A stretch of DNA of 60,796 bases from Gemmatimonadales bacterium. GTDB lineage: Bacteria; Gemmatimonadota; Gemmatimonadetes; Gemmatimonadales; GWC2-71-9. The stretch is from contig DASZPT010000089.1 of the NCBI GenBank assembly GCA_035549935.1, forward strand, positions 1 through 60,796, read 5' to 3'. Numbering within the stretch: the stretch's first letter is position 1; each line of letters begins with the position of its first letter. The notes beneath the pieces were generated by a model. That model was not told where the DNA came from and did not search any database. It saw only the letters and a list, made by a program, of their open reading frames with translations. The position numbers and the translations under genes are program-made. Below, one piece after another: positions 1 through 60,796 of this stretch.

Positions 1-1
1 C

Positions 2-439
2 ACCGCCGACCTCCAGGCCTTCCTCGCCTTCAGCCGAGGCCTCGAGGCCGAGGACCGGGGCGACTGGAAGAGCGCGGCGGAGAACTACAGCGCCGCGGTG
101 GCGCGCGACCCCAACTTCCGCGCCGCGCGCGACAAGCAGACCGCTGCACAGCGGATCGCCGCCACCGAGCAGGTCAGCCCCTCCGAGCTCGCGGGCGCCG
201 GCGGCCAGGAGCCGCCGCGCGGGCCCGAGGGCGAGGCCGGCTCGAACCGCTGGGCGATCCTGCGTGACGGCGTCCTCAACACCAGCCCGAGCACCGGGTC
301 CACCGTGGTGAGCCGCATGGGACCGGCCCCGATCTCGCGCGGGCCCGGCACCAAGCCCGATCTCCCCGAGGCCACCGGGAATGACGTTCCGGGTGGCGGT
401 CTCTTCGGCACCATCGTCATCATCATCACTCGCCCATGA
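2..439 (+). CDS. 3' fragment of a protein with a TPR-like helical segment followed by a Pro/Gly-rich tail (5' end lies outside the window)
   Basis: Frame 2 is open from the window edge (TADLQAFLAFSRGLEAEDRGDWKSAAENYSAAVARDPNFRAAR...). Its stop overlaps the next start as ATGA at 436-439. Confidence 0.5.
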   Translation, partial: TADLQAFLAFSRGLEAEDRGDWKSAAENYSAAVARDPNFRAARDKQTAAQRIAATEQVSPSELAGAGGQEPPRGPEGEAGSNRWAILRDGVLNTSPSTGSTVVSRMGPAPISRGPGTKPDLPEATGNDVPGGGLFGTIVIIITRP

Positions 440-1563
440 CCGCGCCCATGCTCCGCGCCACCGGCGCCGCGGCCCTGCTGGCCGCCCTCCCCACCCTCCT
501 GACGGCGCAGACCAACCTCTACCCGCAGGCCTCGGCCGTGTCGGGCGTCGAGGCGCGCCAGTACGGGTTCGACAGCAAGTTCGGGGTCGATCACGTGCGC
601 CAGATCGCGGTGCCCATCGCCATCGCCGTGCCGCTCGGACGGCGGTTCTCGTTCGATATCGGGACCTGGTACGCCAGCACCTCGGTGAAGAGCACCGGCG
701 GCGGGACCGAGACCTTTTCGAGCCTCACCGATACCCAGCTTCGGCTCGCCTACGTCCTCGGCAACGACGCGATCGTGGCGAGCGTGGTGGTGAACCTCCC
801 CACCGGCAAGGAGACCACGACCCAGCAGCAGTTCGGCATCGCCGCGGGCGCCACCTCGAACTTCCTGCTCTTCCCGGTCAACACCTACGGGACCGCCGCC
901 TCGGTCACACCGGGCCTGGCCGCCGCGACGAGCCTGGGTGACTGGAACGTCGGCATCTCCGGCAGCCTCCGCTACACCGGGGAATACAAGCCCTTCAACG
1001 ACGGCAGTGATCCCGACCTCAAGTACCAGCCCGGTCTCGAAGGCCGGGTCCGTCTCGGCGTCGACCGGCTGGTGGGGAAGGGCCGGTTCACCATCGGCGG
1101 CACGTTCAGCACGTTCTCCAACGACGAACTCACCCCGGGGACAGGCAGCAGCGGCACCTACTCGCCCGGCAATCGCTTCATCGTCGACGCGAGCCTCGTG
1201 GCGCCGGCCGGGAGTGGCACGGTCTCCTTCTACGCCTGGAACTACCACCGGGCCAGGTCGAGTTCCTCCAACGGTGTGATCGGGGGGAAGGAGAACATCC
1301 TGACGGGCGGGGTCGCCGGTGCCTTCCCGCTCGGCGCGAAGCTCTCGCTCGAGCCGATGGTGGAGGCGCGGCTCTGGTCCCCCGAGACCGGCAAGGGCAG
1401 CCTCTACGGCGCCGGGACCGGCCTCCGAATCCAGCTGTCACCGGCGCTGGCCTTCGTGCCGTCCGGCCGTGTCGACGCCGGCTCGATCCGGCTCACCGAC
1501 AGCGGATCGTCGAGTTCGATCTTCGCCTGGGATGCCAGCGCGATGCTGCGGTACACCTTCTGA
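436..1563 (+). CDS. Outer-membrane beta-barrel protein, family unknown
   Basis: Signal peptide MTAPMLRATGAAALLAALPTLLTAQ; alternating Gly/Ser/Thr/aromatic beta-strand composition; C-terminal ...MLRYTF aromatic terminus typical of OMPs. Confidence 0.75.
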   Translation: MTAPMLRATGAAALLAALPTLLTAQTNLYPQASAVSGVEARQYGFDSKFGVDHVRQIAVPIAIAVPLGRRFSFDIGTWYASTSVKSTGGGTETFSSLTDTQLRLAYVLGNDAIVASVVVNLPTGKETTTQQQFGIAAGATSNFLLFPVNTYGTAASVTPGLAAATSLGDWNVGISGSLRYTGEYKPFNDGSDPDLKYQPGLEGRVRLGVDRLVGKGRFTIGGTFSTFSNDELTPGTGSSGTYSPGNRFIVDASLVAPAGSGTVSFYAWNYHRARSSSSNGVIGGKENILTGGVAGAFPLGAKLSLEPMVEARLWSPETGKGSLYGAGTGLRIQLSPALAFVPSGRVDAGSIRLTDSGSSSSIFAWDASAMLRYTF

Positions 1564-1585
1564 AAAGGCTGGGCAGTAAAGGCCT

Positions 1586-1625
1586 CCGCGGGGTCAGGGC
1601 GAACGCCTTGACCCCGCGGCATTTG
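1586..1625 (+). terminator. Intrinsic terminator after the OMP gene
   Basis: An 11-bp perfect stem, CCGCGGGGTCA (1586-1596) with TGACCCCGCGG (1609-1619), followed by CATTTG. Confidence 0.65.
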
Positions 1626-1685
1626 CGGGCTTGGACCGACCGAACACCGTAGATTAGTAGCGGTAAGTACTACTCAGCAAAATTC

Positions 1686-1714
1686 TTGACTCCCCAAGGC
1701 CTGCATGGTACGTT
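1686..1714 (+). promoter_or_regulatory. Candidate sigma70-type promoter
   Basis: TTGACT (1686-1691), 17-nt spacer, then TACGTT (1709-1714). An unusually AT-rich stretch lies upstream (1650-1685). Confidence 0.4.
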
Positions 1715-1777
1715 GCCGCCCAATTGACCCCCCGGCGCCTGCCGGCGCGGGTTCAGGGCATTCACCAGGAGGGTGGG

Positions 1778-2119
1778 TTGGCCTCGGAACTTGGCGCCTC
1801 CCAGATTTCGACGCTGCTGGAGACGCTGCCGGGTATTGCCAACGTGCTGCGGAGCCCCGTGGCGGACGCCCTCCTCAACATCATCCGCGCCGCGGCGCGC
1901 GTGGGTGAGTTCCAGCTGGCCGATGCGGAGGAGCTGATCAAGTACGCCACCCGCCGCGGACTGGTCGGCCAGGAAGAGGGCGACCGGGTCCTCATCGAGG
2001 TCCGGGAAGCGGCGCAGCGGCGGGCGGAGAAGGCGGCGGAGAAGGGTAAGGCCGTGAAGGCCAAGGCGAAGCTCAAGCCCAAGGCCGCGCCCAAAAAGGC
2101 GATCAAGAAGCGGAAGTAG
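1778..2119 (+). CDS. Small protein with a Lys/Ala-rich histone-H1-like C-terminal tail (possible nucleoid-associated protein)
   Basis: ORF 1724..2119. The preferred start is TTG 1778, preceded by AGGAGG (1766-1771). The C-terminus reads AEKAAEKGKAVKAKAKLKPKAAPKKAIKKRK. Confidence 0.6.
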   Translation: MASELGASQISTLLETLPGIANVLRSPVADALLNIIRAAARVGEFQLADAEELIKYATRRGLVGQEEGDRVLIEVREAAQRRAEKAAEKGKAVKAKAKLKPKAAPKKAIKKRK

Positions 2120-2128
2120 GCCCCCTCC

Positions 2129-3820
2129 TCAGGTCTTGAACTCCCCGACCACCTTGCTGAGTCGGGTGCTGGCATCCAGGAGCGCCCCGGCCGAGGCAGC
2201 CATGTCCTCCGTCGAGGCGCTCTGTTCTTCCGCCGCTGCCGAGACCTCTTCGCTCGAGGAGGCATGTTCGGCGGCGGCACGGCTCACCAGGGCCGTCCGG
2301 CCGGCGAGTTCTCCCACGACATCCCGATTCTGGCTTGCCTGGTCCGACAACGCCCGGGCCGCGGTCTGCACCTCGCCCACGGCCGACCCGATCGCGTCGA
2401 GACCCTGGACCACGGCCTGCGCCACCGAGCCGATCCCGGCCACCTTGGTGGTGCCGACCTGCATGGTCTCGGCGACCTCCCGGACCTGGGTCCGGATGAA
2501 GTCGACCGTCTTGGTGACCTCCTCCGCGGCGCGGGCACTGCTGTCGGCGAGCTGGCGCACCTCCTCGGCCACCACGGCGAAGCCGCGTCCATGTTCTCCG
2601 GCGCGGGCCGCCTCGATGGCGGCGTTGAGGGCGAGCAGGTTGGTCTGGGAGGAGATCTGCTTGATCAGGTCGATGAACGCGGTGATCGATTCCGACTGCT
2701 GGACCAGGGCCCGCACCTGCTGGGCGCTGGTCTGCACCACGCCCTGGACGTCGAGCAGGGTGCTCCGCGCGGCCTCGACATCCTGGCGGTAGCGGAGGGC
2801 GGTGCGGCGGATCTCCTCGGCCAGCCGCACCACCCGCTGGGCCGCCTCCGCGTTGGTCGCCGAGGCTTCGCGCAGGCGCCCCAGCAGCTGGTCCGCCTCG
2901 CTCATCCCCATGACCTGGTGCTCGGCGCCGCTCGAGATCTTGAGCATCGCGGCGGAGATCTGGCCGCTCGAGGCCGCGATCTCCTCGCTCATCGCGGAGA
3001 AGTCGCCCGCGCTCGCCGCGAGCTGCTGCGATTCCTTGATCACCGTGCCGACCACGGCGCGGAGCCGGGCCGCCATGTTGTCCATCGCGTGCGCGAGCCG
3101 CGCCAGCTCCTCCGGCATCTGCCCGACCTCGGCGGGACGGAGGTCGCCGGCGCCGAAGCGGTCGGCCGAGGCGCTGAGGCGCGTGAGCTGGCGGTCGACC
3201 AGCCGGACGAAGGCGAGGCCCGCCGAGACGGCGATGATGACGGCGAGAATGGCGCCGGCGATGAGGAGCTTCTGGTAGGACCCCGCGCGGGAGCGGAGCG
3301 CGGTGGCCCGCTCCATCGCGTGCCGGCCCTGTTCGACGCTCAGCTCCCGGACCGCCTGGACCAGGCTGTCGGCGGCGGTCTTGGCCCGGGTGGCCACGAG
3401 GCGCGCTTCGGCCCCCCGGCCGAGATCCGCCAGCGCGTGGGCGTTCGCGTACGCGACCTCGAGGTTCGCCTGGGTGGCGGCGATCAGGTTGATCAGCCGG
3501 CGGTCACCCGCGTCGAAGTGGGGCAGGTCACGGAGCCGGGCCTGGTACATGTAGGCCGAGTCCCCGTTGCTGATGAACTCCGCCTTGACGGCCGGGCTCG
3601 GGGTGGTGAGGTACTCCTCGGCGGCTCCGATCTCGGTGAGAACCGCCGAGACGAGGGTGCTGCCAAGGGTCGTTCCCTGCTGCAGGGATTCCACGTCCTC
3701 GGTGGTCTGTCGCGTGGTCTGGCGCAGGGCAACGACCGACAGCGCTGCCATGGCGGAGATGAGACCGACGGAGCAGATGACCGCGGCGTAGTTGATGCGC
3801 CGGAGGCTGTTGAGGAGCAT
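2129..3820 (-). CDS. Methyl-accepting chemotaxis protein (2 TM, periplasmic helical sensor, HAMP, MA signalling domain)
   Basis: Conserved signalling hairpin ...[38 protein letters not shown].... TM helices at [27 protein letters not shown] and [21 protein letters not shown]. Start set at ATG 3820, because the upstream part of the ORF is not protein-like and would overlap the Smr gene. Confidence 0.9.
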
Positions 3821-3904
3821 TTCTCTGGGGCGGTTAAGAAACCTTCGACAAGCCGGCTGAAGGCTAGCGGCTGGTCTGGGCTCAGGCAATGAGGCGACCA
3901 CGCC

Positions 3905-4189
3905 ATGGCTGACTGGATCATCGGCACCCCGGCGGCGGAGTTTGATCTCCACGGCCAGCGGGTCCTCGAGGCGGTGAGCAACACCGAGCGCTTTCTCGCG
4001 GCACAGGCGCGGGCCCGGCCGGGCGCCATCGTCCGGATCGTCACCGGGCGGGGCCGTTCCGGTGGCGCGGCACCGATCCGCACCCGGGTGCGGAGCCTCC
4101 TCCGGCGCCTCAAGGAGGAGGGTCGGCTGGTGCGGGGCTACGATCTCGAAGCGGGCGAGGGAAGCTTCCTGGTGCGGCTACTCGGGTGA
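3905..4189 (+). CDS. Smr (small MutS-related) domain protein
   Basis: 94 aa with the pattern ...[12 protein letters not shown]...[18 protein letters not shown]...L, characteristic of stand-alone Smr domains. Confidence 0.75.
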
Positions 4190-4813
4190 GGAGTGCTCAC
4201 CCGCGGGTTCCGGCACGAGGACCGGTGCGGTATCGCGCGGTGCCGCCTTCGTGCGAGCGGGCTCCCTGGCCGGCCTGGGTTCGGCGGTGGGCTGCAGATC
4301 GCGCCGGCGGCCCCAGTCGTCCAGAACCCAGCCGTCGATCAGGCTCACCGATGCGACCTTGGCGTTGTTGTCCACCCGCCAGGTGAGGCGCATCATCCGG
4401 CCCTGGCGCACCCACTGGAGCATCCACTGCGGGCCCTGCACCCTGGCCCCCACCCCGCCGTACGCAGTCTCGAGTTCGGTCTTCCAGCTGTCGAGCTGCT
4501 CGCCGGTGACCGGTCCCGACAGCGTGAGGACGCCGGTGGCGCTGTCCATGGCCGAGAGCCAGAGCGAGACCGGCCGGCTCCAGACCGGATCGAAGAGCGT
4601 GGCCCGGCACTCGCTCACCGAGCGGTCGCGCCGGGAGCGATCGCAGCGAAGCCCCGTGCCCCCCAGCGCCTGGACCTGCTGGCTCACGGCATCGAGACGG
4701 GCGCCCGCCTCGAAGCCAAGGAAGCTGAGTGGCGGCAGGGTGGAAGCGGTCTGCCCGCGAAGCGGCACGGCCAGCGCCAGCCCAAGGGCGAGGGTTGCTA
4801 CGGTTGGACGCAT
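4178..4813 (-). CDS. Secreted hypothetical protein
   Basis: Start ATG 4813 gives the signal peptide MRPTVATLALGLALAVPLRGQ. Normal amino-acid composition; no recognisable motif. Confidence 0.6.
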   Translation of the reverse strand: MRPTVATLALGLALAVPLRGQTASTLPPLSFLGFEAGARLDAVSQQVQALGGTGLRCDRSRRDRSVSECRATLFDPVWSRPVSLWLSAMDSATGVLTLSGPVTGEQLDSWKTELETAYGGVGARVQGPQWMLQWVRQGRMMRLTWRVDNNAKVASVSLIDGWVLDDWGRRRDLQPTAEPRPAREPARTKAAPRDTAPVLVPEPAGEHSSPE

Positions 4814-4863
4814 GATCTGAATATCGTCGCTCCGGCGGGCCGGCAGTAGTCGCCGGGAGCGAG

Positions 4864-4903
4864 GTCCCCGGGGCCGTTGGTCTGGCCCCCGTGCCCCGGG
4901 GAC
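4864..4903 (-). terminator. Hairpin downstream of cspA
   Basis: An 11-bp perfect stem, GTCCCCGGGGC (4864-4874) with GCCCCGGGGAC (4893-4903), 24 nt after the cspA stop. No clear U-tract. Confidence 0.45.
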
Positions 4904-4926
4904 GATTGGGAAGGCGAACCGCTCGG

Positions 4927-5127
4927 TCAGGCCTTGCGGACGTTCGACGCCTGGAGCCCCTTCGGTCCCTCGACGATATCGAACTCCACCTGGTCGCCCT
5001 CGGCGAGGCTGCGGAAGCCCTCCATCATGATCGCGGTATGGTGGACAAAGACATCCTTGCCACCTTCCTGGGCGATGAAGCCGAACCCCTTCGCATCGTT
5101 GAACCACTTCACGGTACCCTTCGCCAT
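4927..5127 (-). CDS. cspA: Cold-shock protein, CspA family
   Basis: [18 protein letters not shown]...DVFVHHTAI carries the RNP1/RNP2 motifs. 66 aa, with a long 5' leader region (5128-5400). Confidence 0.95.
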
Positions 5128-5412
5128 TGCTTCTTACCTCGGTATTGGGAGCTCACCGGCTCCGGAAAACACCCCGGCCGGAATGGCTGGGGCAAAGCAA
5201 AACGCCGGTCGAGAAAGCGTGACCAGCGCCAAGTCGTTTGGCAGTTGTCCACAGGGCGTGACGGCAGTGACGGTCCAAGGCGATAACCTCTAGTCCGTCC
5301 GGGGTTCTGTCAAGAAGGCATCTGCCTGACTGGGAGACGGGTATCTCGAGGCCGGTAGCGCCCCGGTTCGTGTCGGGTAGATTCCGGGCTCGCACTCCAA
5401 CAAGAGGTCTTC

Positions 5413-7407
5413 ATGTTCGTTGCCATCGTCCTGGCAGCGCTGCAGCAGCAGCCCGCCCCACCGCCGCCTCCCGCGCCGCCGAAGCCGCCGGCATCCGTGA
5501 TTGCCCGGGCGGAAATCCAGCCCGCGGAGGCGGCGGTGCTGGTCGGGGATACCCTGCGGCTTCAGGCGGTGGGCTACGACGAAGGGGGCCGGGTGGTCCC
5601 CGCGAAGGTGAGCTGGTTCGCGGCCGGCGGCTTCTTCGAGGGCTCGGTCGACTCCACCGGCCTCGTCACCGGCGGGGCGACGGGCACGATCACCGTCACC
5701 GCCATGATCCGCCCAAACAGTGGCGGCCGTCCGACGACGGCATTCGGCCGGGTCACCATTCTGCCCCAGCCTGCGAGCAGGCTCGTGGTGGCCCCGGCGA
5801 TCAGCCGGCTGTACCTCGGGCAGTCGGTGGCCCTCGAGGCGACCCCGTACGCGGCGAACGACGATCGCCGCTACGACGAAGTTCGCTGGACTTCCGACAA
5901 GCCGGCGGTGGTTGCGGTGACGCCCGATGGCCGGGTCACCGGCAAGGCGGGAGGGCAGGCGACGCTCACCGCGACGGCGGGGCGTGCCACCTGGCGGCAG
6001 GCCGTGACGGTGGTACCCAACCCGGTGACCCAGGTGTCGGTCGAGCCGGCGAGCGCCGAGGCCCGCACCGGCGATGTGGTGCCGCTCCGGTTCGTGGCGA
6101 AGGCCGGCACCCGGGTGCTGGGCGACGCGCGGCCGGAGTGGTCGGTGAGCGCCGGTGGCGGGGCAATGACCGATGCCGGTTTCGTGGCGAGCGAGGCGGG
6201 AACCTACCGGGTCTACGCCACCTTCGCGGGCCGCACGGCCGAGGCGGTGATCACCGCGCGGCCGCGCGATGTGCGCCGGCCGACGACCCTCGTCGGCCGC
6301 CTGCCCCTCAAGTATTCGGCGGCCGAGTTCTGGCTCCATCCCGATGGGAAGCACGGCTACATCACCACCATCGCCGACCGGGCCTACGCCATCGACGTCT
6401 CGGACCCGGGGAAGCCGTTCATCACCGACTCGGTCGTGGTGGACGCGCGGACCATCAACGACCTGATGACGACGGAGGACGGCAAGTACGGGGTCCTCAC
6501 TCGTGAGGGCGCCTCCAACCGGAAGAACGGCATCGTGGTCCTGTCCTTCGAGGATCCGGCCCACCCGCGCCAGATCGCGGAATTCACCGAGACGGTGACC
6601 GGCGGGGTGCACTCGACCTACATCTACAAGGGCTACGTCTACCTCACCGACGATGCGACGGGGTCGATGCGGGTCATCGACATCCGCGACCCCTACAAGC
6701 CCCGCCAGGTCGCGCGGTGGGAGACGCCGCGTCCCTCGGCGGGTCGGACACTGCACGACATCGACGTGAAGGACGGGCTGGCCTACCTCTCCTACTGGAA
6801 CGACGGACTGGTGATCCTCGACGTCGGCAACGGGGTCAAGGGCGGAAGCCCGGAGAACCCGGTGCTGGTGAGCCAGACCAAGTACGATCTCAACGCCCTC
6901 TACCGGGAGGTCGAGGCGGTGGGTGGCCCCGGCTTCATCCGTGGCACCCATACGGCCTGGCGCGCCGGCAAGTACGTATTCGTGGGCGACGAGGTCTTCT
7001 CCGCCAAGCCCCGGCCCACCGAGGGCGGCGGCGTGATCGGGCTGGGACGGGCGTACGGCCGGCTCCACGTGGTGGATGTCTCCGACCTGGCGCATCCGCG
7101 GATCGTGGCCCACTACGAGCCGAAGGACGGTGGCACGCACAACGTCTGGGTTGCCGGCGACACGCTCTACCTCGGGGACTACCAGGGCGGGCTCCGGGTC
7201 CTCGACATCTCGGGTGAACTTCGGGGGGACCTCCTGCAGCAGGGCCGGGAAATCGCCCACGTGGTCACGGGAGACAAGGCGGGTTTCGTCCCCAACGCGG
7301 CGAATGCCTGGGGCGCGATCTACCGGGACGGCTACATCTACGTTCCGGACATCAACTCGGGGCTGTGGATCGTCAAGGTGGACTCGAAGAGCGAATTGAC
7401 ACCGTAG
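5413..7407 (+). CDS. Secreted protein with tandem Big_2 (bacterial Ig-like) domains and a C-terminal LVIVD-repeat beta-propeller
   Basis: Repeated units of the form ...V.P....L..G....L.A......G......V.W.S......V...G.V.G...G.A.....; the C-terminal half has recurring G..VLD/VVD.S and Y.GD/A.G strands. AAGAGG lies upstream of ATG 5413. Confidence 0.8.
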   Translation: MFVAIVLAALQQQPAPPPPPAPPKPPASVIARAEIQPAEAAVLVGDTLRLQAVGYDEGGRVVPAKVSWFAAGGFFEGSVDSTGLVTGGATGTITVTAMIRPNSGGRPTTAFGRVTILPQPASRLVVAPAISRLYLGQSVALEATPYAANDDRRYDEVRWTSDKPAVVAVTPDGRVTGKAGGQATLTATAGRATWRQAVTVVPNPVTQVSVEPASAEARTGDVVPLRFVAKAGTRVLGDARPEWSVSAGGGAMTDAGFVASEAGTYRVYATFAGRTAEAVITARPRDVRRPTTLVGRLPLKYSAAEFWLHPDGKHGYITTIADRAYAIDVSDPGKPFITDSVVVDARTINDLMTTEDGKYGVLTREGASNRKNGIVVLSFEDPAHPRQIAEFTETVTGGVHSTYIYKGYVYLTDDATGSMRVIDIRDPYKPRQVARWETPRPSAGRTLHDIDVKDGLAYLSYWNDGLVILDVGNGVKGGSPENPVLVSQTKYDLNALYREVEAVGGPGFIRGTHTAWRAGKYVFVGDEVFSAKPRPTEGGGVIGLGRAYGRLHVVDVSDLAHPRIVAHYEPKDGGTHNVWVAGDTLYLGDYQGGLRVLDISGELRGDLLQQGREIAHVVTGDKAGFVPNAANAWGAIYRDGYIYVPDINSGLWIVKVDSKSELTP

Positions 7408-7447
7408 CCATTAGCCATACCCCAGTCGGTCACTTACCTTACCGGGT

Positions 7448-8059
7448 ATGACCGACGCCCAGACCCTCACGGTCCGGAGTTTCACCGACCGGGCCGAGTC
7501 GCTTGCCCATTTCATCCTGCGCGCGGGCGAAGCCCCCCGCATCGTCGCCTTCGACGATGCGGTGGGCTGCCCCCTGGAGATCGCGCTCGCGGCGCTGGAG
7601 TGGACCCGCGCCACCGGTGTGCTTCTCGATGAGGATATGCTTCACGCAGCCCGGCTCACGGGCGAGACCGCGGCGGCCGTGATCGAGCGCAAGGTCGAGG
7701 GCCACCGCCAGTATATCTATCTCGGCCCGCGGCTCGATGCGCCGCCGATGGATGTGTTCGAAGGCAAGGTCCTGTTCGACGAGCCCGGGGTGAAGGCGGT
7801 CGAGTTCACCCAGCGGGCCCACGCCCTGGCGCACTTCCTCCGCGCCACCAGCGGGGCCGGAGCGTTGCTCGCCCTCCTCGGACGGCGCGCCCCGGAGGTC
7901 CGGCACCTCAGGCGCTGGCTCGGCCCGATCCTGGGCCAGCTGGATGTCCCCCGCACGCTGGTCGGTGGCTGGTTCGCCGCCTCCAGTGCCGGCTGTCTCC
8001 TCTCCGTCCCCGATGGGGAACCCGACTACCGATACATCGAAGTAGGATTGGAACCGTGA
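7448..8059 (+). CDS. Hypothetical protein with an internal duplication
   Basis: Two related segments (RSFTDRAESLAHFILRAGEAP and VEFTQRAHALAHFLRATSGAG). Coupled to the next gene through a GTGA overlap (8056-8059). Confidence 0.6.
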   Translation: MTDAQTLTVRSFTDRAESLAHFILRAGEAPRIVAFDDAVGCPLEIALAALEWTRATGVLLDEDMLHAARLTGETAAAVIERKVEGHRQYIYLGPRLDAPPMDVFEGKVLFDEPGVKAVEFTQRAHALAHFLRATSGAGALLALLGRRAPEVRHLRRWLGPILGQLDVPRTLVGGWFAASSAGCLLSVPDGEPDYRYIEVGLEP

Positions 8060-8640
8060 AGTTCTCCACTCTCGTTACACTCGCGGCCCTCGCCGCGGGG
8101 GTCTCGCCGCTCTCCGCCCAGACCGTCGTCCAGCCGGAGCCCAAGCTGACCGAGGCGCAGCTCACCGTGCGGAACAGCCTCTACCAGCTCCGGGATTCCC
8201 TCCAGCTGGTGGAGGCGGCATCGGCGCGCATCGCGCGCGACCTGCAGACGGCAAGCGACGCCTCCCTGCGATCCCGCGCGCGGGCCCTGGCCGACCGGTG
8301 CCAGAGCGCGACCACCCAGCTCGACTCGACCAGGTCGGTGGTCCAGCGCGGCCGGCTCCCCGACCCGGATCCGACGAAAGTGCTCCCGGAGCTCGACCGC
8401 GCGATGGATGTGCTCCGCGGCCAGCTGGTCGACTGTACCAGCCAGTTCTCGACCCTCACGGCGCCGGAGAAGGCGGAGGAGCTGCGGGGCTACGGGATCG
8501 GGAGGGGTCAGCGGGTGCAGACCGCGATCCAGTCGTATCGCCCCGCCGCGGCCAAATACTTCCGAACCACCTTCCAGCAGCTGTACTGGCCCGCCATGCG
8601 CGGCGCCGGTGCCACGCCGTCCGGCGCCCCTCGCCCGTAG
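8056..8640 (+). CDS. Secreted, mostly helical hypothetical protein
   Basis: GTG start; signal peptide MKFSTLVTLAALAAGVSPLSAQ. Confidence 0.65.
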   Translation: MKFSTLVTLAALAAGVSPLSAQTVVQPEPKLTEAQLTVRNSLYQLRDSLQLVEAASARIARDLQTASDASLRSRARALADRCQSATTQLDSTRSVVQRGRLPDPDPTKVLPELDRAMDVLRGQLVDCTSQFSTLTAPEKAEELRGYGIGRGQRVQTAIQSYRPAAAKYFRTTFQQLYWPAMRGAGATPSGAPRP

Positions 8641-8655
8641 TCCGGTTTTCCCGAC

Positions 8656-8739
8656 TGTGGAAAGCTCCCCGTGCACAATTCCACATTGATGTGGAGATGT
8701 GGCACAGGTGGGGCTTTCCACATGAGTTAGCTATCCACA
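8656..8739. promoter_or_regulatory. Dense cluster of CCACA/TGTGG 9-mers (DnaA-box-like) forming a long imperfect palindrome
   Basis: TGTGGAAAG 8656-8664; AATTCCACA 8677-8685; TGTGGAGAT 8690-8698; TGTGGCACA 8698-8706; CTTTCCACA 8714-8722; CTATCCACA 8731-8739. The core palindrome is CCACATTGATGTGG (8681-8694). Confidence 0.4.
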
Positions 8740-8759
8740 TCCAGCCTGGATGAGGCGAG

Positions 8760-9240
8760 CTAAGCCGAAGAAAGACAGGCGCTTGCGGGCACTTTGCGAA
8801 ATCCTATCTTGGGCTCACCGCAGGGCGGACACGCAGGTGAGCCTCTCGCTCTACTGACGACCGACCAGCGAGCTCGGACAGGAATTCGGGGGAGACCCAC
8901 CGATGTCGGCAAGGGCACAGGTGGTCTGCGATCCCGGTGATCACTCTGGTCCGGGCAGGTAAGGCCAGTCGCGCGCCTTACCCGCTCCGATCTGGCGCCT
9001 CGGAGTGCCGTGCGAAGGGTCGGTCCGCGACCCGACTCGAGTCGCAGCGCCTGCGACGACGAACCAGGTGGGACGGCCATCCGGCCTGGGGATAATGGAC
9101 TGGGGCCTAACGAGCCAGAGCCGGGGGTGACCCACAGCTCCCGGTGGCTTGTTAGAGAAGAACGGCGGCGATCGCCCCGCCCTCAGTCCGTCGACGTGGT
9201 AAGCGGCCGCCGAGCCCCCGAGCTCGGCGGCCGCTTCGCG
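8760..9240 (+). ncRNA. Candidate structured non-coding RNA of unknown class
   Basis: No ORF with host-like codon usage. Many local helices, e.g. GGCTCACC/GGTGAGCC at 8811-8842 and an extended hairpin at 8942-9008 around GGTAAGGC/GCCTTACC. Ends in the terminator hairpin at 9201-9236. Confidence 0.3.
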
Positions 9241-9245
9241 TTTGG
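9201..9245 (+). terminator. Perfect 15-bp GC hairpin terminator
   Basis: AAGCGGCCGCCGAGC (9201-9215), loop CCCCGA, GCTCGGCGGCCGCTT (9222-9236), then CGCGTTTGG. It lies 560 nt from the nearest plus-strand CDS. Confidence 0.6.
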
Positions 9246-9436
9246 ACGGACCGGCGGCTTCGGCCGGGGCTTGACGTTCCGGGGCTACTTGTTAGCCTGT
9301 GTGGTTATGAATTCTCGTTCATGTGGTCGTGTCCCGCGGGATTGCGCTGCCACCCCACCCAGGCAGGCCCTGGGTGGCGCCGTGTCAGGCTGATCCGGGC
9401 GGGCCGACTGATCGAGGGCGGTCCGGACGGCCGCCC

Positions 9437-10375
9437 TCATGTTTGCGGGGCGTATCCCCAGTCGCTTCTCCCCCGCCAGATCCGGCGATGCTCAAGTTCC
9501 CACAGGGACGTGGACGAGAACTGATCGCCGGGGCGGAACAGACTCTCGCTCGCCAGCGCTTCGGCGAGGCTCGACGTGCGCGCGCTGACCAGGTCGGCGT
9601 GGGAAAGGATCTCAGCCTCGAGGGATAGCGGCAGGACCGGAGCCCCGAACTCGAGCCGACCGTGATGACTGAGTATGAGATGATGGAGCGCGTCGAGCTC
9701 CTCGGGATGACACGATCGGGCTGCCGAGCCCACACGATCGAGCATCCTCGCCCCAAGTACGGTGTGTCCGATTACACGTCCCCCCACGGTGGTATCGAAG
9801 AGACCTTCCCAGGTGTAGGCCTCCAGCTTCCCGATATCGTGCAGCAGCGCACCGGCCAGCGCGAGGTCGCGATCGGCTTCGGGTCTCACCGCCGCGATGG
9901 CGAGCACGAGCTGCGCGACCTCGCAGGTGTGCTGCAGCAGGCCGCCCAGTCTGGCATGATGTCCGCTGAGACTCGCCGGGCACTGCTCGAAGCGGCGGCG
10001 GAAGGCGGGATCGTCGAAGAGGAGTGCGAGCGTCCGTGCGAGTCGCGGTCCGCGGATTCCCGCCCGCCAGGTGTCGATGAGGTGCCACCACGGGGCGGGA
10101 TCGCCGATCGAAGGATGGAGCTCGCTCCAGTCTACCTCGTCAGGGGGAACCGGGCGTATCGCCTCGACCTGGAGTTGACGCCGGTCACGGTACTGGCCGA
10201 TGATGCCGGTGACCTCAACGACGTGGCCCCGGAGTACGTTTTGTATACGGTGCCGCTCGCTGGCCCAGACCGGGGCGCTCTTCAGGCGTTCGCGGGCGTT
10301 GATGAACGTGAGAATGGTGTGCGGGTTGTCGCCCTGCCTGGCGTCGAGGTCCTGCACCAGGTAGGTGGAGACCAC
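9437..10375 (-). CDS. OB-fold plus HD-domain protein (YhaM/Cbf1-like 3'-5' exoribonuclease family)
   Basis: HD motif ...ALLHDIGKLEAY... and ...LILSHHGRLEFG...; the N-terminal segment VVSTYLVQDLDARQG...VVEVTGIIGQYRDRRQLQV resembles an OB fold. The ORF extends to 10600, but its first ~75 codons are Pro-rich and overlap the divergent gene, so the start is provisionally GTG 10375. Confidence 0.7.
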   Translation of the reverse strand: MVSTYLVQDLDARQGDNPHTILTFINARERLKSAPVWASERHRIQNVLRGHVVEVTGIIGQYRDRRQLQVEAIRPVPPDEVDWSELHPSIGDPAPWWHLIDTWRAGIRGPRLARTLALLFDDPAFRRRFEQCPASLSGHHARLGGLLQHTCEVAQLVLAIAAVRPEADRDLALAGALLHDIGKLEAYTWEGLFDTTVGGRVIGHTVLGARMLDRVGSAARSCHPEELDALHHLILSHHGRLEFGAPVLPLSLEAEILSHADLVSARTSSLAEALASESLFRPGDQFSSTSLWELEHRRIWRGRSDWGYAPQT

Positions 10376-10598
10376 CCGCGTACCTGAGGGCGCGTGCGGA
10401 GGCACGCGGGCAGGTGGCAGGGCAGTCTGCGGGACCGGCCACGGCGGCGGTCCGCACGGACTGGCGTGAGCCGGGATCTCTTCCGGCGTCACCGCACGGG
10501 GTGGGAAGGGCGTGGTCCCTCGGTCCGCCGAGGGGACAGCGTGCCGCAGGCGTCCTTCGTGCTCCATTTCATTCCGCCGATTCCAGAGGGGTGGACTC

Positions 10599-10988
10599 AT
10601 GAGGCCCTCTCATATCCTGGTGCTCGATGGCGATGCGGGCCGCCGCGACGCGGTCCTCGGCGCGCTGCGCACCGCGGGTCATCTCCCGGTCCTGGCCGCC
10701 TCGCCGGCGGAAGCCGCCCAGGCGCTGGCCGTGCCGGGGCTGGACCTCGCGATGCTCGCCCTGTCGACGCCCGGGCTCGATCACTCGATGCTGCGCGAGT
10801 CGCTCGCGCCCAATCACCCGGTGGAGCCGGAGCCGCTCGACGACGTGGAGCGCCGGCACATCGCCCGGACCCTCGCGTACACGCGCGGGAACAAGCGGCG
10901 GGCGGCGCACCTGCTCGGGATCGCCCGCAGCACGCTGCTTGCCAAGGTGCGCAAGTACGGCCTCGACCCGGGCCCCGACACGGAATGA
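10599..10988 (+). CDS. Mini NtrC-like regulator: truncated pseudo-receiver plus Fis-type HTH, with no AAA+ domain
   Basis: [16 protein letters not shown]... is receiver-like, but Ala sits at the expected phospho-Asp position ([12 protein letters not shown]). The C-terminus [39 protein letters not shown] matches the HTH_8/Fis type. Confidence 0.65.
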
Positions 10989-11014
10989 CCGTGGCGGGAG
11001 TCCGCGCCGCGGAA

Positions 11015-11446
11015 TCATTCCTGCCGCACCCTGCCGTACCGTGAGACGATGACCCGTCGCACGGCGCTTCCCCGGCCGAATTCGTAGGTCCCATTGGCGA
11101 AGCCGAAAGCCACGCCGCTCGGCGCGTAGGTGATCGCGCGGGGGAACCCTCGTACCGTCACCCGTGCGGTGGCGGGCCCGCGCTCGCGCCAGCGTTCCGT
11201 GGTGTCCCCCGGTGCCTCGACCACGCGGAGCACCAGCGAATCCGCGGTGAGGGTGAGGACCGCGACCCGCTGCTCCGCCACGGCGGCGACGCGCGCGCGG
11301 GTATGGGCGGCGGCGACCAGGGTCGCCGCCTCGGTCGTGGCCAGGCGGTCCCGCACGGCGAGCGTGGCGGGGAGGGCCGCGGCGGCGACGAGGCCGGTGA
11401 CGAGGATCACCAACAGGAGTTCGAGCAGCGTGGTGCCGTGGCGCAT
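11015..11446 (-). CDS. Prepilin-type N-terminal cleavage/methylation domain protein (GspH/FimT-like pseudopilin)
   Basis: MRHGTTLLELLLVILVTGLVAAAALP matches the G|(F/T)TLxE prepilin signature followed by a hydrophobic helix. 143 aa. Confidence 0.75.
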   Translation of the reverse strand: MRHGTTLLELLLVILVTGLVAAAALPATLAVRDRLATTEAATLVAAAHTRARVAAVAEQRVAVLTLTADSLVLRVVEAPGDTTERWRERGPATARVTVRGFPRAITYAPSGVAFGFANGTYEFGRGSAVRRVIVSRYGRVRQE

Positions 11447-11592
11447 GCGCGAGGATAGCGATCGCGCGGGTGGGCTTGCGTACCGGCCGAACGCCGCCCG
11501 GCACCGGAAAACGCGGCGAGGTGCGCCCTTGCCCTCTCCGGCGCGGTGGCGCATACTCTCCTCTCCCCGGACCTCCTGAGCCCTCAGCACCC

Positions 11593-12246
11593 GTGACCAT
11601 CGCCGTGTCCGCACCCGCCGCCGTCACGCCCGACGCTCTCACCACGCTCCGGCAGTACGCGGCGCTGGCGCCGTGGAGCCTGCGGGACCTGGCGGCGCTG
11701 GCCGGCGCCATCCTCGAGGCCTCGTCGGTGTATCCGGTCAACGCGGCCGCGAGCGCGCGCCCGAGCGAGCGGACCATCCGGTTCTATGTGACGCGGAAGC
11801 TGGTGAGCCCGCCGGAGGGACGCGGCACGGCGGCCACCTACGGCTATCGTCACCTCCTGCAGGTGCTCGCGATCAAGCTGCAGCAGATGGAGGGCGCGAC
11901 GCTCGATCACCTGATGAAGGAGCTGGCCGGCCTGCCGGGCGACGTGGTGGAACGGCGGGTGGCCGGCGCCCTCGGCTCCCGTCTCCCGCCGCCGGACCAG
12001 CTGCCGCTGGCGGTGCCGGAGGGCGCGCCCCGTGGCAAGGTGGGCCGGGCGCTGCAGGCGTGGGCCACCGCCGCCGAGACCGCGCCGCCGCGGCGCGGGC
12101 GGGGGCATCTCTGCCGCCGGGTACCGCTCGGCGCCGGGGCGGAGCTGCTGCTCGACGAGCGGCACCCGCTGTACGAGGCGCTGGAGGACGAGGCCATCGC
12201 CGAGGCGCTCCGGCACGCCATCGAAGGGCTGTCGAGCCGGCACTAG
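11593..12246 (+). CDS. MerR-family HTH protein
   Basis: ...PSERTIRFYVTRKLVSPPEGRGTAATYGYRHLLQVLAIKLQQ... resembles the MerR wing/HTH. GTG 11593 is chosen as the start, because the upstream part of the ORF overlaps the pseudopilin leader region. Confidence 0.55.
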   Translation: MTIAVSAPAAVTPDALTTLRQYAALAPWSLRDLAALAGAILEASSVYPVNAAASARPSERTIRFYVTRKLVSPPEGRGTAATYGYRHLLQVLAIKLQQMEGATLDHLMKELAGLPGDVVERRVAGALGSRLPPPDQLPLAVPEGAPRGKVGRALQAWATAAETAPPRRGRGHLCRRVPLGAGAELLLDERHPLYEALEDEAIAEALRHAIEGLSSRH

Positions 12247-12321
12247 CTCCTGCCGGGCCGCCGCGGCCGGTGGCTCCCCCCGACATCGCTATCTTTCGCG
12301 CATCCCCTGCAAGGATCTCCC

Positions 12322-12879
12322 ATGGGCTTCGTGCTGCTGGCGGTCGTCGTCGTGGTGGTGCTCTGGGTCATCGGCGCCTACAACCGCCTGATCGCGCTCA
12401 AGAACCAGGTCGCGAACGCGTGGAAGCAGATCGACGTGCAACTCAAGCGGCGGCACGACCTGATCCCGAACCTGGTCAACGCGGTGAAGGGCGCGATGGA
12501 CTTCGAGAAGTCCACCCTGGAGGCGGTGATCGCCGCGCGGAACAAGGCGGTGAGCGCCACCGGTGTCGCCCAGGTGGCCAAGGCGGAAGGTGAGCTGACC
12601 CAGGCGCTGGGCCGGCTCTTCGCGCTGAGCGAGAACTATCCCCAGCTCAAGGCGACGTCCAACATCCAGCAGCTGCAGGAAGAGCTGGTGAGCACCGAGA
12701 ACAAGGTCGGCTTCTCGCGCCAGCTCTACAACGACGTGGCCACCTCGTACAACACCGCGCAGCAGCAGTTCCCCACCAATCTCGTGGCCGGGATGGCGAA
12801 GGCCGCGCCCGCCGAGCTGTGGCAGATCGAGGACCAGGCGGAGCGGGCCGTGCCGAACGTGGATCTCAAGATGAACTAG
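12322..12879 (+). CDS. lemA: LemA family protein
   Basis: N-terminal TM, then YNRLIALKNQVANAWKQIDVQLKRRHDLIPNLV...NYPQLKA, the canonical LemA pattern. Confidence 0.9.
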   Translation: MGFVLLAVVVVVVLWVIGAYNRLIALKNQVANAWKQIDVQLKRRHDLIPNLVNAVKGAMDFEKSTLEAVIAARNKAVSATGVAQVAKAEGELTQALGRLFALSENYPQLKATSNIQQLQEELVSTENKVGFSRQLYNDVATSYNTAQQQFPTNLVAGMAKAAPAELWQIEDQAERAVPNVDLKMN

Positions 12880-12888
12880 GGGCCATGC

Positions 12889-12922
12889 GTTCCGGGTTCC
12901 GGGTTCCGCGCTCGGAACCCGG
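12889..12922. repeat. GTTCCGN-heptamer hairpin element, copy 1
   Basis: Three GTTCCG units (12889-12908), loop CGCT, then CGGAACCCGG (12913-12922), giving a perfect 10-bp stem. Located between lemA and the M48 peptidase gene. Confidence 0.8.
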
Positions 12923-12933
12923 AGCCGTTCTCC

Positions 12934-13953
12934 ATGCCACAGCCCCCGGCCAATCTTTTCGAGCAGCAGGAAGCCAACCGCCGCCGTTCGACCTGGCTGG
13001 TGGCGGGCTTCGTCGTCTTCTTCGCCTGGGTGGGCTTCGGCGGCGACTGGGCCTGGTACCTCGCGACCGCCGGCGCCGCCGGCGGCCGCTCCGCGCACAC
13101 CGTCCCGGTGCTCGGCATCATCATGACCCTGGTGGCGGGCGGGATCTGCTGGTACTCCTGGAAGAAGGGATCCGAGCGGGTTCTGTGGGCCACCGGCGCC
13201 CGCGAGGTGGTGAGTCCGGCGAGTGACGCCGAACGGCAGCTGGTGAACGTGGTGGAGGAGATGGCGATCGCGTCGGGGCAACCCCGGCCGCGGATCTACA
13301 TCGTCCCCGACGCCGATCCCAACGCGTTCGCCACCGGCGTGGAGCCGGGACAGGCGGCGGTCGCCGTCACGGAAGGGCTGCTCGCGACCCTCAACCGGGA
13401 CGAACTCCAGGGAGTCATCGCGCACGAGATGGCCCACATCCGCAACCTCGACACCCGCCTCATGACCCTGCTCGCCGCGATGGTGGGCGCCATCGCGCTC
13501 ATGAGCGACGGGATGGGCCGGATGCTCCGCGGGGGATTCCGGGTCGGCGGTGGTGGCCGGCGCCGGGGCGGGAAGGACGGTACCCCGCTCGCGCTGATCG
13601 TCCTGGTGCTGTGGATCATCACCCTGATTCTCGCGCCGATCATCTCCCGCTTTCTCGCGATGGCGGTGAGCCGGAACCGGGAATTCCTGGCCGACGCCAC
13701 CGGCGCCCAGTTCACCCGCAACCCGATGGCGCTCGCCGCGGCGCTCGAGAAGCTCGATGCGGCGGGTCAGCCGACCCGGGCCATCACCCGGGGCGCGGCG
13801 CACCTCTGCATCGTGGATCCCTCGGCGAGCCATCTCTCCGCGCGGGAGGGGAAGCTGGCGGACTTCTTCGCCTCGCACCCGCCGATCCGGGTCCGGATCG
13901 CGCGGCTCCGGGGCATGGCGTACCAGGCGGCGAAGCAGGCGGGCGGGGCCTGA
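12934..13953 (+). CDS. M48-family (HtpX-like) zinc metallopeptidase
   Basis: HEMAHIRNLD (HExxH), membrane segments on both sides, and the typical pairing with lemA. Confidence 0.9.
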   Translation: MPQPPANLFEQQEANRRRSTWLVAGFVVFFAWVGFGGDWAWYLATAGAAGGRSAHTVPVLGIIMTLVAGGICWYSWKKGSERVLWATGAREVVSPASDAERQLVNVVEEMAIASGQPRPRIYIVPDADPNAFATGVEPGQAAVAVTEGLLATLNRDELQGVIAHEMAHIRNLDTRLMTLLAAMVGAIALMSDGMGRMLRGGFRVGGGGRRRGGKDGTPLALIVLVLWIITLILAPIISRFLAMAVSRNREFLADATGAQFTRNPMALAAALEKLDAAGQPTRAITRGAAHLCIVDPSASHLSAREGKLADFFASHPPIRVRIARLRGMAYQAAKQAGGA

Positions 13954-13959
13954 CCGGAC

Positions 13960-15474
13960 GTGCCGTCCTGGATCCTCGCGAGCGGCGTGGGGCTCCTGCT
14001 GCTGGTGGCGGCCGTCGCCCTGGTGCTCGCCACCCGCTCGGTGCTGCGCGCGCGGCTCGAGCAGTGGGCCAAGCGGGTGCTCCTCGAGTTCCGCGCCCGG
14101 ACCGACCGCTACAAGCTGGTCCACCGGGAGCGCATCCGCGAGGTGCTGCTCAACGATGCCCGGGTGGAGGCGGCGGTCCAGGACCACGCCCGGCTGCACG
14201 GCGCCGACCCGGCCCAGGTCCGTCGCCGGGTCAACGAATACGTCGACGAGATCGTCCCGTTCTTCAATGTTCTCTCCTACTACAAGCTGGGATACAACCT
14301 CTCCCGGCTGCTGATCAACCTCCTCTACAAGGCCTCGATCGAGTACCGGGACCAGGAGGCGCTGGACCGGATTCCGCGCCGCGACGTGGTGGTCTACCTG
14401 ATGAACCACCGGAGCAACGCGGACTACGTGGTGGTGGCCTACGTGCTCGCGCGGGTGGTGAGCATCAGCTACGCGGTGGGGGAGTGGGCGCGGGTCTGGC
14501 CGCTGGAGTTCGTGTTCAAGAGCTTCGGGAGCTATTTCATCCGCCGGCGGTATCGCGAGCCGCTCTATCACACCGTGCTGGAGCGCTATGTCCAGCTGGT
14601 CACCCGCAACGGCGTCACCCAGGGGATCTTTCCCGAGGGCGGCCTCACCCGCGACGGCGCGCTCCGCCCGGTCAAGATCGGCCTCCTCGACTACATCCTC
14701 GGCACGATCGAGGACCCGGCATTCGACCGCGACATCTGGCTCGTGCCGGTCGGGATCAACTACGACCGGGTCCTGGAGGACCGCTCCCTGATCCGCGAAC
14801 GGATCGTGGGGGGGCGCCGTCCGGGCCGCCTCGAGCAGTTCACCCAGGTCGCCGGTTTCGCGGGCTGGAACATGGCGCGGCTCCTCACCGGCCAGCTTCG
14901 ACGCTACGGCCGGGTGGCGGTGACGTTCGGGACGCCGATCTCGGTGCGGCAATGGCTCGCCGACCAGCCACCCGGCCTGCTCCTCCTGCCCAAGACCGAC
15001 CGGCTGCCGCACGTGCAGCGGCTGGCGGAGTACGCCCTGGAGCGGATCGGGGCGGTGATTCCCGTGACCCCGGTGCCACTGGCCTCGGCGGTACTCCTGT
15101 CGTTCGGGGGGAGTGTGGTGTCCCTGGCGCGGGTGCTGGAGCGGATGGACGAGGTGCGTGACCGGCTCGCGGACTCGAGCGCCAAGGTCGTGCGCCGGGA
15201 GCTGCCGGTGCGGGAAGTCTGGGAGCGCGCCTGGCTCATGCTCCGGATGCGGCGCCTGGTCGTGGCGGAGGGCGACGATCTGGTGATTCTCCCGCGGAGC
15301 CGGCCCCTGCTCGAGTACTACGCCAACTCCATCCGTCATCTCCTTCCGGAAGACGTCACGGTCGCCTGGTCACCCGCGGCGGAGCGGGACCCGACGCTCC
15401 CCCGGCTCGCGACGCGGGAGGAGATGGACATCCAGACCCGGGAGCATCCGGTGCTCCGGAAAGGACGGCCCTGA
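13960..15474 (+). CDS. Glycerolipid acyltransferase (PlsB/PlsC superfamily)
   Basis: GTG start; N-terminal TM; HX4D motif NHRSNADYV; FPEGGLTRDG block. Confidence 0.85.
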   Translation: MPSWILASGVGLLLLVAAVALVLATRSVLRARLEQWAKRVLLEFRARTDRYKLVHRERIREVLLNDARVEAAVQDHARLHGADPAQVRRRVNEYVDEIVPFFNVLSYYKLGYNLSRLLINLLYKASIEYRDQEALDRIPRRDVVVYLMNHRSNADYVVVAYVLARVVSISYAVGEWARVWPLEFVFKSFGSYFIRRRYREPLYHTVLERYVQLVTRNGVTQGIFPEGGLTRDGALRPVKIGLLDYILGTIEDPAFDRDIWLVPVGINYDRVLEDRSLIRERIVGGRRPGRLEQFTQVAGFAGWNMARLLTGQLRRYGRVAVTFGTPISVRQWLADQPPGLLLLPKTDRLPHVQRLAEYALERIGAVIPVTPVPLASAVLLSFGGSVVSLARVLERMDEVRDRLADSSAKVVRRELPVREVWERAWLMLRMRRLVVAEGDDLVILPRSRPLLEYYANSIRHLLPEDVTVAWSPAAERDPTLPRLATREEMDIQTREHPVLRKGRP

Positions 15475-15477
15475 CCG

Positions 15478-16188
15478 ATGCGCCTCCTGCTGCTCAGCAA
15501 CAGCCGCAACCCCGGCGAGGAGTACCTGGCCCACGCGGCCCCGGCGCTCCGGGACTTTCTCGGAGGAACGGGTGAGGCGCTGTTCGTGCCCTATGCCGGT
15601 GTCGCGGTCTCCCATGCCGACTACGCCGCGCGGGTGCGCGAGGCATTCGCCAAGCTCGGCGTGGCGATCCGGTCGGCGAGCGAGGTGACCGACCCGCTCG
15701 CGGCGGCGCGGACCGCCCCCGCCTTCGTGGTCGGGGGCGGCAACAGCTTTCAGCTGCTCCGCATGATGTACCAGACCGGGCTGCTGGAGCTGGTTCGCAC
15801 GCGGGTGGCCCAGGGCGCGCCCTACATCGGCTGGAGCGCCGGCTCCAACCTCGCCTGCCCCACCATCCGGACCACCAACGACATGCCGGTGGTGGAGCCG
15901 CCATCCCTCTCCGCCCTCGGCCTCGTGCCCTTCCAGATCAATCCGCACTACACCGACCGGGTGCTGGAGAACCACGGCGGCGAGACCCGGGACGAGCGGA
16001 TCGGGGAGTTCCTGATCCTCAACCCCACCGTCCGGGTACTGGGGCTCCGGGAGGGGAGCTGGCTCCGGCGCGAGGGCGGGCGTCTCGCCGCCGGGGGACC
16101 GCATACCCTGCGGCTGTTCCAGCAGGGACAGCCTCCCGCCGAGCTGGCCCCGACCGCCGACCTGGACTTCCTCCTCGGTCCCGGCTGA
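15478..16188 (+). CDS. pepE: Dipeptidase E (peptidase S51)
   Basis: MRLLLLSNSRNPGEEYLAHA..., GGGNSFQLL and GWSAGSN blocks typical of PepE. Confidence 0.85.
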   Translation: MRLLLLSNSRNPGEEYLAHAAPALRDFLGGTGEALFVPYAGVAVSHADYAARVREAFAKLGVAIRSASEVTDPLAAARTAPAFVVGGGNSFQLLRMMYQTGLLELVRTRVAQGAPYIGWSAGSNLACPTIRTTNDMPVVEPPSLSALGLVPFQINPHYTDRVLENHGGETRDERIGEFLILNPTVRVLGLREGSWLRREGGRLAAGGPHTLRLFQQGQPPAELAPTADLDFLLGPG

Positions 16189-16248
16189 TTCGGCCGGGCC
16201 GCAACCAAATCGGCCGTTTCCCTGTCATACCGGGGGGAGGCCATCCAC

Positions 16249-18672
16249 ATGCCGATTCGCCTGAACGACCTGAAAGAGGCCGGCCGCGCGCTGCTGCGCG
16301 CGCCCGGCATGAGCGGTTCCGCCATCCTCTGCCTGGTGCTCGGGCTCGGGGTCACCACCGCGATCTTCAGCGCGGTGAACCGGGCGCTGCTCCAGCGGCT
16401 CCCCTTCACGGACCCGGACCGCCTGGTCACGGTCTACCGGACCACACCGCACTTCGACACCGGTCCGCATGCCGCGCCCAACTTCCGTGATCTCGCGGCC
16501 GGCAGCCACCAGCTCCAGGGGATGGCCGCGGCGACGCCGATCTCCGCCCTCCTCACCTTCCCCGATGCGTCGGCCCAGGTGTCGGCCTACCGCGTGACGG
16601 CGAACCTCTTCCAGCTGCTCGGGGTGACGGCAGAGGCGGGGCGACTCCTGGTCCCGGCCGATGACGATCCGGGCGAGGCGCTGTCGGTGGTCCTGTCCGA
16701 CCGGCTCTGGCGGAGCCGCTTCGGCGCCGATCCGGCCGTGGTCGGAAGACCGATCCTGGTGGATGGGGCCGAGCGGCTGGTCGCAGGCGTCGCCCCACCC
16801 GACTTCCGCATCCCCAATGGCGGCCGGATGATCGACGCCGACCTCTGGCTGCCGATGCGCTTCAGCGACGGGGAGATCGCCGAGCGGGGCAGCAACTATC
16901 TCTCCGTCATCGGGCGGCTTGCCCCCGGCGCCACGGTGGCTACCGCGGATGCCGAGCTCAAGCGCCTCTTCGACGGGCTGACGCAGAACTTCCCCTTCCT
17001 CAAGGGCGAGTCGATCCGGGTGCTCTCGATGCAGACCGAGGGGGCCCGCACGGTTCGCGCGCCGCTGCTCCTCCTCTTCGGCGCGGTGGGCTTCGTGCTG
17101 CTCATCGCCTCCACCAACGTGGCGAGCCTGCTGCTCGCCCGCGGGGTACACCGCCGGCGGGAGCTGGCGGTCCGGGTGGCGCTGGGCGCGGACCGCTGGG
17201 CGGTGATGCGGCCGGTGCTGGCGGAGAGCCTGCTCCTCGCCGGGACCGGGATGCTGCTCGGGCTCGGGGTGGCGCTGGCAGGCGTCAGGACGATCGGAAA
17301 GCTGGCGGGGCAGTTCCTCCCGCAGGTGGCCGGCCTCACGATCGACCCGTGGGTGGTGGGATTCTCGGTGGGGCTCACCCTGGTCGTCGCGGTGCTGTGC
17401 GGCGCGGTGCCGGCGTGGCGGAGCAGCGCGGTGGATCCGCAGGAGGCGCTGTCGGGCGGGCGCGGGGGAGGCGCGAGCCGCAGGCAGCACCGCGCGCTCG
17501 AGCTCCTGGTGATCGGCGAGGTGGCGCTCTCCCTGGTGCTTCTGCTCGGCGCGGCGCTCGTGCTCAAGGGCTTCGCGGGGCTGCTCCGCCGGGAGCCGGG
17601 CTTCGACCCGGCGCCGCTGCTCACCCTGGATGTCACCATCTCGCCGGCGGCCTACCCGAAGGGGGACCAGGTGGCGCGCTTCCTCGAGCCGGCGCTCGAG
17701 GGGATCCGCGCGATTCCCGGCGTCACCGCGGCCGGCGCGATCTCGCTCATGCCCTACGACAACTGGGGCTGGAACTTCGGCATCCGGTACGAGGGACAGT
17801 CGTCCGACGGGGCCTCGCAGCGGCCGCTGGTGGAGCGGCGGCTGGTGACCCCCGGGTTTTTCGCGACCACCGGCCAGCGGCTGCTGAGCGGCCGCGCGCT
17901 CGCCGCGGGAGACGACGAGCGCCCCGAGGCGCCCGCCGTCGTGGTGGTGAACCAGGCGCTGGTGGACCGCGACTTCCCCAACCAGGACCCCATCGGCCGC
18001 CGCTTCTACGTGGGTGACGAGAGCTTCGCGACGATCGTGGGAGTCGTGACCAACATCCGGAACTTCGGCCCGGTCGAGGCGCCGAGGCCGGAGGTCTACT
18101 GGAACTACCGGCAGGCGGGGGACGGGAGCAGTGGCTTCCCGATCATCGTGCGGGTGGGTCGTGGTGACCCGAACGCGGTGGCCCGCGCGGTCGAGGCCGC
18201 GATTCGCGCGGTCGATCCCGGCGCGGCGGTGAGCAAGGTGCGGCCGATGACGCAGGTGATCAGCGACAGCGTTGGCCGTCCCCGCTTCTACCTCTCGCTG
18301 CTCGGGCTCTTCGCCGGGGTCGCGCTGGTGCTCTCGATGGCGGGGCTCTACGGAGTGCTGAGCTACTCGGTGGCGCAGCGGACCCGCGAGATCGGGGTCC
18401 GGACCGCGCTCGGCAGCACCCCGGCCCAGACGGTAGGCCTGATGGCCCGGCAGGGACTCGGGCTGGTAGGCGCGGGGCTCGTGGCGGGGCTCCTCGGCGG
18501 GGCGGGGCTCACGCGGCTCCTGGGGAGCCTGCTCTACGGGGTGAGCCCGCTCGACTGGCCCACCTGGGCCGTGGCGACGGCGGCGCTGGCGCTGGCCGGC
18601 GTGCTCGCGGCAATGGTACCGGCCTGGCGGGCCACCCGGGTCGACCCCATCGTGGCGATGCGCACCGAGTAG
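16249..18672 (+). CDS. ADOP-family duplicated FtsX/MacB-type ABC transporter permease
   Basis: 807 aa. Two MacB_PCD-like periplasmic domains and two FtsX 4-TM modules (e.g. ...RTREIGVRTALGSTPAQ...). Confidence 0.9.
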   Translation: MPIRLNDLKEAGRALLRAPGMSGSAILCLVLGLGVTTAIFSAVNRALLQRLPFTDPDRLVTVYRTTPHFDTGPHAAPNFRDLAAGSHQLQGMAAATPISALLTFPDASAQVSAYRVTANLFQLLGVTAEAGRLLVPADDDPGEALSVVLSDRLWRSRFGADPAVVGRPILVDGAERLVAGVAPPDFRIPNGGRMIDADLWLPMRFSDGEIAERGSNYLSVIGRLAPGATVATADAELKRLFDGLTQNFPFLKGESIRVLSMQTEGARTVRAPLLLLFGAVGFVLLIASTNVASLLLARGVHRRRELAVRVALGADRWAVMRPVLAESLLLAGTGMLLGLGVALAGVRTIGKLAGQFLPQVAGLTIDPWVVGFSVGLTLVVAVLCGAVPAWRSSAVDPQEALSGGRGGGASRRQHRALELLVIGEVALSLVLLLGAALVLKGFAGLLRREPGFDPAPLLTLDVTISPAAYPKGDQVARFLEPALEGIRAIPGVTAAGAISLMPYDNWGWNFGIRYEGQSSDGASQRPLVERRLVTPGFFATTGQRLLSGRALAAGDDERPEAPAVVVVNQALVDRDFPNQDPIGRRFYVGDESFATIVGVVTNIRNFGPVEAPRPEVYWNYRQAGDGSSGFPIIVRVGRGDPNAVARAVEAAIRAVDPGAAVSKVRPMTQVISDSVGRPRFYLSLLGLFAGVALVLSMAGLYGVLSYSVAQRTREIGVRTALGSTPAQTVGLMARQGLGLVGAGLVAGLLGGAGLTRLLGSLLYGVSPLDWPTWAVATAALALAGVLAAMVPAWRATRVDPIVAMRTE

Positions 18673-18678
18673 GGCGGC

Positions 18679-19722
18679 TCAGCCGCGCAGCGCGCCGAGC
18701 AGGTCCCCGACGAACGTCCCGGGATCGAAGGGCAGGGCCACGACGTGGTCCGCGCCGGCGGCGCGGGCCCGGCTTCCGTCACCCGGCACCAGGGCCACCA
18801 GGGTGTAGCGCCGGCCCGGCGCGGGGCGGAAGCCGCCGAGGGGATCGGTGCCCTGCGCGGCGCTGCCCGCGACCAGCACCAACTGCACGCCCAGTCCCGC
18901 GGCCCGGGCGTGCAGTTCCTCGACGCTCGCCATCCGCTCCACCTGGAACCCGGCGTGGGTCAGCAGCATCCCCACCACGCGGGCGATATCGTCATCCGGA
19001 AACCAGAGCAGGGCGTCGCCCAGCTGCACCGACAGCGGCTGGCTCCGGCGGGAGAGGTCGATCATCGGCACGCCCTCGAGATACTCGGTGGTGCGGGTGT
19101 CCTCGAGGGTCGTGAGCCGGGTGAGGATGTCCCGGATGCGGCCCAGCGCCTCGCGGATCCCGTTCACCGAGGCGCGCTGGTCGTCGCTGAGCCGGCTGCC
19201 GAGGAGGAGCTCCACCTCCGCGAAGGCGGCCATCAGCGGGTTGTTGATCGTGTGGTGCAGCGTGACATTGAGCTGGCCGATGGCCGCGAGGCGCTCGGCG
19301 TGCACCAGGTCGCGTTCCGCCGCGGCGAGGGCCTCCCCCAGCGCCCGGTGGCGGCGCACCCGCTCGATGACCTCGGGGAGGAGACTCGGGAGCGAGCCGT
19401 CCTTGATCACGTAGTCGTCGGCGCCGGCGCGGAGGGCGCGCACCGCGAGGGCCTCGTCGCCGTGGGCGGTGACCAGGATGACCGACGGCTGGGCGGCGGT
19501 GGCATGGAGCGCGGGGAGGAGGTCGAGGCCGGTGGTGTCGGGAAGCTGGTGATCGAGCAGCACGATGTCGAACCCGGCGGCGCGCTCGAGCGCGGCGGCG
19601 CCGGTCCCGACCAGGGTGGTCTCGACGATGCCGGCGTCGCGGAGGACCGAGATGACGAGGCGGCCGAAGTCCCGGTCGTCGTCGACGATCAGGACGCGGA
19701 CCTTCAGCGGTTCATGCGGCAC
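18679..19722 (-). CDS. Receiver - DHp (HisKA-like H-box) - C-terminal pseudo-receiver protein lacking an ATPase domain
   Basis: GTG start at 19722. REC domain: KVRVLIVDDD...IVLLDHQLPDTTG...VTAHGD...DYVIK. H-box: ERLAAIGQLNVTLHHTINNPL. No N/G1/G2 boxes. The C-terminal 120 aa is receiver-like, but LVLVAGSA replaces the phospho-Asp context. Confidence 0.8.
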   Translation of the reverse strand: MPHEPLKVRVLIVDDDRDFGRLVISVLRDAGIVETTLVGTGAAALERAAGFDIVLLDHQLPDTTGLDLLPALHATAAQPSVILVTAHGDEALAVRALRAGADDYVIKDGSLPSLLPEVIERVRRHRALGEALAAAERDLVHAERLAAIGQLNVTLHHTINNPLMAAFAEVELLLGSRLSDDQRASVNGIREALGRIRDILTRLTTLEDTRTTEYLEGVPMIDLSRRSQPLSVQLGDALLWFPDDDIARVVGMLLTHAGFQVERMASVEELHARAAGLGVQLVLVAGSAAQGTDPLGGFRPAPGRRYTLVALVPGDGSRARAAGADHVVALPFDPGTFVGDLLGALRG

Positions 19723-21277
19723 GGACTGGCTCCGGGTGTTGCTGGAATCCCTGGCGCGCAAATTTCTCCCATCCCTGCTTGCCGCGCCACGCGTCGTACA
19801 GACCGCGCAGGCGCCAGTAGAGGGTGAGCCAGCGCCAGAAGACATTCTCCAGCACCGCATACCAGAGGAGGATCAGGACGTCGCGGCTCCGGTCGAACGG
19901 GAGCAGGCCCCGCTGCAGCCGGTCGGTGAGACCGAACTCGAACCGCCAGGCGCCCACCAGCACGGCGAAGATGTTGACCAGGATCCCCCAGCCCACCGAG
20001 GCGAGCAGGAACGCGCCGAGATAGGTCCAGTCGATCACCGGGAGGTGGAACACGGCGCCGAGCAGGAGGAAGGCGAGGACGAAACAATACCCCGCCGCCT
20101 CGATCATCGGCCCGTAGTACTCGAAGAGCCAGAAGGTCGGGAGCGCGAACATCCCGATCCGCCCGTAGCGCGGATTGAACAGCATCGTCCGGTGGTAGAA
20201 GAGCGATTCGCGCAACCCGCGATACCACCGCCCCCGCTGCTTGCGGAGGGAGTCGAGCCGCTCGGGCACCTCGGTCCAGGCCACCGGGTGCGGCAGGAAA
20301 GCGATCCGCCGGTCGCGCATCTTGTCCCGTACGAAGCGGTGCAGCCGGACGACGATCTCCATGTCCTCGCAGACCGTGGCCGCCCGCCCGCCGATGTACT
20401 CCTCCACCAGCCGGTGCTGGACCAGGGGGGTGAGGTACCCGCCCGCGCGGATCAGGGTCTCCTTCTCGAACACGGCGAAGACCCCGGAGAGAATCAGGAT
20501 CGAGTCGAGCCGGTCGAGACCGGTGCGCCCGGTGGTGAAGCTCCGGAGATACTCCACCATCTGGAAGCGCGCCCAGGGGTGGCTGGGGAGGCGCACGCTC
20601 ACCACCTTCCCGTCCCGGATGGTGCAGCCGTTCGCGATGGCCACCTGGCCGCCCACCGCCACGATGCGGGGATCCTCCTGGATCATCCGCATGAGCTCCT
20701 TGAGGGCCCGCTGATCCAGGATGCTGTCGGCGTCGAGGCTCACCACGTAGGGCGCGGTGGAGGCGTTGATCCCGGCGTTGAGCGCATCGGCCTTCCCGCC
20801 GTTGTCCTTGTCGATCACCGTGAGACGGGACACCGTCGGCGGGAGACGGACGGTGGCCTCGTAGGTGGCGCGGACCCGCTCGGTCCCGATGGCGTCGCGG
20901 TAGGGCAGGTCGGTGCGGCGGAGCCGGAAGGCCTGCTTCAGGACCTCGAGGGTGCGGTCGGCGGAGCCGTCGTTCACCACCACGACCTCGAAGCGCGGGT
21001 AATCGCACTGGATGAGGTTGGTGATGCTGTCGACGATCGTGACCTCCTCGTTGTACGCCGGCACCACCATCGTGAGCGGCTTGGTATAGTCGCCCCCGTC
21101 GATGAGGTCGAGGTCCTCGACGAAATGGGCCGCCACCCGCCGGCGCACCTGCCGGGCCGAGAGCAGGATCAGCACCAGCATGTAGCCGTTGTAGCAGAGG
21201 AAGTAGGCCAGGAAGACCGGCTGGAGGATCAGGCCGATCGTCGAGACGAGGAGCGCCAGGGTCTGGCCGAAGCTCAT
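19712..21277 (-). CDS. Processive family-2 glycosyltransferase (membrane-embedded polysaccharide synthase, PgaC/NodC/BcsA class)
   Basis: Motifs VVVNDGSAD, LDADSIL, CEDMEIVVRL and RKQRGRWYRGL (Q-R-x-RW). 2 N-terminal and about 3-4 C-terminal TM helices. ATGA overlap with the upstream gene. Confidence 0.9.
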   Translation of the reverse strand: MSFGQTLALLVSTIGLILQPVFLAYFLCYNGYMLVLILLSARQVRRRVAAHFVEDLDLIDGGDYTKPLTMVVPAYNEEVTIVDSITNLIQCDYPRFEVVVVNDGSADRTLEVLKQAFRLRRTDLPYRDAIGTERVRATYEATVRLPPTVSRLTVIDKDNGGKADALNAGINASTAPYVVSLDADSILDQRALKELMRMIQEDPRIVAVGGQVAIANGCTIRDGKVVSVRLPSHPWARFQMVEYLRSFTTGRTGLDRLDSILILSGVFAVFEKETLIRAGGYLTPLVQHRLVEEYIGGRAATVCEDMEIVVRLHRFVRDKMRDRRIAFLPHPVAWTEVPERLDSLRKQRGRWYRGLRESLFYHRTMLFNPRYGRIGMFALPTFWLFEYYGPMIEAAGYCFVLAFLLLGAVFHLPVIDWTYLGAFLLASVGWGILVNIFAVLVGAWRFEFGLTDRLQRGLLPFDRSRDVLILLWYAVLENVFWRWLTLYWRLRGLYDAWRGKQGWEKFARQGFQQHPEPVRAA

Positions 21278-24200
21278 GAGGCGTGCCGGGGCTCGGCCGC
21301 GTCGCGCCAGCCGGCCAGCATGCGGCCCACCCGGTCCCGCACGCTCCAGACCGGGTCGCTCCGCATCACGGTCCACGCCGCCTCGTCTCCCACGATCGCG
21401 AGGGCCAGCGCGGCGGCCAGGCGCGACTCGGCCTCCCGGGCGGTGCGGGCCTGATCGCGGAGGGTCTCGACGGTGGTTGCGAGCCGGACCGCGGTCGCCG
21501 CCGCGGGGCGGGAGACGGTGAACGCATCCGGCATGCTCGTCCACTCGCCCCGGAGGATGCGGGTCACGAGCAGCGCGGCCCGGACCATCTCGTCGGGATC
21601 GAGGAAGAACGGCTCGAGGGCAAAGGCATCGGGCGCGTCGAGCCAGGCCCGGGCGATCTCCTGCCGCACCCCGGGATCGGGATCCCCCAGCATCGGGACG
21701 AGGTGGTCGAAGCTCCGCGCCGCGCGCCAGGCGCGGACCGTCGCGCGCCGCACCGCCACGTCGGGATCGGTGCCCAGGACGCCGAGCGCCTCCGGATCGA
21801 GCAGGTCGGGACGGGTGGCCCAGAGCGCCGCCACCGCTTCACGTACCGGCGCCGCGGTGCTCTGCGCCACGACCCCGAGGACCCGCCGCAGACCGGGGTG
21901 GTGCATGTACCGGGCGACCCTGGTGAGGAGGATCGCCTCCTGGCCGCTCAGGTCGAGCCCGAGCGCCAGGTCGAGGAAGGCGGGAAACGCCGCCTCCGCC
22001 TGCTGGGCCACCATCTGCAGCACCAGCGGGTCGTCTTCGGCCTTGAGAAGTCGCATCAGGCCCGGGAGCCCCTTCTCCGGGGCGATCCGGCTGAACAGGC
22101 CCACCGCGGCATGACGCACCGCCTTGTGGGGATCGGCCAGGGCGCGGCTTGCGGTCAGGTGCAGCTCGCTGGCGTCGAGCATCCCGCCCACCGCGGTGAG
22201 CGCGGCCGCGCGGACCTCGGGGCTGGGATCGCTCCGCACCACCGAGAGCAGGGCGCTCCGGCTCCGCTCCCCCTGGAAGGCGCGGAGCCCCGCCACCAGC
22301 CGGACCCGCTGTTCGGGCGACAGCACCCCGCGCATCCCTTCCGCCAGCGTCTGCTCCATCTGCTCCCGGGAACTGCTGCCGAGCGCTCGGAGCTCGATGT
22401 GGCGCGCCTCGCGGAGCCGGAGGCCGAGGAGCCGGTACTCCGAGTCGTTCTTGAGTCGCTCGCGGAGGACATCGCGCACCTCCGCCTCGTCCGCCATCTC
22501 CACCACCCGCGCCACGATGCTTTCCTGGTCGTAGGCGCCGAGGGCCAGCGTCGCGGCCGCGCGCACCGGGAGCTCCTCCTCGGGCCCGGCGGTGAGGCGA
22601 AGGAGCGCGACCTCCCCGCCCGCGGGCCGGAAGATGCCGCAGGCCAGGGCGGCGCGTTCCCGCACCTCGGCCGAGGGGTCGCTGCCGAGGAGCGCCAGGA
22701 TCCGCGGCGCGGCGCCCCGCTGGGCGAGCCGGACCAGGCCGTCTACCGCCCTGGCGCGCACCTGCGGGTCGGTGTCCCCCAGACCATCGGTGAGCAGCAG
22801 GGCCGCGCGCTCGTGCTGCAGATCGCCGAGGGCGGTCGCCGCCGCGGCCCGCACCTCCGGTGCCCGGTCGCGGAACAGCCCCTCGAGGAGCCGGAGCGGT
22901 TCGGCGGGGCGGAGGCCGCTCAGGGTCTTCACCACCGAGACGCGGCTCTCGACGTCGTCCCGCTCGAGGAGCCGGTCCACGATCCGGCTCAGGGCCGCGG
23001 GATCGAGCCGCGCGATGCTCTGGGTGATCGTGTCGCCCAGGTGCCGGTCCGCGTCGGCGAACGCCCGGAGCAGCGGCTCCACCGCCGACGCATCTCCCAC
23101 CGCGCCCAACGCCCGGGCCGCCGCGATGCGGACGCTCTCGTCGGTGTCGACGAGGAGCTCGACCAGGATCGGCGTGGCGCCGCGCCAGCCCGCTTCCTCG
23201 ACGCCGTCGGCCGCGGCGGCCCGGACCCGGGCGTCGGGATCGCGCAGGAGGAGCGCGTATTCCGCTTCGGCCCCGGTCGCGCGGACCAGGCCGAGGGCCC
23301 GGGCCGCGGCCGCGCGGACCAGCGGCTCCTGATCGGTGGTGCGCGGGCGGATGACGCCGGCCAGATCGCGCCCGCCGAGATTGCCGATCAGGTTCGTGGC
23401 GGCGGCCCGTACCCGCTCATCGGTGTCGCCCAGCGCCTCGAGGGCCACCGGCACCGCGTCCCTGGCGCCGATCGCGTGCAGCGCGTCGAGCGCCGTCGCC
23501 CGGATCCCCGGGTCGGTGTCCTTCTCGGCCCGCTCGATGAGCTCGGTGGCGAGGTCCTTCCGGTCGGCGTTCTGGATCGCGGCGACCACCGCCGCGCGGA
23601 CCGGGGCCGAGGGATGGTGCAGCAGTTCCGCGAGGAGCTCCCGGGCGCCGGCCACTCCGAACTTGGTGAGGAGTGCGTGGGTATCGAGCGTGGCCTCGCC
23701 CGCCTCGATGATGCGGACGATGCGGCTCGGGATGCCGAGGCGCTCGAGCGCCACGGCGGCGCGAATACGGATCTCGGGATCGGGGTCGTCGAGCGCCACG
23801 ATGAGCGGCGTCTCGGCGGTGGGGCCGATCTGTTCCAGCGCCTCGACGCTCCGCATGCGGACCCACCACGCCGGGTCGCCGAGGGCCCGGACCAGGCGGT
23901 CGATCACCTCGTTGCCGGGGAACTGGCCCAGGGCGCCGGCGATGCGGGCGCGGACGAAGGGGGCGGGGTCGGCGAGCAGGTGATCCAGCAGGTAGCTCAC
24001 CGCCCGCCGGTCGCCCAGCTTGCCGAGCGCGCCGGCGGCCTTGGCGCGGACCTCGTCGTCGACGTCCTTGAGGGCCGCGAGGAGAGCGGGGAAGGCGCGG
24101 GGAACCCGGAGCTCGCCCAGGATGTTGGCGGCCCAGGCCCGCGAGGGATGCCGGGTCGGCTCCGCCAGGAACGAGAGCATCGGGTCGACCACCGGCTCGC

Positions 24201-24789
24201 CGTGGCGCACCAGGATGTCGGCGATCCGGGGCGCGAGCCACACCTCTGCCTGTTTCAGCGCCCCGACGAGCGCGCCCACCGCCCGCGGGTCGGCGATCCG
24301 GGCCAGAGCGCGGAGCGCGATCTCCCGGACGTCGGCGTCCTCGGCCCGGGTGGCCTGCGCCGTTTCGAGCAGCACCGGGACCGCTTTCGCGTTCCCCACC
24401 CGGCCGAGCAGTTCGGCGGCGAAGGCGCGTTCGCGCCAGGTCCGCGCGCTCTGGAGGCGGTCGGCGTACTTCTCCACCAGGCCCAGGCGGTCGTAGGTAT
24501 CGAGCAGCCAGCCGGGCCGCTCGGTCACCTCCCGCGCCTGCTCCTCGAGAAGGGCCTCGATCGCCTCGAAGTCGCGAAGGGTGCGGAGCTGGTGGAGCTC
24601 GGGCTCGAGGAGGGCCCGCTCGCGCTGCGCCAGGCCCGCCACGAGGTCACGATAGATCCCCTTCCGCCGGGCGAGCGACTGCTCCACCCGGCCGAGCCAG
24701 GCGTTGTAGGCGAACCAGGCCATCACCGCCAGGAGCCCCAGGGCGATGACCACCGCGGAGAAGACCAGGATGAAGCGGAGCAGCGTCAC
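21274..24789 (-). CDS. Giant (1171 aa) membrane-anchored HEAT/PBS-lyase-like repeat protein
   Basis: One N-terminal TM (MTLLRFILVFSAVVIALGLLAVMAWFAY), then more than 25 recurring ~31-aa units of the type D.D..VR..AA.ALG.(L/I)G along the whole length. Confidence 0.85.
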   Translation of the reverse strand: MTLLRFILVFSAVVIALGLLAVMAWFAYNAWLGRVEQSLARRKGIYRDLVAGLAQRERALLEPELHQLRTLRDFEAIEALLEEQAREVTERPGWLLDTYDRLGLVEKYADRLQSARTWRERAFAAELLGRVGNAKAVPVLLETAQATRAEDADVREIALRALARIADPRAVGALVGALKQAEVWLAPRIADILVRHGEPVVDPMLSFLAEPTRHPSRAWAANILGELRVPRAFPALLAALKDVDDEVRAKAAGALGKLGDRRAVSYLLDHLLADPAPFVRARIAGALGQFPGNEVIDRLVRALGDPAWWVRMRSVEALEQIGPTAETPLIVALDDPDPEIRIRAAVALERLGIPSRIVRIIEAGEATLDTHALLTKFGVAGARELLAELLHHPSAPVRAAVVAAIQNADRKDLATELIERAEKDTDPGIRATALDALHAIGARDAVPVALEALGDTDERVRAAATNLIGNLGGRDLAGVIRPRTTDQEPLVRAAAARALGLVRATGAEAEYALLLRDPDARVRAAAADGVEEAGWRGATPILVELLVDTDESVRIAAARALGAVGDASAVEPLLRAFADADRHLGDTITQSIARLDPAALSRIVDRLLERDDVESRVSVVKTLSGLRPAEPLRLLEGLFRDRAPEVRAAAATALGDLQHERAALLLTDGLGDTDPQVRARAVDGLVRLAQRGAAPRILALLGSDPSAEVRERAALACGIFRPAGGEVALLRLTAGPEEELPVRAAATLALGAYDQESIVARVVEMADEAEVRDVLRERLKNDSEYRLLGLRLREARHIELRALGSSSREQMEQTLAEGMRGVLSPEQRVRLVAGLRAFQGERSRSALLSVVRSDPSPEVRAAALTAVGGMLDASELHLTASRALADPHKAVRHAAVGLFSRIAPEKGLPGLMRLLKAEDDPLVLQMVAQQAEAAFPAFLDLALGLDLSGQEAILLTRVARYMHHPGLRRVLGVVAQSTAAPVREAVAALWATRPDLLDPEALGVLGTDPDVAVRRATVRAWRAARSFDHLVPMLGDPDPGVRQEIARAWLDAPDAFALEPFFLDPDEMVRAALLVTRILRGEWTSMPDAFTVSRPAAATAVRLATTVETLRDQARTAREAESRLAAALALAIVGDEAAWTVMRSDPVWSVRDRVGRMLAGWRDAAEPRHAS

Positions 24790-25157
24790 CGTGTCCCCGT
24801 CAGGCGCTCCAGCATCTGCACCAGCCGGCTGATATCGACCGGCTTGGCCAGGAAGGCGTCGGCGCCGACCTCAGTGGCCCAGTACTGGTCGGCGGGCTGG
24901 TCCTTCGAGGTGCACATCACCACCGGGATCCCGGCCAGCGACGGGTCGCTCTTGAGCTGGCGGCAAGTCTGGAAGCCGTTGAGCCGGGGCATCATCACAT
25001 CCAGCACCACGGCGTCGGGCTTGTGGGCGCGCGCGGCCTCGAGACCCGACTCCCCGTCGGGGGCGGTCGCGACCCGCCACCCGGTGCTGCCGAGCATCCG
25101 CTCGAGCAGCCGGCGCTGATCGGGATCGTCTTCGATCACCAGGACGAGTTTGCCCAT
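24786..25157 (-). CDS. Single-domain CheY-like response regulator
   Basis: LVLVIEDD...AVVLDVMMPRLNG...MCTS...AFLAKP has all receiver signature positions. GTGA overlap with the HEAT gene. Confidence 0.9.
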   Translation of the reverse strand: MGKLVLVIEDDPDQRRLLERMLGSTGWRVATAPDGESGLEAARAHKPDAVVLDVMMPRLNGFQTCRQLKSDPSLAGIPVVMCTSKDQPADQYWATEVGADAFLAKPVDISRLVQMLERLTGTR

Positions 25158-25306
25158 GTTCGGATATCGGTCCGGATGGCCCGCGGCTTGAGACGGCCGC
25201 GGGCGGGGGTAGCCGAGTGGGCCAGGCGGCGAGTGGAGGCTCGTCTACTGGCCCACGGCACATGCAGGGTCCGTGATGCGGGACCGGCGGAAACGCCGGT
25301 CCTGCC

Positions 25307-26371
25307 TCAGGTGCGGGCGTCGTCCAGGAAGACCAGGGCCTGACGCCGCCGGACCGCCGTTTCCAGCGCCCGGTAGACCTCGGGATCGAGCACGCTGCTC
25401 GCCAGGTCGCGCATCCGTTCGACGGCGAACTCCGGCGGCATCTTTTCCTGATAGGGACGCGAGGTGGTGAGCGCGTCGTAGATCTCGGCGGCGGCGAGGA
25501 TCCGGGCGCCGAGGGGGATCGTCTCGCTCTTGAGCCCGTCGGGATACCCCTGCCCGTCCCAGCGCTCGTGGTGACTCCGCACGTAGCCGATGATGTCGCC
25601 CAGGTGCGCCAGCGGGGCGAGAATCTGCGATCCCACCGTCACGTGCTGCTTCACCTGCTCGTACTCGTCGGCGGTGAGCGGGCCTTCCTTGTTCAGGATC
25701 TCCTCGCGGATCCCGATCTTGCCGATGTCGTGGAGCCGCCCCGCCATGCGGACCTGCTCCACCTGTTCGTCGCCCAGCCCGAGCTCGCCGGCGATCAGCG
25801 CGGCGAGGTCGGCCACGCGGGTGGAGTGCCCGCGGAGGTACGGATCCTTGGCCTCCAGCGCGTTCACCAGCGCCTCGAGGGTCGCGACCGAGAGCCGCTC
25901 GAGCTTGGCCCGTTCCCGCTTGAGCTCGGCGGTACGGACGGCCACCTCTTCCTTGAGCCACTGGTTGAGGTTGGCCTGCTCGACGAGGCTGTCGCGCTTG
26001 CGGATGGCGCGGAGGATGGCGCGGGCGAGGTCGGCGAGATCGATGGGCTTGGTGAGATAGTCCATCGCGCCGCGCTGCATGCAGAGCGCCGCGGTGGTCG
26101 CGTCGTTCACCGCGGTGAGCATCAGGATCGCGACCGAGGGCTCCAGCTCCAGCACCTGCGGCACCAAGTCGATGCCGCTCTTGCCGGGCATGCGGACGTC
26201 GAGCAGAAGGACGGAGATCTTCTGGCGCTGCAGAATGCGGAGGGCCTCGTCGCCCGACGCCGCGGTCTGCACGTCGTATCCCTGCTGGGTGAGGAACTTC
26301 TTGAGGGCGTTGCGGATCGGCTCTTCGTCGTCGACGACGAGAAGGCTGATCGGCACATCGGCCAGCGGCAA
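25307..26371 (-). CDS. RpfG-type response regulator: REC plus HD-GYP domain (putative c-di-GMP phosphodiesterase)
   Basis: SLLVVDDE...LLLDVRMPGKSG...; HD-GYP signature GRLHDIGKIGI and SHHERWDGQGYPDGL. Confidence 0.9.
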   Translation of the reverse strand: MPLADVPISLLVVDDEEPIRNALKKFLTQQGYDVQTAASGDEALRILQRQKISVLLLDVRMPGKSGIDLVPQVLELEPSVAILMLTAVNDATTAALCMQRGAMDYLTKPIDLADLARAILRAIRKRDSLVEQANLNQWLKEEVAVRTAELKRERAKLERLSVATLEALVNALEAKDPYLRGHSTRVADLAALIAGELGLGDEQVEQVRMAGRLHDIGKIGIREEILNKEGPLTADEYEQVKQHVTVGSQILAPLAHLGDIIGYVRSHHERWDGQGYPDGLKSETIPLGARILAAAEIYDALTTSRPYQEKMPPEFAVERMRDLASSVLDPEVYRALETAVRRRQALVFLDDART

Positions 26372-26466
26372 GGTGGCTCCGTGACTGGGGACGGGTTTCG
26401 AGGCCCGCTATCCAGTCTAAACCCATGCGGCCGGGGAGAATAGGGGCATTCCGAGTGGCGCACTCT

Positions 26467-26540
26467 CCCGTTCCACCAGGGCCCCGGCCCGGGGCTGCAG
26501 GCCGCCCGGCACCACGCGGAACTCGGAACCCGGAACGGGG
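26467..26540. repeat. GTTCCGN-heptamer hairpin element, copy 2 (degenerate)
   Basis: Three CGGAAC units at 26517-26536. CCCGTTCC (26467-74) pairs with GGAACGGG (26533-40). Lies immediately after the Mqn gene stop. Confidence 0.65.
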
Positions 26541-26544
26541 CCCC

Positions 26545-27387
26545 CTACCCCACGAACTCCACGTCCACCCGGTGCGGGATGATCCCGGCCTCGTGTCCCC
26601 GTCGGAGCAGCTCCCGGACCGCCTGCCGGCCCCGGTCGCCGTAGTCCACCGTCCACTGGTTGACGTACATCCCCACGAACCGGTCGGTCTTCTCGTCCCC
26701 GATCCCGCGGTTGAACTGCTTCGCGTGGGCCAGCGCCGGGGTGCGATGCTCGAGGGCGTAGACGATGCTCGCCTTGAGGTCCCGCGCCACCTGGTTCACC
26801 ACCGCGGGGCCCAGGTCCCGCCGTACCACATTGCCACCGAGCGGCAGGGGAAGCCCGGTGTCGGCGAACCACCACTCGCCCATGTCGGCCCAGAGGTGGA
26901 GCCCCTGGTCCTGGTAGGTCAGCTGGCCCTCGTGGATCAGGAGTCCCAGGTCCACGGTGCCGGCGAGGACCGCGTCCTCGATCTGGTCGAACGGCGTCAC
27001 CACCGGCTCGAACTCGGGCTGGTAGAGCTTGAGAGCCAGGAAGGCGGTCGTGAGCTTGCCGGGGACCGCGATCCGCTTGCCGCGGCAGGCGGTGCGCGGG
27101 TCGGCCGGGGCGGGGGAGCGGCTCACGAGCCGGGGGCCGTAGCGGTCGCCCATGCTGGAACCGGAATTGAGGAGCGCGTACCGGTCGGCGATGTAGGCGT
27201 AGGCGTGGATCGAGACGGCGGTCACCTCGAGACTGCCGTCGAGCGCCCGGCGGTTGAGCGACTCGATGTCGCTCAGCTCATGCACGTACCGCAGGTCGCC
27301 GGTGTCGATCTTCCCCTCGGCGAGCGCGTAGAACATGAAAGCGTCGTCGGAGTCGGGGCTGTGGGCAACGTGGATGGTCTGGGGCAT
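26545..27387 (-). CDS. MqnA/MqnD-family protein (futalosine-route menaquinone biosynthesis; MqnD-like)
   Basis: MPQTIHVAHSPDSDDAFMFYAL..., about 280 aa with periplasmic-binding-protein-like fold signatures of PF02621-type proteins. Confidence 0.8.
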   Translation of the reverse strand: MPQTIHVAHSPDSDDAFMFYALAEGKIDTGDLRYVHELSDIESLNRRALDGSLEVTAVSIHAYAYIADRYALLNSGSSMGDRYGPRLVSRSPAPADPRTACRGKRIAVPGKLTTAFLALKLYQPEFEPVVTPFDQIEDAVLAGTVDLGLLIHEGQLTYQDQGLHLWADMGEWWFADTGLPLPLGGNVVRRDLGPAVVNQVARDLKASIVYALEHRTPALAHAKQFNRGIGDEKTDRFVGMYVNQWTVDYGDRGRQAVRELLRRGHEAGIIPHRVDVEFVG

Positions 27388-27393
27388 GGGAGA

Positions 27394-27464
27394 GTTCCGG
27401 GTTCCGAGTTCCGGGTTCCGAGTTCCGCCGGGACCCGACTCGGAACTCGGAACTCGGAACCCGG
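27394..27464. repeat. GTTCCGN-heptamer hairpin element, copy 3 (largest)
   Basis: Five GTTCCG units (27394-27427), 13-nt loop, three CGGAAC units plus CCGG (27441-27464). Located between the zinc-ribbon gene stop and the Mqn gene start. Confidence 0.85.
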
Positions 27465-27473
27465 CACCGCTCG

Positions 27474-28175
27474 CTACGGAGCTGAGAGTTGCCGGCGGAG
27501 GTCGTCCAGCATCGCCTTGTGCTCCTGGTACTCGGGACGCTGCCGGGCGATCTGGGCATCGAAGTTGTCGAGGAAGGCCTTCCGGGCGCGCGCCTCGAGC
27601 GCGGCGTCCTTCTTCGCCTGGGCCACCTCGAGCCGGAGGAGATCGCCGAGGAGGTTCTTCGACGATTCCGCCTGGATCGTGTCGGCGAGGGCGAGGGCCT
27701 CGGGGTAGGCTCGCGTCAGGATGTAGATCGCCCCGGCATGGTAGCGGGCGTCGACATCCACCTGGTCCAGCATGCCGTAGGCCGAGATGGCCATGGGCGC
27801 GAAGCGCTGCGCGGTGGCGGTGTCGCCGGATTCCTGCGCGCTCATGATCCGGTCGTGCAGCCGGAGGAAGCGCTCCCGCGGCGTCATCTGGCTGATGTCG
27901 GGAGGCGCGCCCTGTGGCCTGGCCCCGGCGGCGGTGGCCGGGCCAGCGTTCCCGGCGTTGGCCATGTCGGGGCCGGTCGCGGGCGCCGGCGCGCGGTTCA
28001 CGAAGTACACGATCGAGGCGATGGCGATCGCCACCACCGCCCAGGCGGCGATCCAGATGCCGCGGTCGGAGCCGGCGCCGACCGCCCGCCCGCACCGGTG
28101 GCAGTACCGGGCACCGGGCGTGAGCGAGGCGTGGCAGGAGGGGCAGGCGGTGGCGCCGGGGGTCGGGTCGGTCAT
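27474..28175 (-). CDS. Zinc-ribbon membrane protein with a helical (TPR-like) C-terminal domain
   Basis: MTDPTPGATACPSCHASLTPGARYCHRCG (CxxC...CxxC), TM WIAAWAVVAIAIASIVYFV, then a helical domain. Confidence 0.7.
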   Translation of the reverse strand: MTDPTPGATACPSCHASLTPGARYCHRCGRAVGAGSDRGIWIAAWAVVAIAIASIVYFVNRAPAPATGPDMANAGNAGPATAAGARPQGAPPDISQMTPRERFLRLHDRIMSAQESGDTATAQRFAPMAISAYGMLDQVDVDARYHAGAIYILTRAYPEALALADTIQAESSKNLLGDLLRLEVAQAKKDAALEARARKAFLDNFDAQIARQRPEYQEHKAMLDDLRRQLSAP

Positions 28176-28290
28176 GGCGGGCGGGAATCTAGACGGGGGG
28201 ATGAGTTCGCGGAATGTTCCGCGGGCGAGGGCCCGGGGAGCGCGTGAGGCGGCGCGCCCTTCCCCCTCATTTCGCCCCTGATTAGCCTCC

Positions 28291-28584
28291 ATGCAACCCG
28301 GAGGATCGATGGCCCAGCCACAGCAGCCACCGCCGGTTCCCCTGCCCGATGCGCCCGCGGCCCGTCACCTGGGCGACCTGGCCCGCAGCCAGACCCGCTG
28401 GAGCGTCTACCTCGAGACCCGGATGGCCGGGACCCTGGCGCAGGGCAGGCTGCACTTCCTGGAAGGGAGCCGCCACAAGAGTACCGGGTGGATCTTCCGG
28501 GAGTGGACCGAACGCGAAATCCACGACCGGTTCAACGAGTTCAGTCCCGTCGAGCTCTGGAAGATTCTCGAAAGCCTAGGGTAA
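28291..28584 (+). CDS. Small hypothetical protein upstream of glnA
   Basis: 97-aa ORF with a balanced C-terminal half (WIFREWTEREIHDRFNEFSPVELWKILESLG). The start is uncertain (ATG 28291 or 28309). Confidence 0.5.
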   Translation: MQPGGSMAQPQQPPPVPLPDAPAARHLGDLARSQTRWSVYLETRMAGTLAQGRLHFLEGSRHKSTGWIFREWTEREIHDRFNEFSPVELWKILESLG

Positions 28585-28585
28585 C

Positions 28586-28653
28586 CGTTCCCGTTCCGTG
28601 TTCCGCGTTCCGCGTGGCGGCTTCGCGGAACGGGGAACGCGGAACTCGGAACG
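28586..28653. repeat. GTTCCGN-heptamer hairpin element, copy 4
   Basis: Four GTTCC(G) units (28587-28612), loop, then four (C/G)GGAAC units (28626-28652). Fills the gap between the small ORF stop (28584) and the glnA ATG (28657). Confidence 0.8.
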
Positions 28654-28656
28654 ATC

Positions 28657-30030
28657 ATGACGCCTCCCCGTCCCTCCATCACCGAATTCCCCCGCCAGGT
28701 CGCCGGCGCGTCCAAGGCCGATATCGCCCGGCTCGCGACCGAATTCCAGGTCGACTTCCTCCGCCTCCAGTTTACCGACATCCTCGGCATCAACAAGAAC
28801 GTCGAGGTGCCCCGGAGCCAGTTCGCGAAGGCGCTGGACGGGGAGATCATGTTCGACGGTTCCTCGATCGAGGGCTTTGTCCGGATCGAGGAGAGTGACA
28901 TGCTGCTGGTGCCGGACCTCGCCACCTTCCGGATCCTGCCGCAGGATGACGAGGGGGGACGGGTCGCGCGGCTGCTGTGCGACATCTATACCCCGGACCA
29001 CCAGCCGTTCGCCGGCTGCCCCCGCCTCACGCTCAAGCGCCAGATCGCGCGGGCCAAGGCCCTCGGCTTCACGATGATGGCGGGCTGCGAGGTGGAGTTC
29101 TTCCTCTTCGAGAAGGATGCGCAGGGGAACATCACCACCACCACCCACGACCAGGCGAGCTACTTCGACCTGACCCCGGTGGACAAGGGGGAGGAACTCC
29201 GCCGCCTGATCGTGCACGACCTCGAGCTCATGGGCTTCGAGGTGGAGGCGGCCCACCACGAGGTGGCGCCCGGCCAGCACGAGGTAGACTTCCGCTACGC
29301 CGACGCGCTCACCACCGCCGACAACATCGCGACCTTCCGGTTCCTGGTGCGCGACATCGCCAACCGGCACGGGTTCCTGGCGTCGTTCATGCCGAAACCG
29401 ATCCAGGGCCAGGCCGGGAGCGGGATGCACACCCACCAGAGCCTGTTCAAGGGGAAGGACAACGCCTTCTACGACCGGAAGACCGAGCACCAGCTCTCGG
29501 CCACCGCGCTGTCGTACGTCGAGGGGCTGCTGCAGCACGCGCGCGGGTTCTGCGCCATCACCAACCCGCTGATCAACAGCTACAAGCGGCTGGTCCCCGG
29601 CTACGAGGCCCCGATCAATGTCGCCTGGAGCATGCGGAACCGGTCGCCCCTCGTGCGGATCCCCGAGCGGCGGGAAGACGGCACCCGCTGCGAGCTCCGG
29701 ATGCCCGATCCCTCCGCCAACCCGTACCTGTCGCTCACGGTGCAGCTGGCGGCGGGGCTCGACGGCGTTGAGCACACGCTCGAGTGCCGCGAGCCGGTCA
29801 ACCGCAACATCTTCCGGATGAGCTACCGCGACCGGCGGAAGTACCAGATCGACGACCTGCCCCGCGACCTGCACGAGGCCCTCGACCGGTTCGAGAAGGA
29901 CGACGTGATCAAGGCGGCGCTGGGGGAGCACCTCACCGAGCGGTTCCTCGAAGCCAAGCGCGAGGAAGTCGCGCAGTTCAACCGCGAAGTGACCGAGTGG
30001 GAGGTCCGGAGCTACCTGGGCCGCTACTAG
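28657..30030 (+). CDS. glnA: Glutamine synthetase, type I
   Basis: FTDILGINKNVEVP, DGSSIEGF, FMPKP and GSGMHTHQSLF blocks. 457 aa. Confidence 0.95.
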   Translation: MTPPRPSITEFPRQVAGASKADIARLATEFQVDFLRLQFTDILGINKNVEVPRSQFAKALDGEIMFDGSSIEGFVRIEESDMLLVPDLATFRILPQDDEGGRVARLLCDIYTPDHQPFAGCPRLTLKRQIARAKALGFTMMAGCEVEFFLFEKDAQGNITTTTHDQASYFDLTPVDKGEELRRLIVHDLELMGFEVEAAHHEVAPGQHEVDFRYADALTTADNIATFRFLVRDIANRHGFLASFMPKPIQGQAGSGMHTHQSLFKGKDNAFYDRKTEHQLSATALSYVEGLLQHARGFCAITNPLINSYKRLVPGYEAPINVAWSMRNRSPLVRIPERREDGTRCELRMPDPSANPYLSLTVQLAAGLDGVEHTLECREPVNRNIFRMSYRDRRKYQIDDLPRDLHEALDRFEKDDVIKAALGEHLTERFLEAKREEVAQFNREVTEWEVRSYLGRY

Positions 30031-30035
30031 CGCCG

Positions 30036-31100
30036 CTAGAAGCCGGGGACGCCGGTCTTGAGCTTCACGTGGGTGACGAGGCGCGAGGGCGACGAGCCGC
30101 CCGGACTCTCGAGGCCCGCGGAGACATCGGCCCACAGCCAGTCCACCAGGGCGAACTCGAGCCCGGAGTTGACGAGCACGTCGGCCTTGGCGTTCTCCAC
30201 CATGGTCCCCTGCAGTTCGGCGTAGCCCTTGAGCCGGTTCCGCCCCGCGTAGAAGCGCGACGCGATGCTCCCCGAGGTGACGTAGTCGCTCACGCCCCGG
30301 TCGCGCTCGAGCCCCGCCCGCACGCCGATCAGGAACTGTCCCCACCGCCCGATCCCCCGGGCCACCGTCCCCCACAAGGACCAGGCATCGAACCGCGTGC
30401 CCCCGCCGGCCGAATCGGCGGGCGCGAGCCGCGCGGCGAGCGCCACGTCGGTAATGCCCGCGTTCCAGTAGCGCTCGGCCCAGCGGTCGCGGATCTCCTG
30501 GTTGAGCCCGGCGATCTGCTGCTCCTCCTCCTTCGTGAGCTCGATCGGCTGGGTCGGCCCGACCCGGAGGCGCGCCGCGCGGTAGATGGCCAGGATCTTC
30601 TCGGTGATTCCGGTGACGCGGAGGCTGTCGGGAAAGGCCCGGTCGGGGCGGAGGTCGGCCTCGTCGGCGACGGTGAAGCGGAGGCCCAGCGCCACTCGCG
30701 CGGTGCCGTCGCCCGCCGAATCGCGGAGCGCGGCGGCGGAGAGCCGGAGGTGATAGAGGAAGCGGGCCCGGCTCGCCGTCGCCGCCGACAGCCCCTGCTG
30801 GGCGACGAGGAGCCCGGGCGAGAATTCCACCGCGAAGGCCCGGGGCAGGGTGATGTCGCCCTGGTCATCCACGAACGAGGCGACCGCGACGCCGAGTTCG
30901 CGCGCGGTCTGGGGACGCAGGATCGTGCTCTGGTCCACCTGCAGGAGCTCGAAGGCGGGCGCGTCGGGAATCGCGAAGTTGACCTTGTAGGCGAAGGGCA
31001 CCTGCGCGACCCCGCCGTTCCCGACGGCGATCTGTGCGGCAAGCGGGCCCGCTCCCAGGAGCGCGAGGCCCAGCACGGCGGGGCCGGCGTGGCGGCGCAT
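30036..31100 (-). CDS. Secreted/outer-membrane hypothetical protein
   Basis: Signal peptide MRRHAGPAVLGLALLGAGPLAAQ; C-terminal ...HVKLKTGVPGF aromatic terminus. Confidence 0.7.
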   Translation of the reverse strand: MRRHAGPAVLGLALLGAGPLAAQIAVGNGGVAQVPFAYKVNFAIPDAPAFELLQVDQSTILRPQTARELGVAVASFVDDQGDITLPRAFAVEFSPGLLVAQQGLSAATASRARFLYHLRLSAAALRDSAGDGTARVALGLRFTVADEADLRPDRAFPDSLRVTGITEKILAIYRAARLRVGPTQPIELTKEEEQQIAGLNQEIRDRWAERYWNAGITDVALAARLAPADSAGGGTRFDAWSLWGTVARGIGRWGQFLIGVRAGLERDRGVSDYVTSGSIASRFYAGRNRLKGYAELQGTMVENAKADVLVNSGLEFALVDWLWADVSAGLESPGGSSPSRLVTHVKLKTGVPGF

Positions 31101-31102
31101 GG

Positions 31103-31471
31103 TCACTCCTGCTCCAGCTGGATGAAGATGTCGGCGAGTCCGCCGGGCGAGTTGGGCGGGACGAGCCGGTTGTCCCGCGCCAGCACCTTCTCGCCCTGGC
31201 TCACCGTCAGCTCGACCACCGTGGCCCTGGCCCCCGGTGGCACCGCGATGACCGCCATGCACTCGAGGAGCCGGCCGTCGTGCGCGCTGTTCGGCCTGGG
31301 CAGCTTGTAGCTGTCGTCGTCGGTGTTGACGAAGTTGCCGTTCCACTCCCGCACGACCCTGTTGCGGTTCGCCGCCCAGAGGAACAGCGTGTAGGAGCCG
31401 TCCCGGGGCGGCGTGCAGGTGATCGAGGCGACGAGATTGGGGCCGGTCTTCCTGAACCGCGCGGTCTTCAT
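31103..31471 (-). CDS. Small hypothetical protein coupled to the downstream OMP-like gene
   Basis: Start MKTARFRK.... Its stop lies 3 nt before the next start. No signal peptide. Confidence 0.55.
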   Translation of the reverse strand: MKTARFRKTGPNLVASITCTPPRDGSYTLFLWAANRNRVVREWNGNFVNTDDDSYKLPRPNSAHDGRLLECMAVIAVPPGARATVVELTVSQGEKVLARDNRLVPPNSPGGLADIFIQLEQE

Positions 31472-31542
31472 GGGACGCTCCCTGTCAGGGTCGTGACGCC
31501 CGCCTGACAATAGGTAGCAGGGCCTCCCCGCCCGCGGAATCC

Positions 31543-32031
31543 CTAGCGGCTGGCGTAGAGCCGCTTGAGCAGCTGGATCTGGCCGGTGTGATAGGCGTCA
31601 TGCGCCAGGATGCCGATGGCCATCTCGCCCCAGGTCCACCGTTTCCCCGATGGGGGCCGGCGGCCGAGCGCGTTCGGATCGAGTCGCGCCAGGGCGTGGA
31701 CCAGGGCCTCGTGCTCTGATGCGAGCAGCTGGCGATCGGCCCGCCATGCCGCCTCGTCGGGCCGCGCGGGGAGGGCCGGGAAGTTGGCGGGGCTCCGGGG
31801 GAAACGGGGGATCTCCCCCGCCTCGAGATGACGGCGGACGGTGTACTTCCAGTAGGCGATGTGGAGCGCCAGGCGCCAGATGCTCTGGCGCCCCCCGTTG
31901 GGAGACCAGCGCGCCTGCGTGGCGGTCACCCCGCGGAGGGCGCCGACCGGCGTCGGACCTCCGTGCCAGGCCTGCCCCCGCGCGGGTTGAAGGGTGTGAC
32001 GGATCAGGTCGACCGCGCTCGGTGCCGCCAT
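31543..32031 (-). CDS. DinB-superfamily protein
   Basis: HIAYWKY...H......AYHTGQIQLLKRL, the His-triad-like pattern of DinB_2 proteins. Confidence 0.8.
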   Translation of the reverse strand: MAAPSAVDLIRHTLQPARGQAWHGGPTPVGALRGVTATQARWSPNGGRQSIWRLALHIAYWKYTVRRHLEAGEIPRFPRSPANFPALPARPDEAAWRADRQLLASEHEALVHALARLDPNALGRRPPSGKRWTWGEMAIGILAHDAYHTGQIQLLKRLYASR

Positions 32032-32032
32032 T

Positions 32033-32926
32033 CTACCCTCCCTGTCGGACCAGGCCGAGCAGCTCGTCGACCACCGCCTCCGGCTGCTCCTCGTGAATAT
32101 GGAGGCCGGCGCCGTAGACGATCCGCTCGCGGATGTGCGGGATGCCGTGGGTCAGCGTGTGGATCCGCCCGCTGCTGGGCCCGCCGTCGTGCGCGGCCCC
32201 GCCCAGCATCAGCACCACCGGCACGTGGATCTCGGGCAGTCGGGGGCGGAGCGAGTCGGGCTCGACCGAGCGCTGCATCCCCTTGAGCGCCCGCAGTACC
32301 GCGCCCATGTCGCCGGCGGCGCCGTCGGTATAGCGGTCGATCAGCGAGTCGGTGACCCAGGTGGTGTCCCCCGAACTCGCGATCAGCCCCTTCCGCACTT
32401 CCTTCCTGATCCGGCCGCGTCCCGCGAAGAGCCGCACCAGGAACGAGAACTGCAGCGCCTTCTTCACCCCCGGCACCGCCGCGCTCTCGAGCGCGCCCCC
32501 CTCCACCAGCAGCAGCCCCTTCACCAGGTCCGGGCGCTGCAGCGCGAGGCGCAGCGCCACCGCGGTCCCGACCGCGTGGCCCATGATCACGGCGTGCCGG
32601 ATCCCGAGGGAATCCATCACCGCCGCGACCCGACGGGCCTGCGCGGTGTGCGAGTAGTCGGCGTTGCCCGGCCGTCCCGATGCGCCGACGCCGAGGGGCT
32701 CCACCACCACCGTCCTCACACCCGACTCGGCAAGCGGCGGGAGCACCTTCCGGAAGGCGTAGGCCGGGGAGACCAGCCCGGGGATGATGACCACCGCCGG
32801 GCCATTCGACGGGCCTACCGCGGTCACCTGCAGACTCTCGGCGGGAGCGACGGCCATGCGGCGGGCAAGGGAGTCCAGCGGGGTCGGCAGGTGGAGGGCG
32901 GCCGACAGGAGCAGGCTTACGATCAT
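32033..32926 (-). CDS. Alpha/beta-fold hydrolase-like protein with Ala at the nucleophile-elbow position
   Basis: Signal-like N-terminus MIVSLLLSAAL; VVIIPGLVSPAYAF; the elbow reads IMGHAVGTAVAL (G-H-A-V-G rather than G-x-S-x-G). Confidence 0.75.
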   Translation of the reverse strand: MIVSLLLSAALHLPTPLDSLARRMAVAPAESLQVTAVGPSNGPAVVIIPGLVSPAYAFRKVLPPLAESGVRTVVVEPLGVGASGRPGNADYSHTAQARRVAAVMDSLGIRHAVIMGHAVGTAVALRLALQRPDLVKGLLLVEGGALESAAVPGVKKALQFSFLVRLFAGRGRIRKEVRKGLIASSGDTTWVTDSLIDRYTDGAAGDMGAVLRALKGMQRSVEPDSLRPRLPEIHVPVVLMLGGAAHDGGPSSGRIHTLTHGIPHIRERIVYGAGLHIHEEQPEAVVDELLGLVRQGG

Positions 32927-33043
32927 GGGCCGGAATGTGACGGTGCCCGCTGGGTTCAGCAATCGCTGCCGGAAGAACGCGAAACGACACGTGGTCTAAT
33001 GACACGCATGGGCGTCGGAAAAGCCCGAGGGGGCGGCGAGGGA

Positions 33044-33157
33044 GTTCAGGGTTCCGCGTTCCGAGTTCGCGGTCGTCGCCGTAAGTGGTTGTATCCTAAG
33101 AGGATATGGCTGCGCCGCATCGAGTGCCTCCTCGGAGCTCGCGCACCCGGAACTCGG
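33044..33157. repeat. GTTCCGN-heptamer element, copy 5 (split and degenerate)
   Basis: GTTCAGGGTTCCGCGTTCCGAGTTCGC (33044-33070) and the partner CCGGAACTCGG (33147-33157). The interior carries the palindrome TATCCT-AAG-AGGATA (33092-33106). Confidence 0.55.
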
Positions 33158-33224
33158 CGCCCCTCCCGGCCCACCTCTTGCCCTACCACCCCCGAACTCG
33201 TTTGCGGGCTTTCACTTCGCCCAT

Positions 33225-34007
33225 GTGACCAGGCCAATGGAATCCAGGACCCACGCTACTCGACAGACCGTGATCCTTGCCGCCGGCAACGGCTCGCGGC
33301 TCACCGCCCAGCGCGGCGAGCTGCCGAAGCCGCTGGTGCGGGTCGCGGGGCGTGCCCTGATCGACCATGCCCTGGACCAGGCGGTGGCGGCCGGCGTCGA
33401 GGAAGCCATCATCGTGACCGGCAAGTCGGCCGACCAGATGCGGGCCCACCTCGCGACGATCGAGACCCCGCTCAAGCTGACCCTGGTGCACAACGAGCGC
33501 TACCACGATCCCAATGGCGTGTCGCTGCTCTGTGCCGAACGGCATGTGACCGGCCCGTTCTTCCTCCAGATGGCCGATCACGTCTTTGCCCACCCGGTGC
33601 TCGAGCAGCTCGCGCGGGTCGAGGGTGAGGCCGCCGGGCAGTGCCGGCTGCTGGTGGATTTCCATCCGGTGAACCTGGACGAGGACGACGCGACCAAGGT
33701 CCGGGTGAGCGGCCATCGCATCACGGCGATCGGCAAGGATATCTATCCGTACGACGCGGTGGATACCGGCTGCTTCCGGCTCGACGCCCGGGTCTTCGAG
33801 GCGCTCCGCGCGGTGGCCCGCCGCGAGCCGCCCAGTGTCACCCTCGGCATGCGGCAGCTGCTGGCGGAGGGGGCCTTCTCGGCGGTGGCGCTCACCGGGG
33901 TGCGGTGGACCGACGTGGATACCCCGGAGGACCACGCCAAGGCGGAGATGCTGCTCACGGCCGCGCTCCGGCGCCGGGCCTCGATGGGTGTGACCGCGGC
34001 GGCCTAG
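33225..34007 (+). CDS. Sugar/alcohol-phosphate nucleotidyltransferase (NTP_transferase fold)
   Basis: G-loop ILAAGNGSRL...LPKPLVRVAGRALIDH. About 260 aa. Confidence 0.8.
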   Translation: MTRPMESRTHATRQTVILAAGNGSRLTAQRGELPKPLVRVAGRALIDHALDQAVAAGVEEAIIVTGKSADQMRAHLATIETPLKLTLVHNERYHDPNGVSLLCAERHVTGPFFLQMADHVFAHPVLEQLARVEGEAAGQCRLLVDFHPVNLDEDDATKVRVSGHRITAIGKDIYPYDAVDTGCFRLDARVFEALRAVARREPPSVTLGMRQLLAEGAFSAVALTGVRWTDVDTPEDHAKAEMLLTAALRRRASMGVTAAA

Positions 34008-34031
34008 TCCGCGGCGAGTGGCGCGGTGGAT

Positions 34032-34055
34032 GGGCGACCGACCGGTCGCCCATTT
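34032..34055 (+). terminator. Intrinsic terminator
   Basis: GGGCGACC (34032-39), loop GACC, GGTCGCCC (34044-51), then ATTTG. Confidence 0.55.
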
Positions 34056-34068
34056 GCGTCCCAATACC

Positions 34069-34084
34069 ATAAGCTATAGCTTAT
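34069..34084. promoter_or_regulatory. Perfect 16-bp AT-rich palindrome; candidate ArsR/SmtB autoregulatory operator
   Basis: ATAAGCTA|TAGCTTAT, 8 nt upstream of the ArsR-family ATG (34092), in an otherwise very GC-rich genome. Confidence 0.5.
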
Positions 34085-34091
34085 ATAAGTC

Positions 34092-34394
34092 ATGAGCTAT
34101 GGAAATGCCCTCACCGCCCTGGCCGATCCCACCCGGCGCCGCCTCTACGAGCGGCTCCGCCGCCGGCCCCACACTGTGGGCGAACTGGCTCGGCTCGCCC
34201 GCGTGTCGCAACCCGCCGTCTCCCAGCACCTCAAGGTGCTGAGCGGTGCCCGGCTCGTCTCCGTGCGCCCCGACGGCGTGCGGCGCTACTACCAGGCCAC
34301 CCCCGAGGGACTGCGGGACCTGCGCGCCTGGCTCGACGCGATGTGGGACGACGTGCTCTCGGCCTATGCCCGCGGGACCACCGATCCGACCTGA
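34092..34394 (+). CDS. ArsR/SmtB-family transcriptional regulator
   Basis: ALADPTRRRLYERL....HTVGELARLARVSQPAVSQHLKVL is the canonical winged-HTH signature. Confidence 0.9.
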   Translation: MSYGNALTALADPTRRRLYERLRRRPHTVGELARLARVSQPAVSQHLKVLSGARLVSVRPDGVRRYYQATPEGLRDLRAWLDAMWDDVLSAYARGTTDPT

Positions 34395-34404
34395 GGTACC
34401 CACC

Positions 34405-35106
34405 ATGACCACTCCCGGCCAGCCGCTGCCGCCGATCCACAAGACCATCACCGTGCCCTGGTCCCAGGACCGCGCCTTCCAGCGCTTCACCGCGGAGCTG
34501 GGCAGCTGGTGGCCCGCGCACGCCTACTCGGTCGGGCAGGCGCGGGTGCGCCGCTGCGCCCTGGAGGGTCGCGTGGGCGGAGAGATCTACGAGGAGTGGC
34601 AGGACGGGAGCCGACACGTGTGGGGGACGGTGCAGGTCTGGGACCCGCCGTCGAGGGTGGCCTTCAGCTGGCACCCGGGCCGGGAGGCGAGCACCGCACA
34701 ATCGATCGACGTCCGGTTCAGCCCGGCCGGCGCCGGTACCAGGCTCGACCTGGTGCACAGCGGGTGGGAGCACTATGGCGCCGACGCCGCCAAGGCCCAT
34801 CGCGGCTATCCACTCGGCTGGACCCACGTGCTCAACTGCTGGGCCGGCCGCCGCCATCACTGGGTGAACCTCACGATGAACGCGATCGTGCGGGTGATGG
34901 CGGTCCGCACACGGACCTGGCTGTGGCTTGCGCTGGTCCTGCTGGTGGGAAACGCGGTCGGCGGCTGGATCGCCTATGGCCGAGAGGAAATGCTGCACGG
35001 CCATCTGCACGTTGCCGCAACGGTCCTCTCGCTGGTCTGGCTCGGCTGGCTCGCTACCCGGCTGAAGGGGTCGGCTTCCGCGCCGGCGCCGGCGGGCCGA
35101 AGATGA
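34405..35106 (+). CDS. SRPBCC/AHSA1-like protein with a C-terminal two-TM extension
   Basis: IHKTITVPWSQDRAFQRFT..LG.WWP...GG.I.E.W.DG....WG.V..WDPP.R..F.W; tail WLWLALVLLVGNAVGGW...VLSLVWLGWLA. The usual ArsR partner. Confidence 0.75.
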   Translation: MTTPGQPLPPIHKTITVPWSQDRAFQRFTAELGSWWPAHAYSVGQARVRRCALEGRVGGEIYEEWQDGSRHVWGTVQVWDPPSRVAFSWHPGREASTAQSIDVRFSPAGAGTRLDLVHSGWEHYGADAAKAHRGYPLGWTHVLNCWAGRRHHWVNLTMNAIVRVMAVRTRTWLWLALVLLVGNAVGGWIAYGREEMLHGHLHVAATVLSLVWLGWLATRLKGSASAPAPAGRR

Positions 35107-36181
35107 GCCAGTGCACCCCGCTCGCGAGCCCGGAGAGGACGAAGATCCCGGTACACCAGGCGAGTGCCACCTGCATCACGCCGAGGAGGGCCGCCGGCAG
35201 GTAGAGGAAAGTGAAGAAATCGCGCCGGCCGGCCATCTCGAGGGTCTCCTTCACCTGGGTGAGGAACGACCGGTGCGCCGTGTGGTCGTGAGCGGACTCC
35301 CCGTGCTCCTTCTGTCCCCGCCACCGGATGCTCGCCACGCTCCCACTGCCGCCCCCACTCACGATGAGCGCGGCGTAGAGTGCCACCTGGTAGATCAGGT
35401 GCAGCACCGTGCCGACGATGGTCAGCATCCGCGCCGGTTCCCATCCCGCCTGGTAGAGCGCCCACCCTGTCGCCATGAAGAAGCCGAGGTTCACCACGTC
35501 GTCCACCACCTGGTCGAGCCACTCGCCCAGGCGGGAGCGGATGTACTTGAGACGCGAGATCTCGCCGTCGCACCCGTCGAGGATCGACTGGATCTGGAGC
35601 AGGAGGGCCCCGGGGATGAACCAGCTCGCGCCGCCCAGCGCCACGACCGCGATCGCGGCGAGCCCGAACACCGCGGCCACGACCGTCATCTGGTTCGGGG
35701 TGAGGCCGGTCTCGAGCAGCGAGCGGGTGACCCGGAGGGAGATTCTGCGGTTGATGGTGCGCGAGATCAGGCCATCGGTGCCCTTGAGGAGCGCGGCCAG
35801 CAGGAGATCCTCGGCCTGTACCAGCCCGGCGGCGTCGGTCGGGGCGACGACGAACTCGCCCGGCTTGAGCGGTGCCGCCTCGATATCGCCCCGGTAGCCG
35901 TCATCGACCAGTCGCTTGGGGAGGAGCCGGTGCCAGACGAGCCCTATCCTCGCCACCAGCACGCTCTCGGGATCCACGGTGTCGCCGGGACCCGTCGCCA
36001 GGAGCGGGATCCGGAGCCGTGGGTCGCGCGGGAAGCGGTCCGGGGCGAGGCCCTGGATCGCCACCTCCTCGATGCCGCCGTCCTGGAGCGACAGCAGCTG
36101 CCGCAGAAGAATCGTGAGTCCCGCGACATGCGCCTCGGGATCGCCGACGGCGGGCGCGGTGAGCGTGGCGCGCCGCTTCAC
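35054..36181 (-). CDS. CDP-alcohol phosphatidyltransferase with a degenerate nucleotidyltransferase-like N-terminal domain
   Basis: GTG start in a GTGA overlap (36178-36181). Motif LDGCDGEISRLKYIRSRLGEWLDQVVDD (DGx2-x-Rx8Gx3Dx3D with A->S). The N-terminal ~150 aa resembles an NTP-transferase core without the G-loop. Confidence 0.8.
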   Translation of the reverse strand: MKRRATLTAPAVGDPEAHVAGLTILLRQLLSLQDGGIEEVAIQGLAPDRFPRDPRLRIPLLATGPGDTVDPESVLVARIGLVWHRLLPKRLVDDGYRGDIEAAPLKPGEFVVAPTDAAGLVQAEDLLLAALLKGTDGLISRTINRRISLRVTRSLLETGLTPNQMTVVAAVFGLAAIAVVALGGASWFIPGALLLQIQSILDGCDGEISRLKYIRSRLGEWLDQVVDDVVNLGFFMATGWALYQAGWEPARMLTIVGTVLHLIYQVALYAALIVSGGGSGSVASIRWRGQKEHGESAHDHTAHRSFLTQVKETLEMAGRRDFFTFLYLPAALLGVMQVALAWCTGIFVLSGLASGVHWLIFGPPAPARKPTPSAG

Positions 36182-37101
36182 GCGGCGCGCTCCTTCGGCT
36201 CCTGGAGCATCAGGTAGGCGAGCAGGAGGTTGAAGACGGTCGCGGTCCCGGCGAAATAGAGGATCGGCGCCGGGGCCCACCAGTAGCCGGCGATCGCCGT
36301 CAGGTAGGCGAAGGCGAAGTGGGTGCCGATGCCCTGGAAGGTCCAGAGCCGCATGCGGCCCGCGTGGGTGGCGCGATAGGCCACCGGGTCCTCCGCCGGA
36401 CGGATCGTCATCGCGGCATGCTGGGCGCGGGAGTAGGCGAGGTAGACCCAGAGGAGGATGGCGTCGCGGTAGCGTCCCTCCCCGAGCGCGGTCCGGCGGT
36501 TGGCGTCGACCAGGTCCAGGTCCTCGTCGCGTTCGGCGTAGCCCCGGCCTACCCGCGCGATGTACCGGGTCTTGGCGTGATCGAAGAGCGCGGACTGCAC
36601 CGCCGAACTGGCGATGCCGGCGAGCCCGACCAGCCAGAGGAGCGGCTTCCCGGTATGCCCAACCATGTAGATGGTCCCGCCGATGCCGAGCGAGATCCCG
36701 ACGGCATAGTCGCCGATGCCGTCCAGGATCGCCCCGTAGGTCGAGGAAATCTTCTTCCGCCGGGCGAGCTGGCCGTCGCAGCAATCGAGGACCACCGCGG
36801 CGAAGAGCAGGCCGCCGGTGAGCAGCAGCCGGTCGGGCCGGCCGACACTCATGCCGAGGAGGATGCCCGCCACCACGCCGACGAGGGCGGCGAAGAGCGT
36901 GACCTGGTTGGGTGTGACGGGTGTGTGGACGAGGAGATCGACGATCCGGCGGGCGATGGGGCGGTGCAGGTACTCGTCGACCAGTTCCTCGACCTCGGGC
37001 GGCTTGGCCGGCACCGCCGTCACCACGTCACCGGGCGAAGCGGGCCCGGGCGTCTTCGAGGTCGGCGAGGTCATCGATCTCGGTCCATTCCTGGTGGCCA
37101 A
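36178..37101 (-). CDS. CDP-alcohol phosphatidyltransferase
   Basis: Motif LDCCDGQLARRKKISSTYGAILDGIGD; multiple TM helices. Start ambiguous: ATG 37101/37074 overlap the upstream gene, while GTG 37026 lies 1 nt after the upstream stop. Confidence 0.8.
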   Translation of the reverse strand: MATRNGPRSMTSPTSKTPGPASPGDVVTAVPAKPPEVEELVDEYLHRPIARRIVDLLVHTPVTPNQVTLFAALVGVVAGILLGMSVGRPDRLLLTGGLLFAAVVLDCCDGQLARRKKISSTYGAILDGIGDYAVGISLGIGGTIYMVGHTGKPLLWLVGLAGIASSAVQSALFDHAKTRYIARVGRGYAERDEDLDLVDANRRTALGEGRYRDAILLWVYLAYSRAQHAAMTIRPAEDPVAYRATHAGRMRLWTFQGIGTHFAFAYLTAIAGYWWAPAPILYFAGTATVFNLLLAYLMLQEPKERAA

Positions 37102-37777
37102 TCGAAACGGTCTGGAAGCTAACGCCGGCCTGCATCATCCGCTGGAAGGCGTCCTCGTAGTAGCCGGTCGTGTCCCCCGACTCGCGCATCGCCTCGAGGG
37201 TGGCCCAGAGGATCGGGAGGGCGGGGCCCCCCACCTTCTGCACCCCGATCGACTCGCCGGCGGCCTCGGTGGGGGGCACCTGCTTCGAGAGGCGCCGCAC
37301 GTTGCCGCGGTCGTCGAGCTGGGCCTTCATCTCCTCCTCGCCGAGGCGGGTCTCGGTGTCGAGGAGGAGGCCACAGGGCGAGGGCAGCTCCACCAGGCGG
37401 CGGAGCGCGTCACCGGTCAGCACCACGTCGCCGTCGCAGAGCACGATACCGCGTCCGGTGACCCGGGTGCGGGCGGCGAGCACGCTCATGCAGTTGCCGG
37501 TGGTGGCGAAGTCGGGGTTGGGCGCGAGTGCCACCTCGATCGGCGGCGGATGGCGGTGCAGGTGCTCCTCCACCCGGTCGGCGAGGTAGCCGGTGACGAT
37601 CACGGCGCGGGTGATACCGGCGGCGGCGATCCGCTCGAGCTGCCGGGCGAGGATCGTCTGGCCGCCGACATCGAGCAGGCACTTGGGAGTCTGCTCCGTG
37701 AGGGGCCGGAGCCGGGTGCCGGTGCCCGCCGCGAGGATGATGGCCTCGCAGGCGAGCCCCGGCGATGGAGAGGACAT
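37028..37777 (-). CDS. LicC/PntC-like cytidylyltransferase (NTP_transferase fold)
   Basis: G-loop AIILAAGTGTRLRPLTEQTPKCLLDVGGQTIL. 249 aa. Starts 2 nt after the aminotransferase stop. Confidence 0.85.
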   Translation of the reverse strand: MSSPSPGLACEAIILAAGTGTRLRPLTEQTPKCLLDVGGQTILARQLERIAAAGITRAVIVTGYLADRVEEHLHRHPPPIEVALAPNPDFATTGNCMSVLAARTRVTGRGIVLCDGDVVLTGDALRRLVELPSPCGLLLDTETRLGEEEMKAQLDDRGNVRRLSKQVPPTEAAGESIGVQKVGGPALPILWATLEAMRESGDTTGYYEDAFQRMMQAGVSFQTVSIGHQEWTEIDDLADLEDARARFAR

Positions 37778-37779
37778 GC

Positions 37780-38967
37780 TCAACGCCGCGGCAGCTCCGC
37801 GATGTCCGAGAGGGTCTCGAGGAAGCGGTCGATCGTCTCCACGCCGATGTCGCCCATGTTGGCGATGAGGAAGCAGTCGTGCGAGAGGGGGCCCTTGCCG
37901 CGATAGACCAGGAAGCCCCGCTGCCGGAGGTCGTGGTAGAGCGAATCGAAGGAGATCCCGGTCGGGAGCGGCGACACGGTGAGCGAGGCGGCCGTGGCGG
38001 GACCGTCGAAGCGGGGCTTGAGACCCAGCCCCTGGAGGCCCGCGCGGAGCCGGGCGTTGAGCGCCCGGTAGGTCGCGCGCCGGGCCGCGACGCCGCCCTG
38101 TTCCTCCAGCTCGTGGAGGGCGGCCTCGAGGGCGACCACCGCGGGCACGGCCGGGGTGAAGGGCGTCTGCCCGTTGTCCCGCTGGGCGGCGCGATAGCGG
38201 CGGAGGTCGAGGTACATCGAGCGGGGCCGGACGTGCTCGGTCTCGCTCCAGATCTCGGGCCGGGTGATCACGAAGGCCGCGCCGGCCACGCCGTGGAGGC
38301 ACTTGTTCGAGCTGCCGATCACCACCGACGCGCGCGACTTCGCCATGTCGAACTCTTCGGCGCCGAGGCTCGAGACCACGTCGACGAAATAGCGGAGGTG
38401 CCGGGGCGCGAGCAGGCGCCCGATCTCGTTCACCGGATTGAGCCGGCCCACGCTGGTCTCGTGGTGCACCATCGCCACCGCGCGGATCCGCGGGTCGCCA
38501 TCGAGCATCCCCTGGACCTGCTCCAGCACGATGGGTTCTCCCCAGTCGTATCGGAGATGGCTCATCGAGATCCCGAGGCACTGGGCCATCTCGGCGATCC
38601 GTTCGCCGAACGCGCCGTTGGAGACCACCAGCAGCCGCTCATCGGAGCCGACGAAGGTGGCGAGTGCCGCCTCGGTCGCAGCGGTGGCGCCGCCCCCGAC
38701 CACGAGCACATCGTGCCCGGGGGCCATCGCGACCCGCCGGAGCCGCGCGATCACCCGCGAAAGGACCTCGACGAAGGCCCGGTCACGGTGGGCGATATCG
38801 GCACTGGCCAGCGCTTCCTTCACCCGGGCCGAGGTGCTGACCGGGCCGGGGCAGAGGAGGGTCAACTCGGCTTCAGAGGGCGCGGAGCTGGGAAGAATTG
38901 CCCTGACCGTGTCGCCTTCTGCCCGCCGAGTACGTGTCAGGCTGTCCAGCGCGGCGTGTGCTTTCAT
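37780..38967 (-). CDS. Class-V aminotransferase, PhnW-like (2-aminoethylphosphonate:pyruvate transaminase family)
   Basis: Blocks recalled from PhnW: L.PGP...S..VKEA; VVSNGAFGERIAEMA; MVHHETSVGRLNP; SSNKCLHGVAGAAFVI (PLP Lys); GGVAARR; FLVYRGK...DCFLIANMG. Confidence 0.8.
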   Translation of the reverse strand: MKAHAALDSLTRTRRAEGDTVRAILPSSAPSEAELTLLCPGPVSTSARVKEALASADIAHRDRAFVEVLSRVIARLRRVAMAPGHDVLVVGGGATAATEAALATFVGSDERLLVVSNGAFGERIAEMAQCLGISMSHLRYDWGEPIVLEQVQGMLDGDPRIRAVAMVHHETSVGRLNPVNEIGRLLAPRHLRYFVDVVSSLGAEEFDMAKSRASVVIGSSNKCLHGVAGAAFVITRPEIWSETEHVRPRSMYLDLRRYRAAQRDNGQTPFTPAVPAVVALEAALHELEEQGGVAARRATYRALNARLRAGLQGLGLKPRFDGPATAASLTVSPLPTGISFDSLYHDLRQRGFLVYRGKGPLSHDCFLIANMGDIGVETIDRFLETLSDIAELPRR

Positions 38968-39112
38968 CACACTCTCAGGTAAGGGTGTGTTGCAATGACG
39001 CAGAAGACAATTTCCCCAAGATGTTGCTACGCAACGACTTGAGGTGTTTTGTCGAGCCTCTGGTGCCGAGTCCGCAATCGCGGAAGCGGCGGCGATTGAG
39101 CAGGTTCCGCGC

Positions 39113-40327
39113 CTAGCGGCCCAGTGACCAGCGTCCCACCTCGGCCAGCCAGCGGCCGAGACGCCAGGGGTCGGGAGTCGCGGGCTCGGCTTTCGCCCCG
39201 AGGCGCTCCCCGATGAACCGGCTGATCCGCTCGGCGCGCGCGTCCCAGGTGAGGCCTTCGGCGGTCCGCCGCGCGCCGTCGGCCAGACGAGCCGCCTCCT
39301 CGGGAGTTGCAGCGAGCCGCCGGAGCCGGGCCACGGTGCCGGGGACGTCGCCGGGGGCGACCAGCGCGGCATTCCCGCCGTCGACGAGGAGCTCGGCGGT
39401 GTCGGGTGCGACCGGCGCCAGGACCACGCGGCCGGCGGCCAGGTACAGGAACAGCTTGATCGGGAGCACGGTGTTCCCGTGCCGTTCGAGCGGGGCCAGG
39501 CTCGGCGGAATGCACAGGACATCGGCGGCGTAGAGCCAGGGTGCGAGCTCGGTGAACCGCTGCCAGGGCACCACCCGCACATTGGCGAGCGAGCGCGCCT
39601 CCCGTTCCACCGGGCCCTCGCCCTCCGAGCCGACGAGGACGAAGGTGAACTCGGGGGCCTGCCGGGCACATTCCAGGATGATGTCGAGCCCCTTCCGCTG
39701 GTTCATGCGGCCGCTGTAGACCACCGTGAACCGTCCGGCCTCGAGGCCGAGGTGGGCGCGTGCCTCCTCGCGGGAGAGGCGGGGTTCCATCCGGGCCGGG
39801 TCCCAGCCATTGTGCGCCACGAGCAGGCGGGATTCGGGAACGCCGAGACGCAGGTAGCTTTGCAGCGCATGCTGGGAGTGGAACACCGCGCCCACCAGGT
39901 TCGGATGGCGCAGGATGTGCCGCAGCACCGGCTGCAGCGGCGGGTGCTGGTCGCCCCAGGGGCGGAAGTGCTCGTAGACGACGCGCCGGCCGGCCCGGAG
40001 CACGCTCCAGGCGGCGGGCAGGTTCCGGGTGTAGACCAGGTCGGCCGCGGCGACGAGGGGATGGCGCGCGGCGCGGAGCGCGTGGGACCACTTCTCCAGG
40101 CCGCGGAGCCCGTGATACCGGTAGCGGAGCAGCTCCACCCGGAACTCGCCCCGGACCTGGTAGTACCGGCGCAGGGCCTCGGCATCGCCGGGGCCGCTCC
40201 GCGCCCCGGGGAGCAGCAGGCTCAGCGAGAGCCCCTGGCGCGAGAGCGCGGCCACGGTGTTGACCACCTGTTCGGTGTCGGCACCAGTGCCGGGGAGGAG
40301 CGCGTCGTAGAGATACAGGATGTGCAT
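39113..40327 (-). CDS. GT4 (group 1) glycosyltransferase
   Basis: MHILYLYD...GADTEQ; C-terminal GRMNQRKG...E(x7)E-like block. Confidence 0.85.
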   Translation of the reverse strand: MHILYLYDALLPGTGADTEQVVNTVAALSRQGLSLSLLLPGARSGPGDAEALRRYYQVRGEFRVELLRYRYHGLRGLEKWSHALRAARHPLVAAADLVYTRNLPAAWSVLRAGRRVVYEHFRPWGDQHPPLQPVLRHILRHPNLVGAVFHSQHALQSYLRLGVPESRLLVAHNGWDPARMEPRLSREEARAHLGLEAGRFTVVYSGRMNQRKGLDIILECARQAPEFTFVLVGSEGEGPVEREARSLANVRVVPWQRFTELAPWLYAADVLCIPPSLAPLERHGNTVLPIKLFLYLAAGRVVLAPVAPDTAELLVDGGNAALVAPGDVPGTVARLRRLAATPEEAARLADGARRTAEGLTWDARAERISRFIGERLGAKAEPATPDPWRLGRWLAEVGRWSLGR

Positions 40328-40446
40328 GGGTCGTTGGCGAACGACACAAGACTAGTCGCGGGGCGCGCGGCGGCCAAACGCCGGCGTCCCGTCCCACTCC
40401 CGGAGAACCGCTCCTGACGACCAGCCCGATCGACGCGCGACACGAG

Positions 40447-41880
40447 ATGAAGCGTGGCCTCTGGTGGATGGGCGGGGCGACGCTCGCCATGCGGCTCCTC
40501 GACGTGGGCGGCACCCTGATCGTGCTCCAGTTCCTGGGCCCAGGGGAGATCGGCATCGCCACGCTGGCGTGGAGCCTCGCGGTGGCGATGGAGGCGTTCA
40601 ACGGCCTCGGGGTGGGCCAGGTCCTGGTGCGCCAGAAGGAGATGACGCACGCCGAGCTGTCCGGGCTCTTCTGGTTCTGCACCCTGCTCGGCGTGGCGGC
40701 GACGGCGGTGATGGGCGCGGTGGCGCCCTTCGTCGCGGTCTTCTACGGCAACTGGCGTCTCTACCCGATGATCGTGGTCGCGGCGACGAAGCTCATCTTC
40801 GTGGGCGCGGCCCTGGTGCCGCTCCAGGTCCTGACTCGCGACCTCGACTTCAAGACCTCGGGTGCGGCCCAGACCCTGGCCACCCTGGGCGAGTCGCTGA
40901 CCAAGGTGGCGCTGGTGGTCGCGGGGATGGGGGCGTGGGGGTTGGTGCTCGCCAACGTGGGCCGGGGACTCTACCTCTACCTCGCGCTCCAGTGGCTCGC
41001 GCCGTTCCGCCCGTCGCTCACCGCGGCGGACGCCTCCACCCGGCGGTCGATCCGCTTCGGTCTGCGGGTCGCGGCGGGGAGCATCATCTACCAGATCTAC
41101 CGCAACATGGACTTCCTGCTGGTGGGCCGGTTCCTCGGCACCAGCGCGGTCGGCATTTACCGGGTGGCGTGGGACCTCGGCATGACCCCGCTCGAGATCG
41201 TGGTCAACCTGGTGAACCGGGTGCAGTACCCGATCTACGCCAAGCTGCAGGAGCATGCGCAGGAGCTGAGGGCGGCGTTCTACCGGAGCGCCCAGTCGCT
41301 CCTCCTCACGCTCGGACCGGTGGTCGCGCTGATCTGCTTCGCGAGCCCGGACATCCTCCGCCTGATCGGGCACGGGAAGTGGCTCGCGGCGGCGCCGCTG
41401 GTGCAGATCCTGGTCTGGGCGAGCCTCCTGCGCGGGATCGCCCAGCTCTTCCCCGCCCTCTACATCGCGACCGGCCATCCGCACTACTCGGTCTACGACT
41501 CGATCGTCACCGGCGGCACCCTGGTGGTGGGGTTCCTCCTGGCCCTCATCCTCGCGCCGGCGGAGACCGCCACCCACTGGGTGGCGCTGGTCTGGCTCCT
41601 GAGCTACCCGGTTGCGCTGGCGCTTCACTTCTCGCTGGCGCGCCGTACCGCGCCGATCGGCCCGCTCAGCATGGGCCGGAGCCTCGTCCCGGCGGCCCTC
41701 GGGCTCGGACTGCTGTCGCTGGTGCTCGGGGCGGTCTCGCTGCTCCGCCCCACGCTCGGCTCGCCGGTGGCGATGCTGGTGCTTCTCATCGTGCTCGGTC
41801 TCGGGACGTATTTCCTGTTCCTCCGCAAGGTCCTGCATCTCACGCCGGGGCACCTGCTGCCCCGCCGGGAGGAGAGCTGA
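40447..41880 (+). CDS. MOP/Wzx-type polysaccharide flippase
   Basis: 477 aa, about 12-14 TM; the N-terminus KRGLWWMGGATLAMRLLDVGGTLIVLQFLGPGEIGIATLAWS is typical of PST-family flippases. Confidence 0.85.
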   Translation: MKRGLWWMGGATLAMRLLDVGGTLIVLQFLGPGEIGIATLAWSLAVAMEAFNGLGVGQVLVRQKEMTHAELSGLFWFCTLLGVAATAVMGAVAPFVAVFYGNWRLYPMIVVAATKLIFVGAALVPLQVLTRDLDFKTSGAAQTLATLGESLTKVALVVAGMGAWGLVLANVGRGLYLYLALQWLAPFRPSLTAADASTRRSIRFGLRVAAGSIIYQIYRNMDFLLVGRFLGTSAVGIYRVAWDLGMTPLEIVVNLVNRVQYPIYAKLQEHAQELRAAFYRSAQSLLLTLGPVVALICFASPDILRLIGHGKWLAAAPLVQILVWASLLRGIAQLFPALYIATGHPHYSVYDSIVTGGTLVVGFLLALILAPAETATHWVALVWLLSYPVALALHFSLARRTAPIGPLSMGRSLVPAALGLGLLSLVLGAVSLLRPTLGSPVAMLVLLIVLGLGTYFLFLRKVLHLTPGHLLPRREES

Positions 41881-41881
41881 C

Positions 41882-42781
41882 GTGCTCGGTGTAGTGGGGG
41901 ACTGGATCCGGAAGCTGGAGGTGCGGCTCAACCGTCCCCTCCGTCCGCTCCCGCCGGCGCAGGCCTTCTGGTCGCTCTACCAGGAGGACGGCCGGGCGCT
42001 TGCGTCGCCGCCGGCGTCGCTCCAGGAGGGTGGGCCCTGCGACCTTCTGATCGCGGTCACCACCTACAACCGCGCCGCGAGCGTGGGCCGGGTGCTCGCG
42101 GCACTGCCCGAGGCGCTGGCGGCGCTGGGGCGGCCGCTCCGCGTGCGGCTGGTGGTCCTGCAGGACGGGGCGGAAGGGGACTACGGCGCGACACGGGAGC
42201 TGGCGCGCGGGCTCTTCGGCGACCGGGTCACCTGGCTCACCGCCCGCGAGCGGCTGGGGAAGAAGGGGTACTGGAAGGCGTACCAGACGCTCTTCCTCGC
42301 GGCGCGGCTCCTCCGTCCGGCCTACGCCCTCTTTCTGCAGGACGATCTCGAATTCGAGCCGGGATTCCTGCGGGAGTGCTTCCGGCGCTGGGACGCGCTG
42401 GCGAAGGACCACCGGCGCCGGGTGCTGTACCTCTTCGCGTCGGCGGATGACGAGCCGGAGGGACGGTGGGTGAGGTTCCGGCGGCGGGAGGCGGAGGACG
42501 GGGCCCGGCTCACGAAGTGGTTCGACCTGCAGGGGTACTTCGTGGATGGGGCGTTCTTCGAGCTCCTGGGGTACCGGATGTTTCCGATCTCGGAGCGGCG
42601 CTGGCGGACCGCGCACTACTCGAGCGGGGTGGGGGAGCAGCTCACCCGCCGGCTCTTCCCGCGGGCCAGCGTCTACCAGGCCCATCCCTCGCTGGTCTAC
42701 CACGGCGCGCACCGGAGCGAGATGAACCCCGAGGCCCGCGCGGCCCGCTCGCTCGACAACCGGCCTAGCGGGAGCGGCTGA
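41882..42781 (+). CDS. Putative GT-A-fold glycosyltransferase, family uncertain
   Basis: GTG start with GGGAGGAGAG upstream. Contains LLIAVTTYNRAASVGRVL... and ...FLQDDLEF (DxD-like). Confidence 0.55.
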   Translation: MLGVVGDWIRKLEVRLNRPLRPLPPAQAFWSLYQEDGRALASPPASLQEGGPCDLLIAVTTYNRAASVGRVLAALPEALAALGRPLRVRLVVLQDGAEGDYGATRELARGLFGDRVTWLTARERLGKKGYWKAYQTLFLAARLLRPAYALFLQDDLEFEPGFLRECFRRWDALAKDHRRRVLYLFASADDEPEGRWVRFRRREAEDGARLTKWFDLQGYFVDGAFFELLGYRMFPISERRWRTAHYSSGVGEQLTRRLFPRASVYQAHPSLVYHGAHRSEMNPEARAARSLDNRPSGSG

Positions 42782-43505
42782 GCCGGATCAGTCCCTTCTC
42801 GGTCTCGAAGTACTCCCGGGTCCACCCCGGGAACTGCGCCATCCACTGGCGCACCATCTCCTGCTCGTCGCGACGGCGGGCATCATCCACCAGCACCACG
42901 CAATCCGGGCCGAGCCGGTCGGCGAGCTGCGGCATGGCGGGGAGCCGCGCGAGCGGCTGGTCACTGCCGGGCGGCCCGTCCACGAGCAGCATCCCGATCT
43001 CGGCGCCGGACTCCTGGATCGCGGCGCGGATGATGGTGGGGTCGTACCACTGGCCGCGATGTCCGCCACTCTGTACCGGGACGAGCGGCGCGTGGACCAG
43101 CTTCACGCGGTGGGCGAGCCCGTGGGTGGCGAGCAGCGCCTGGGTCGCGTCCCGGAAGCGGGCCTCGTGGTCCACCGAGATGATCTGGCACTTCCCGACG
43201 CGCTCGGCACCGTACGCCGCGATCACGGTCGAGATGCCGCTCCCCAGCTCCACGATCAGGGGCGGCTGCCGCGCCAGCACGGTGTGGATCACGTGGCGGA
43301 GCAGCTCCGGCGTCGCCATGTACGGCTGGATCAGGGGGAGCGGCACGCGCGGCTCGATCACGCTGTAGATCGCGAGCCAGGACTCGGTGCGGCGGTAGCG
43401 GATGTCGCTCTCGCGCTGGACCGACGTCACCACCGAGCGGAGGGCGACGAACATGCCGCCCGCGATCAGGGCGAGGGTGCCAATCACCAGCAGCCAGTCG
43501 GGCAT
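42765..43505 (-). CDS. Class I SAM-dependent methyltransferase with an N-terminal TM anchor
   Basis: Motif I IVELGSGISTV and later LLVDGPPG (Methyltransf_24-like). Confidence 0.7.
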   Translation of the reverse strand: MPDWLLVIGTLALIAGGMFVALRSVVTSVQRESDIRYRRTESWLAIYSVIEPRVPLPLIQPYMATPELLRHVIHTVLARQPPLIVELGSGISTVIAAYGAERVGKCQIISVDHEARFRDATQALLATHGLAHRVKLVHAPLVPVQSGGHRGQWYDPTIIRAAIQESGAEIGMLLVDGPPGSDQPLARLPAMPQLADRLGPDCVVLVDDARRRDEQEMVRQWMAQFPGWTREYFETEKGLIRLSRSR

Positions 43506-43587
43506 GGGACACGGGCCTCGGGGTGGACGAACTGGGCAACAACTTGGCCGGTTCGGGGCGAATCCGCCACGCCGCGCCCGGCCCGGC

Positions 43588-45093
43588 TCAGCTGACCTGC
43601 TGGAGGGCGAGGCTGGCGTGGATCCAGCGCGCGGCGTCCTGCAGTGTGAAGGTCCCGTCCCGGGCCTCCTCGCCGGTACGCTGGAGGAGGGAGAGGTCGC
43701 GCCCGGTTTCGAGGACGAGGAAGGGGACGAGCCCGGGGCTGCCGGCCGGCCGGCTCCGGTACCCGGTTCCCCGGTGCTCGAGTCCGCTGGCGCGGCTTCC
43801 GTAGAGCACGACGGTGGTCTCCGCCGGCAGGGCGGCGAGGTAGTGCCCGATCGCCTGGTCGACGTAGTGCATCACGTCGAAATACTGCTCCGCCTGGTCG
43901 GTGGCGCCGGGGAAGAAGCGGGCGAGCCCCCGGTCGTAGTTGCGGAAGAGGGGCTGGCTGGTGGCGGTGATGGCGAGCTGGAACTGGCGGCCGCTCCGCG
44001 CGGCGAAGTCCATCGCGGCGAACTGCAGCAGGTCGTCGTCCGGGACGCTCCAGCCGGCGAGCGGTGTCGGCCCCAGCGCCTCGAACTCCTCCCGGAAGAT
44101 GAGCCGCTCGAACCCCATCCGCGCGAAGGCCGAGCGCCGGCCGAAGACGTCCCCCGAGGCGCCATGGATCGCGGTGGTGCCGAAGCCCATCGCGGTCATG
44201 CGCTGGACGATGGTGTCGGTCCAGGGATAGCCGCGAATCTTGTAGGTCGGGACATCCGCCGAGGGCGTCCGGCCGGTGAGCAGGATGAAGTCGGCGTCGG
44301 AGCTGCCGAGGCAGCGCTCGGGGCGAACGGCGTAGCGCATCGCGCGGCGGGCCTGGGCATTGAGCTGGGGGGTGACCTCCTGGCCGCGGATCCGGAAGTC
44401 GAGCACCGCCCAGTCGAGCCGCTCCACCTGGAGAAAGACCATCCAGTGCGCGATCGGCGCCGGGGTCTCGACCGGGGTGAGCCGGTCGCTCCCTTCACCA
44501 GCGCGGGCGAGGGCCCGCTCGAGGAGGCGGGTCGGTTCGGTCCAGCGGTACTCGGCGGCCCAGGCGGGGAGGTAGCCGTAGACCGCGCCGAGTCCACCGA
44601 CGGTCTCCCACGCGGCGATGCGACCGAGCGGGCGGTACTGTGCGTTCACCACGACGAGGAGCAGCAGCCAGGCGCCGAGGGCCAGGGTCCCGGTGCTCCG
44701 ATCGGGCCCCGCGTGGACCAGGCCGAAGAGGAGCAGGAGCTTGAGGAGGTACGAGGCGAGCAGGACCAGGTGTGACGGCACGAGGCCGGCGCGCGTGATC
44801 GCGGTCAGCGGCGCCCCCTCCGGGCGGCGGAGCAGTACCAGTACCGAGAGCGGTTGGCGGCAGGTCTCGTAGTAGACCATCGCGACGAGATAGAACAGCG
44901 CCGAGCCCGCGAACCAGAACGGCAGGAGGAGCCGGGGCAGGAAGGCGACGAGCGCGGTGAAGGCGCAGAGATCGAACGCGAAGCGGAGCCCCCGGTCGAG
45001 GATGGGATCGACCTGCCCCTGCGCCTGGGGCGACATGAGGGTGCGCTCCTGGACGAGCCACGCCTCGATCGCGCACCAGAGGACCAGGATCAT
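43588..45093 (-). CDS. LtaS/EptA-like sulfatase-fold membrane protein with degenerate metal-binding residues
   Basis: N-terminal polytopic region. FLQVERLDW aligns with FLQLETFRG of the 46229 paralog, but YGSRASGLEH replaces MGDHGYNLGEH. Confidence 0.7.
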   Translation of the reverse strand: MILVLWCAIEAWLVQERTLMSPQAQGQVDPILDRGLRFAFDLCAFTALVAFLPRLLLPFWFAGSALFYLVAMVYYETCRQPLSVLVLLRRPEGAPLTAITRAGLVPSHLVLLASYLLKLLLLFGLVHAGPDRSTGTLALGAWLLLLVVVNAQYRPLGRIAAWETVGGLGAVYGYLPAWAAEYRWTEPTRLLERALARAGEGSDRLTPVETPAPIAHWMVFLQVERLDWAVLDFRIRGQEVTPQLNAQARRAMRYAVRPERCLGSSDADFILLTGRTPSADVPTYKIRGYPWTDTIVQRMTAMGFGTTAIHGASGDVFGRRSAFARMGFERLIFREEFEALGPTPLAGWSVPDDDLLQFAAMDFAARSGRQFQLAITATSQPLFRNYDRGLARFFPGATDQAEQYFDVMHYVDQAIGHYLAALPAETTVVLYGSRASGLEHRGTGYRSRPAGSPGLVPFLVLETGRDLSLLQRTGEEARDGTFTLQDAARWIHASLALQQVS

Positions 45094-46232
45094 GGCGCGC
45101 GACCACCGGGGCCGAAGCGCGCGCGGGCCTCGTCGTAGCGCTCTTCCAGCGCGCGGACCCGGGCGCGGTTGTCATACTCGCGGAGCATCTTCTCACGCGC
45201 GGCGGCGCCGAGCGCGGCGCAATGGGCGGGGTCGGTGACGACCCGCCGGAGCCGCGCGGCGAGGGTCTCGGCGTCGCGCTCCGGCACCAGGTAGCCGGTC
45301 ACGCCGTCGTCGATGATCTCGGGGATGCCGCCATGCCGCGTCCCGATCGGCACGGCCCCGGCGGCGCTCGCCTCCTTCACCACGATCAGGCCCGATTCGC
45401 GGTTCCCCGATCCCGGCTCCACCACGCTGGGCGCGAGCAGCACGTGCGCGGTGGCGAGGATCGCGGCGACCCGCTCGGGGGGGAGGACTCCCGCGAAGGT
45501 CACCCGCGCCTCGAGTCCGTGCCCGCGCACGATCGCCCGGAGCGCCGGTTCGCGGTCGCCTTCGCCGATCAGGGTGAGCCGGAGGGCGGGGACTTCCCCG
45601 GCGACCGCCGCGAAGGCGCGCAGGCCGTACTCGAAGCCCTTCTTCTCGACGAAGCGTCCGACCATCACCACCTGCGACGGGGCCGCGGCGCGCTCCCCGG
45701 GGCGGAAGGCGTCGACATCGATCCCGAGGCGGTGCACCCGGAGCCGGTCGCGGTCCACGCCCTGGGCCGCGAGGAGCTCCAGCAACTCGCCCGAGGCGCA
45801 GAGGCCGAGCGTCATCTCGCGGAGGACCGCGGGGCCGAGCAGCGCGTAGCGCAGGTGCTCGGGGAGCCAGCGGCGTGGGCTCGCCAGGATCGGGACGTCG
45901 TAGCCGTGGAAGGTCACCACCAGCGGCAGGCGGTGCCGGCGCGCGAAGGGGAGGGCGTAGACGGCGCCGGGGCCGAAGTGGGCATGCACCAGGGCGTAGC
46001 CCCGCTCGCGGAAGCGGGCATCGAACCGGGCGGAGCGGCGGGTCACGCGGTAGAGCGGGCCGCCGACGAAGACCGGGGCCCAGGGGAATCGTTCCGGCAG
46101 CATCCGTACGCCGCAGAAGACTTCGGCGGCGTAGCGCTGGTGGAGCCGGATCTCCTCGTAGACGAAGGTCTGCGAGTAGGGAAGGAAGCGGGTGTTGAAG
46201 AGGGCGACGGGTAGCGGGGCCGCGCCGCTCAT
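45090..46232 (-). CDS. GT4 (group 1) glycosyltransferase
   Basis: VVTFHGYD..., GRFVEKKG..., E.G.IVVKEASAAGAVPIGTRHGGIPEII (EX7E). ATGA overlaps on both sides. Confidence 0.85.
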   Translation of the reverse strand: MSGAAPLPVALFNTRFLPYSQTFVYEEIRLHQRYAAEVFCGVRMLPERFPWAPVFVGGPLYRVTRRSARFDARFRERGYALVHAHFGPGAVYALPFARRHRLPLVVTFHGYDVPILASPRRWLPEHLRYALLGPAVLREMTLGLCASGELLELLAAQGVDRDRLRVHRLGIDVDAFRPGERAAAPSQVVMVGRFVEKKGFEYGLRAFAAVAGEVPALRLTLIGEGDREPALRAIVRGHGLEARVTFAGVLPPERVAAILATAHVLLAPSVVEPGSGNRESGLIVVKEASAAGAVPIGTRHGGIPEIIDDGVTGYLVPERDAETLAARLRRVVTDPAHCAALGAAAREKMLREYDNRARVRALEERYDEARARFGPGGRAP

Positions 46233-48211
46233 CGTCCCGCTCCCGGCGGGGGTCGGCGGAACCAGACCCGGTCGCTCTCGATCAGGTAGTCCCAGAGCTG
46301 CTGCTGGCCGCGGATGTCCCGCTCGAGGCGGGCCGCCGCCTCCGGGAAGCGGAGGGCGACATCGTCATGCTGCAGCGGATCGTGGGTGGCATCGTAGAGA
46401 TGGGCCTGCGCGGTGCCGGGATCCAGGACCATGCTCCACTCCCGGGTCTCGGCGAAGAGCACGTCGCCCCGCGCCACACCCAGTTCGGCCTTTCCCGGAT
46501 CGGGGGCGAGGAGGCTCCGGCCGAGCCAGGGGGTGGTGTCCCGGATCCCCATCAGGTCGGCGACCGTCGGGGCGAGGTCGAGTTGCGAGGCCGGCTCATC
46601 GTGCCGGCCGGCGGGCAGGCGGGGATGGACGCCATGAATGAGGAACGGTACCCAGACCGATTCGCGCCAGCCGTTGCGCTGTCCCGGCGTGCCGTCGTGC
46701 TCACCCAGGTTGTAGCCGTGGTCGCCCATGATCACGAGCAGGGTCCGCCCGAACCACGGCTCCCGCGCCAGCGAATCCACGAACTCCCGCACCACATCGT
46801 CGGTGTAGTGCAGCGTGTTGAGGATCGCTTCCGACGGGGTGCGGGCGGGGCCGAGGTCGAGCGCCGGCTCCCGGCTGCGGAAGGGATAGTGGTTGCTGAT
46901 CGAGACCACGGTGGCGAAGAACGGGGCGGGGCCCCGGCCCAGCTGCCGGATCCGGCCGAGGGCATCGTGGAAGACGCGGCGGTCGAGTTCGTTCGCGTCG
47001 GGGTAGAAGGTGACCTCGTCGTACCAGCGGCGGAGCCAGATCGTCTGGTTGTCCCAGTCGGGGTCGCTGCCGGTGAAATAGGCGGTGTGCCAGCCGTGCG
47101 CCCGGGCCACCGCGGGGAGACACTGCAGCGCGGTGCCGGTGTAGGTGGTGCTGATGCTCTGGGAGGAATGGGGCAGCACCGAGCAGTGCCCCGCCATGAA
47201 TCCGTTGATCGTGGGCGGGCCGAAGCTCACGAAGCGGGACCACCAGGCGGTGCGGGCATCCGCCGCGAGGTGATCGAGAAAGGGTGTGGGAGAGGGCGCC
47301 CGGTCCGGCCGCAGGAACCCCATGTCCCAGCCGCGGAAGGTCTCGAGCTGGAGGAAGATCACGTTGGGCCGGAGCGTGTCGGGCGACGGCGTGACGGGCA
47401 CCCGCACGAGGGGATAGCGGGGGTCGCCGAGGAAGCGCCAGGCGCCGGTGCCGTCGGCGGCGAGCCAGCGCCCCTGCCAGGCCGCCGCGACCCGGTCGAG
47501 GTCGGCGGGTGCGACGGCGGGGCGCGCGTCGCTCAGGAGCTCGAGCCCGAGGGTCACGATCTCGGGCCGCACCCGGTTCCGGGGAAAGTGGCCGCCGGGG
47601 AGGTTGTAGACCACGAGGGTGAAGGTGAGCGGGAGCGCCGCCGTGGCGAGGGCACCCCGTACCGGCCAGATGATGGTGCCGTGCCGGTCGGCGTCGATGA
47701 TCCGCCGGCCGCGCCACCAGGTCATCCCCATCCCGAGCAAGAGGAGGATGAACGGGAGCCAGGGACCGCCCCGGTCGGTGGTGAAGACGTGGAGCATGTC
47801 GGAGCCCCACGCGCTCACCCGTTCGTAGGTGCGGAGCAGCGAGAACGTGAGATGGGTGCCCAGGAAGCGCATCACCTCGTTGTCCGCGTGATCGAGCCCG
47901 ACGGTGAGCACCAGGAGGACCAGCAGGGCGGTGTGCCAGCGCCGGGCGCTCCGGGCGGTGGCGCCGCCGCGATAGGCGACGAGCCAGCGGGCGAGGAACG
48001 GCAGCGTCACCAGCAGGACGCCCATCAGGTTGTAGAAGAGCGCCTTGCCGAAGTAGACCACGCCGTCGCGCACGTAGGCCCCGCCGTAGGGCGTGGGCCG
48101 GGCGAAGAGGAGCAGCTCCTGCGCCGCCATGACCGCCCAGGCCAGCGCCGCGAGCCGGAGCGCCACGAGGAACTCGCGCGCGGCGCTCCGCTCAGGAGTG
48201 GGCGCGGGCAT
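46229..48211 (-). CDS. Sulfatase-fold membrane transferase (LtaS / phosphoethanolamine- or phosphoglycerol-transferase family)
   Basis: About 250-aa polytopic N-terminus. Catalytic-domain blocks IFLQLETFRGWD, PPTINGFMAGHCS and VIMGDHGYNLGEHDG. Confidence 0.8.
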   Translation of the reverse strand: MPAPTPERSAAREFLVALRLAALAWAVMAAQELLLFARPTPYGGAYVRDGVVYFGKALFYNLMGVLLVTLPFLARWLVAYRGGATARSARRWHTALLVLLVLTVGLDHADNEVMRFLGTHLTFSLLRTYERVSAWGSDMLHVFTTDRGGPWLPFILLLLGMGMTWWRGRRIIDADRHGTIIWPVRGALATAALPLTFTLVVYNLPGGHFPRNRVRPEIVTLGLELLSDARPAVAPADLDRVAAAWQGRWLAADGTGAWRFLGDPRYPLVRVPVTPSPDTLRPNVIFLQLETFRGWDMGFLRPDRAPSPTPFLDHLAADARTAWWSRFVSFGPPTINGFMAGHCSVLPHSSQSISTTYTGTALQCLPAVARAHGWHTAYFTGSDPDWDNQTIWLRRWYDEVTFYPDANELDRRVFHDALGRIRQLGRGPAPFFATVVSISNHYPFRSREPALDLGPARTPSEAILNTLHYTDDVVREFVDSLAREPWFGRTLLVIMGDHGYNLGEHDGTPGQRNGWRESVWVPFLIHGVHPRLPAGRHDEPASQLDLAPTVADLMGIRDTTPWLGRSLLAPDPGKAELGVARGDVLFAETREWSMVLDPGTAQAHLYDATHDPLQHDDVALRFPEAAARLERDIRGQQQLWDYLIESDRVWFRRPPPGAGR

Positions 48212-49373
48212 GCCGGGCTTCGATCGCGGCCACGGCCGGGGCCAGCGCGTCGGCCATGATCGCCGCGGTGCGCGCGGCGCCGAGATCGGTGGGGTGGATA
48301 TGGTCGTGGAAATTCTCGGGGTGACCCGAGAGCGGCGTCACGTCGATGACGTGGTCGGCCGGGATCTCCTCGTCGATCACCTGGTAGATCCGCCGGAAGG
48401 CGTCGACGTGGGCGTCGTGGTCGAAGCCGTGGAAGTCGTAGCGGCAGCGGGCCCGCTCGCTCGCCGGGAGGCCCGGGACGATGAGGGTGGCCTGCTTTCC
48501 GACGAAGAGCTCCATGCCGAGCGTCTGGGCGGTGCTCCGGATCAGGCGGAGATTGGTGCGGAAGATCTCGAGGCCGCGGGTGTCGTAGTGGTCGGCGAGG
48601 GTGGTGCTGAACTGGCCGCCCCCCGCTTCGCCATTCACCGTGGGCGAGAAATGCAGCCGCACCTTGGTGAGCAGCTGGGACCAGCGCGCGAGCCAATCGT
48701 ACCAGCGGGGCGCGTAGATCGTGACCGGGACGGTGGCGTCGAGGCCCCACGATCCGTCCGGCAGGGTGCGCCAGTCGGCGATCCGGTCGACCTGCTTGAA
48801 GTAGTACATCTCGTTCCAGCCGTGGTAGACCACGACGATGTCCGGCTGGTAGAACCGCACCCGGCTCCACAGCCGCCCCATCGACTCGAAGGTGGAGTAG
48901 CCGCCCAGCGCGGCGTTGAGGAACTCGATCTTCGCGGTGCGCCCGGGGCGATGCCGCAGGTTCTCCGCCACCTGCCAGGGCCAGGTCACCGAGTCGGGGA
49001 GCAGGGTCCCGGTGCCGGCGGTGGAGGACTCGCCGAGGAACGCGATCCGGATCGTGTTCGGCGGCTTGACCGGCGAGATCTCCGGGGTCGAGATGAATCC
49101 CTCGCGGTTCACCGTCTTGACCACTTTCCCGTCGCGATACACGCCGGGGCGGCCGCGCAGGGCGGAGAAGGCGTCGAGGAAGGCCCAGTCGGCGATGGGA
49201 TGGCTCGCCACCGCGCGCCCGGTGAGGGCCCAGAGATCCTCGTAGCGGGTGGTGACCCGGACGTAGATCTCCGCCCCGAGCAGGACCAGCAGGCTGGGGA
49301 CGATGGCGATCAGCGCGGTGAGGCGGCGCTTGGCCTGGTGGGACAGCCGGCCTGGGCCGGCGGGGCCCGTCAT
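48192..49373 (-). CDS. SGNH/GDSL-type hydrolase or acyl-esterase with an N-terminal TM anchor
   Basis: IRIAFLGESSTAG (block I) and HDHIHPTDLGA (block V, DxxH). Confidence 0.7.
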   Translation of the reverse strand: MTGPAGPGRLSHQAKRRLTALIAIVPSLLVLLGAEIYVRVTTRYEDLWALTGRAVASHPIADWAFLDAFSALRGRPGVYRDGKVVKTVNREGFISTPEISPVKPPNTIRIAFLGESSTAGTGTLLPDSVTWPWQVAENLRHRPGRTAKIEFLNAALGGYSTFESMGRLWSRVRFYQPDIVVVYHGWNEMYYFKQVDRIADWRTLPDGSWGLDATVPVTIYAPRWYDWLARWSQLLTKVRLHFSPTVNGEAGGGQFSTTLADHYDTRGLEIFRTNLRLIRSTAQTLGMELFVGKQATLIVPGLPASERARCRYDFHGFDHDAHVDAFRRIYQVIDEEIPADHVIDVTPLSGHPENFHDHIHPTDLGAARTAAIMADALAPAVAAIEARHARAHS

Positions 49374-49470
49374 GACGGCTCCTCTCGCGGGAAACAGTGC
49401 TGCCGGGCAGGTATTCTAATGCAGGCGGGCCGCCCTTATCATTACGCCGCCCCTGCATCCGGAGCCGGTT

Positions 49471-51135
49471 CTGCGTCGCTGGTGCCTGCTGCTACTCCCG
49501 TTCGTGCTCACGCTGCCGGCCGCCGCCCAGGACAGCCTCCCCCAGCCTCCCAGGGATTCCGCCTTCGGGCCCATCGGGACGCTGGGTGATACGGTCCGGC
49601 CCCAGGTCGAACGCGATTCCCTGGGGCGGCCGATCATCAAGTACATCGAGATTCACCGCTCCGACATCTTCGACACGACCGAGGCCCACAGCTTCATCGC
49701 GAAGCTGATGAACGGGCTGCACTTCATGACCGCGCCCTCGGTCGTGAGCCGCGAAATCCTCTTCAAGGTCGGCGAACCGTACGACTCCTCGGACGTGGCG
49801 GAGACGGCGCGCAACCTCCGCACCGTCGCCGTCTTCCGCAAGGTCCGGATCGACAGCGTCACCACCGATACCGGGTTCACCGTGAAGGTCTTCACCCAGG
49901 ACGGCTGGTCCACCCAGGCGGACCTCCGCTTCCGGAGCGCCGGGAACCAGACCGACTGGCAGGTGGCGCTCATCGAGAAGAACCTCATCGGCACCGCGAC
50001 CCGCTTCGCGATCCGCTACCGGCACACCCCCGACCGCAACCAGCTCGGCTTCCAGTTCCTGCAGCCCCGGCTCTTCCGGCGCACCGTGCTGCTCGGCCTC
50101 CGCTACGAGACCCGGAGCGACGGCAAGCGCGGCTCGGTGGCGATCGAGCGGCCGTTCTTCTCGCTGCGCGACAAGGCGGGGATTTCCACCCTGCTCGATG
50201 TGCGCAACGAGCGGATGCTGCGGTTCCGGGAGGGGTTCGCCGACGCGAGCGATTCCCTGCGCCGGAAGTTCCTGCTCGGCCGGGTCGAGGTGGCGAAGGC
50301 GATTCACCGGAGCAACCGCGGCTATCTCCGGGTGGGCTTCAACGCCCAGGTGCGGCGCGACGACTTCGGGCCCTGGCCCCAGAAGAACCTCGAGCAGAGC
50401 GTCACCGGCGCCTTCGGGCCGTTCATCGAGTGGCGCCGCGCCAATTTCATCGTGATGCGCGGCTTCACCAAGATCGGCCAGGACGAAGATGTCGACGTGA
50501 GCAACTTCGCGCGGCTGGGGCTCACCCTGGCGCCGGATTTCCTGGGCTACGACTCCAGCGGGGTAGGCCTGCTGGGGCAGGTCCGCTTCGGGACCCGCCT
50601 CTTCCACGGCGGCTTCGCCTGGGTGGACGCCCGCGCCAACGGGCTCTACACCGCCGGCGGTCTCGACTCGGGCTCGGTGACCCTGGGGGGCACCGCGGTG
50701 GTGATGCCGGCGCGCAAGCACCTGCTGATCAGCCACGCCGACATCGGCTGGATCAAGAACCCGCTGCCGGGCTACGAGTTCGACCTGGGCTTCTCGCAGG
50801 GACCGCGGGGCTTCCCGATCCACGCCTTCACCGGCGACCGCACCTACTTCGCGACCGCCGAGTATCGCTACATCTTCGGCCAGGACGTCTTCAAGGCGAT
50901 CGACCTCGGTGTCGCCGGGTTCGTGGATCACGGTGGGGCGTGGTACAATGGCAGCGCCCGCCGGACCGGGACCAACCTCGGCTTCGGGCTGCGGCTCGGC
51001 CCCTCCCGCGCGGCCGATTCCAACCCGACCCGGCTCGACCTGGCCTACCGCTTCAAGAACGACCGGCAGAAGGCGGGATGGGTCTTCGTGGTGGCCTCCG
51101 GTCTCGTGTTCAGTACCCAGCCTCGCGGTCAGTAA
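49471..51135 (+). CDS. Omp85/BamA-TamA-family outer-membrane protein (POTRA plus beta-barrel)
   Basis: The ORF track starts at GTG 49504 (MLTLPAAAQD), which lacks a signal peptide. The in-frame upstream CTG 49471, with GGAG 6 nt upstream, yields RRWCLLLLPFVLTLPAAAQD. POTRA-like FKVGEPYDSSDVAETARNLR; beta-barrel C-terminus. Confidence 0.75.
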   Translation: MRRWCLLLLPFVLTLPAAAQDSLPQPPRDSAFGPIGTLGDTVRPQVERDSLGRPIIKYIEIHRSDIFDTTEAHSFIAKLMNGLHFMTAPSVVSREILFKVGEPYDSSDVAETARNLRTVAVFRKVRIDSVTTDTGFTVKVFTQDGWSTQADLRFRSAGNQTDWQVALIEKNLIGTATRFAIRYRHTPDRNQLGFQFLQPRLFRRTVLLGLRYETRSDGKRGSVAIERPFFSLRDKAGISTLLDVRNERMLRFREGFADASDSLRRKFLLGRVEVAKAIHRSNRGYLRVGFNAQVRRDDFGPWPQKNLEQSVTGAFGPFIEWRRANFIVMRGFTKIGQDEDVDVSNFARLGLTLAPDFLGYDSSGVGLLGQVRFGTRLFHGGFAWVDARANGLYTAGGLDSGSVTLGGTAVVMPARKHLLISHADIGWIKNPLPGYEFDLGFSQGPRGFPIHAFTGDRTYFATAEYRYIFGQDVFKAIDLGVAGFVDHGGAWYNGSARRTGTNLGFGLRLGPSRAADSNPTRLDLAYRFKNDRQKAGWVFVVASGLVFSTQPRGQ

Positions 51136-51151
51136 GGGAGGAGAGGAATCC

Positions 51152-51562
51152 ATGTCGACGCCGGACGCCGCCGCGGCCCCGCCGCCTCGCCGCTTTCCCC
51201 GCATCCGCACGGTGCTGCTGCTGGTGGTGTTCGGCACGCTGGCGGTGCTGTCGATCTACACCTGGCTCGCGCTCCACTGGGACTACTCCAACGGGTACCG
51301 GAGCGGGATCCTGCAGAAGTTTTCGCAGAAGGGCTGGCTCTGCAAGACCGACGAGGGGGAGCTGCTGCAGTACACGACCATGACCAACCTGCCGCAGAAC
51401 ATCTGGTATTTCACCGTGCGGGACCACAGCGTGAAGCTGGCGCTCGACACCCTGGTGGGAAGGAACGTGCGGCTCCACTACACCGAGCACCGCGGCGTGC
51501 CCACCAGCTGTTTCGGCGATACGAACTACTACGTGGACGGTGTGACCGTCATCAAGGAGTAG
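51152..51562 (+). CDS. Small membrane-anchored hypothetical protein
   Basis: Strong SD GGGAGGAGAGG; TM TVLLLVVFGTLAVLSIYTWLAL. 136 aa. Confidence 0.6.
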   Translation: MSTPDAAAAPPPRRFPRIRTVLLLVVFGTLAVLSIYTWLALHWDYSNGYRSGILQKFSQKGWLCKTDEGELLQYTTMTNLPQNIWYFTVRDHSVKLALDTLVGRNVRLHYTEHRGVPTSCFGDTNYYVDGVTVIKE

Positions 51563-51566
51563 TCCC

Positions 51567-51947
51567 ATGCACCCGGTCCAGGTGCCGGGCGCGCCGCCCC
51601 CGGCGGGTCACTATTCCCAGGCGATCGTGCACAATGGCGTGGTCTATGTCGCGGGCCAGCTGCCGATCGTTCCCGGCTCCTCCGCCCATGTCGTCGGCAG
51701 CATCGAGGAACAGACCCGCCAGGTGCTGGCCAATATCGGTGCGATCCTCGAGGCGGCCGGGAGCGGTCTCGATCGGGTTCTCCAGATGACGGTCTACGTC
51801 ACCGATATCGAGCTCTGGGGCCGCTTCAACGCGACGTACGCCGAGGTGATGGGCAGCCACCGTCCGGCCCGGGCGGTGGTCCCGGTGAAGACCCTGCACT
51901 ACGGCTACCAGGTCGAGGTGCAGGCGATCGCCGCACTGCGGGAATGA
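51567..51947 (+). CDS. RidA/YjgF-family reactive-intermediate deaminase
   Basis: PPAGHYSQAIVHNGVVYVAGQLP...RVLQMTVYVTD...ARA.V.V..L. Confidence 0.9.
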   Translation: MHPVQVPGAPPPAGHYSQAIVHNGVVYVAGQLPIVPGSSAHVVGSIEEQTRQVLANIGAILEAAGSGLDRVLQMTVYVTDIELWGRFNATYAEVMGSHRPARAVVPVKTLHYGYQVEVQAIAALRE

Positions 51948-53116
51948 CCACCCCGGCCACGGATCCGCTGGTCGCGCGGATCCGCTCTGGGGCCGGCAGC
52001 GCTCCCGCGGGAGCGACTCTCGAGACGATCGAGACCCCTGCCGCCGTCGTCGACCTGCCCCGCCTCGCCGCCAACCTCCGCCGCACCGCCGGCTACTGCC
52101 GGGATCACGGGCTGGCCTACCGTCCCCACACCAAGACCCACAAGTCCCCGCTCCTCGGCGCGGCCCAGCTCGAGGCCGGGGCGCACGGGCTGACCGTCGC
52201 GACCCTCCGCGAGGCCGAGGTGATGGCGGAGGTGTGCGATGACCTGCTGCTCGCCTATCCCCAGGTCGGCGAGGCGAAGCTCGCCCGGCTGATGCGGCTC
52301 GCCACGCGGGTCCCGCGGCTCACGGTCGCCTGTGATTCGATGGAGGCGCTCGCCGCCCTCGCCACCGCGGCTACGGCGGCCCGAGCGACCGTCGGCGTGA
52401 TGGTCGAGTGGGATGCCGGCATGGGACGGGTCGGGGTCCAGACCCCGGACGATGCGGTGGCGATCGCGCGGGCAGCGGCCGGAACGGCCCGGCTCCGGTT
52501 CGACGGAGTGATGTTCTATCCCGGCCACATCCGCGAAGGGGGCGAGCCCGGGGTCGCCGCCCTCCGCGCGGTCGGTGAACGCCTCGCGCCACTGCTCGAG
52601 GCGCTCAGCCGGGCGGGGTTCGCGGCCCACGTGGTGAGCGGCGGGTCGACTCCCACCCTCTGGCAGAGCCACCAGCTGCCCGGTCTCACGGAAGTCCGGC
52701 CTGGCACCACGATCTTCAACGACCGCACCACCGCGGCGATCGCCGCCTGCGGGTGGGACGAGTGCGCCTACAGCATCCTCGCGACGGTCGTGAGCACCGC
52801 GGTCCCGGGGCAGGCGGTGATCGATGCGGGATCGAAGGTGCTCGCGAAGGAAGAACTCCGCGGCGCCGGCGGCGGGTATGGCGCCCTGCTCGACCGGGCC
52901 GGGGTGCCGGTGAGCGCGCTGTCCGAGGAGCACGGCACGCTCGACCTCCGGCAGGCCGGGTGGCGCCCCCGGGTGGGTGACCGGGTGCGGGTCGTCCCGA
53001 ATCACGTCTGCGTTTCGGTCAACCTGCAGGAGCACCTCTGGGGGATCGACGCCGAGGGCGGGCTCTGCCGCTGGCCGGTAGCGGCGCGCGGCCGGTTGGA
53101 GGCCGCTCCGCGCTGA
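51944..53116 (+). CDS. PLP-dependent D-serine dehydratase / D-threonine aldolase-like enzyme (alanine-racemase N-terminal fold)
   Basis: TPAAVVDL..L..N......RPHTKTHKSP (PLP Lys); C-terminal ...SEEHG.L.....VGDRVRVVPNHVC. ATGA overlap with the RidA gene. Confidence 0.8.
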   Translation: MTTPATDPLVARIRSGAGSAPAGATLETIETPAAVVDLPRLAANLRRTAGYCRDHGLAYRPHTKTHKSPLLGAAQLEAGAHGLTVATLREAEVMAEVCDDLLLAYPQVGEAKLARLMRLATRVPRLTVACDSMEALAALATAATAARATVGVMVEWDAGMGRVGVQTPDDAVAIARAAAGTARLRFDGVMFYPGHIREGGEPGVAALRAVGERLAPLLEALSRAGFAAHVVSGGSTPTLWQSHQLPGLTEVRPGTTIFNDRTTAAIAACGWDECAYSILATVVSTAVPGQAVIDAGSKVLAKEELRGAGGGYGALLDRAGVPVSALSEEHGTLDLRQAGWRPRVGDRVRVVPNHVCVSVNLQEHLWGIDAEGGLCRWPVAARGRLEAAPR

Positions 53117-53160
53117 CCTTGCATAACCTCCGGCGCGAAGCGAGCTTACTCCTCCCTTTC

Positions 53161-53231
<71 letters not shown>

Positions 53232-53248
53232 CTCACCGATCGAGCCCA

Positions 53249-53274
53249 CCGCCCCGCGCTCCGGGGCGGTTTTT
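53249..53274 (+). terminator. Intrinsic terminator after tRNA-Cys
   Basis: CCGCCCCG (53249-56), loop CGCTC, CGGGGCGG (53262-69), then TTTTT (53270-74). Confidence 0.8.
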
Positions 53275-53477
53275 CATTGTCCGTGCCTCGGCTTGCTTGC
53301 GGTGACCGGTCCGGGGGTGTACGGTTAAGTTGTGTTGTGGAGGGGACTTGCAAGACCTCTTCATCACCCGCCTCGGTTTTCCCCGTCTGTTACTTCCACG
53401 GCCCCCGCGCGGGGTTCCCGGTGTGAAGCGGCGCGACGCACTGCTTCGGCCGGTTCTTTCATGTCCTGGAGAGCAGC

Positions 53478-55046
53478 ATGGCACGCAGGCTCAAGGTCGG
53501 CATTCTGGATCTCGTGGCGAAGCGACCCGGTGAAGGCCTCTACAGCCGGGTCATGAATGCCAATCTCGCGAGCATCATGCCGCAGGTGGTGGGCGTCTGG
53601 TGCGAGGAAGCGGGGCACGAGGTCACCTACATCTGCTACACCGGGACCGAGGATCTGCTGGCGGAGCTGCCGGCCGATCTCGACCTCCTCTTCATCGGGG
53701 CCTTCACCGAGGCGGCGCTGCTGGCGTACGCGCTCAGCAACCTCTTCCGGAGTCGCGGCGCCATCACGGTACTGGGCGGCCCCCATGCGCGCTGCTACCC
53801 CGAGGATGCCAGGAAGTATTTCGACTACGTGGTCGGCTTCACCGACCGCGAGGTCATCGCCGAGGTCCTGGGGGAGTGCGCGCAGCATCGTCCCTACGGG
53901 CGGCACCTCATGGCGCCGCAGCAGCCCCGGGAGCTGCCCACGCTCGCGGCGCGGTGGAAGTTCGTGGAGGCGACGCTCCGGAAGGCGCCCACGGTCAAGT
54001 TCGTCCCGATGATCGGGAGCCTCGGCTGTCCCTATACCTGCAGCTTCTGCATCGACTCGACGGTGGACTACCAGCCGCTCAGCTTCCAGCAGCTGGGAGA
54101 CGATCTCGCCTTCCTCCTCACCAAGATCAAGCGGCCGATCGTGGGATGGCACGACCCGAATTTCGGGGTCCGCTTCGAGGAGTACATGGAGGCGATCGAG
54201 CGCTCGGTGCCCGAGGGGCGCATCCGCCACATCGCCGAAAGCAGCCTGTCGCTCCTCTCGGAACCGCACCTCAAGCGGCTCCGGAAGAACGGGTTCCAGG
54301 CGGCGCTGCCGGGGATCGAGTCGTGGTTCGGCCTCGGGAACAAGTCGAAGACCCGCCGCACCGGACTCGAGAAGGTGCAGCAGATCGCGGAGCACGTGAA
54401 CCTGGTCCTGCGCTACATCCCCTACGTGCAGACCAACTTCGTGCTGGGCCTCGACTCCGACGAGGGGCCCGATCCGTTCGAGCTCACCAAGCGGTTCCTC
54501 GACCTCGTGCCGGGGGCGTTCCCGGCCTACTCGCTCCTCTCCGCCTTCGGGCGGGCGGCGCCGTCGAACCTGGATTACCAGCGGGACGGCCGGATCCTCC
54601 CCTTCCCGTTCCATTTCCTGAATAACAACCACGCGATGAACGTGCGGCCGAAGAACTACCAGTGGAAGGAGTTCTACGACCACCTCATCGACCTGAGCCG
54701 CTACTCGTTCAGCTGGAAGGCGATCGGCCGGCGCTTCGCCGCGACCCCGGCGGCGATCCCGCGGTACATGAACGTGGTGCGGGCGATCTCCTCGGAAGGG
54801 TTCGGCCGGATCAAGTATCACACCAACATCCGCCGCATGCTCGACACCGACCGGAGCCTGCAGGCCTACTTCGATCAGGAGAGCACGGTCCTGCCGGAGT
54901 TCTACCACGCGCGGATCAGGCAGGATCTCGGCCCGATGTACCAGTACCTCCCCGAGGGGTGCATCGAGCACGACCCGTACGCCTACCTCAAGAGCGAGCA
55001 GAACAGCCTGGTCTCGCTCGAGGCGCCGAGCCGGGCGGCGGTGTAG
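53478..55046 (+). CDS. B12-binding-domain radical SAM enzyme
   Basis: The N-terminal Rossmann-like segment resembles a cobalamin-binding domain. Cluster motif GSLGCPYTCSFC (CxxxCxxC). 522 aa. Confidence 0.85.
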   Translation: MARRLKVGILDLVAKRPGEGLYSRVMNANLASIMPQVVGVWCEEAGHEVTYICYTGTEDLLAELPADLDLLFIGAFTEAALLAYALSNLFRSRGAITVLGGPHARCYPEDARKYFDYVVGFTDREVIAEVLGECAQHRPYGRHLMAPQQPRELPTLAARWKFVEATLRKAPTVKFVPMIGSLGCPYTCSFCIDSTVDYQPLSFQQLGDDLAFLLTKIKRPIVGWHDPNFGVRFEEYMEAIERSVPEGRIRHIAESSLSLLSEPHLKRLRKNGFQAALPGIESWFGLGNKSKTRRTGLEKVQQIAEHVNLVLRYIPYVQTNFVLGLDSDEGPDPFELTKRFLDLVPGAFPAYSLLSAFGRAAPSNLDYQRDGRILPFPFHFLNNNHAMNVRPKNYQWKEFYDHLIDLSRYSFSWKAIGRRFAATPAAIPRYMNVVRAISSEGFGRIKYHTNIRRMLDTDRSLQAYFDQESTVLPEFYHARIRQDLGPMYQYLPEGCIEHDPYAYLKSEQNSLVSLEAPSRAAV

Positions 55047-55115
55047 CCGGCGGCGCCGGCCCGCCACTCGCCCAGGGTTCACGGCGCACTGCAGCGCGGG
55101 AGGCGCAGCGATACC

Positions 55116-55151
55116 GAGGGCCGCAGAGGAATCCGCTCCTCTGCGGCCCTC
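55116..55151 (+). terminator. Perfect 15-bp hairpin after the radical SAM gene
   Basis: GAGGGCCGCAGAGGA, loop ATCCGC, TCCTCTGCGGCCCTC. No U-tract. Confidence 0.5.
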
Positions 55152-55240
55152 AGCGCCTCCGTCCTCGGCGGTGAAGCGGTATTCTATATTGTGAGTGTTC
55201 CTTCAGACCGGTCCGCTCTCCCACCCGAGGTCTCCTGCGA

Positions 55241-55699
55241 ATGCCCGTCACCCTCCATGTGAACGGCTCCCCGCGCACCTTCGATGGCGACCCCGCCATG
55301 CCGCTCCTCTGGTATCTGCGCGACGAGCTCGGCCTCACCGGTACCAAGTTCGGCTGCGGCGTCTCCGCCTGTGGTGCATGCACGGTCCACCTGGACGGCC
55401 AGGCGATCCAGAGCTGCGTGACCCCGGTGTCGGCGGCGGGCGGGAAGCGGGTCACCACGATCGAGGGACTCGACCCGAAGGGCGACCACCCGGTTCAGGT
55501 CGCATGGCGGGAGCACAACACCCCGCAGTGCGGCTACTGCCAGAGCGGGCAGATCATGCGGGCCGCGGCCCTCCTCGCCGGCACCCCGCACCCGACCGAC
55601 GCGCAGATCGACGAGGCGATGCAGGGCAACATCTGCCGCTGCGGTACCTACCTCCGTATCCGGGACGCCATCAAGTCCGCGGCGGGGAGGTCGGCATGA
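55241..55699 (+). CDS. [2Fe-2S]-binding small subunit of an IorAB/aldehyde-oxidoreductase-type molybdoenzyme
   Basis: [12 protein letters not shown] and [11 protein letters not shown]...NICRCGTY cluster motifs. Confidence 0.9.
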
Positions 55700-57963
55700 G
55701 CGCCACGATCGAACGCCGCGAATTCCTCCGGATCATGGGCGCGGGCGGGCTGCTGCTCGCCGTCGGAGCCGAGGGATGCCGCCGGGTGGCGAGCGATGAC
55801 GACCTCACCCGGGAAACCGGCGGGGGCATCACTCCCGTCGCCTACCTCCGGCTCGATCCCTCCGGCACGGTGACGGTGATCTGCCACCGCTCGGAGATGG
55901 GGCAGGGGATCCGCTCGAGCGTCGCGATGATCCTCGCCGACGAAATGGAAGCCGACTGGAAGCGGGTGCGCCTGGAGCAGGCGCTGGGCGATCACAAGGT
56001 CTACGGCAACCAGCTCACCGACGGCTCGACCAGCATCCGGGAACAATTCACGATGCTCCGGCAGGCGGGGGCATCGGTGCGGCAACTCCTCGAGCGCGCG
56101 GCGGCGACCCAGTGGAACGTGCCGGTGGAGGAGGTCCAGGCGCAGTTCCACGAGGTGCTGCACCAGAAGACCGGGCGACGGGTGGGCTACGGCGCGCTGG
56201 TGGCGACCGCCAGGACGCTGCCCGCCGTGCCCGCCGCCGAGGCGAGGCTCAAGGATCCCGCCGCGTTCCGGTACATCGGCAAGGAGATGCCGGGGCTCGA
56301 CCTCCGGGCGATGACCACGGGGACCGCGATCTACGGCCAGGACCTGCGGCACGAGGGGATGCTGATCGCCGTGATCGCGCGGCCGCCGGTCTACGGGGGG
56401 CAGGTCGCGTCGGTCGACAGCGCCGAGGCGGAGAAGGTCCCCGGTGTGGAGCGCATCGTGCGCCTGCCCCGGGCCGAGATTCCCACCGCGTTCAACGCGG
56501 TGGGGGGCGTGGCCGTGGTCGCGAAGAACACCTGGGCCGCGATCCAGGGGCGCAGCAAGCTCAAGATCACCTGGGACGATGGCCCCAACGCCGGCTACGA
56601 CTCGGCGGCGTATCGTGAGGAGCTGACCGGCACCGCGAAGAAGCCGGGCAAGGCGTGGCGCAAGCAGGGCGACGCGAAGGCCGCCATCGCGCGGTCGGCG
56701 ACGAAGGTGTCGGCGGACTACTACATCCCGCACCTGGCGCACGCCCAGATGGAGCCGCCCGCGGCGCTCGCGGTCTATGCCAACGACGCCTTCGAGATCT
56801 GGGCCCCGACCCAGGACCCGCAGGGCGCCCGCGACACCGTCGCCCAGATCCTCAAGGTGCCGGTCGAGAAGGTGACGATGCACGTCACCCTCCTGGGCGG
56901 CGCCTTCGGGCGGAAGGGGAAGGCCGACTTCATCGTCGAGGCGGCGCTGCTCGCGAAGGAGATGAACGGCGCGGTGAAGGTGGTCTGGACCCGTGAGGAC
57001 GACATCCAGCACGGGTACTACCACACGGTGGCGGCGGAACACCTGGAGGCAGGGCTCGACAAGGATGGTCGGGTGACGGGGTGGCTCCACCGGTCGGTGA
57101 TGCCGTCGATCGGCTCCACCTTCGACGGCGTCGCGCGCGACCCGATGCCGGTCGAGATGGGCATGGGGGCGACCGACCTTCCCTTCGGCATCGACAACCT
57201 GCTCACCGAGAGCGGCCCGGTCAGCGCGCACGTGCGGATCGGCTGGTACCGCTCGGTGATCAACATCCCCCACGCCTTCGCGGTGGGCTCCTTCGTCGAC
57301 GAGCTGGCCCGCGCGGCGGGGCGGGACCCGAAGGAGTACTGGCTCGGGCTGCTCGGTCCCGACCGGGTGATCGACCTGCGTCAGGCGGGCATGGTGGGCG
57401 ATCCCTGGAACTACGGCGCCAAGCCCGAGGAACACCCGATCGAGATCGCGCGGTATCGCGGCGTCCTGGAGGCGGTCACGAAGAGCGCCGGATGGGGGGC
57501 GCCGCTGCCGCCCGGGGAGGGACGCGGTCTGTCGGTGCACCGGAGCTTCTGGAGCTACGTCTCCGCGGTGGCGCGGGTGAAGGTGGGCGCCGACGGCGCG
57601 GTGAGCGTCCCGCGGGTGGACGTGGCGATCGACGCCGGCATGGTGGCGAATCCCGAACGGGTGCGGGCCCAGATGGAAGGGGCCACGATCATGGCCCTGG
57701 GCAACACCCTCTACGGGGAGATCACCTTCGCGAAGGGGCGGGTGACTCAGTCGAACTACACCGACTACCACGTCGCTCGCATGGGCGACGCGCCCCGCGA
57801 GATCGTGGTGACGATCATCCCGAGCGACCGGCCCCCGGGCGGCGTGGGTGAGCCGGGCGTGCCGCCCATCGGCGCGGCGATCTGCAACGCGATCTTCGCC
57901 GCGACCGGGAAGCGGATCCGCACGCTGCCCGTCGGCGACCAGCTCAAGCCCACCACGAGCTGA
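55696..57963 (+). CDS. Molybdopterin-binding large subunit (IorB-like) with a Tat signal
   Basis: ATGA overlap with the small subunit. [25 protein letters not shown] carries a twin-arginine motif. About 755 aa; xanthine-dehydrogenase-family blocks ([17 protein letters not shown]). Confidence 0.9.
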
Positions 57964-57974
57964 ACCCGAACTCC

Positions 57975-58211
57975 ATGAAGGCCGATGAACTGCGGGCGCT
58001 GCAGGCGCCCATCAAGGACTGCTACCGCGCCGACCCCGGTGCCGCGCTCGTCAGGCTCAGGGCCACCGGGAGCCTCGCCGCCGGCGCCCTGAGCTGCAAG
58101 GTGGAGACGGGCCGGGCCCTCGCCGAGGCGGGGCTCCATCCGGCGAGCGGCGGCGACGGTACTCTCCTCTGCTCCGGCGACATGCTGCTCGAGGCGCTGG
58201 TCGGCCGCTGA
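57975..58211 (+). pseudogene. Truncated OsmC-family gene (N-terminal half only)
   Basis: 78 aa ending ...TLLCSGDMLLEALVGR* just after the first conserved Cys block. The C-terminal half expected in OsmC/Ohr proteins is absent in all frames, and a convergent gene begins 5 nt later. Confidence 0.45.
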
Positions 58212-58215
58212 ACCT

Positions 58216-58755
58216 TCAGCGGGCCGGGCCACGCACCGCGACCAGCCGGTCGCGCTCCGCTTGAAAGCTGCCCCGTACCGTCACCCGCCGTCCTTCGTCA
58301 TCGGGGTTCACGCTCAGGAAGCCGCGGGCGGAGATCTCGAACTCGCCGGTCACCGCCCCATCGGTGCCCACCCCGATCGTCACCCAGCCGGCCTCTCCCT
58401 CGAACCACCCGGTGGGCCGCTCGGGGGATCCTGCCACCAGTGTCGCGTGCAGGACCAGGTCACCGGACGGGGCGGGGTCCCACGACTCTCCGATCCGGTA
58501 CCGCCCCGGGGCGGGGACGCGATCGCCGGGGAGATAAATCATCAGGGACGCGCGGGGATCATTCGCGCCCAGCGAGAGCATGAGCATCGCTCGGCCGTGG
58601 ACCTGCATCGGGACCAGGCCCAGCCGGGCCTCGTTGCCGGCGGTGGCGAGGCTGATGGCCCCCCAGGTGGTGAGGCTGTAGCGGGGGGCGCTGGGCGTGG
58701 GACGGGTGGAAGCCACCAGGGTCAGGACGCCGAGGATCGAGCAGCGGGCGAGCAT
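58216..58755 (-). CDS. Secreted hypothetical protein
   Basis: ATG 58755 with GGAGG upstream; signal-like MLARCSILGVLTLVAS. Confidence 0.6.
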   Translation of the reverse strand: MLARCSILGVLTLVASTRPTPSAPRYSLTTWGAISLATAGNEARLGLVPMQVHGRAMLMLSLGANDPRASLMIYLPGDRVPAPGRYRIGESWDPAPSGDLVLHATLVAGSPERPTGWFEGEAGWVTIGVGTDGAVTGEFEISARGFLSVNPDDEGRRVTVRGSFQAERDRLVAVRGPAR

Positions 58756-58900
58756 GAGAACCTCCGGGATCGGGTGTCGTTGGACCGGTCGGCGTCTTGC
58801 CGGCCGAACCGTCGGACGCCAGTGTATGTGGCGCTCCCACGTACCGATCACGAGATTCTCAAGCAGATGCCAAGTCTCGGCCTGTCGGTGAGTTAGAGGA

Positions 58901-60796
58901 ATGATCCGGATTCAGACGCTGGGTGGCCTCGCCGCGTGGGAGGGCTCGCGGCCCCTCGGGGGCAACGCCCAGCAGCCGCGGCGCCTCGCGCTGCTCGCTG
59001 TGCTGGCGCGGGCCGGGGACCGGGGGGTGAGCCGGGACCGGCTGGCCGCCCTGCTCTGGCCGGATGTGGAGGAGGAGCGGGCTCGGAAGAGCCTCAACCA
59101 GGCGCTCTACGCCCTGCGACAGGAACTGGGCTCCGAACAGGCCATCCTGGGCACACGCGACCTCCGTTTCAATCCCGAGCTGGTCACGGTCGACCTCGCG
59201 GAATTCGAATCGGCCCGGGACTCCGGCGCGCTCGAGGAGGCGGCCCGTCTCTATGCGGGCCCCTTCCTCGGAGACTTCCACCTGGCCGGGGCTCCGGCGT
59301 TCGATCGCTGGGTCGACGACGAGCGGGCGGGACTCGCGGCGGAGTATCGCGCGGTGGTCGAGTCGCTGGCGGCCGCCGCGTCGCGGAAGGACGACCGGAG
59401 CGCCGCGGTGCTCTGGTGGCGCCGCCTCGCCGCCCTCGATCCCACCGACGGCCCCGCCGCGCTCGGCTTGATGCGGGCGCTCGCCGCCGCGGGCGACGCG
59501 CCCGGCGCGCTCCGGCACGCCGCGGTCTTCGGCCGGCTGCGGCGCGAGGAGTATGAACTCCCCGAGGATCCGGCCGTGCAGGCGCTCGCCGAACGGATCC
59601 AGGCCGGCGAGGAGCGGCCGGCGGAGGCCCCGGTGGCGAGTCGCACCCAGCCGGTGCCGGCGGAGCCACCGGGAGATCACCCCGTGCCGGCCGACCTGCC
59701 TCCTCCCGCCGCCCGAGCGGGCCGCTGGCGACGGTACGCCGCCACGGGGATCCTGCTGGTGGCGGCGGTGGTGGTCGTGACCCGGTACGCCGGTGGGCGC
59801 CGGGCGGGATTGGTCGCACCCACGCGCATCGCCGTTCTCCCGTTCGTGAACCAGGGGGACTCGGCCGATGCCTACTTCGCCGACGGGATGACCGACGAGC
59901 TGCGCGGGAAGCTCACCTCCATCCCGGGGCTCGAGGTGGTCGCCGGCCTCAGCTCCAACGAGTATCGCGGCACCGCCAGGCGGCTTCCGGAGATCGCCCG
60001 TGACCTCGGCGTCGGGTATCTCCTCGTCGGCAAGGTCCGATGGCAGCGGGACCCGGCGGGGGTCCACCGGGTCCGGGTGAGCCCGGAACTCATCCGCATC
60101 GAGCCCGGCACGGCGCCGACCACCCGGTGGCAGCAGGCCTTCGATACCACGCTCACCGATGTCTTCCAGGTGCAGGCCGACATCGCCGCGAAGGTGGCGA
60201 CCGCGCTCGATCTCGTCCTGGGAGACAGCACCCGGCGGCGGCTCGATCGCGCCCCGACCGCGAACCTCGCCGCCTACGACGAGTTCCTGAAGGGTGAGGC
60301 AGCCTCGCAGGGGATGAAGGCGGACCAGTCGGGGCTCCGCCGCGCGGTCGAGCACTACGAGCGGGCCGTGGGGCTCGACTCCACCTTCGCACAGGCGTGG
60401 TGCCAGCTGTCGCGGGCCCTCTCCTCGCTGTACTCGAATGGCGTCCCCGATCAGCGCCTCGGCGCGCGGGCCAGGCAGGCGGCGGACCGGGCGCTCGAGC
60501 TCGACGCCGCCGAGCCCCTGGTCTACCTCGCGCTGGGCGACTACTACGAGAGCGTCAATCCGGTGGACAACGCCCGGGCGATGGCCGAGTACGAGCGCGG
60601 CCTCGCGCTCGCGCCGGACCGGGTGGACCTCCTGAGCGCGGCGGTGATGACGGAGACCAGCCTGGGCCGGTGGGACGGCGCCGCGGCCCGCCTGGCGCGG
60701 GCGTCCCGGCTCGATCCGCGCTCGGCCAACGCGGCCAGGCGGGAGGGGACCGTCGACCTCTTCCTCCGCAACTACCCCGCGGCCGACTCGGCGATC
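58901..60796 (+). CDS. SARP/BTAD-type winged-helix regulator with TM, periplasmic TolB-N-like and TPR region (3' end lies outside the window)
   Basis: Not in the ORF track because no stop occurs before the window edge. ATG 58901, then MIRIQTLGGLAAWEG....QPRRLALLAVLA......SRDRLAALLWPD...ERARKSLNQALYALR; BTAD-like LYAGPFLGDF...FDRWV..ER; TM ATGILLVAAVVVV; IAVLPFVNQGDSADAYFADGMTDEL; TPR-like C-terminus. Confidence 0.8.
   Translation, partial: MIRIQTLGGLAAWEGSRPLGGNAQQPRRLALLAVLARAGDRGVSRDRLAALLWPDVEEERARKSLNQALYALRQELGSEQAILGTRDLRFNPELVTVDLAEFESARDSGALEEAARLYAGPFLGDFHLAGAPAFDRWVDDERAGLAAEYRAVVESLAAAASRKDDRSAAVLWWRRLAALDPTDGPAALGLMRALAAAGDAPGALRHAAVFGRLRREEYELPEDPAVQALAERIQAGEERPAEAPVASRTQPVPAEPPGDHPVPADLPPPAARAGRWRRYAATGILLVAAVVVVTRYAGGRRAGLVAPTRIAVLPFVNQGDSADAYFADGMTDELRGKLTSIPGLEVVAGLSSNEYRGTARRLPEIARDLGVGYLLVGKVRWQRDPAGVHRVRVSPELIRIEPGTAPTTRWQQAFDTTLTDVFQVQADIAAKVATALDLVLGDSTRRRLDRAPTANLAAYDEFLKGEAASQGMKADQSGLRRAVEHYERAVGLDSTFAQAWCQLSRALSSLYSNGVPDQRLGARARQAADRALELDAAEPLVYLALGDYYESVNPVDNARAMAEYERGLALAPDRVDLLSAAVMTETSLGRWDGAAARLARASRLDPRSANAARREGTVDLFLRNYPAADSAI

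Follow-up and report, generated by a model that had tools for sequence, protein, structure and literature searches.

Background

Processive GT2 synthases have been described with quite different partners, and some act with none. PgaC and IcaA require a small, two-TM membrane protein (PgaD or IcaD) that is encoded beside the synthase, and BcsA, which works with BcsB in a synthase-dependent system, is gated post-translationally and carries a C-terminal PilZ domain. Class I HAS (Chlorella virus HAS, XlHAS1) acts alone, without a dedicated partner, and standalone HAS and NodC work without export partners. In eukaryotes a cytoplasmic alpha-solenoid binds a membrane GT2 synthase and activates or positions it (i.e. 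Chs4/Skt5 with Chs3 in yeast and CSI1 with CesA in plants). The processive GT2s NfrB of E. coli and BgsA of Sinorhizobium are under post-translational control by a local signalling enzyme that is encoded nearby; they rely on either MshEN or a c-di-GMP site at the C-terminus and have NfrA or BgsB as partners (PMC8669469, PMC5567048). In the Che7 system of Myxococcus xanthus the single-domain receiver CheY7 signals by binding the PBS-lyase-type HEAT protein Cpc7 (PMC11514114, citing Darnell et al. 2014). Cpc7 is not reported as membrane-anchored or glycosyltransferase-paired.

The locus described here encodes a GT2, a membrane-anchored HEAT protein and a single-domain receiver. The window (i.e. 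the whole 60.8-kb stretch of DNA analysed) had been read before from its letters alone, and the earlier note proposed a self-contained, signal-gated exopolysaccharide synthase module with a giant HEAT protein in the partner position. We find that the locus is one branch of a widespread and apparently unstudied synthase-plus-partner family, which extends from Bacillus to haloarchaea and of which no published description was found in the searchable literature. Like PgaC and IcaA, the synthase has its partner encoded beside it, but where PgaD/IcaD is a two-TM protein the partner in this family is a TM-anchored HEAT solenoid of 330-1200 aa, predicted to be cytoplasmic, and neither a PgaB-like deacetylase nor a PgaA-like porin is found near the locus. 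Unlike the BcsA-BcsB system, the locus has no PilZ domain and no BcsB, its regulatory module consisting of a receiver and of a HEAT solenoid that is either a separate protein or fused to the N-terminus; as with BcsA-BcsG, some relatives pair with a sulfatase-family transferase. The NfrB and BgsA systems have neither a HEAT partner nor a receiver, and the eukaryotic solenoid activators consist of unrelated repeats (Sel1, armadillo) and have no phospho-receiver control; we draw that analogy without a claim of homology.

Organization of the locus

The five minus-strand genes that had been claimed were confirmed with their coordinates, overlaps and domains (Table 1). Their order is REC-HD-GYP, CheY-like REC, the 1171-aa HEAT protein (21274-24789), GT2 and gene 5; GC3 is 0.84-0.92 in the claimed frames and Pfam returns the expected domains for all five (REC/HD_5, REC, HEAT_2, GT2 and REC/HisKA). 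Read directly, GTGA at 24786-24789 combines the stop of the CheY-like gene with the GTG start of the HEAT gene, ATGA at 21274-21277 combines the HEAT stop with the ATG of the GT2, and the GT2 stop and the GTG start of gene 5 share 11 nt (19712-19722). The block recurs in Gemmatimonadales locus L001, where five genes are called with start/stop overlaps at the matching junctions, and is also present in L002 and L044, where the ORF calls are incomplete. The HEAT frame is a real single gene and not two genes or an artefact, since its orthologues in L001 (1163 aa) and in Myxococcota locus L082 (1199 aa) align with it collinearly. A separate Wzx/Wzy-type polysaccharide cluster lies at 39-49 kb of the window. 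A kinase and TPR, beta-barrel or PA14 export components, which relatives have, are absent from the window, so the idea of a self-contained module is not supported.

Table 1. Features of the locus, in gene order (positions in the window)
Feature	Position	Strand	Basis
REC-HD-GYP response regulator, 354 aa, TTG start	25307..26371	-	Pfam Response_reg + HD_5
GC-rich hairpin, 9-bp stem, 4-nt loop	25281..25302	-	RNA fold
Single-domain CheY-like receiver, 123 aa	24786..25157	-	Pfam Response_reg, 102 bits
HEAT protein, conserved partner module, aa 1-326	23812..24789	-	Partner HMM
HEAT protein, lineage-specific extension, aa 327-1171	21274..23811	-	Repeat-level HMM matches, orthologue alignment
Membrane-embedded processive-type GT2 synthase, 521 aa	19712..21277	-	Pfam, motifs, AF2, Foldseek
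Gene 5, REC-DHp-C-terminal pseudo-receiver, 347 aa	18679..19722	-	Pfam, AF2, hhalign

The REC-HD-GYP and CheY-like genes are separated by 149 nt (25158-25306). The predicted fold of this gap has an MFE of -77.3 kcal/mol (z = -4.83), which none of 200 shuffles equals, and no Rfam family, riboswitches included, matched it. The tabulated hairpin, the first of three stable ones in the gap, begins 5 nt past the HD-GYP stop codon, and L001 has a hairpin of other sequence at the equivalent place. It is probably a terminator or processing site, and its conservation right after the stop codon suggests that the HD-GYP gene is on a separate transcript.

The GT2 synthase

The GT2 matches Glyco_tranf_2_3, Glycos_transf_2 and Chitin_synth_2 in Pfam and contains the motifs NDGS (aa 102-105), DAD (182-184), ED (304-305) and QRGRW (347-351), and two alignments of the family show no variation at D103, D182-x-D184, E304-D305 or Q347-R-x-R-W351. 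A conserved C-terminal tail follows (GKxxWxKFxRxGF, aa 499-511), in which W503 is invariant and R508 nearly invariant throughout the family. In the AF2 model (pLDDT 81.4, pTM 0.82) a long hydrophobic helix lies at the N-terminus (aa 3-51) and four more long helices lie towards the C-terminus (aa 369-497), of which hydropathy marks several as hydrophobic. The protein has at least 5 hydrophobic helices, which would fit a membrane channel. The model's best Foldseek match in the PDB is Chlorella virus HAS (E 4.7e-15, TM 0.55-0.59, ~510 columns), and XlHAS1, BcsA (E 2e-12 to 1e-9), Chs1 and CesA are also matched. Class I HAS is thus the closest solved structure and is alike in size and TM layout, at an identity of 14-17%; in the catalytic motifs, however, the GT2 has ED...RLH where HAS has GDDR, and we take its ED...RLH and QRxRWxRG to be nearer to the motifs of PgaC/BcsA than to those of HAS/CHS.

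The best-scoring curated family is that of PgaC/IcaA (TIGR03937, 119 bits against an equivalog cutoff of 422), with which the GT2 shares an N-terminal TM, a GT-A domain and a C-terminal TM bundle, and the BcsA family scores lower still (TIGR03030, 41 bits against 699). Membership of the PgaC, BcsA or NodC equivalogs was rejected on such NCBIfam scores, and no known family with different partners was found to claim the protein. Motifs and fold together place it in the processive-synthase class.

A dedicated HEAT partner across phyla

Pfam detects HEAT_2 in 11 stretches of the HEAT protein (314 bits), behind a single N-terminal TM (aa 6-24 by hydropathy, set at about aa 6-28, nt 24706-24774). 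An HMM of 348 positions, built from 43 short partners of the family, is collinear with it over aa 2-326 (146 bits, E 4e-46), i.e. over the TM, the basic stretch next to the membrane, the linker and the earliest of the PBS-type HEAT repeats, and gives repeat-level matches only thereafter. The 845 residues of the extension are further PBS-lyase/alphaRep-type repeats, with alphaRep proteins as PDB sequence matches, and the Myxococcota orthologue of 1199 aa aligns collinearly across 1095 aa with 32% identity. The pairing is no oddity of the locus: the giant HEAT protein is a common partner module of ~330 aa with a lineage-specific extension, the latter being a candidate docking platform for signalling proteins.

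The GT2 family spans more than 10 phyla, with members in Bacillota, Bacteroidota, Acidobacteriota, Actinomycetota, Myxococcota, Gemmatimonadota, Verrucomicrobiota, Fibrobacterota and Pseudomonadota and in one haloarchaeon. In 52 of 60 family loci the partner HMM matches the ORF that immediately precedes the GT2, and in 56 it matches an ORF anywhere in the locus (of the other four, two are truncated contigs, one is a fusion that escaped detection and one is a distant member), as against none of the 21 loci of control GT2s at 25-31% identity. A typical partner is a TM-anchored HEAT-like protein of ~350 aa; a hydrophobic segment, mostly N-terminal and with basic residues after it, is present in 51 of the 52 partners listed. 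Moreover, HEAT-GT2 fusions of ~930-1010 aa occur (the named members of one cluster being Eubacteriales/Clostridiales MAGs), as do HEAT-GT2-TPR (P0162) and HEAT-GT2-REC (P0213) fusions. The adjacency is therefore conserved far beyond this genome and, with the natural fusions, marks the HEAT protein as a dedicated partner of the GT2. The fusions read TM-HEAT-2TM-GT, and this topology and the positive-inside rule both predict a cytoplasmic solenoid. Because residue-level conservation among the partners is low, no interface motif is definable.

Receivers and signalling genes

All three receivers of the locus keep the acidic pocket, the acceptor Asp, the Lys and the T. The active site of the CheY-like receiver is intact (D10/D11, D53, T83, K105), and the protein is 43% identical to the REC of a Myxococcota GT2-HK-REC-HEAT operon. 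Gene 5 matches Response_reg (81.6 bits) and, slightly under the gathering cutoff of 26.9 bits, HisKA (26.1 bits); Pfam finds no HATPase_c or other ATP-binding domain in it. Its DHp is a HisKA-like hairpin with H157 in LHHTINNPL, and D57, K107, H157 and N160-N161-P162-L163 are invariant among 26 orthologues. The AF2 model (pLDDT 79) consists of the REC, helices 111-174 and 180-205, and a (beta-alpha)5 domain that Pfam alone does not detect but that hhalign relates to the N-terminal REC profile (probability 89.8%, E 1.8e-6) and that lacks the acceptor Asp position; the best Foldseek match is PleD, which bears a REC-REC' pair. For the CheY-like REC, gene 5 is a candidate either as a phosphotransfer protein or as a phosphatase under receiver control. 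No kinase is encoded in the window.

Receivers are often but not always linked to the GT2-HEAT pair: in 19 of 48 loci the gene next upstream of the partner encodes a REC, and in 26, i.e. about half, there is one within 3 kb upstream. This enrichment and the P0213 fusion, in which the active site of the REC-like domain is atypical (Q aligns with the Asp), back the proposed receiver control of the synthase. All four loci of the Myxococcota sister subfamily contain the GT2, then a kinase gene in three of them, then REC and a HEAT gene of 1199-1319 aa (cut by the contig end in L083) whose product is collinear with that of the window, i.e. the same parts in shuffled order; in L084 a hybrid kinase-REC-GGDEF gene is found upstream of the GT2. 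L083 (Labilithrix) adjoins a Che-like cluster, a likeness to Che7. The DHp proteins of the Gemmatimonadota and Myxococcota loci are not homologous, hence conservation of the signalling input does not reach to its details.

The REC-HD-GYP protein (Response_reg 103 bits, HD_5 140 bits) has its receiver Asp at aa 58 in LLLDVRMP, HDIGK at aa 214-218 and HHERWDGQGYP at aa 267-277, and is probably a c-di-GMP phosphodiesterase; against the NCBIfam NosR-family RR/PDE model it scores 235 bits, short of the cutoff of 400. Among the 60 sampled loci its gene is syntenic only in the three of Gemmatimonadales (L001, L002 and L044), which is indistinguishable from vertical synteny because an unrelated mqnA-like gene is equally syntenic there. 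A possible link to c-di-GMP recurs in the family, but in a form specific to each lineage, and in this locus it rests on synteny within one order.

Regulatory model and alternatives

The best reading, which we favour with somewhat better than even confidence, has a processive synthase depend on a cytoplasmic HEAT solenoid as its obligate co-subunit, with receiver phosphorylation as the switch. The GT2 would polymerise a beta-linked hexose or HexNAc polymer and translocate it across the inner membrane, with the membrane-anchored solenoid touching it through the ancestral module (the first ~330 residues) and offering the extra 845 residues to signalling proteins. Activity would be under post-translational control through phosphorylation of the co-translated CheY-like receiver, whose binding target would be the HEAT partner or else the synthase; the binding of CheY7 to Cpc7 is a precedent. 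The phosphorylation of this receiver would be set by gene 5, which could relay phosphate from an unlinked kinase via H157 or act as a receiver-controlled phosphatase, with the REC-HD-GYP enzyme encoded upstream perhaps contributing a level of c-di-GMP control.

Alternatively, c-di-GMP itself could be the proximal switch, with the GT2 (e.g. its basic tail, aa 499-511) or the HEAT partner as receptor and with receivers that merely tune the local c-di-GMP, through REC-HD-GYP here and REC-GGDEF in other lineages. The intact HD and GYP motifs directly upstream fit this, as do the conserved W503 and R508, the Hpt-REC-GGDEF genes immediately upstream of the partner in two Bacillales loci (L004, L012), the HisKA-HATPase-REC-GGDEF gene directly upstream of the GT2 in a Kofleriaceae sister locus, and the non-PilZ c-di-GMP sites known in BgsA (PMC5567048) and NfrB (PMC8669469). 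We nevertheless regard it as unlikely: GGDEF occurs in just 5 of the 60 sampled loci and REC-only arrangements are far commoner, in none of the five proteins does Pfam show PilZ, MshEN or another domain known to bind c-di-GMP, and the HD-GYP gene is set apart by the probable terminator and by a synteny that mqnA shares.

Somewhat less probable again is that the product of the pair is short or stays with the cell (a NodC-like oligosaccharide, a periplasmic glucan, or a glycan linked to lipid or protein) and is not a secreted exopolysaccharide, the HEAT protein being a localisation or assembly scaffold instead of an allosteric gate. The fold needs no export partners (cf. standalone HAS and NodC), the Wzx/Wzy-type cluster could provide the EPS of the organism, and genes for TPR, beta-barrel or PA14 export proteins are absent from the window, as they are from the close Gemmatimonadales relatives; nothing else in the window is recognisable as a component for export across the outer membrane of a diderm host. 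Against this reading, other relatives do have such components: in Bacteroidota the genes that come after the family members encode an LtaS-like sulfatase-TPR protein and a TPR-YaiO outer-membrane barrel, the Myxococcota loci have a conserved TPR protein (4/4) and a PA14 protein (2/4; L082, L083), and GT2-sulfatase fusions exist next to the HEAT-GT2-TPR one. These associations are hallmarks of secreted, modified polymers and argue against a retained product. It is, finally, very improbable that inherited synteny or a shared regulon explains the adjacency, with HEAT, REC and GT2 acting independently. HEAT repeats are generic protein-binding modules and partner residues are poorly conserved, but the pairing is kept across more than 10 phyla and one archaeon, is specific to the family (56/60 against 0/21 in the controls), outlasts the shuffling of gene order and has several times been turned into a single polypeptide.

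Gene content and boundaries of the block

The window has a G+C content of about 70%, at which long spurious ORFs are common. The five minus-strand ORFs of the block (see the table) have a GC3 of 0.84-0.92, a codon-position G+C pattern typical of real genes, and translate cleanly. The domain assignments of the earlier note were all upheld by Pfam, and the gene overlaps that it had claimed are exactly borne out by the junction sequences. An antisense ORF of 1278 aa that spans the whole HEAT gene has a GC3 of 0.82, versus 0.92 in the HEAT frame, and is almost certainly a non-coding shadow ORF; that the HEAT ORF itself would be an artefact, or two genes, is ruled out by its collinear orthologues.

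The same block recurs in other Gemmatimonadales. In locus L001, whose GT2 is 76% identical, the order is MqnA, REC-HD, REC, HEAT (1163 aa), GT2 (521 aa) and REC-HisKA (347 aa), and this arrangement is also present in loci L002 and L044. The flanking genes in the window, an MqnA-like menaquinone gene upstream on the same strand and a MacB/FtsX permease downstream that converges on the operon end, are unrelated to glycan synthesis. Because the downstream neighbour differs in L001 (M48/LemA, not FtsX), the REC-DHp-pseudoreceiver gene (hereafter gene 5) is taken as the end of the module; the permease, being without a counterpart at the same position in L001, was rejected as a module exporter. The LemA/M48 pair adjoins the operon directly in L001, and the genes that separate the two in the window represent a local insertion or rearrangement.

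Features of the window, with positions, strand and annotation
Feature	Position	Strand	Annotation
Methyl-accepting chemotaxis protein gene	2129-4177	minus	
LemA/M48 pair	12247-13953		
LemA/M48 pair up to the operon	12247-18672		GPAT-like acyltransferase, S51 peptidase and MacB/FtsX permease between the pair and the operon
Gene 5	18679-19722	minus	Pfam Response_reg and HisKA, without HATPase_c
GT2/gene 5 junction	19712-19722		11-nt overlap of GT2 stop and gene 5 GTG start
GT2 gene	19712-21277	minus	Pfam GT2 families and Chitin_synth_2
GGY insertion of GT2	20378-20431		17 residues after the GGY motif, aa 283-300
HEAT/GT2 junction	21274-21277		ATGA, common to HEAT stop and GT2 ATG start
HEAT gene	21274-24789	minus	Pfam HEAT_2, 314 bits, 11 stretches
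Antisense ORF	21283-25119	plus	shadow ORF
CheY/HEAT junction	24786-24789		GTGA, common to CheY stop and HEAT GTG start
CheY-like gene	24786-25157	minus	Pfam Response_reg
Gap between REC-HD-GYP gene end and CheY start	25158-25306		149 nt
First hairpin of the gap	25281-25302		GC-rich, starts 5 nt past the HD-GYP stop
REC-HD-GYP gene	25307-26371	minus	Pfam Response_reg and HD_5
Long hairpin	27391-27470		probably a terminator
Zinc-ribbon ORF	27474-28292	minus	
Wzx/Wzy-type cluster	39113-49415		
GT4 genes of the cluster	39113-40351, 45090-46364		
Flippase of the cluster	40264-41880		Polysacc_synt_3
Methyltransferase of the cluster	42765-43871		
Sulfatase-family genes of the cluster	43588-45171, 46229-48337		
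GDSL-like gene of the cluster	48192-49415		

A processive-class synthase outside the named families

The residues D103, D182/D184, E304/D305 and Q347-R348-x-R350-W351 are invariant in the GT2 in two alignments that cover 35-88% identity. Its AlphaFold2 (AF2) model (pLDDT 81.4, pTM 0.82) has helices at 3-51, 369-387, 389-410, 417-449 and 464-497, so that TM helices flank the GT domain on both sides, and the fold resembles that of solved synthases: Foldseek matched it in the PDB to CvHAS, XlHAS1, BcsA, yeast Chs1 and plant CesA (E 5e-15 to 1e-8), the best match being Chlorella virus HAS (E 4.7e-15, TM 0.55-0.59 over some 510 columns).

Membership of the PgaC, BcsA, NodC or XrtG-associated GT2 families was considered and rejected, as the NCBIfam scores are all far under the cutoffs. 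The window GT2 reaches 119.1 bits on the PgaC/IcaA equivalog (TIGR03937) against a cutoff of 422.3, with Bacillus and Flavobacterium relatives at 124-130 bits, 41.5 against 699 on BcsA/CelA (TIGR03030), and 38 against 550 on NodC. Unlike BcsA cellulose synthase, which has a C-terminal PilZ domain and a BcsB partner, it has no Pfam match to PilZ. PgaD/IcaD, PgaB/IcaB and PgaA are absent beside it (the neighbours being REC, HEAT, REC-DHp, MqnA-like and MacB/FtsX), and a scan of 28 neighbouring or larger ORFs of the window gave no deacetylase or PgaA-like match. Judged by motifs and predicted fold, the GT2 is thus a processive-class synthase of no named family.

The GGY insertion of this GT2 is common to the giant-HEAT GT2s of Gemmatimonadales and Myxococcota and also occurs in a few other close library representatives (P0129, P0132, P0135, P0136 and P0146); the family members with short partners are mostly without it.

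Conserved pairing of the synthase with a membrane-anchored HEAT protein

At E <= 1e-30, an exhaustive HMMER search with the GT2 gave 976 cluster representatives, among them many proteins of about 930-1010 aa with the GT2 in their C-terminal half. P0144 and P0153, the latter being the one cluster with named members (Eubacteriales/Clostridiales MAGs), have Pfam HEAT repeats in their N-terminal half, and P0161 has none there; P0162 is a HEAT-GT2-TPR fusion of 1389 aa, and P0220 stems from Heliophilum fasciatum. A scan of species-representative genomes yielded at least 80 loci, 60 of them with family members (28-80% identity), the locus frequencies being those of a sample (at most 600 candidate stretches and 80 loci) rather than of a census. 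The carriers include Bacillus, Paenibacillus, Kurthia, Sporosarcina, Flavobacterium, Bacteroides, Chitinophaga and Terriglobia, and furthermore Actinomycetota, Myxococcota, Verrucomicrobiota, Fibrobacterota, Pseudomonadota, other Gemmatimonadota and the haloarchaeon Halolamina.

When the same-strand ORFs were clustered all against all, a single partner family (about 310-480 aa) emerged upstream of the GT2. An HMM built from 43 such partners matches the ORF adjoining the GT2 start in 52 of the 60 family loci, and an ORF anywhere in the locus in 56. Of the four remaining loci, two lie on contigs that are cut at the GT2, one is an undetected fusion and one an outlier of 28% identity; a few apparent failures on direct adjacency (L005, L008 and L055) are ORF-calling artefacts, calling having been mechanical in high-G+C loci. 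At 21 loci whose GT2s are more distant (25-31% identity), the HMM has no match. The family was defined as GT2s of at least 31% identity with a partner-HMM-positive ORF that ends at the GT2 start or is fused to the GT2, and it includes the window pair: the HEAT protein scores 348 bits in total, the whole HMM being collinear with aa 2-326 (146 bits, E 4e-46) and aa 327-1171 yielding generic repeat matches only.

The repeats of the window protein are of the PBS-lyase/alphaRep type. Its TM segment (about aa 6-28) is followed by R34, R41, R42 and K43, and nearly every partner has a single hydrophobic TM segment, mostly N-terminal, with a basic run behind it. This implies a cytoplasmic solenoid (N-out, C-in), with which the TM-HEAT-TM-TM-GT layout of the fusions is consistent. 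Neither Pfam nor NCBIfam holds a specific partner model, the Bacillus partner has no Pfam match at all, and the partner alignment lacks a strongly conserved column that could mark an interface motif. No description of a bacterial GT2 synthase with a HEAT partner was found in the open full-text literature, and a prior description elsewhere is possible. The GT2 and the HEAT protein very probably constitute a functional unit.

In Halolamina pelagica (locus L042, 6616-9227) the partner-GT2 pair is recovered with a partner-HMM E-value of 1.9e-17, which implies either an ancient origin or transfer between domains. Large proteins of about 740-1090 aa flank the Firmicutes members (e.g. L004 9349-12609, L017 9408-12575 and L006 1552-6823); they form one conserved family in 10 loci, have no Pfam or NCBIfam match and are possibly a monoderm accessory subunit.

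The same parts in another order in Myxococcota

The closest GT2 outgroup is the Myxococcota clade of P0125 (41-45% identity), which has the 17-aa insertion after GGY in common with the window protein. The four loci examined all contain the same parts: TPR, GT2, HisKA/HATPase kinase, REC, HEAT (1199 aa) and PA14 in L082; GT2, kinase, REC and HEAT, the last cut by the contig end, in L083 (Labilithrix); HisKA-HATPase-REC-GGDEF, GT2, REC, HEAT (1319 aa) and TPR in L084 (Kofleriaceae); and TPR, GT2, kinase, REC and HEAT (1212 aa) in L085. From the TM segment on, the giant HEAT proteins of Gemmatimonadales and Myxococcota are collinear over 1095 residues (32% identity), and their REC proteins are 43% identical. 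That the same three parts recur in another phylum in a different order argues strongly for their functional coupling. A full Che-like cluster lies upstream of the L083 operon, and the window has a methyl-accepting chemotaxis protein gene.

Receivers and the role of gene 5

The surroundings of the pair are enriched in REC genes: among the 48 loci with enough flank, one lies immediately upstream of the partner in 19 (encoding a single-domain protein in 11) and within 3 kb in 26. The pairing of REC and HEAT is thus supported by co-localisation and, in addition, by P0213, a HEAT-GT2-REC triple fusion of 1140 aa with an atypical receiver pocket. Acidic pair, acceptor Asp, Thr and Lys are all retained in the three receivers of the window.

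For gene 5, Pfam, AF2, Foldseek and hhalign together yield the REC-DHp-pseudoreceiver architecture that had been proposed. The sampled orthologues, whose named members are Gemmatimonadales, are 347-356 aa long, and D57, K107, H157 (the phospho-acceptor His of the H-box) and N160-N161-P162-L163 are invariant in 26 of them. In the AF2 model (pLDDT 79), REC is followed by two long helices that form a hairpin and, at the C-terminus, by a (beta-alpha)5 domain; the top Foldseek match of the model is PleD, with its REC-REC' pair. In the C-terminal domain alone Pfam found nothing; hhalign aligned it with the N-terminal REC profile (89.8% probability, E 1.8e-6), the acceptor Asp being missing, and it is on AF2 and hhalign that the pseudo-receiver assignment is based.

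A HisKA-containing protein at this position might be taken for a sensor kinase, or for a degenerate orthologue of the kinase that the Myxococcota operons encode. The former was rejected, as Pfam detects no HATPase_c, which implies that the protein does not autophosphorylate from ATP, and as the C-terminal domain is REC-like; the latter was rejected since gene 5 has no detectable similarity to the L082 kinase. In two-component proteins an acid at H+1 is associated with kinase activity, and T or N at H+4 with phosphatase activity. The H+1 residue of gene 5 is T, A, S, N or E, with no fixed acid, and the protein may act in phosphotransfer or as a phosphatase, as the invariant N161 and the variable H+1 position would fit either role.

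A phosphorylation-gated synthase as a model

Synthase-dependent exopolysaccharide systems are taught as a limited set, i.e. cellulose, poly-N-acetylglucosamine (PNAG), alginate, Pel and a few others (Nfr, Bgs), and their post-translational control is largely ascribed to c-di-GMP. The present data point to another large synthase family, with a conserved cytoplasmic HEAT solenoid as co-subunit and frequent direct coupling to two-component receivers. Direct gating of the synthase by a receiver is, in our estimate, slightly favoured. In the proposed mechanism the processive GT2 would form a complex with the partner module that the HEAT protein carries next to the membrane, and the phosphorylated CheY-like receiver would bind the solenoid and thereby switch synthesis; a precedent is CheY7-Cpc7, in which a single-domain receiver is reported to bind a PBS-type HEAT protein (PMC11514114). 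The phosphorylation state of the receiver would be set by gene 5, and in Myxococcota by a kinase, with the long HEAT extension serving as a docking surface for gene 5, kinase and receiver.

More tentatively, at somewhat less than even confidence, these systems may represent an unrecognised and very widespread class of synthases (more than 10 bacterial phyla plus haloarchaea), in which the GT2 is obligatorily paired with or fused to a membrane-anchored cytoplasmic alpha-solenoid, a phosphorylated receiver rather than c-di-GMP on PilZ is the direct allosteric switch, and the solenoid of Gemmatimonadales and Myxococcota has expanded to a signalling platform of about 1200 aa. If confirmed, this would add a new type of accessory subunit and a phosphorylation-based mode of gating for bacterial glycan synthases, assign a function to thousands of "HEAT repeat" or "hypothetical" genes beside "PgaC-like" GT2s, and provide a bacterial counterpart of the solenoid proteins that activate chitin and cellulose synthases in eukaryotes; Flavobacterium, Sphingobacterium and Bacillus/Priestia would then be tractable hosts for testing.

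Export and fate of the polymer

Downstream of the GT2, Bacteroidota members encode an LtaS-like sulfatase-TPR protein and an outer-membrane barrel of the TPR-YaiO type (L047 9424-13076; L050; L021), and the YaiO-type family is present in 15 loci. These neighbours suggest a phospho-substituted, exported polymer as well as a function for the YaiO barrels, a poorly understood family. In Sphingobacterium the GT2 is fused to an LtaS-like sulfatase (P0232 and P0238, 1140-1141 aa), and a TPR protein is encoded beside the Myxococcota members, as is a PA14 protein in L082 and L083. Overall, the family resembles a system for a secreted, sometimes modified polymer, and secretion of the product is somewhat more probable than the opposite.

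The module had been described as self-contained, a view that is not sustained: the window has no homologue of the TPR, TPR-YaiO, PA14, sulfatase-TPR or large accessory proteins of the relatives. The Gemmatimonadales version thus encodes no obvious outer-membrane route. The sole match in the export-partner search was a weak sulfatase similarity, in an unrelated Wzx/Wzy-type polysaccharide cluster; this cluster is separate from, and unlinked to, the HEAT-GT2 module.

c-di-GMP enzymes and intergenic RNA

The REC-HD-GYP protein scores 139.9 bits on HD_5 and contains HDIGK and HHERWDGQGYP, from which its HD-GYP domain appears to be catalytically competent; on the NosR-family model the protein reaches 235 bits, under the cutoff of 400. 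HD-GYP is linked to the module in Gemmatimonadales only, where mqnA is equally syntenic. The gap towards the CheY-like gene is predicted to form three stable hairpins (MFE -77.3 kcal/mol, z -4.83), and L001 has a hairpin, with another sequence, at the corresponding place after the HD-GYP stop, which suggests a separate HD-GYP transcript. Elsewhere, the gene next upstream of the partner encodes Hpt-REC-GGDEF in two Bacillales loci, the Kofleriaceae locus (L084) has HK-REC-GGDEF, and GGDEF is found in 5 of the 60 family loci. Hence, c-di-GMP enzymes near family members recur independently and are not a general rule, and a c-di-GMP layer on the module is plausible, if rather unlikely.

The intergenic regions gave no credible Rfam match to a c-di-GMP or other riboswitch, only sub-threshold miRNA/snoRNA noise, and a scan for sigma-70 promoters and T-tract terminators returned no promoter and one terminator-like site, against about 1.3 expected. 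A long hairpin beside the mqnA-like gene, a little past the stop of the zinc-ribbon ORF, has sub-threshold matches to several miRNA precursor models and is probably a terminator.

What the first reader, a model, noticed from the sequence alone, without database searches (positions are those of the whole stretch)
35054..38967. PhnW-like aminotransferase + LicC/PntC-like cytidylyltransferase + two tandem CDP-alcohol phosphatidyltransferases: candidate pathway installing an aminophosphonate (or amino-alcohol phosphate) head group
Seen in the sequence: four minus-strand genes are coupled by a 2-nt gap, a near-abutting or overlapping junction, and a GTGA overlap. The first protein shares, block for block, the motifs I recall from 2-aminoethylphosphonate:pyruvate transaminase PhnW, including SSNKC..GV.G..FVI with the PLP lysine. 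The second has the LAAGxGxRL G-loop of LicC-type cytidylyltransferases. The last two carry the DG(x)2AR...G(x)3D(x)3D CDP-alcohol transferase motif.

Established knowledge: PhnW-type transaminases paired with PntC cytidylyltransferases make CMP-2-aminoethylphosphonate in phosphonate tailoring clusters. CDP-alcohol transferases move the activated head group onto diacylglycerol or another alcohol.

Inference: this operon activates AEP, or a related amine such as serinol phosphate, and transfers it in two steps to lipid and/or glycan acceptors. That would produce a phosphonolipid or phosphonoglycan. Bacterial enzymes for the transfer step are, to my knowledge, poorly defined. Caveat: no PEP mutase or phosphonopyruvate decarboxylase is present in this window.
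Basis: partly seen in the sequence, partly recalled or inferred. Interest (0 to 1): 0.72.

Follow-up and report, generated by a model that had tools for sequence, protein, structure and literature searches.

The report
Phosphonate-like head-group operon without phosphonate genes
This conserved Gemmatimonadales operon looks like the machinery bacteria use to attach aminoethylphosphonate to their surface, but it belongs to a widespread, uncharacterised sister system that is never linked to the C-P bond-forming enzyme and probably activates and transfers an ordinary amino-alcohol phosphate instead.

Summary
In detail: there are four translationally coupled minus-strand genes. They encode a class-V PLP enzyme (A), a LicC/PntC-type cytidylyltransferase (B) and two CDP-alcohol phosphotransferases (C, D).

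The cassette is larger than reported. An IPCT-like cytidylyltransferase (33225-34007) and a GT4 glycosyltransferase (39113-40327) travel with it in Gemmatimonadota.

The aminophosphonate reading is not supported.
- A belongs to a distinct clade (NJ bootstrap 98/100), placed beside true AEP transaminases with weaker support.
- All 82 members examined lack the canonical substrate-binding arginine (Leu or Gln instead). It is present in 29 of 30 ppm-linked transaminases and in 3 of 3 crystallised PhnW enzymes.
- No PEP mutase motif occurs in 1.25 Mb around 82 loci from three phyla. The same test found 198 of 199 control PEP mutase loci.
- A real Gemmatimonadales phosphonate cluster exists elsewhere, with its own arginine-bearing transaminase only 38% identical to A.

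C and D belong to the AF2299/DIPPS branch, which uses soluble CDP-alcohol donors.

Best reading: a Ppm-independent, Kennedy-type pathway with two modules. One is A+B+C, for an amino-alcohol phosphate. The other is the IPCT-like enzyme plus D, for a polyol phosphate. Together they build a phosphodiester head group on a lipid or glycan. The substrate is unresolved and the system is uncharacterised.

The parts
37780..38967 (-). A: class-V PLP enzyme. It belongs to a family placed beside AEP transaminase and lacks the canonical Arg (L367).
   Evidence: PF00266. TIGR03301 gives 313.9 bits against a cut-off of 360.8. PhnW 1m32 matches at 7.8e-59. Position 367 is L or Q in 82 of 82 members. Clade bootstrap is 98/100.
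37028..37777 (-). B: LicC/PntC-type cytidylyltransferase with an intact G-loop and a conserved acidic pair (D115, E208), which suggests an amine-bearing phospho-substrate.
   Evidence: PF12804 and PF00483. 6pd1 matches at 4.3e-13 over residues 11-241, and LicC 1jyk at 4.5e-12. D115 and E208 are present in 35 of 35 Gemmatimonadota orthologues, at the positions of Tde-PntC E104 and E196 (residue roles from PMC6697681).
36178..37074 (-). C: CDP-alcohol phosphotransferase of the AF2299/DIPPS-like branch, without an N-terminal domain. The start is ambiguous (37026, 37074 or 37101).
   Evidence: PF01066 at 1.3e-11. AF2299 4o6m matches at 6.1e-14. The full D(x)2DG(x)2AR(x)8G(x)3D(x)3D motif is present. 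pgsA gives only 23 bits against a cut-off of 109.
35054..36181 (-). D: two-domain CDP-alcohol phosphotransferase with the AF2299 architecture (an N-terminal alpha/beta cytosolic domain plus a six-helix catalytic domain).
   Evidence: AF2299 matches at 2e-21 and IPCT-DIPPS at 1.3e-16. The AF2 model has pLDDT 84. Foldseek's top hit is 4o6n, full length, with TM 0.61/0.68, followed by 4mnd. NF041135 gives 100.5 bits over positions 210-348.
33225..34007 (+). NT2: IPCT-like cytidylyltransferase and a conserved partner of the cassette. It is the probable donor-maker for D.
   Evidence: NF041135 gives 153.7 bits over the whole IPCT half, positions 2-220. A. fulgidus IPCT 2xme matches at 6e-30. At the two PntC amine-contact positions it has M and T, and IPCT likewise has M at the first. 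It is syntenic in Gemmatimonadota and moves with the cassette in L029 and L033.
39113..40327 (-). GT4 glycosyltransferase immediately upstream of A and co-directional with it, with a 145-nt gap.
   Evidence: Pfam GT1/GT4 domains. It lies within 3 kb of A in 24 of 25 Gemmatimonadota loci.
40447..41880 (+). Wzx/MOP-family flippase, divergent from GT4. It is a frequent but not universal neighbour.
   Evidence: PF13440 at 6.7e-53. It lies within 8 kb of A in 14 of 25 Gemmatimonadota loci and 9 of 23 loci from other phyla.
32033..32962 (-). Alpha/beta-hydrolase, a conserved neighbour beyond NT2 in Gemmatimonadota. Whether it belongs to the pathway is uncertain.
   Evidence: PF00561. It is syntenic in nearly all Gemmatimonadota loci and lies directly after D in L033.

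Best explanation
The locus encodes a Ppm-independent, Kennedy-type (CDP-alcohol) head-group pathway. It is an evolutionary sister of the bacterial phosphonate-tailoring module and has two activation/transfer modules.

Module 1 (A, B, C):
- The PLP enzyme A makes a small amine-bearing phosphate ester from a central metabolite.
- B condenses that ester with CTP to give a CDP-amino-alcohol.
- C transfers the phospho-amino-alcohol to an acceptor hydroxyl, releasing CMP.

Module 2 (NT2, D): this is a split version of archaeal IPCT/DIPPS.
- The IPCT-like NT2 makes a CDP-polyol, such as CDP-inositol or CDP-glycerol.
- The AF2299-like D transfers the polyol phosphate.

The GT4 adds a sugar. The product is a membrane-anchored or exported phosphodiester-linked glyco/amino head group on a lipid or a lipid-linked glycan.

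What is shown:
- the enzyme families, intact catalytic motifs and operon coupling;
- conservation of the six-gene unit;
- A's distinct clade and its missing arginine;
- the absence of Ppm near any family member.

What is inferred:
- The order of steps and the pairing of NTases with transferases.
- The substrate identities. My ranking for A's product is phosphoethanolamine, for example by decarboxylation of O-phosphoserine (~0.3); serinol phosphate or another amino-polyol phosphate by transamination (~0.3); AEP (~0.1); something else (~0.3).
- The acceptor.
For: A is AEPT-like but is not an AEPT:
- It falls below all three PhnW/AepZ cut-offs.
- Its clade is monophyletic at 98/100 bootstrap.
- The Arg equivalent to PhnW's 'FRIGN' is Leu in 39 of 39 Gemmatimonadota members and Gln in 41 of 43 members from Myxococcota and Acidobacteriota. 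It is Arg in 29 of 30 ppm-linked AEPTs and in 3 of 3 PhnW structures.
- A keeps the PLP Lys and Asp, and the HR(D/E), W142 and E204 features that ppm-linked AEPTs share. This is consistent with a similar small phospho-amine ligand.

Gene context:
- None of 82 family loci (1.25 Mb) has an EDKxxxxxNS ORF, whereas 198 of 199 control loci do. NTase and CDP-OH transferase are present in 25 of 25 Gemmatimonadota loci with flanks.
- The same association is seen in Myxococcota and Acidobacteriota, together with MMPL, MlaC, OEP, Wzx, HAD and methyltransferase genes.
- A genuine Gemmatimonadales phosphonate cluster is a different locus in an assembly that was not among the A-bearing ones recovered. It contains a Ppm-NTase fusion (390 bits), Ppd (403 bits) and an Arg-bearing AEPT that scores 356 bits and is 38% identical to A.

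The other enzymes:
- B keeps the acidic pair that contacts the AEP amine in Tde-PntC, while NT2 has M/T, like IPCT at the first position.
- NT2 matches A. fulgidus IPCT at 6e-30.
- D has the sequence and predicted fold of AF2299/DIPPS, and C's best match is also AF2299. These enzymes use soluble CDP-alcohol donors.

Precedents:
- T. denticola PntC-AEPT (PMC6697681).
- The proposed NTase + CDP-alcohol transferase + HAD route to inositol lipids in Bacteroidetes (PMC9246714).
Against: - No substrate was determined.
- Whole-genome absence of ppm and ppd in the A-bearing genomes could not be shown.
- The ppm-linked Gemmatimonadales AEPT itself scores just under the TIGR03301 cut-off (356.1 against 360.8), so the cut-off failure alone is weak evidence.
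- The role assigned to the missing Arg rests on general knowledge of fold-type-I aminotransferases and on sequence alignment, not on a structure of A.
- No myo-inositol-phosphate synthase is in the window, so the inositol assignment for NT2/D is by homology only.
- The trees are NJ only. The sister relation to AEPT has only 56-61/100 support.
- A lipid rather than glycan or soluble acceptor is suggested only by neighbours (Wzx, MMPL, MlaC).
Confidence: 0.6

Rival explanations
1. A is an AEP transaminase fed by PEP mutase and phosphonopyruvate decarboxylase encoded elsewhere in the genome. B makes CMP-AEP, and C/D install AEP on lipid or glycan, giving a phosphonolipid or phosphonoglycan.
For: - A's best family and structure hits are PhnW/AepZ.
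- B's best solved relative is PntC-AEPT 6pd1.
- AEPT + PntC + CDP-OH transferase triads exist in real Ppm loci (PMC8942020).
- A shares HR, W142 and E204 with ppm-linked AEPTs.
- Ppm does occur in the phylum.
- Genome-wide absence of ppm was not demonstrated.
Against: - None of 82 loci has Ppm within about 10 kb, whereas about two-thirds of PntC genes lie within five genes of ppm (PMC6697681). In my control set, AEPT-like genes sit beside Ppm in 61 of 199 short windows.
- A's clade is separate (98/100) and universally lacks the Arg that ppm-linked AEPTs keep.
- The two Gemmatimonadota Ppm loci found are in assemblies that were not among the A-bearing ones recovered, and they carry their own AEPT.
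Confidence: 0.12
2. The genes make a soluble phosphodiester compatible solute, analogous to di-myo-inositol phosphate, glycerophosphoinositol or diglycerol phosphate of hyperthermophiles. Here it would carry an amino-alcohol, and it would not be a membrane or surface head group.
For: - NT2 and D are the closest bacterial look-alikes of archaeal IPCT and of DIPPS/AF2299, whose known products are soluble.
- A HAD phosphatase lies in some related loci.
Against: - The unit is embedded in, and syntenic with, a polysaccharide locus with Wzx, GT and LtaS-like genes.
- In other phyla it lies beside MMPL, MlaC and OEP exporters.
- Two transferases plus a GT4 are more than a solute needs.
- These are mesophilic soil and water MAG lineages.
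Confidence: 0.1
3. This is ordinary phospholipid synthesis. C and D would be PgsA/PssA/PIP-synthase-type enzymes using CDP-diacylglycerol, as JGI names them, and A and B would be unrelated neighbours.
For: - JGI annotates D orthologues as phosphatidylglycerophosphate synthase.
- There are weak hits to PIP and AIP synthase models.
Against: - pgsA, pssA and PIPS models score far below their cut-offs: 23 against 109, 18-20 against 107, and 40 against 170 bits.
- The best sequence and fold matches are AF2299 and DIPPS.
- There is 2-nt and 4-nt translational coupling with A and B.
- A + NTase + CDP-OH transferase are associated across three phyla.
Confidence: 0.05

Closest known systems
Phosphonate-tailoring (Pnt) module: AEP transaminase + PntC cytidylyltransferase (for example the T. 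denticola Tde1415 fusion, PDB 6pd1), with a CDP-OH transferase in 'group 1 phosphonolipid' clusters
   Same: The three enzyme families are homologous and adjacent. The logic is the same: a PLP enzyme, then CMP/CDP activation, then transfer. B keeps the amine-contacting acidic pair. A shares the HR, W142 and E204 features with ppm-linked AEPTs.
   Different: There is no Ppm or Ppd in any of the 82 loci. A is a separate clade lacking the canonical Arg and having W240, F120 and V173. C and D did not group with the ppm-linked transferases in a rough NJ tree. An additional IPCT-like NTase, a second transferase and a GT4 are present.
Archaeal IPCT/DIPPS (A. fulgidus AF0263, PDB 4mnd/2xme) and AF2299 (PDB 4o6m)
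   Same: NT2 aligns over the whole IPCT domain (6e-30). D has the AF2299 two-domain architecture and the DGCDGEI(A/S)R motif. C's best match is also AF2299. These are CDP-alcohol transferases with soluble donors.
   Different: The two activities are split into separate, divergently oriented genes. The hosts are bacterial mesophiles. The genes are coupled to a PLP enzyme, a second NTase and a GT4. No MIPS is nearby. All models score far below the equivalog cut-off.
Kennedy-type CDP-alcohol pathways in bacteria: Lic/CDP-choline, and the proposed NTase + CDP-alcohol transferase + HAD 'alternative' inositol-lipid route of Bacteroides/Prevotella (PMC9246714)
   Same: An NTase activates a phospho-alcohol, and a CDP-alcohol phosphotransferase moves it to a lipid or glycan acceptor. 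Related loci sometimes include a HAD phosphatase.
   Different: The precursor is made in-cluster by a PLP enzyme rather than imported or phosphorylated by a kinase. There are two modules in one unit. None of the enzymes has been characterised.
C. jejuni HS:2 capsule enzymes Cj1437 (DHAP to serinol-P transaminase) and Cj1436 (phosphoserine to phosphoethanolamine decarboxylase), and RtxA of Bradyrhizobium
   Same: These are precedents for PLP enzymes that make small amino-alcohol phosphates for surface glycans from central metabolites (PMC11800397; PMC3222319).
   Different: In C. jejuni the products are joined by ATP-dependent amide ligation, not CDP activation. Sequence relatedness to A could not be tested, because the sequences and the paper are not held.

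Membership tests
2-aminoethylphosphonate transaminase (PhnW/AepZ) | Scores above the curated equivalog cut-offs | tested here: not met
   TIGR03301 gives 313.9 against 360.8, NF010006 gives 251.8 against 296, and TIGR02326 gives 243.5 against 400.8. Caveat: a ppm-adjacent Gemmatimonadales AEPT scores 356.1, also just under the cut-off.
2-aminoethylphosphonate transaminase (PhnW/AepZ) | PLP-binding Lys and the pyridine-N Asp of fold-type I | tested here: met
   K222 (SSNKC) and D196 are invariant and align with the PhnW residues.
2-aminoethylphosphonate transaminase (PhnW/AepZ) | Canonical C-terminal Arg ('FRIGN', PhnW R340) that binds the substrate's anionic group | tested here: not met
   It is L367 in the window. 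In the family it is L in 39 of 39 and Q in 41 of 43 members, so 0 of 82 have Arg. It is Arg in 29 of 30 ppm-linked AEPTs and in 3 of 3 PDB PhnW structures.
2-aminoethylphosphonate transaminase (PhnW/AepZ) | Genomic linkage to ppm/ppd (biosynthetic) or to phosphonatase (catabolic) | tested here: not met
   None of 82 loci has the Ppm motif in 1.25 Mb, against 198 of 199 control loci. The window has no ppm or ppd. The HAD in L078 hits phosphoglycolate-phosphatase models, not PhnX.
2-aminoethylphosphonate transaminase (PhnW/AepZ) | Catalyses AEP + pyruvate <-> phosphonoacetaldehyde + Ala | not testable with these tools
   This needs an enzyme assay.
PntC/LicC-type phospho(no)-amine cytidylyltransferase | NTP_transf_3 fold with an intact GxGxR(L)...PK loop and metal-binding Asp | tested here: met
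   LAAGTGTRLRPLTEQTPK is present and D117 is invariant.
PntC/LicC-type phospho(no)-amine cytidylyltransferase | Acidic residues at the amine-contact positions (Tde-PntC E104/E196; LicC D105/D192) | tested here: met
   D115 and E208 are present in 35 of 35 Gemmatimonadota orthologues, and D/E occur in other phyla. Residue roles are from PMC6697681. The equivalence rests on sequence alignment only.
PntC/LicC-type phospho(no)-amine cytidylyltransferase | Substrate preference (AEP versus P-choline versus other) | not testable with these tools
   B is about equally distant from 6pd1 (52 bits), MurU 4y7t (51 bits) and LicC 1jyk (49 bits).
CDP-alcohol phosphotransferase (PF01066) | D(x)2DG(x)2AR(x)8G(x)3D(x)3D motif in a polytopic membrane domain | tested here: met
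   C has the exact motif. D has Ser in place of Ala, and this Ser is invariant in its orthologues. Both pass the Pfam cut-off.
AF2299/DIPPS subgroup (soluble CDP-alcohol donors) | Closest sequence and fold relatives are AF2299/DIPPS rather than CDP-DAG enzymes, with an N-terminal cytosolic domain (D) | tested here: met
   D matches 4o6m at 2e-21, and Foldseek gives 4o6n TM 0.61/0.68 over the full length, ahead of PIPS. C matches 4o6m at 6e-14. Donor specificity itself was not tested.
IPCT/DIPPS di-myo-inositol-phosphate system | IPCT-type NTase plus DIPPS-type transferase plus an inositol-1-phosphate supply (MIPS) | tested here: inconclusive
   NT2 scores 153.7 bits over the IPCT half and D scores 100.5 bits over the DIPPS half of NF041135, whose cut-off of 580 applies to the fused protein. 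No MIPS is in the window.

The most novel reading that the evidence does not exclude
The A/B/C(+NT2/D/GT4) unit defines an uncharacterised bacterial head-group pathway found in roughly 600 or more species-level genomes of Gemmatimonadota, Myxococcota and Acidobacteriota.

It would be an evolutionary offshoot of phosphonate tailoring that abandoned C-P chemistry. Its PLP enzyme lost the keto-acid-binding arginine. It may have changed reaction type, for example to an O-phosphoserine decarboxylase feeding a bacterial CDP-ethanolamine (Kennedy) route. Alternatively it may make a new amino-polyol phosphate.

The final product would be a so-far undescribed phosphodiester-linked amino-alcohol/inositol glycolipid or glycan decoration.
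Probability: 0.35. Interest if true: 0.75.

Novelty: new variant of a known kind. Interest (0 to 1): 0.55.

Why it matters
Automated annotation calls these proteins '2-aminoethylphosphonate-pyruvate transaminase' (JGI names). Surveys that count PhnW-like genes could therefore overestimate phosphonate metabolism in soil and sediment phyla.

If the reading here is right, three abundant and poorly cultured phyla share an unstudied Kennedy-type route to an envelope head group. That would give lipidomics and glycobiology a concrete gene-to-molecule target.

It would also show how a phosphonate-tailoring module was re-used for phosphate-ester chemistry. The marker is a single diagnostic residue change (Arg to Leu or Gln), which can be used to separate the two families in databases.

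Tried and rejected
- **Ppm motif scan.** I scanned the window and every fetched locus for the Ppm motif. All were negative.
- **Whole-genome ppm test.** I used a two-motif DNA pattern scan and then a relative search with the Gemmatimonadales Ppm it recovered. They show only that the two Gemmatimonadota Ppm loci found are not in A-bearing assemblies, and they do not show that ppm is absent. All four genome scans are now used.
- **NTase::A fusions in Myxococcota.** I considered these as evidence that A's product feeds an IPCT-like NTase. I rejected this because the fused G-loop is degenerate in Kofleriaceae (HAVVLATRLALESG) and lacks the Lys in L081.
- **Zn-dependent dehydrogenase next to L081/L077 fusions.** I considered this as evidence for an alcohol to ketone to amine route. 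It is a generic MDR/quinone-oxidoreductase-like protein and is absent from Gemmatimonadota, so I gave it no weight.
- **NJ tree of CDP-OH transferases.** This was meant to decide whether C or D pairs with A/B. D groups with AF2299/DIPPS and C forms its own clade, but the tree is unsupported and not decisive.
- **Cj1437 (serinol-P transaminase).** Its paper is not held, so I could not compare it with A.
- **Literature search.** Searches for CDP-serinol, phosphatidylserinol, bacterial CDP-ethanolamine routes and Gemmatimonadetes phosphonates found nothing describing this system.
- **Promoter and terminator scan.** It gave nothing above shuffled expectation.
- **L035-L052 loci.** These class-V enzymes are 26-33% identical to A. 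They are an unrelated Arg-bearing group and served only as an outgroup.

Full report
**Source and gene calls**

The window is about 70% G+C. The aminotransferase gene has orthologues that are 74-89% identical in many Gemmatimonadales MAGs, so it comes from Gemmatimonadales.

Real genes were picked by third-position GC. The many long antisense ORFs are artefacts of the high GC content.

**The observation**

Four minus-strand genes occupy 35054-38967.

- A (38967..37780, 395 aa) is a class-V PLP protein (PF00266). It contains GSSNKCLHGVAGAAFVI.
- B (37777..37028, 249 aa) is an NTP_transf_3 / NTP_transferase protein with the loop ILAAGTGTRLRPLTEQTPK.
- C (start 37074, 37026 or 37101, ending at 36178) and D (36181..35054, 375 aa) both pass PF01066.
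- C carries the exact D(x)2DG(x)2AR(x)8G(x)3D(x)3D motif.
- D carries the same motif with Ser in place of Ala, and this Ser is invariant in its orthologues.

- A/B is TGA-gc-ATG, a 2-nt gap.
- B/C is either a 1-nt gap or a 47-nt overlap, depending on the start chosen.
- C/D is a GTGA overlap.
- No terminator-like site lies between the genes.

**The unit is larger than reported**

tblastn of the window's proteins against 38 Gemmatimonadota loci shows a common order:

GT4 - A - B - C - D - (optional ArsR + AHSA1) - NT2 on the opposite strand - alpha/beta hydrolase - DinB.

- NT2 (33225-34007) is a second cytidylyltransferase.
- In the two most divergent loci (L029, L033) NT2 sits upstream of GT4 instead, so it moves with the cassette.
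- Among the 25 loci with at least 4 kb on both sides of A, an NTase lies within 3 kb in 25, a CDP-OH transferase within 6 kb in 25, and GT4 within 3 kb in 24.
- The region upstream of GT4 is a variable polysaccharide locus. In the window it holds a Wzx flippase, a GT2-like protein, a methyltransferase, two LtaS/sulfatase-type proteins, a GT4 and a GDSL protein. In a relative it holds NeuB, a CMP-sugar synthase and a pyruvyl transferase.

**What A is**

A's best family hits are the PhnW/AepZ models, but all three are below their curated cut-offs:

| Model | Score (bits) | Cut-off (bits) |
|---|---|---|
| TIGR03301 | 313.9 | 360.8 |
| NF010006 | 251.8 | 296 |
| TIGR02326 | 243.5 | 400.8 |

Its best solved relative is Salmonella PhnW, 1m32, at 7.8e-59.

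Residue-level comparison:

- A keeps the PLP Lys and Asp.
- PhnW's 'DCFRIGNIG' arginine is replaced, giving 'DCFLIANMG'. By established knowledge of fold-type-I aminotransferases this arginine binds the anionic group of the substrate, and it corresponds to AspAT Arg386.

To obtain a proper comparison set I recovered genuine PEP mutase loci from the genome collection, using a two-motif DNA pattern (DTGxG ... EDKxxxxxNS). This gave 120 loci. A follow-up search with a Gemmatimonadales Ppm gave 80 more.

In the resulting alignment:

- Ppm-adjacent transaminases have Arg at the critical position in 29 of 30 cases.
- The A family has Leu in 39 of 39 Gemmatimonadota members and Gln in 41 of 43 members from Myxococcota and Acidobacteriota. 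That is 0 of 82 with Arg.
- The A family also has its own W240, F120 and V173.
- It shares HR(D/E)60-62, W142, E204 and TP268-269 with the ppm-linked enzymes.

Neighbour-joining trees give a consistent picture.

- The A family is a monophyletic clade with 98/100 bootstrap support.
- It sits beside the clade of ppm-linked AEPTs plus catabolic PhnW. Support for that arrangement is only 56-61/100.
- A Myxococcota member matches the P. horikoshii class-V enzyme 2dr1 as well as it matches PhnW.

A is therefore AEPT-like, and I do not file it as an AEPT.

**Context test for phosphonate chemistry**

- None of the 82 A-family loci contains an ORF with the Ppm signature. These comprise 38 Gemmatimonadota loci and 44 from other phyla, 1.25 Mb in total.
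- The same scan detects the signature in 198 of 199 control loci.
- The window itself has no Ppm, Ppd or MIPS.
- By contrast, Rice et al. report that about two-thirds of phosphonate cytidylyltransferase genes lie within five genes of ppm (PMC6697681).

A bona fide Gemmatimonadales phosphonate cluster does exist, on the complete chromosome CP070829.1. It contains:

- a Ppm-NTase fusion (TIGR02320, 390 bits);
- Ppd (TIGR03297, 403 bits);
- an Arg-bearing AEPT that scores 356 bits and is only 38% identical to A;
- a further NTase and an ATP-grasp protein.

Neither this assembly nor the only other Gemmatimonadota Ppm hit (JAOTVA01) is among the assemblies found to carry the A cassette.

**B and NT2**

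- B's best solved relative is the T. denticola PntC-AEPT fusion (6pd1, 4.3e-13, aligned over residues 11-241). LicC (4.5e-12) and MurU are equally close.
- In Tde-PntC, E104 and E196 contact the AEP amine, and LicC has Asp at both positions (PMC6697681).
- At the aligned positions the B family has D115 and E208 in 35 of 35 Gemmatimonadota members, and D or E in other phyla.
- NT2 has Met and Thr at those positions. A. fulgidus IPCT likewise has Met at the first.
- NT2 aligns over the whole IPCT domain (2xme, 6e-30; NF041135, 153.7 bits over positions 2-220).

This suggests that B handles an amine-bearing phospho-compound and NT2 a neutral polyol phosphate. It is an inference from sequence alignment.

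**C and D**

- Both match AF2299 and IPCT-DIPPS best. D gives 2e-21 and 1.3e-16; C gives 6e-14.
- The pgsA, pssA and PIP-synthase models score far below their cut-offs.
- An AlphaFold model of D (pLDDT 84) matches AF2299 over its full length (TM 0.61/0.68), ahead of DIPPS and the PIP synthases.
- The match includes the N-terminal alpha/beta domain, which resembles a remnant nucleotidyltransferase fold.

These enzymes form the branch of the family that takes soluble CDP-alcohols as donors. NT2 + D therefore look like a split IPCT/DIPPS.

**Distribution and partners in other phyla**

- Outside Gemmatimonadota it occurs in Kofleriaceae, Haliangiales, Polyangia and Acidobacteriota. There too it lies beside B-like NTases and D-like CDP-OH transferases and Wzx.
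- L078 has three CDP-OH transferases, two NTases, a HAD, a GT2, a methyltransferase and an MMPL exporter.
- L055 has MMPL, MlaC and an outer-membrane factor next to A.
- Most Myxococcota homologues are about 620 aa, with an N-terminal NTase-like domain. This is the same architecture as Tde1415, but the G-loop is degenerate, so I draw no mechanistic conclusion from the fusion.
- The homologous triad AEPT + NTase + C/D-like transferase occurs in 24 of 199 real Ppm loci. It corresponds to the predicted 'Burkholderiales_CDP-OH' phosphonolipid clusters (PMC8942020).

The window's cassette is thus the Ppm-less counterpart of a known phosphonate-tailoring arrangement.

**Mechanism proposed**

Shown:

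- enzyme families with intact catalytic motifs;
- translational coupling;
- a conserved six-gene unit;
- a distinct PLP-enzyme clade that lacks the arginine and is never linked to Ppm.

Inferred:

- A makes a small amino-alcohol phosphate from a central metabolite.
- B converts it to a CDP-amino-alcohol, and C transfers it.
- NT2 makes a CDP-polyol, and D transfers that.
- GT4 adds a sugar.
- The product is a membrane or surface head group, handled by Wzx- or MMPL-type exporters.

The loss of the keto-acid-binding arginine, together with retention of the HR motif, fits phosphoethanolamine as the product. By analogy with phosphoserine aminotransferase, the HR motif could bind a phosphate. Phosphoethanolamine is the O-ester isostere of AEP. 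It could be made by decarboxylation of O-phosphoserine rather than by transamination. Serinol phosphate from DHAP, or another amino-polyol phosphate, is about equally possible. I cannot discriminate among these with the tools available.

**Comparison and novelty**

The system works like a Kennedy-type or phosphonate-tailoring pathway combined with a split IPCT/DIPPS. It fails the membership tests for AEPT on cut-offs, the arginine and ppm linkage.

The literature I could search describes neither this family nor CDP-serinol or bacterial CDP-ethanolamine routes of this kind.

I rate it a new variant of a known kind. It is of moderate interest and is testable with straightforward biochemistry. 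It also has a practical consequence for annotation, because JGI labels these proteins '2-aminoethylphosphonate-pyruvate transaminase'.

Noticed in passing
window 13954-15474 (+): An acyltransferase carries a eukaryote-type GPAT C-terminal domain (PF19277, 81.6 bits) plus PF01553. It sits beside LemA, an M48 peptidase and a cyanophycinase-like S51 peptidase. This is an unusual glycerol-3-phosphate/DHAP acyltransferase type for a bacterium.
   Followed up: no
window 19712-24870 (-): A 1198-aa protein made almost entirely of HEAT repeats lies next to a GT2 chitin/cellulose-synthase-like glycosyltransferase. A response-regulator/HisKA protein lies downstream.
   Followed up: no
window 34092-35106 (+): An ArsR-family regulator plus an AHSA1/SRPBCC protein form a variable insertion between D and NT2. 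It is present only in the window and in L001, L004 and L014 (L053 is the same contig as L014). The AHSA1 and D coding regions overlap convergently by about 53 nt.
   Followed up: partly
window 42765-49415: The variable polysaccharide part of the locus holds a Methyltransf_24 protein, two LtaS/sulfatase-type membrane proteins (43588-45093 and 46229-48337), a GT4 and a GDSL protein. The sulfatase-family proteins could themselves be phosphoglycerol or phosphoethanolamine transferases.
   Followed up: no
L224 (CP070829.1, Gemmatimonadales chromosome) 8352-14289: This is a genuine phosphonate biosynthesis cluster in the same order. It contains a Ppm-NTase fusion, Ppd, an Arg-bearing AEPT, a PntC-like NTase and an ATP-grasp protein. 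The AEPT scores 356.1 bits, just under the TIGR03301 cut-off, which suggests the cut-off is slightly too strict.
   Followed up: yes
L081 9125-11125; L091 9308-11191; P0243 and about 100 other ~620-aa proteins: Myxococcota homologues of A are fused to an N-terminal NTase-like domain whose nucleotide-binding G-loop is degenerate (for example HAVVLATRLALESG). It is probably a non-catalytic domain, reminiscent of the N-terminal domain of AF2299 and of D.
   Followed up: partly
L065 14831-15922; L078 16378-17466; L091 18548-19675; L094 ~20074: A second, more distant class-V paralogue (27-30% identical to A) recurs 5-9 kb downstream of A in Myxococcota loci, next to an MMPL transporter. It also has Gln at the Arg position, and Tyr at position 204.
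   Followed up: no
window 53427-55046 (+): A B12-binding radical-SAM protein lies next to a molybdopterin-dependent oxidoreductase (55195-57963). Neither is related to the finding.
   Followed up: no
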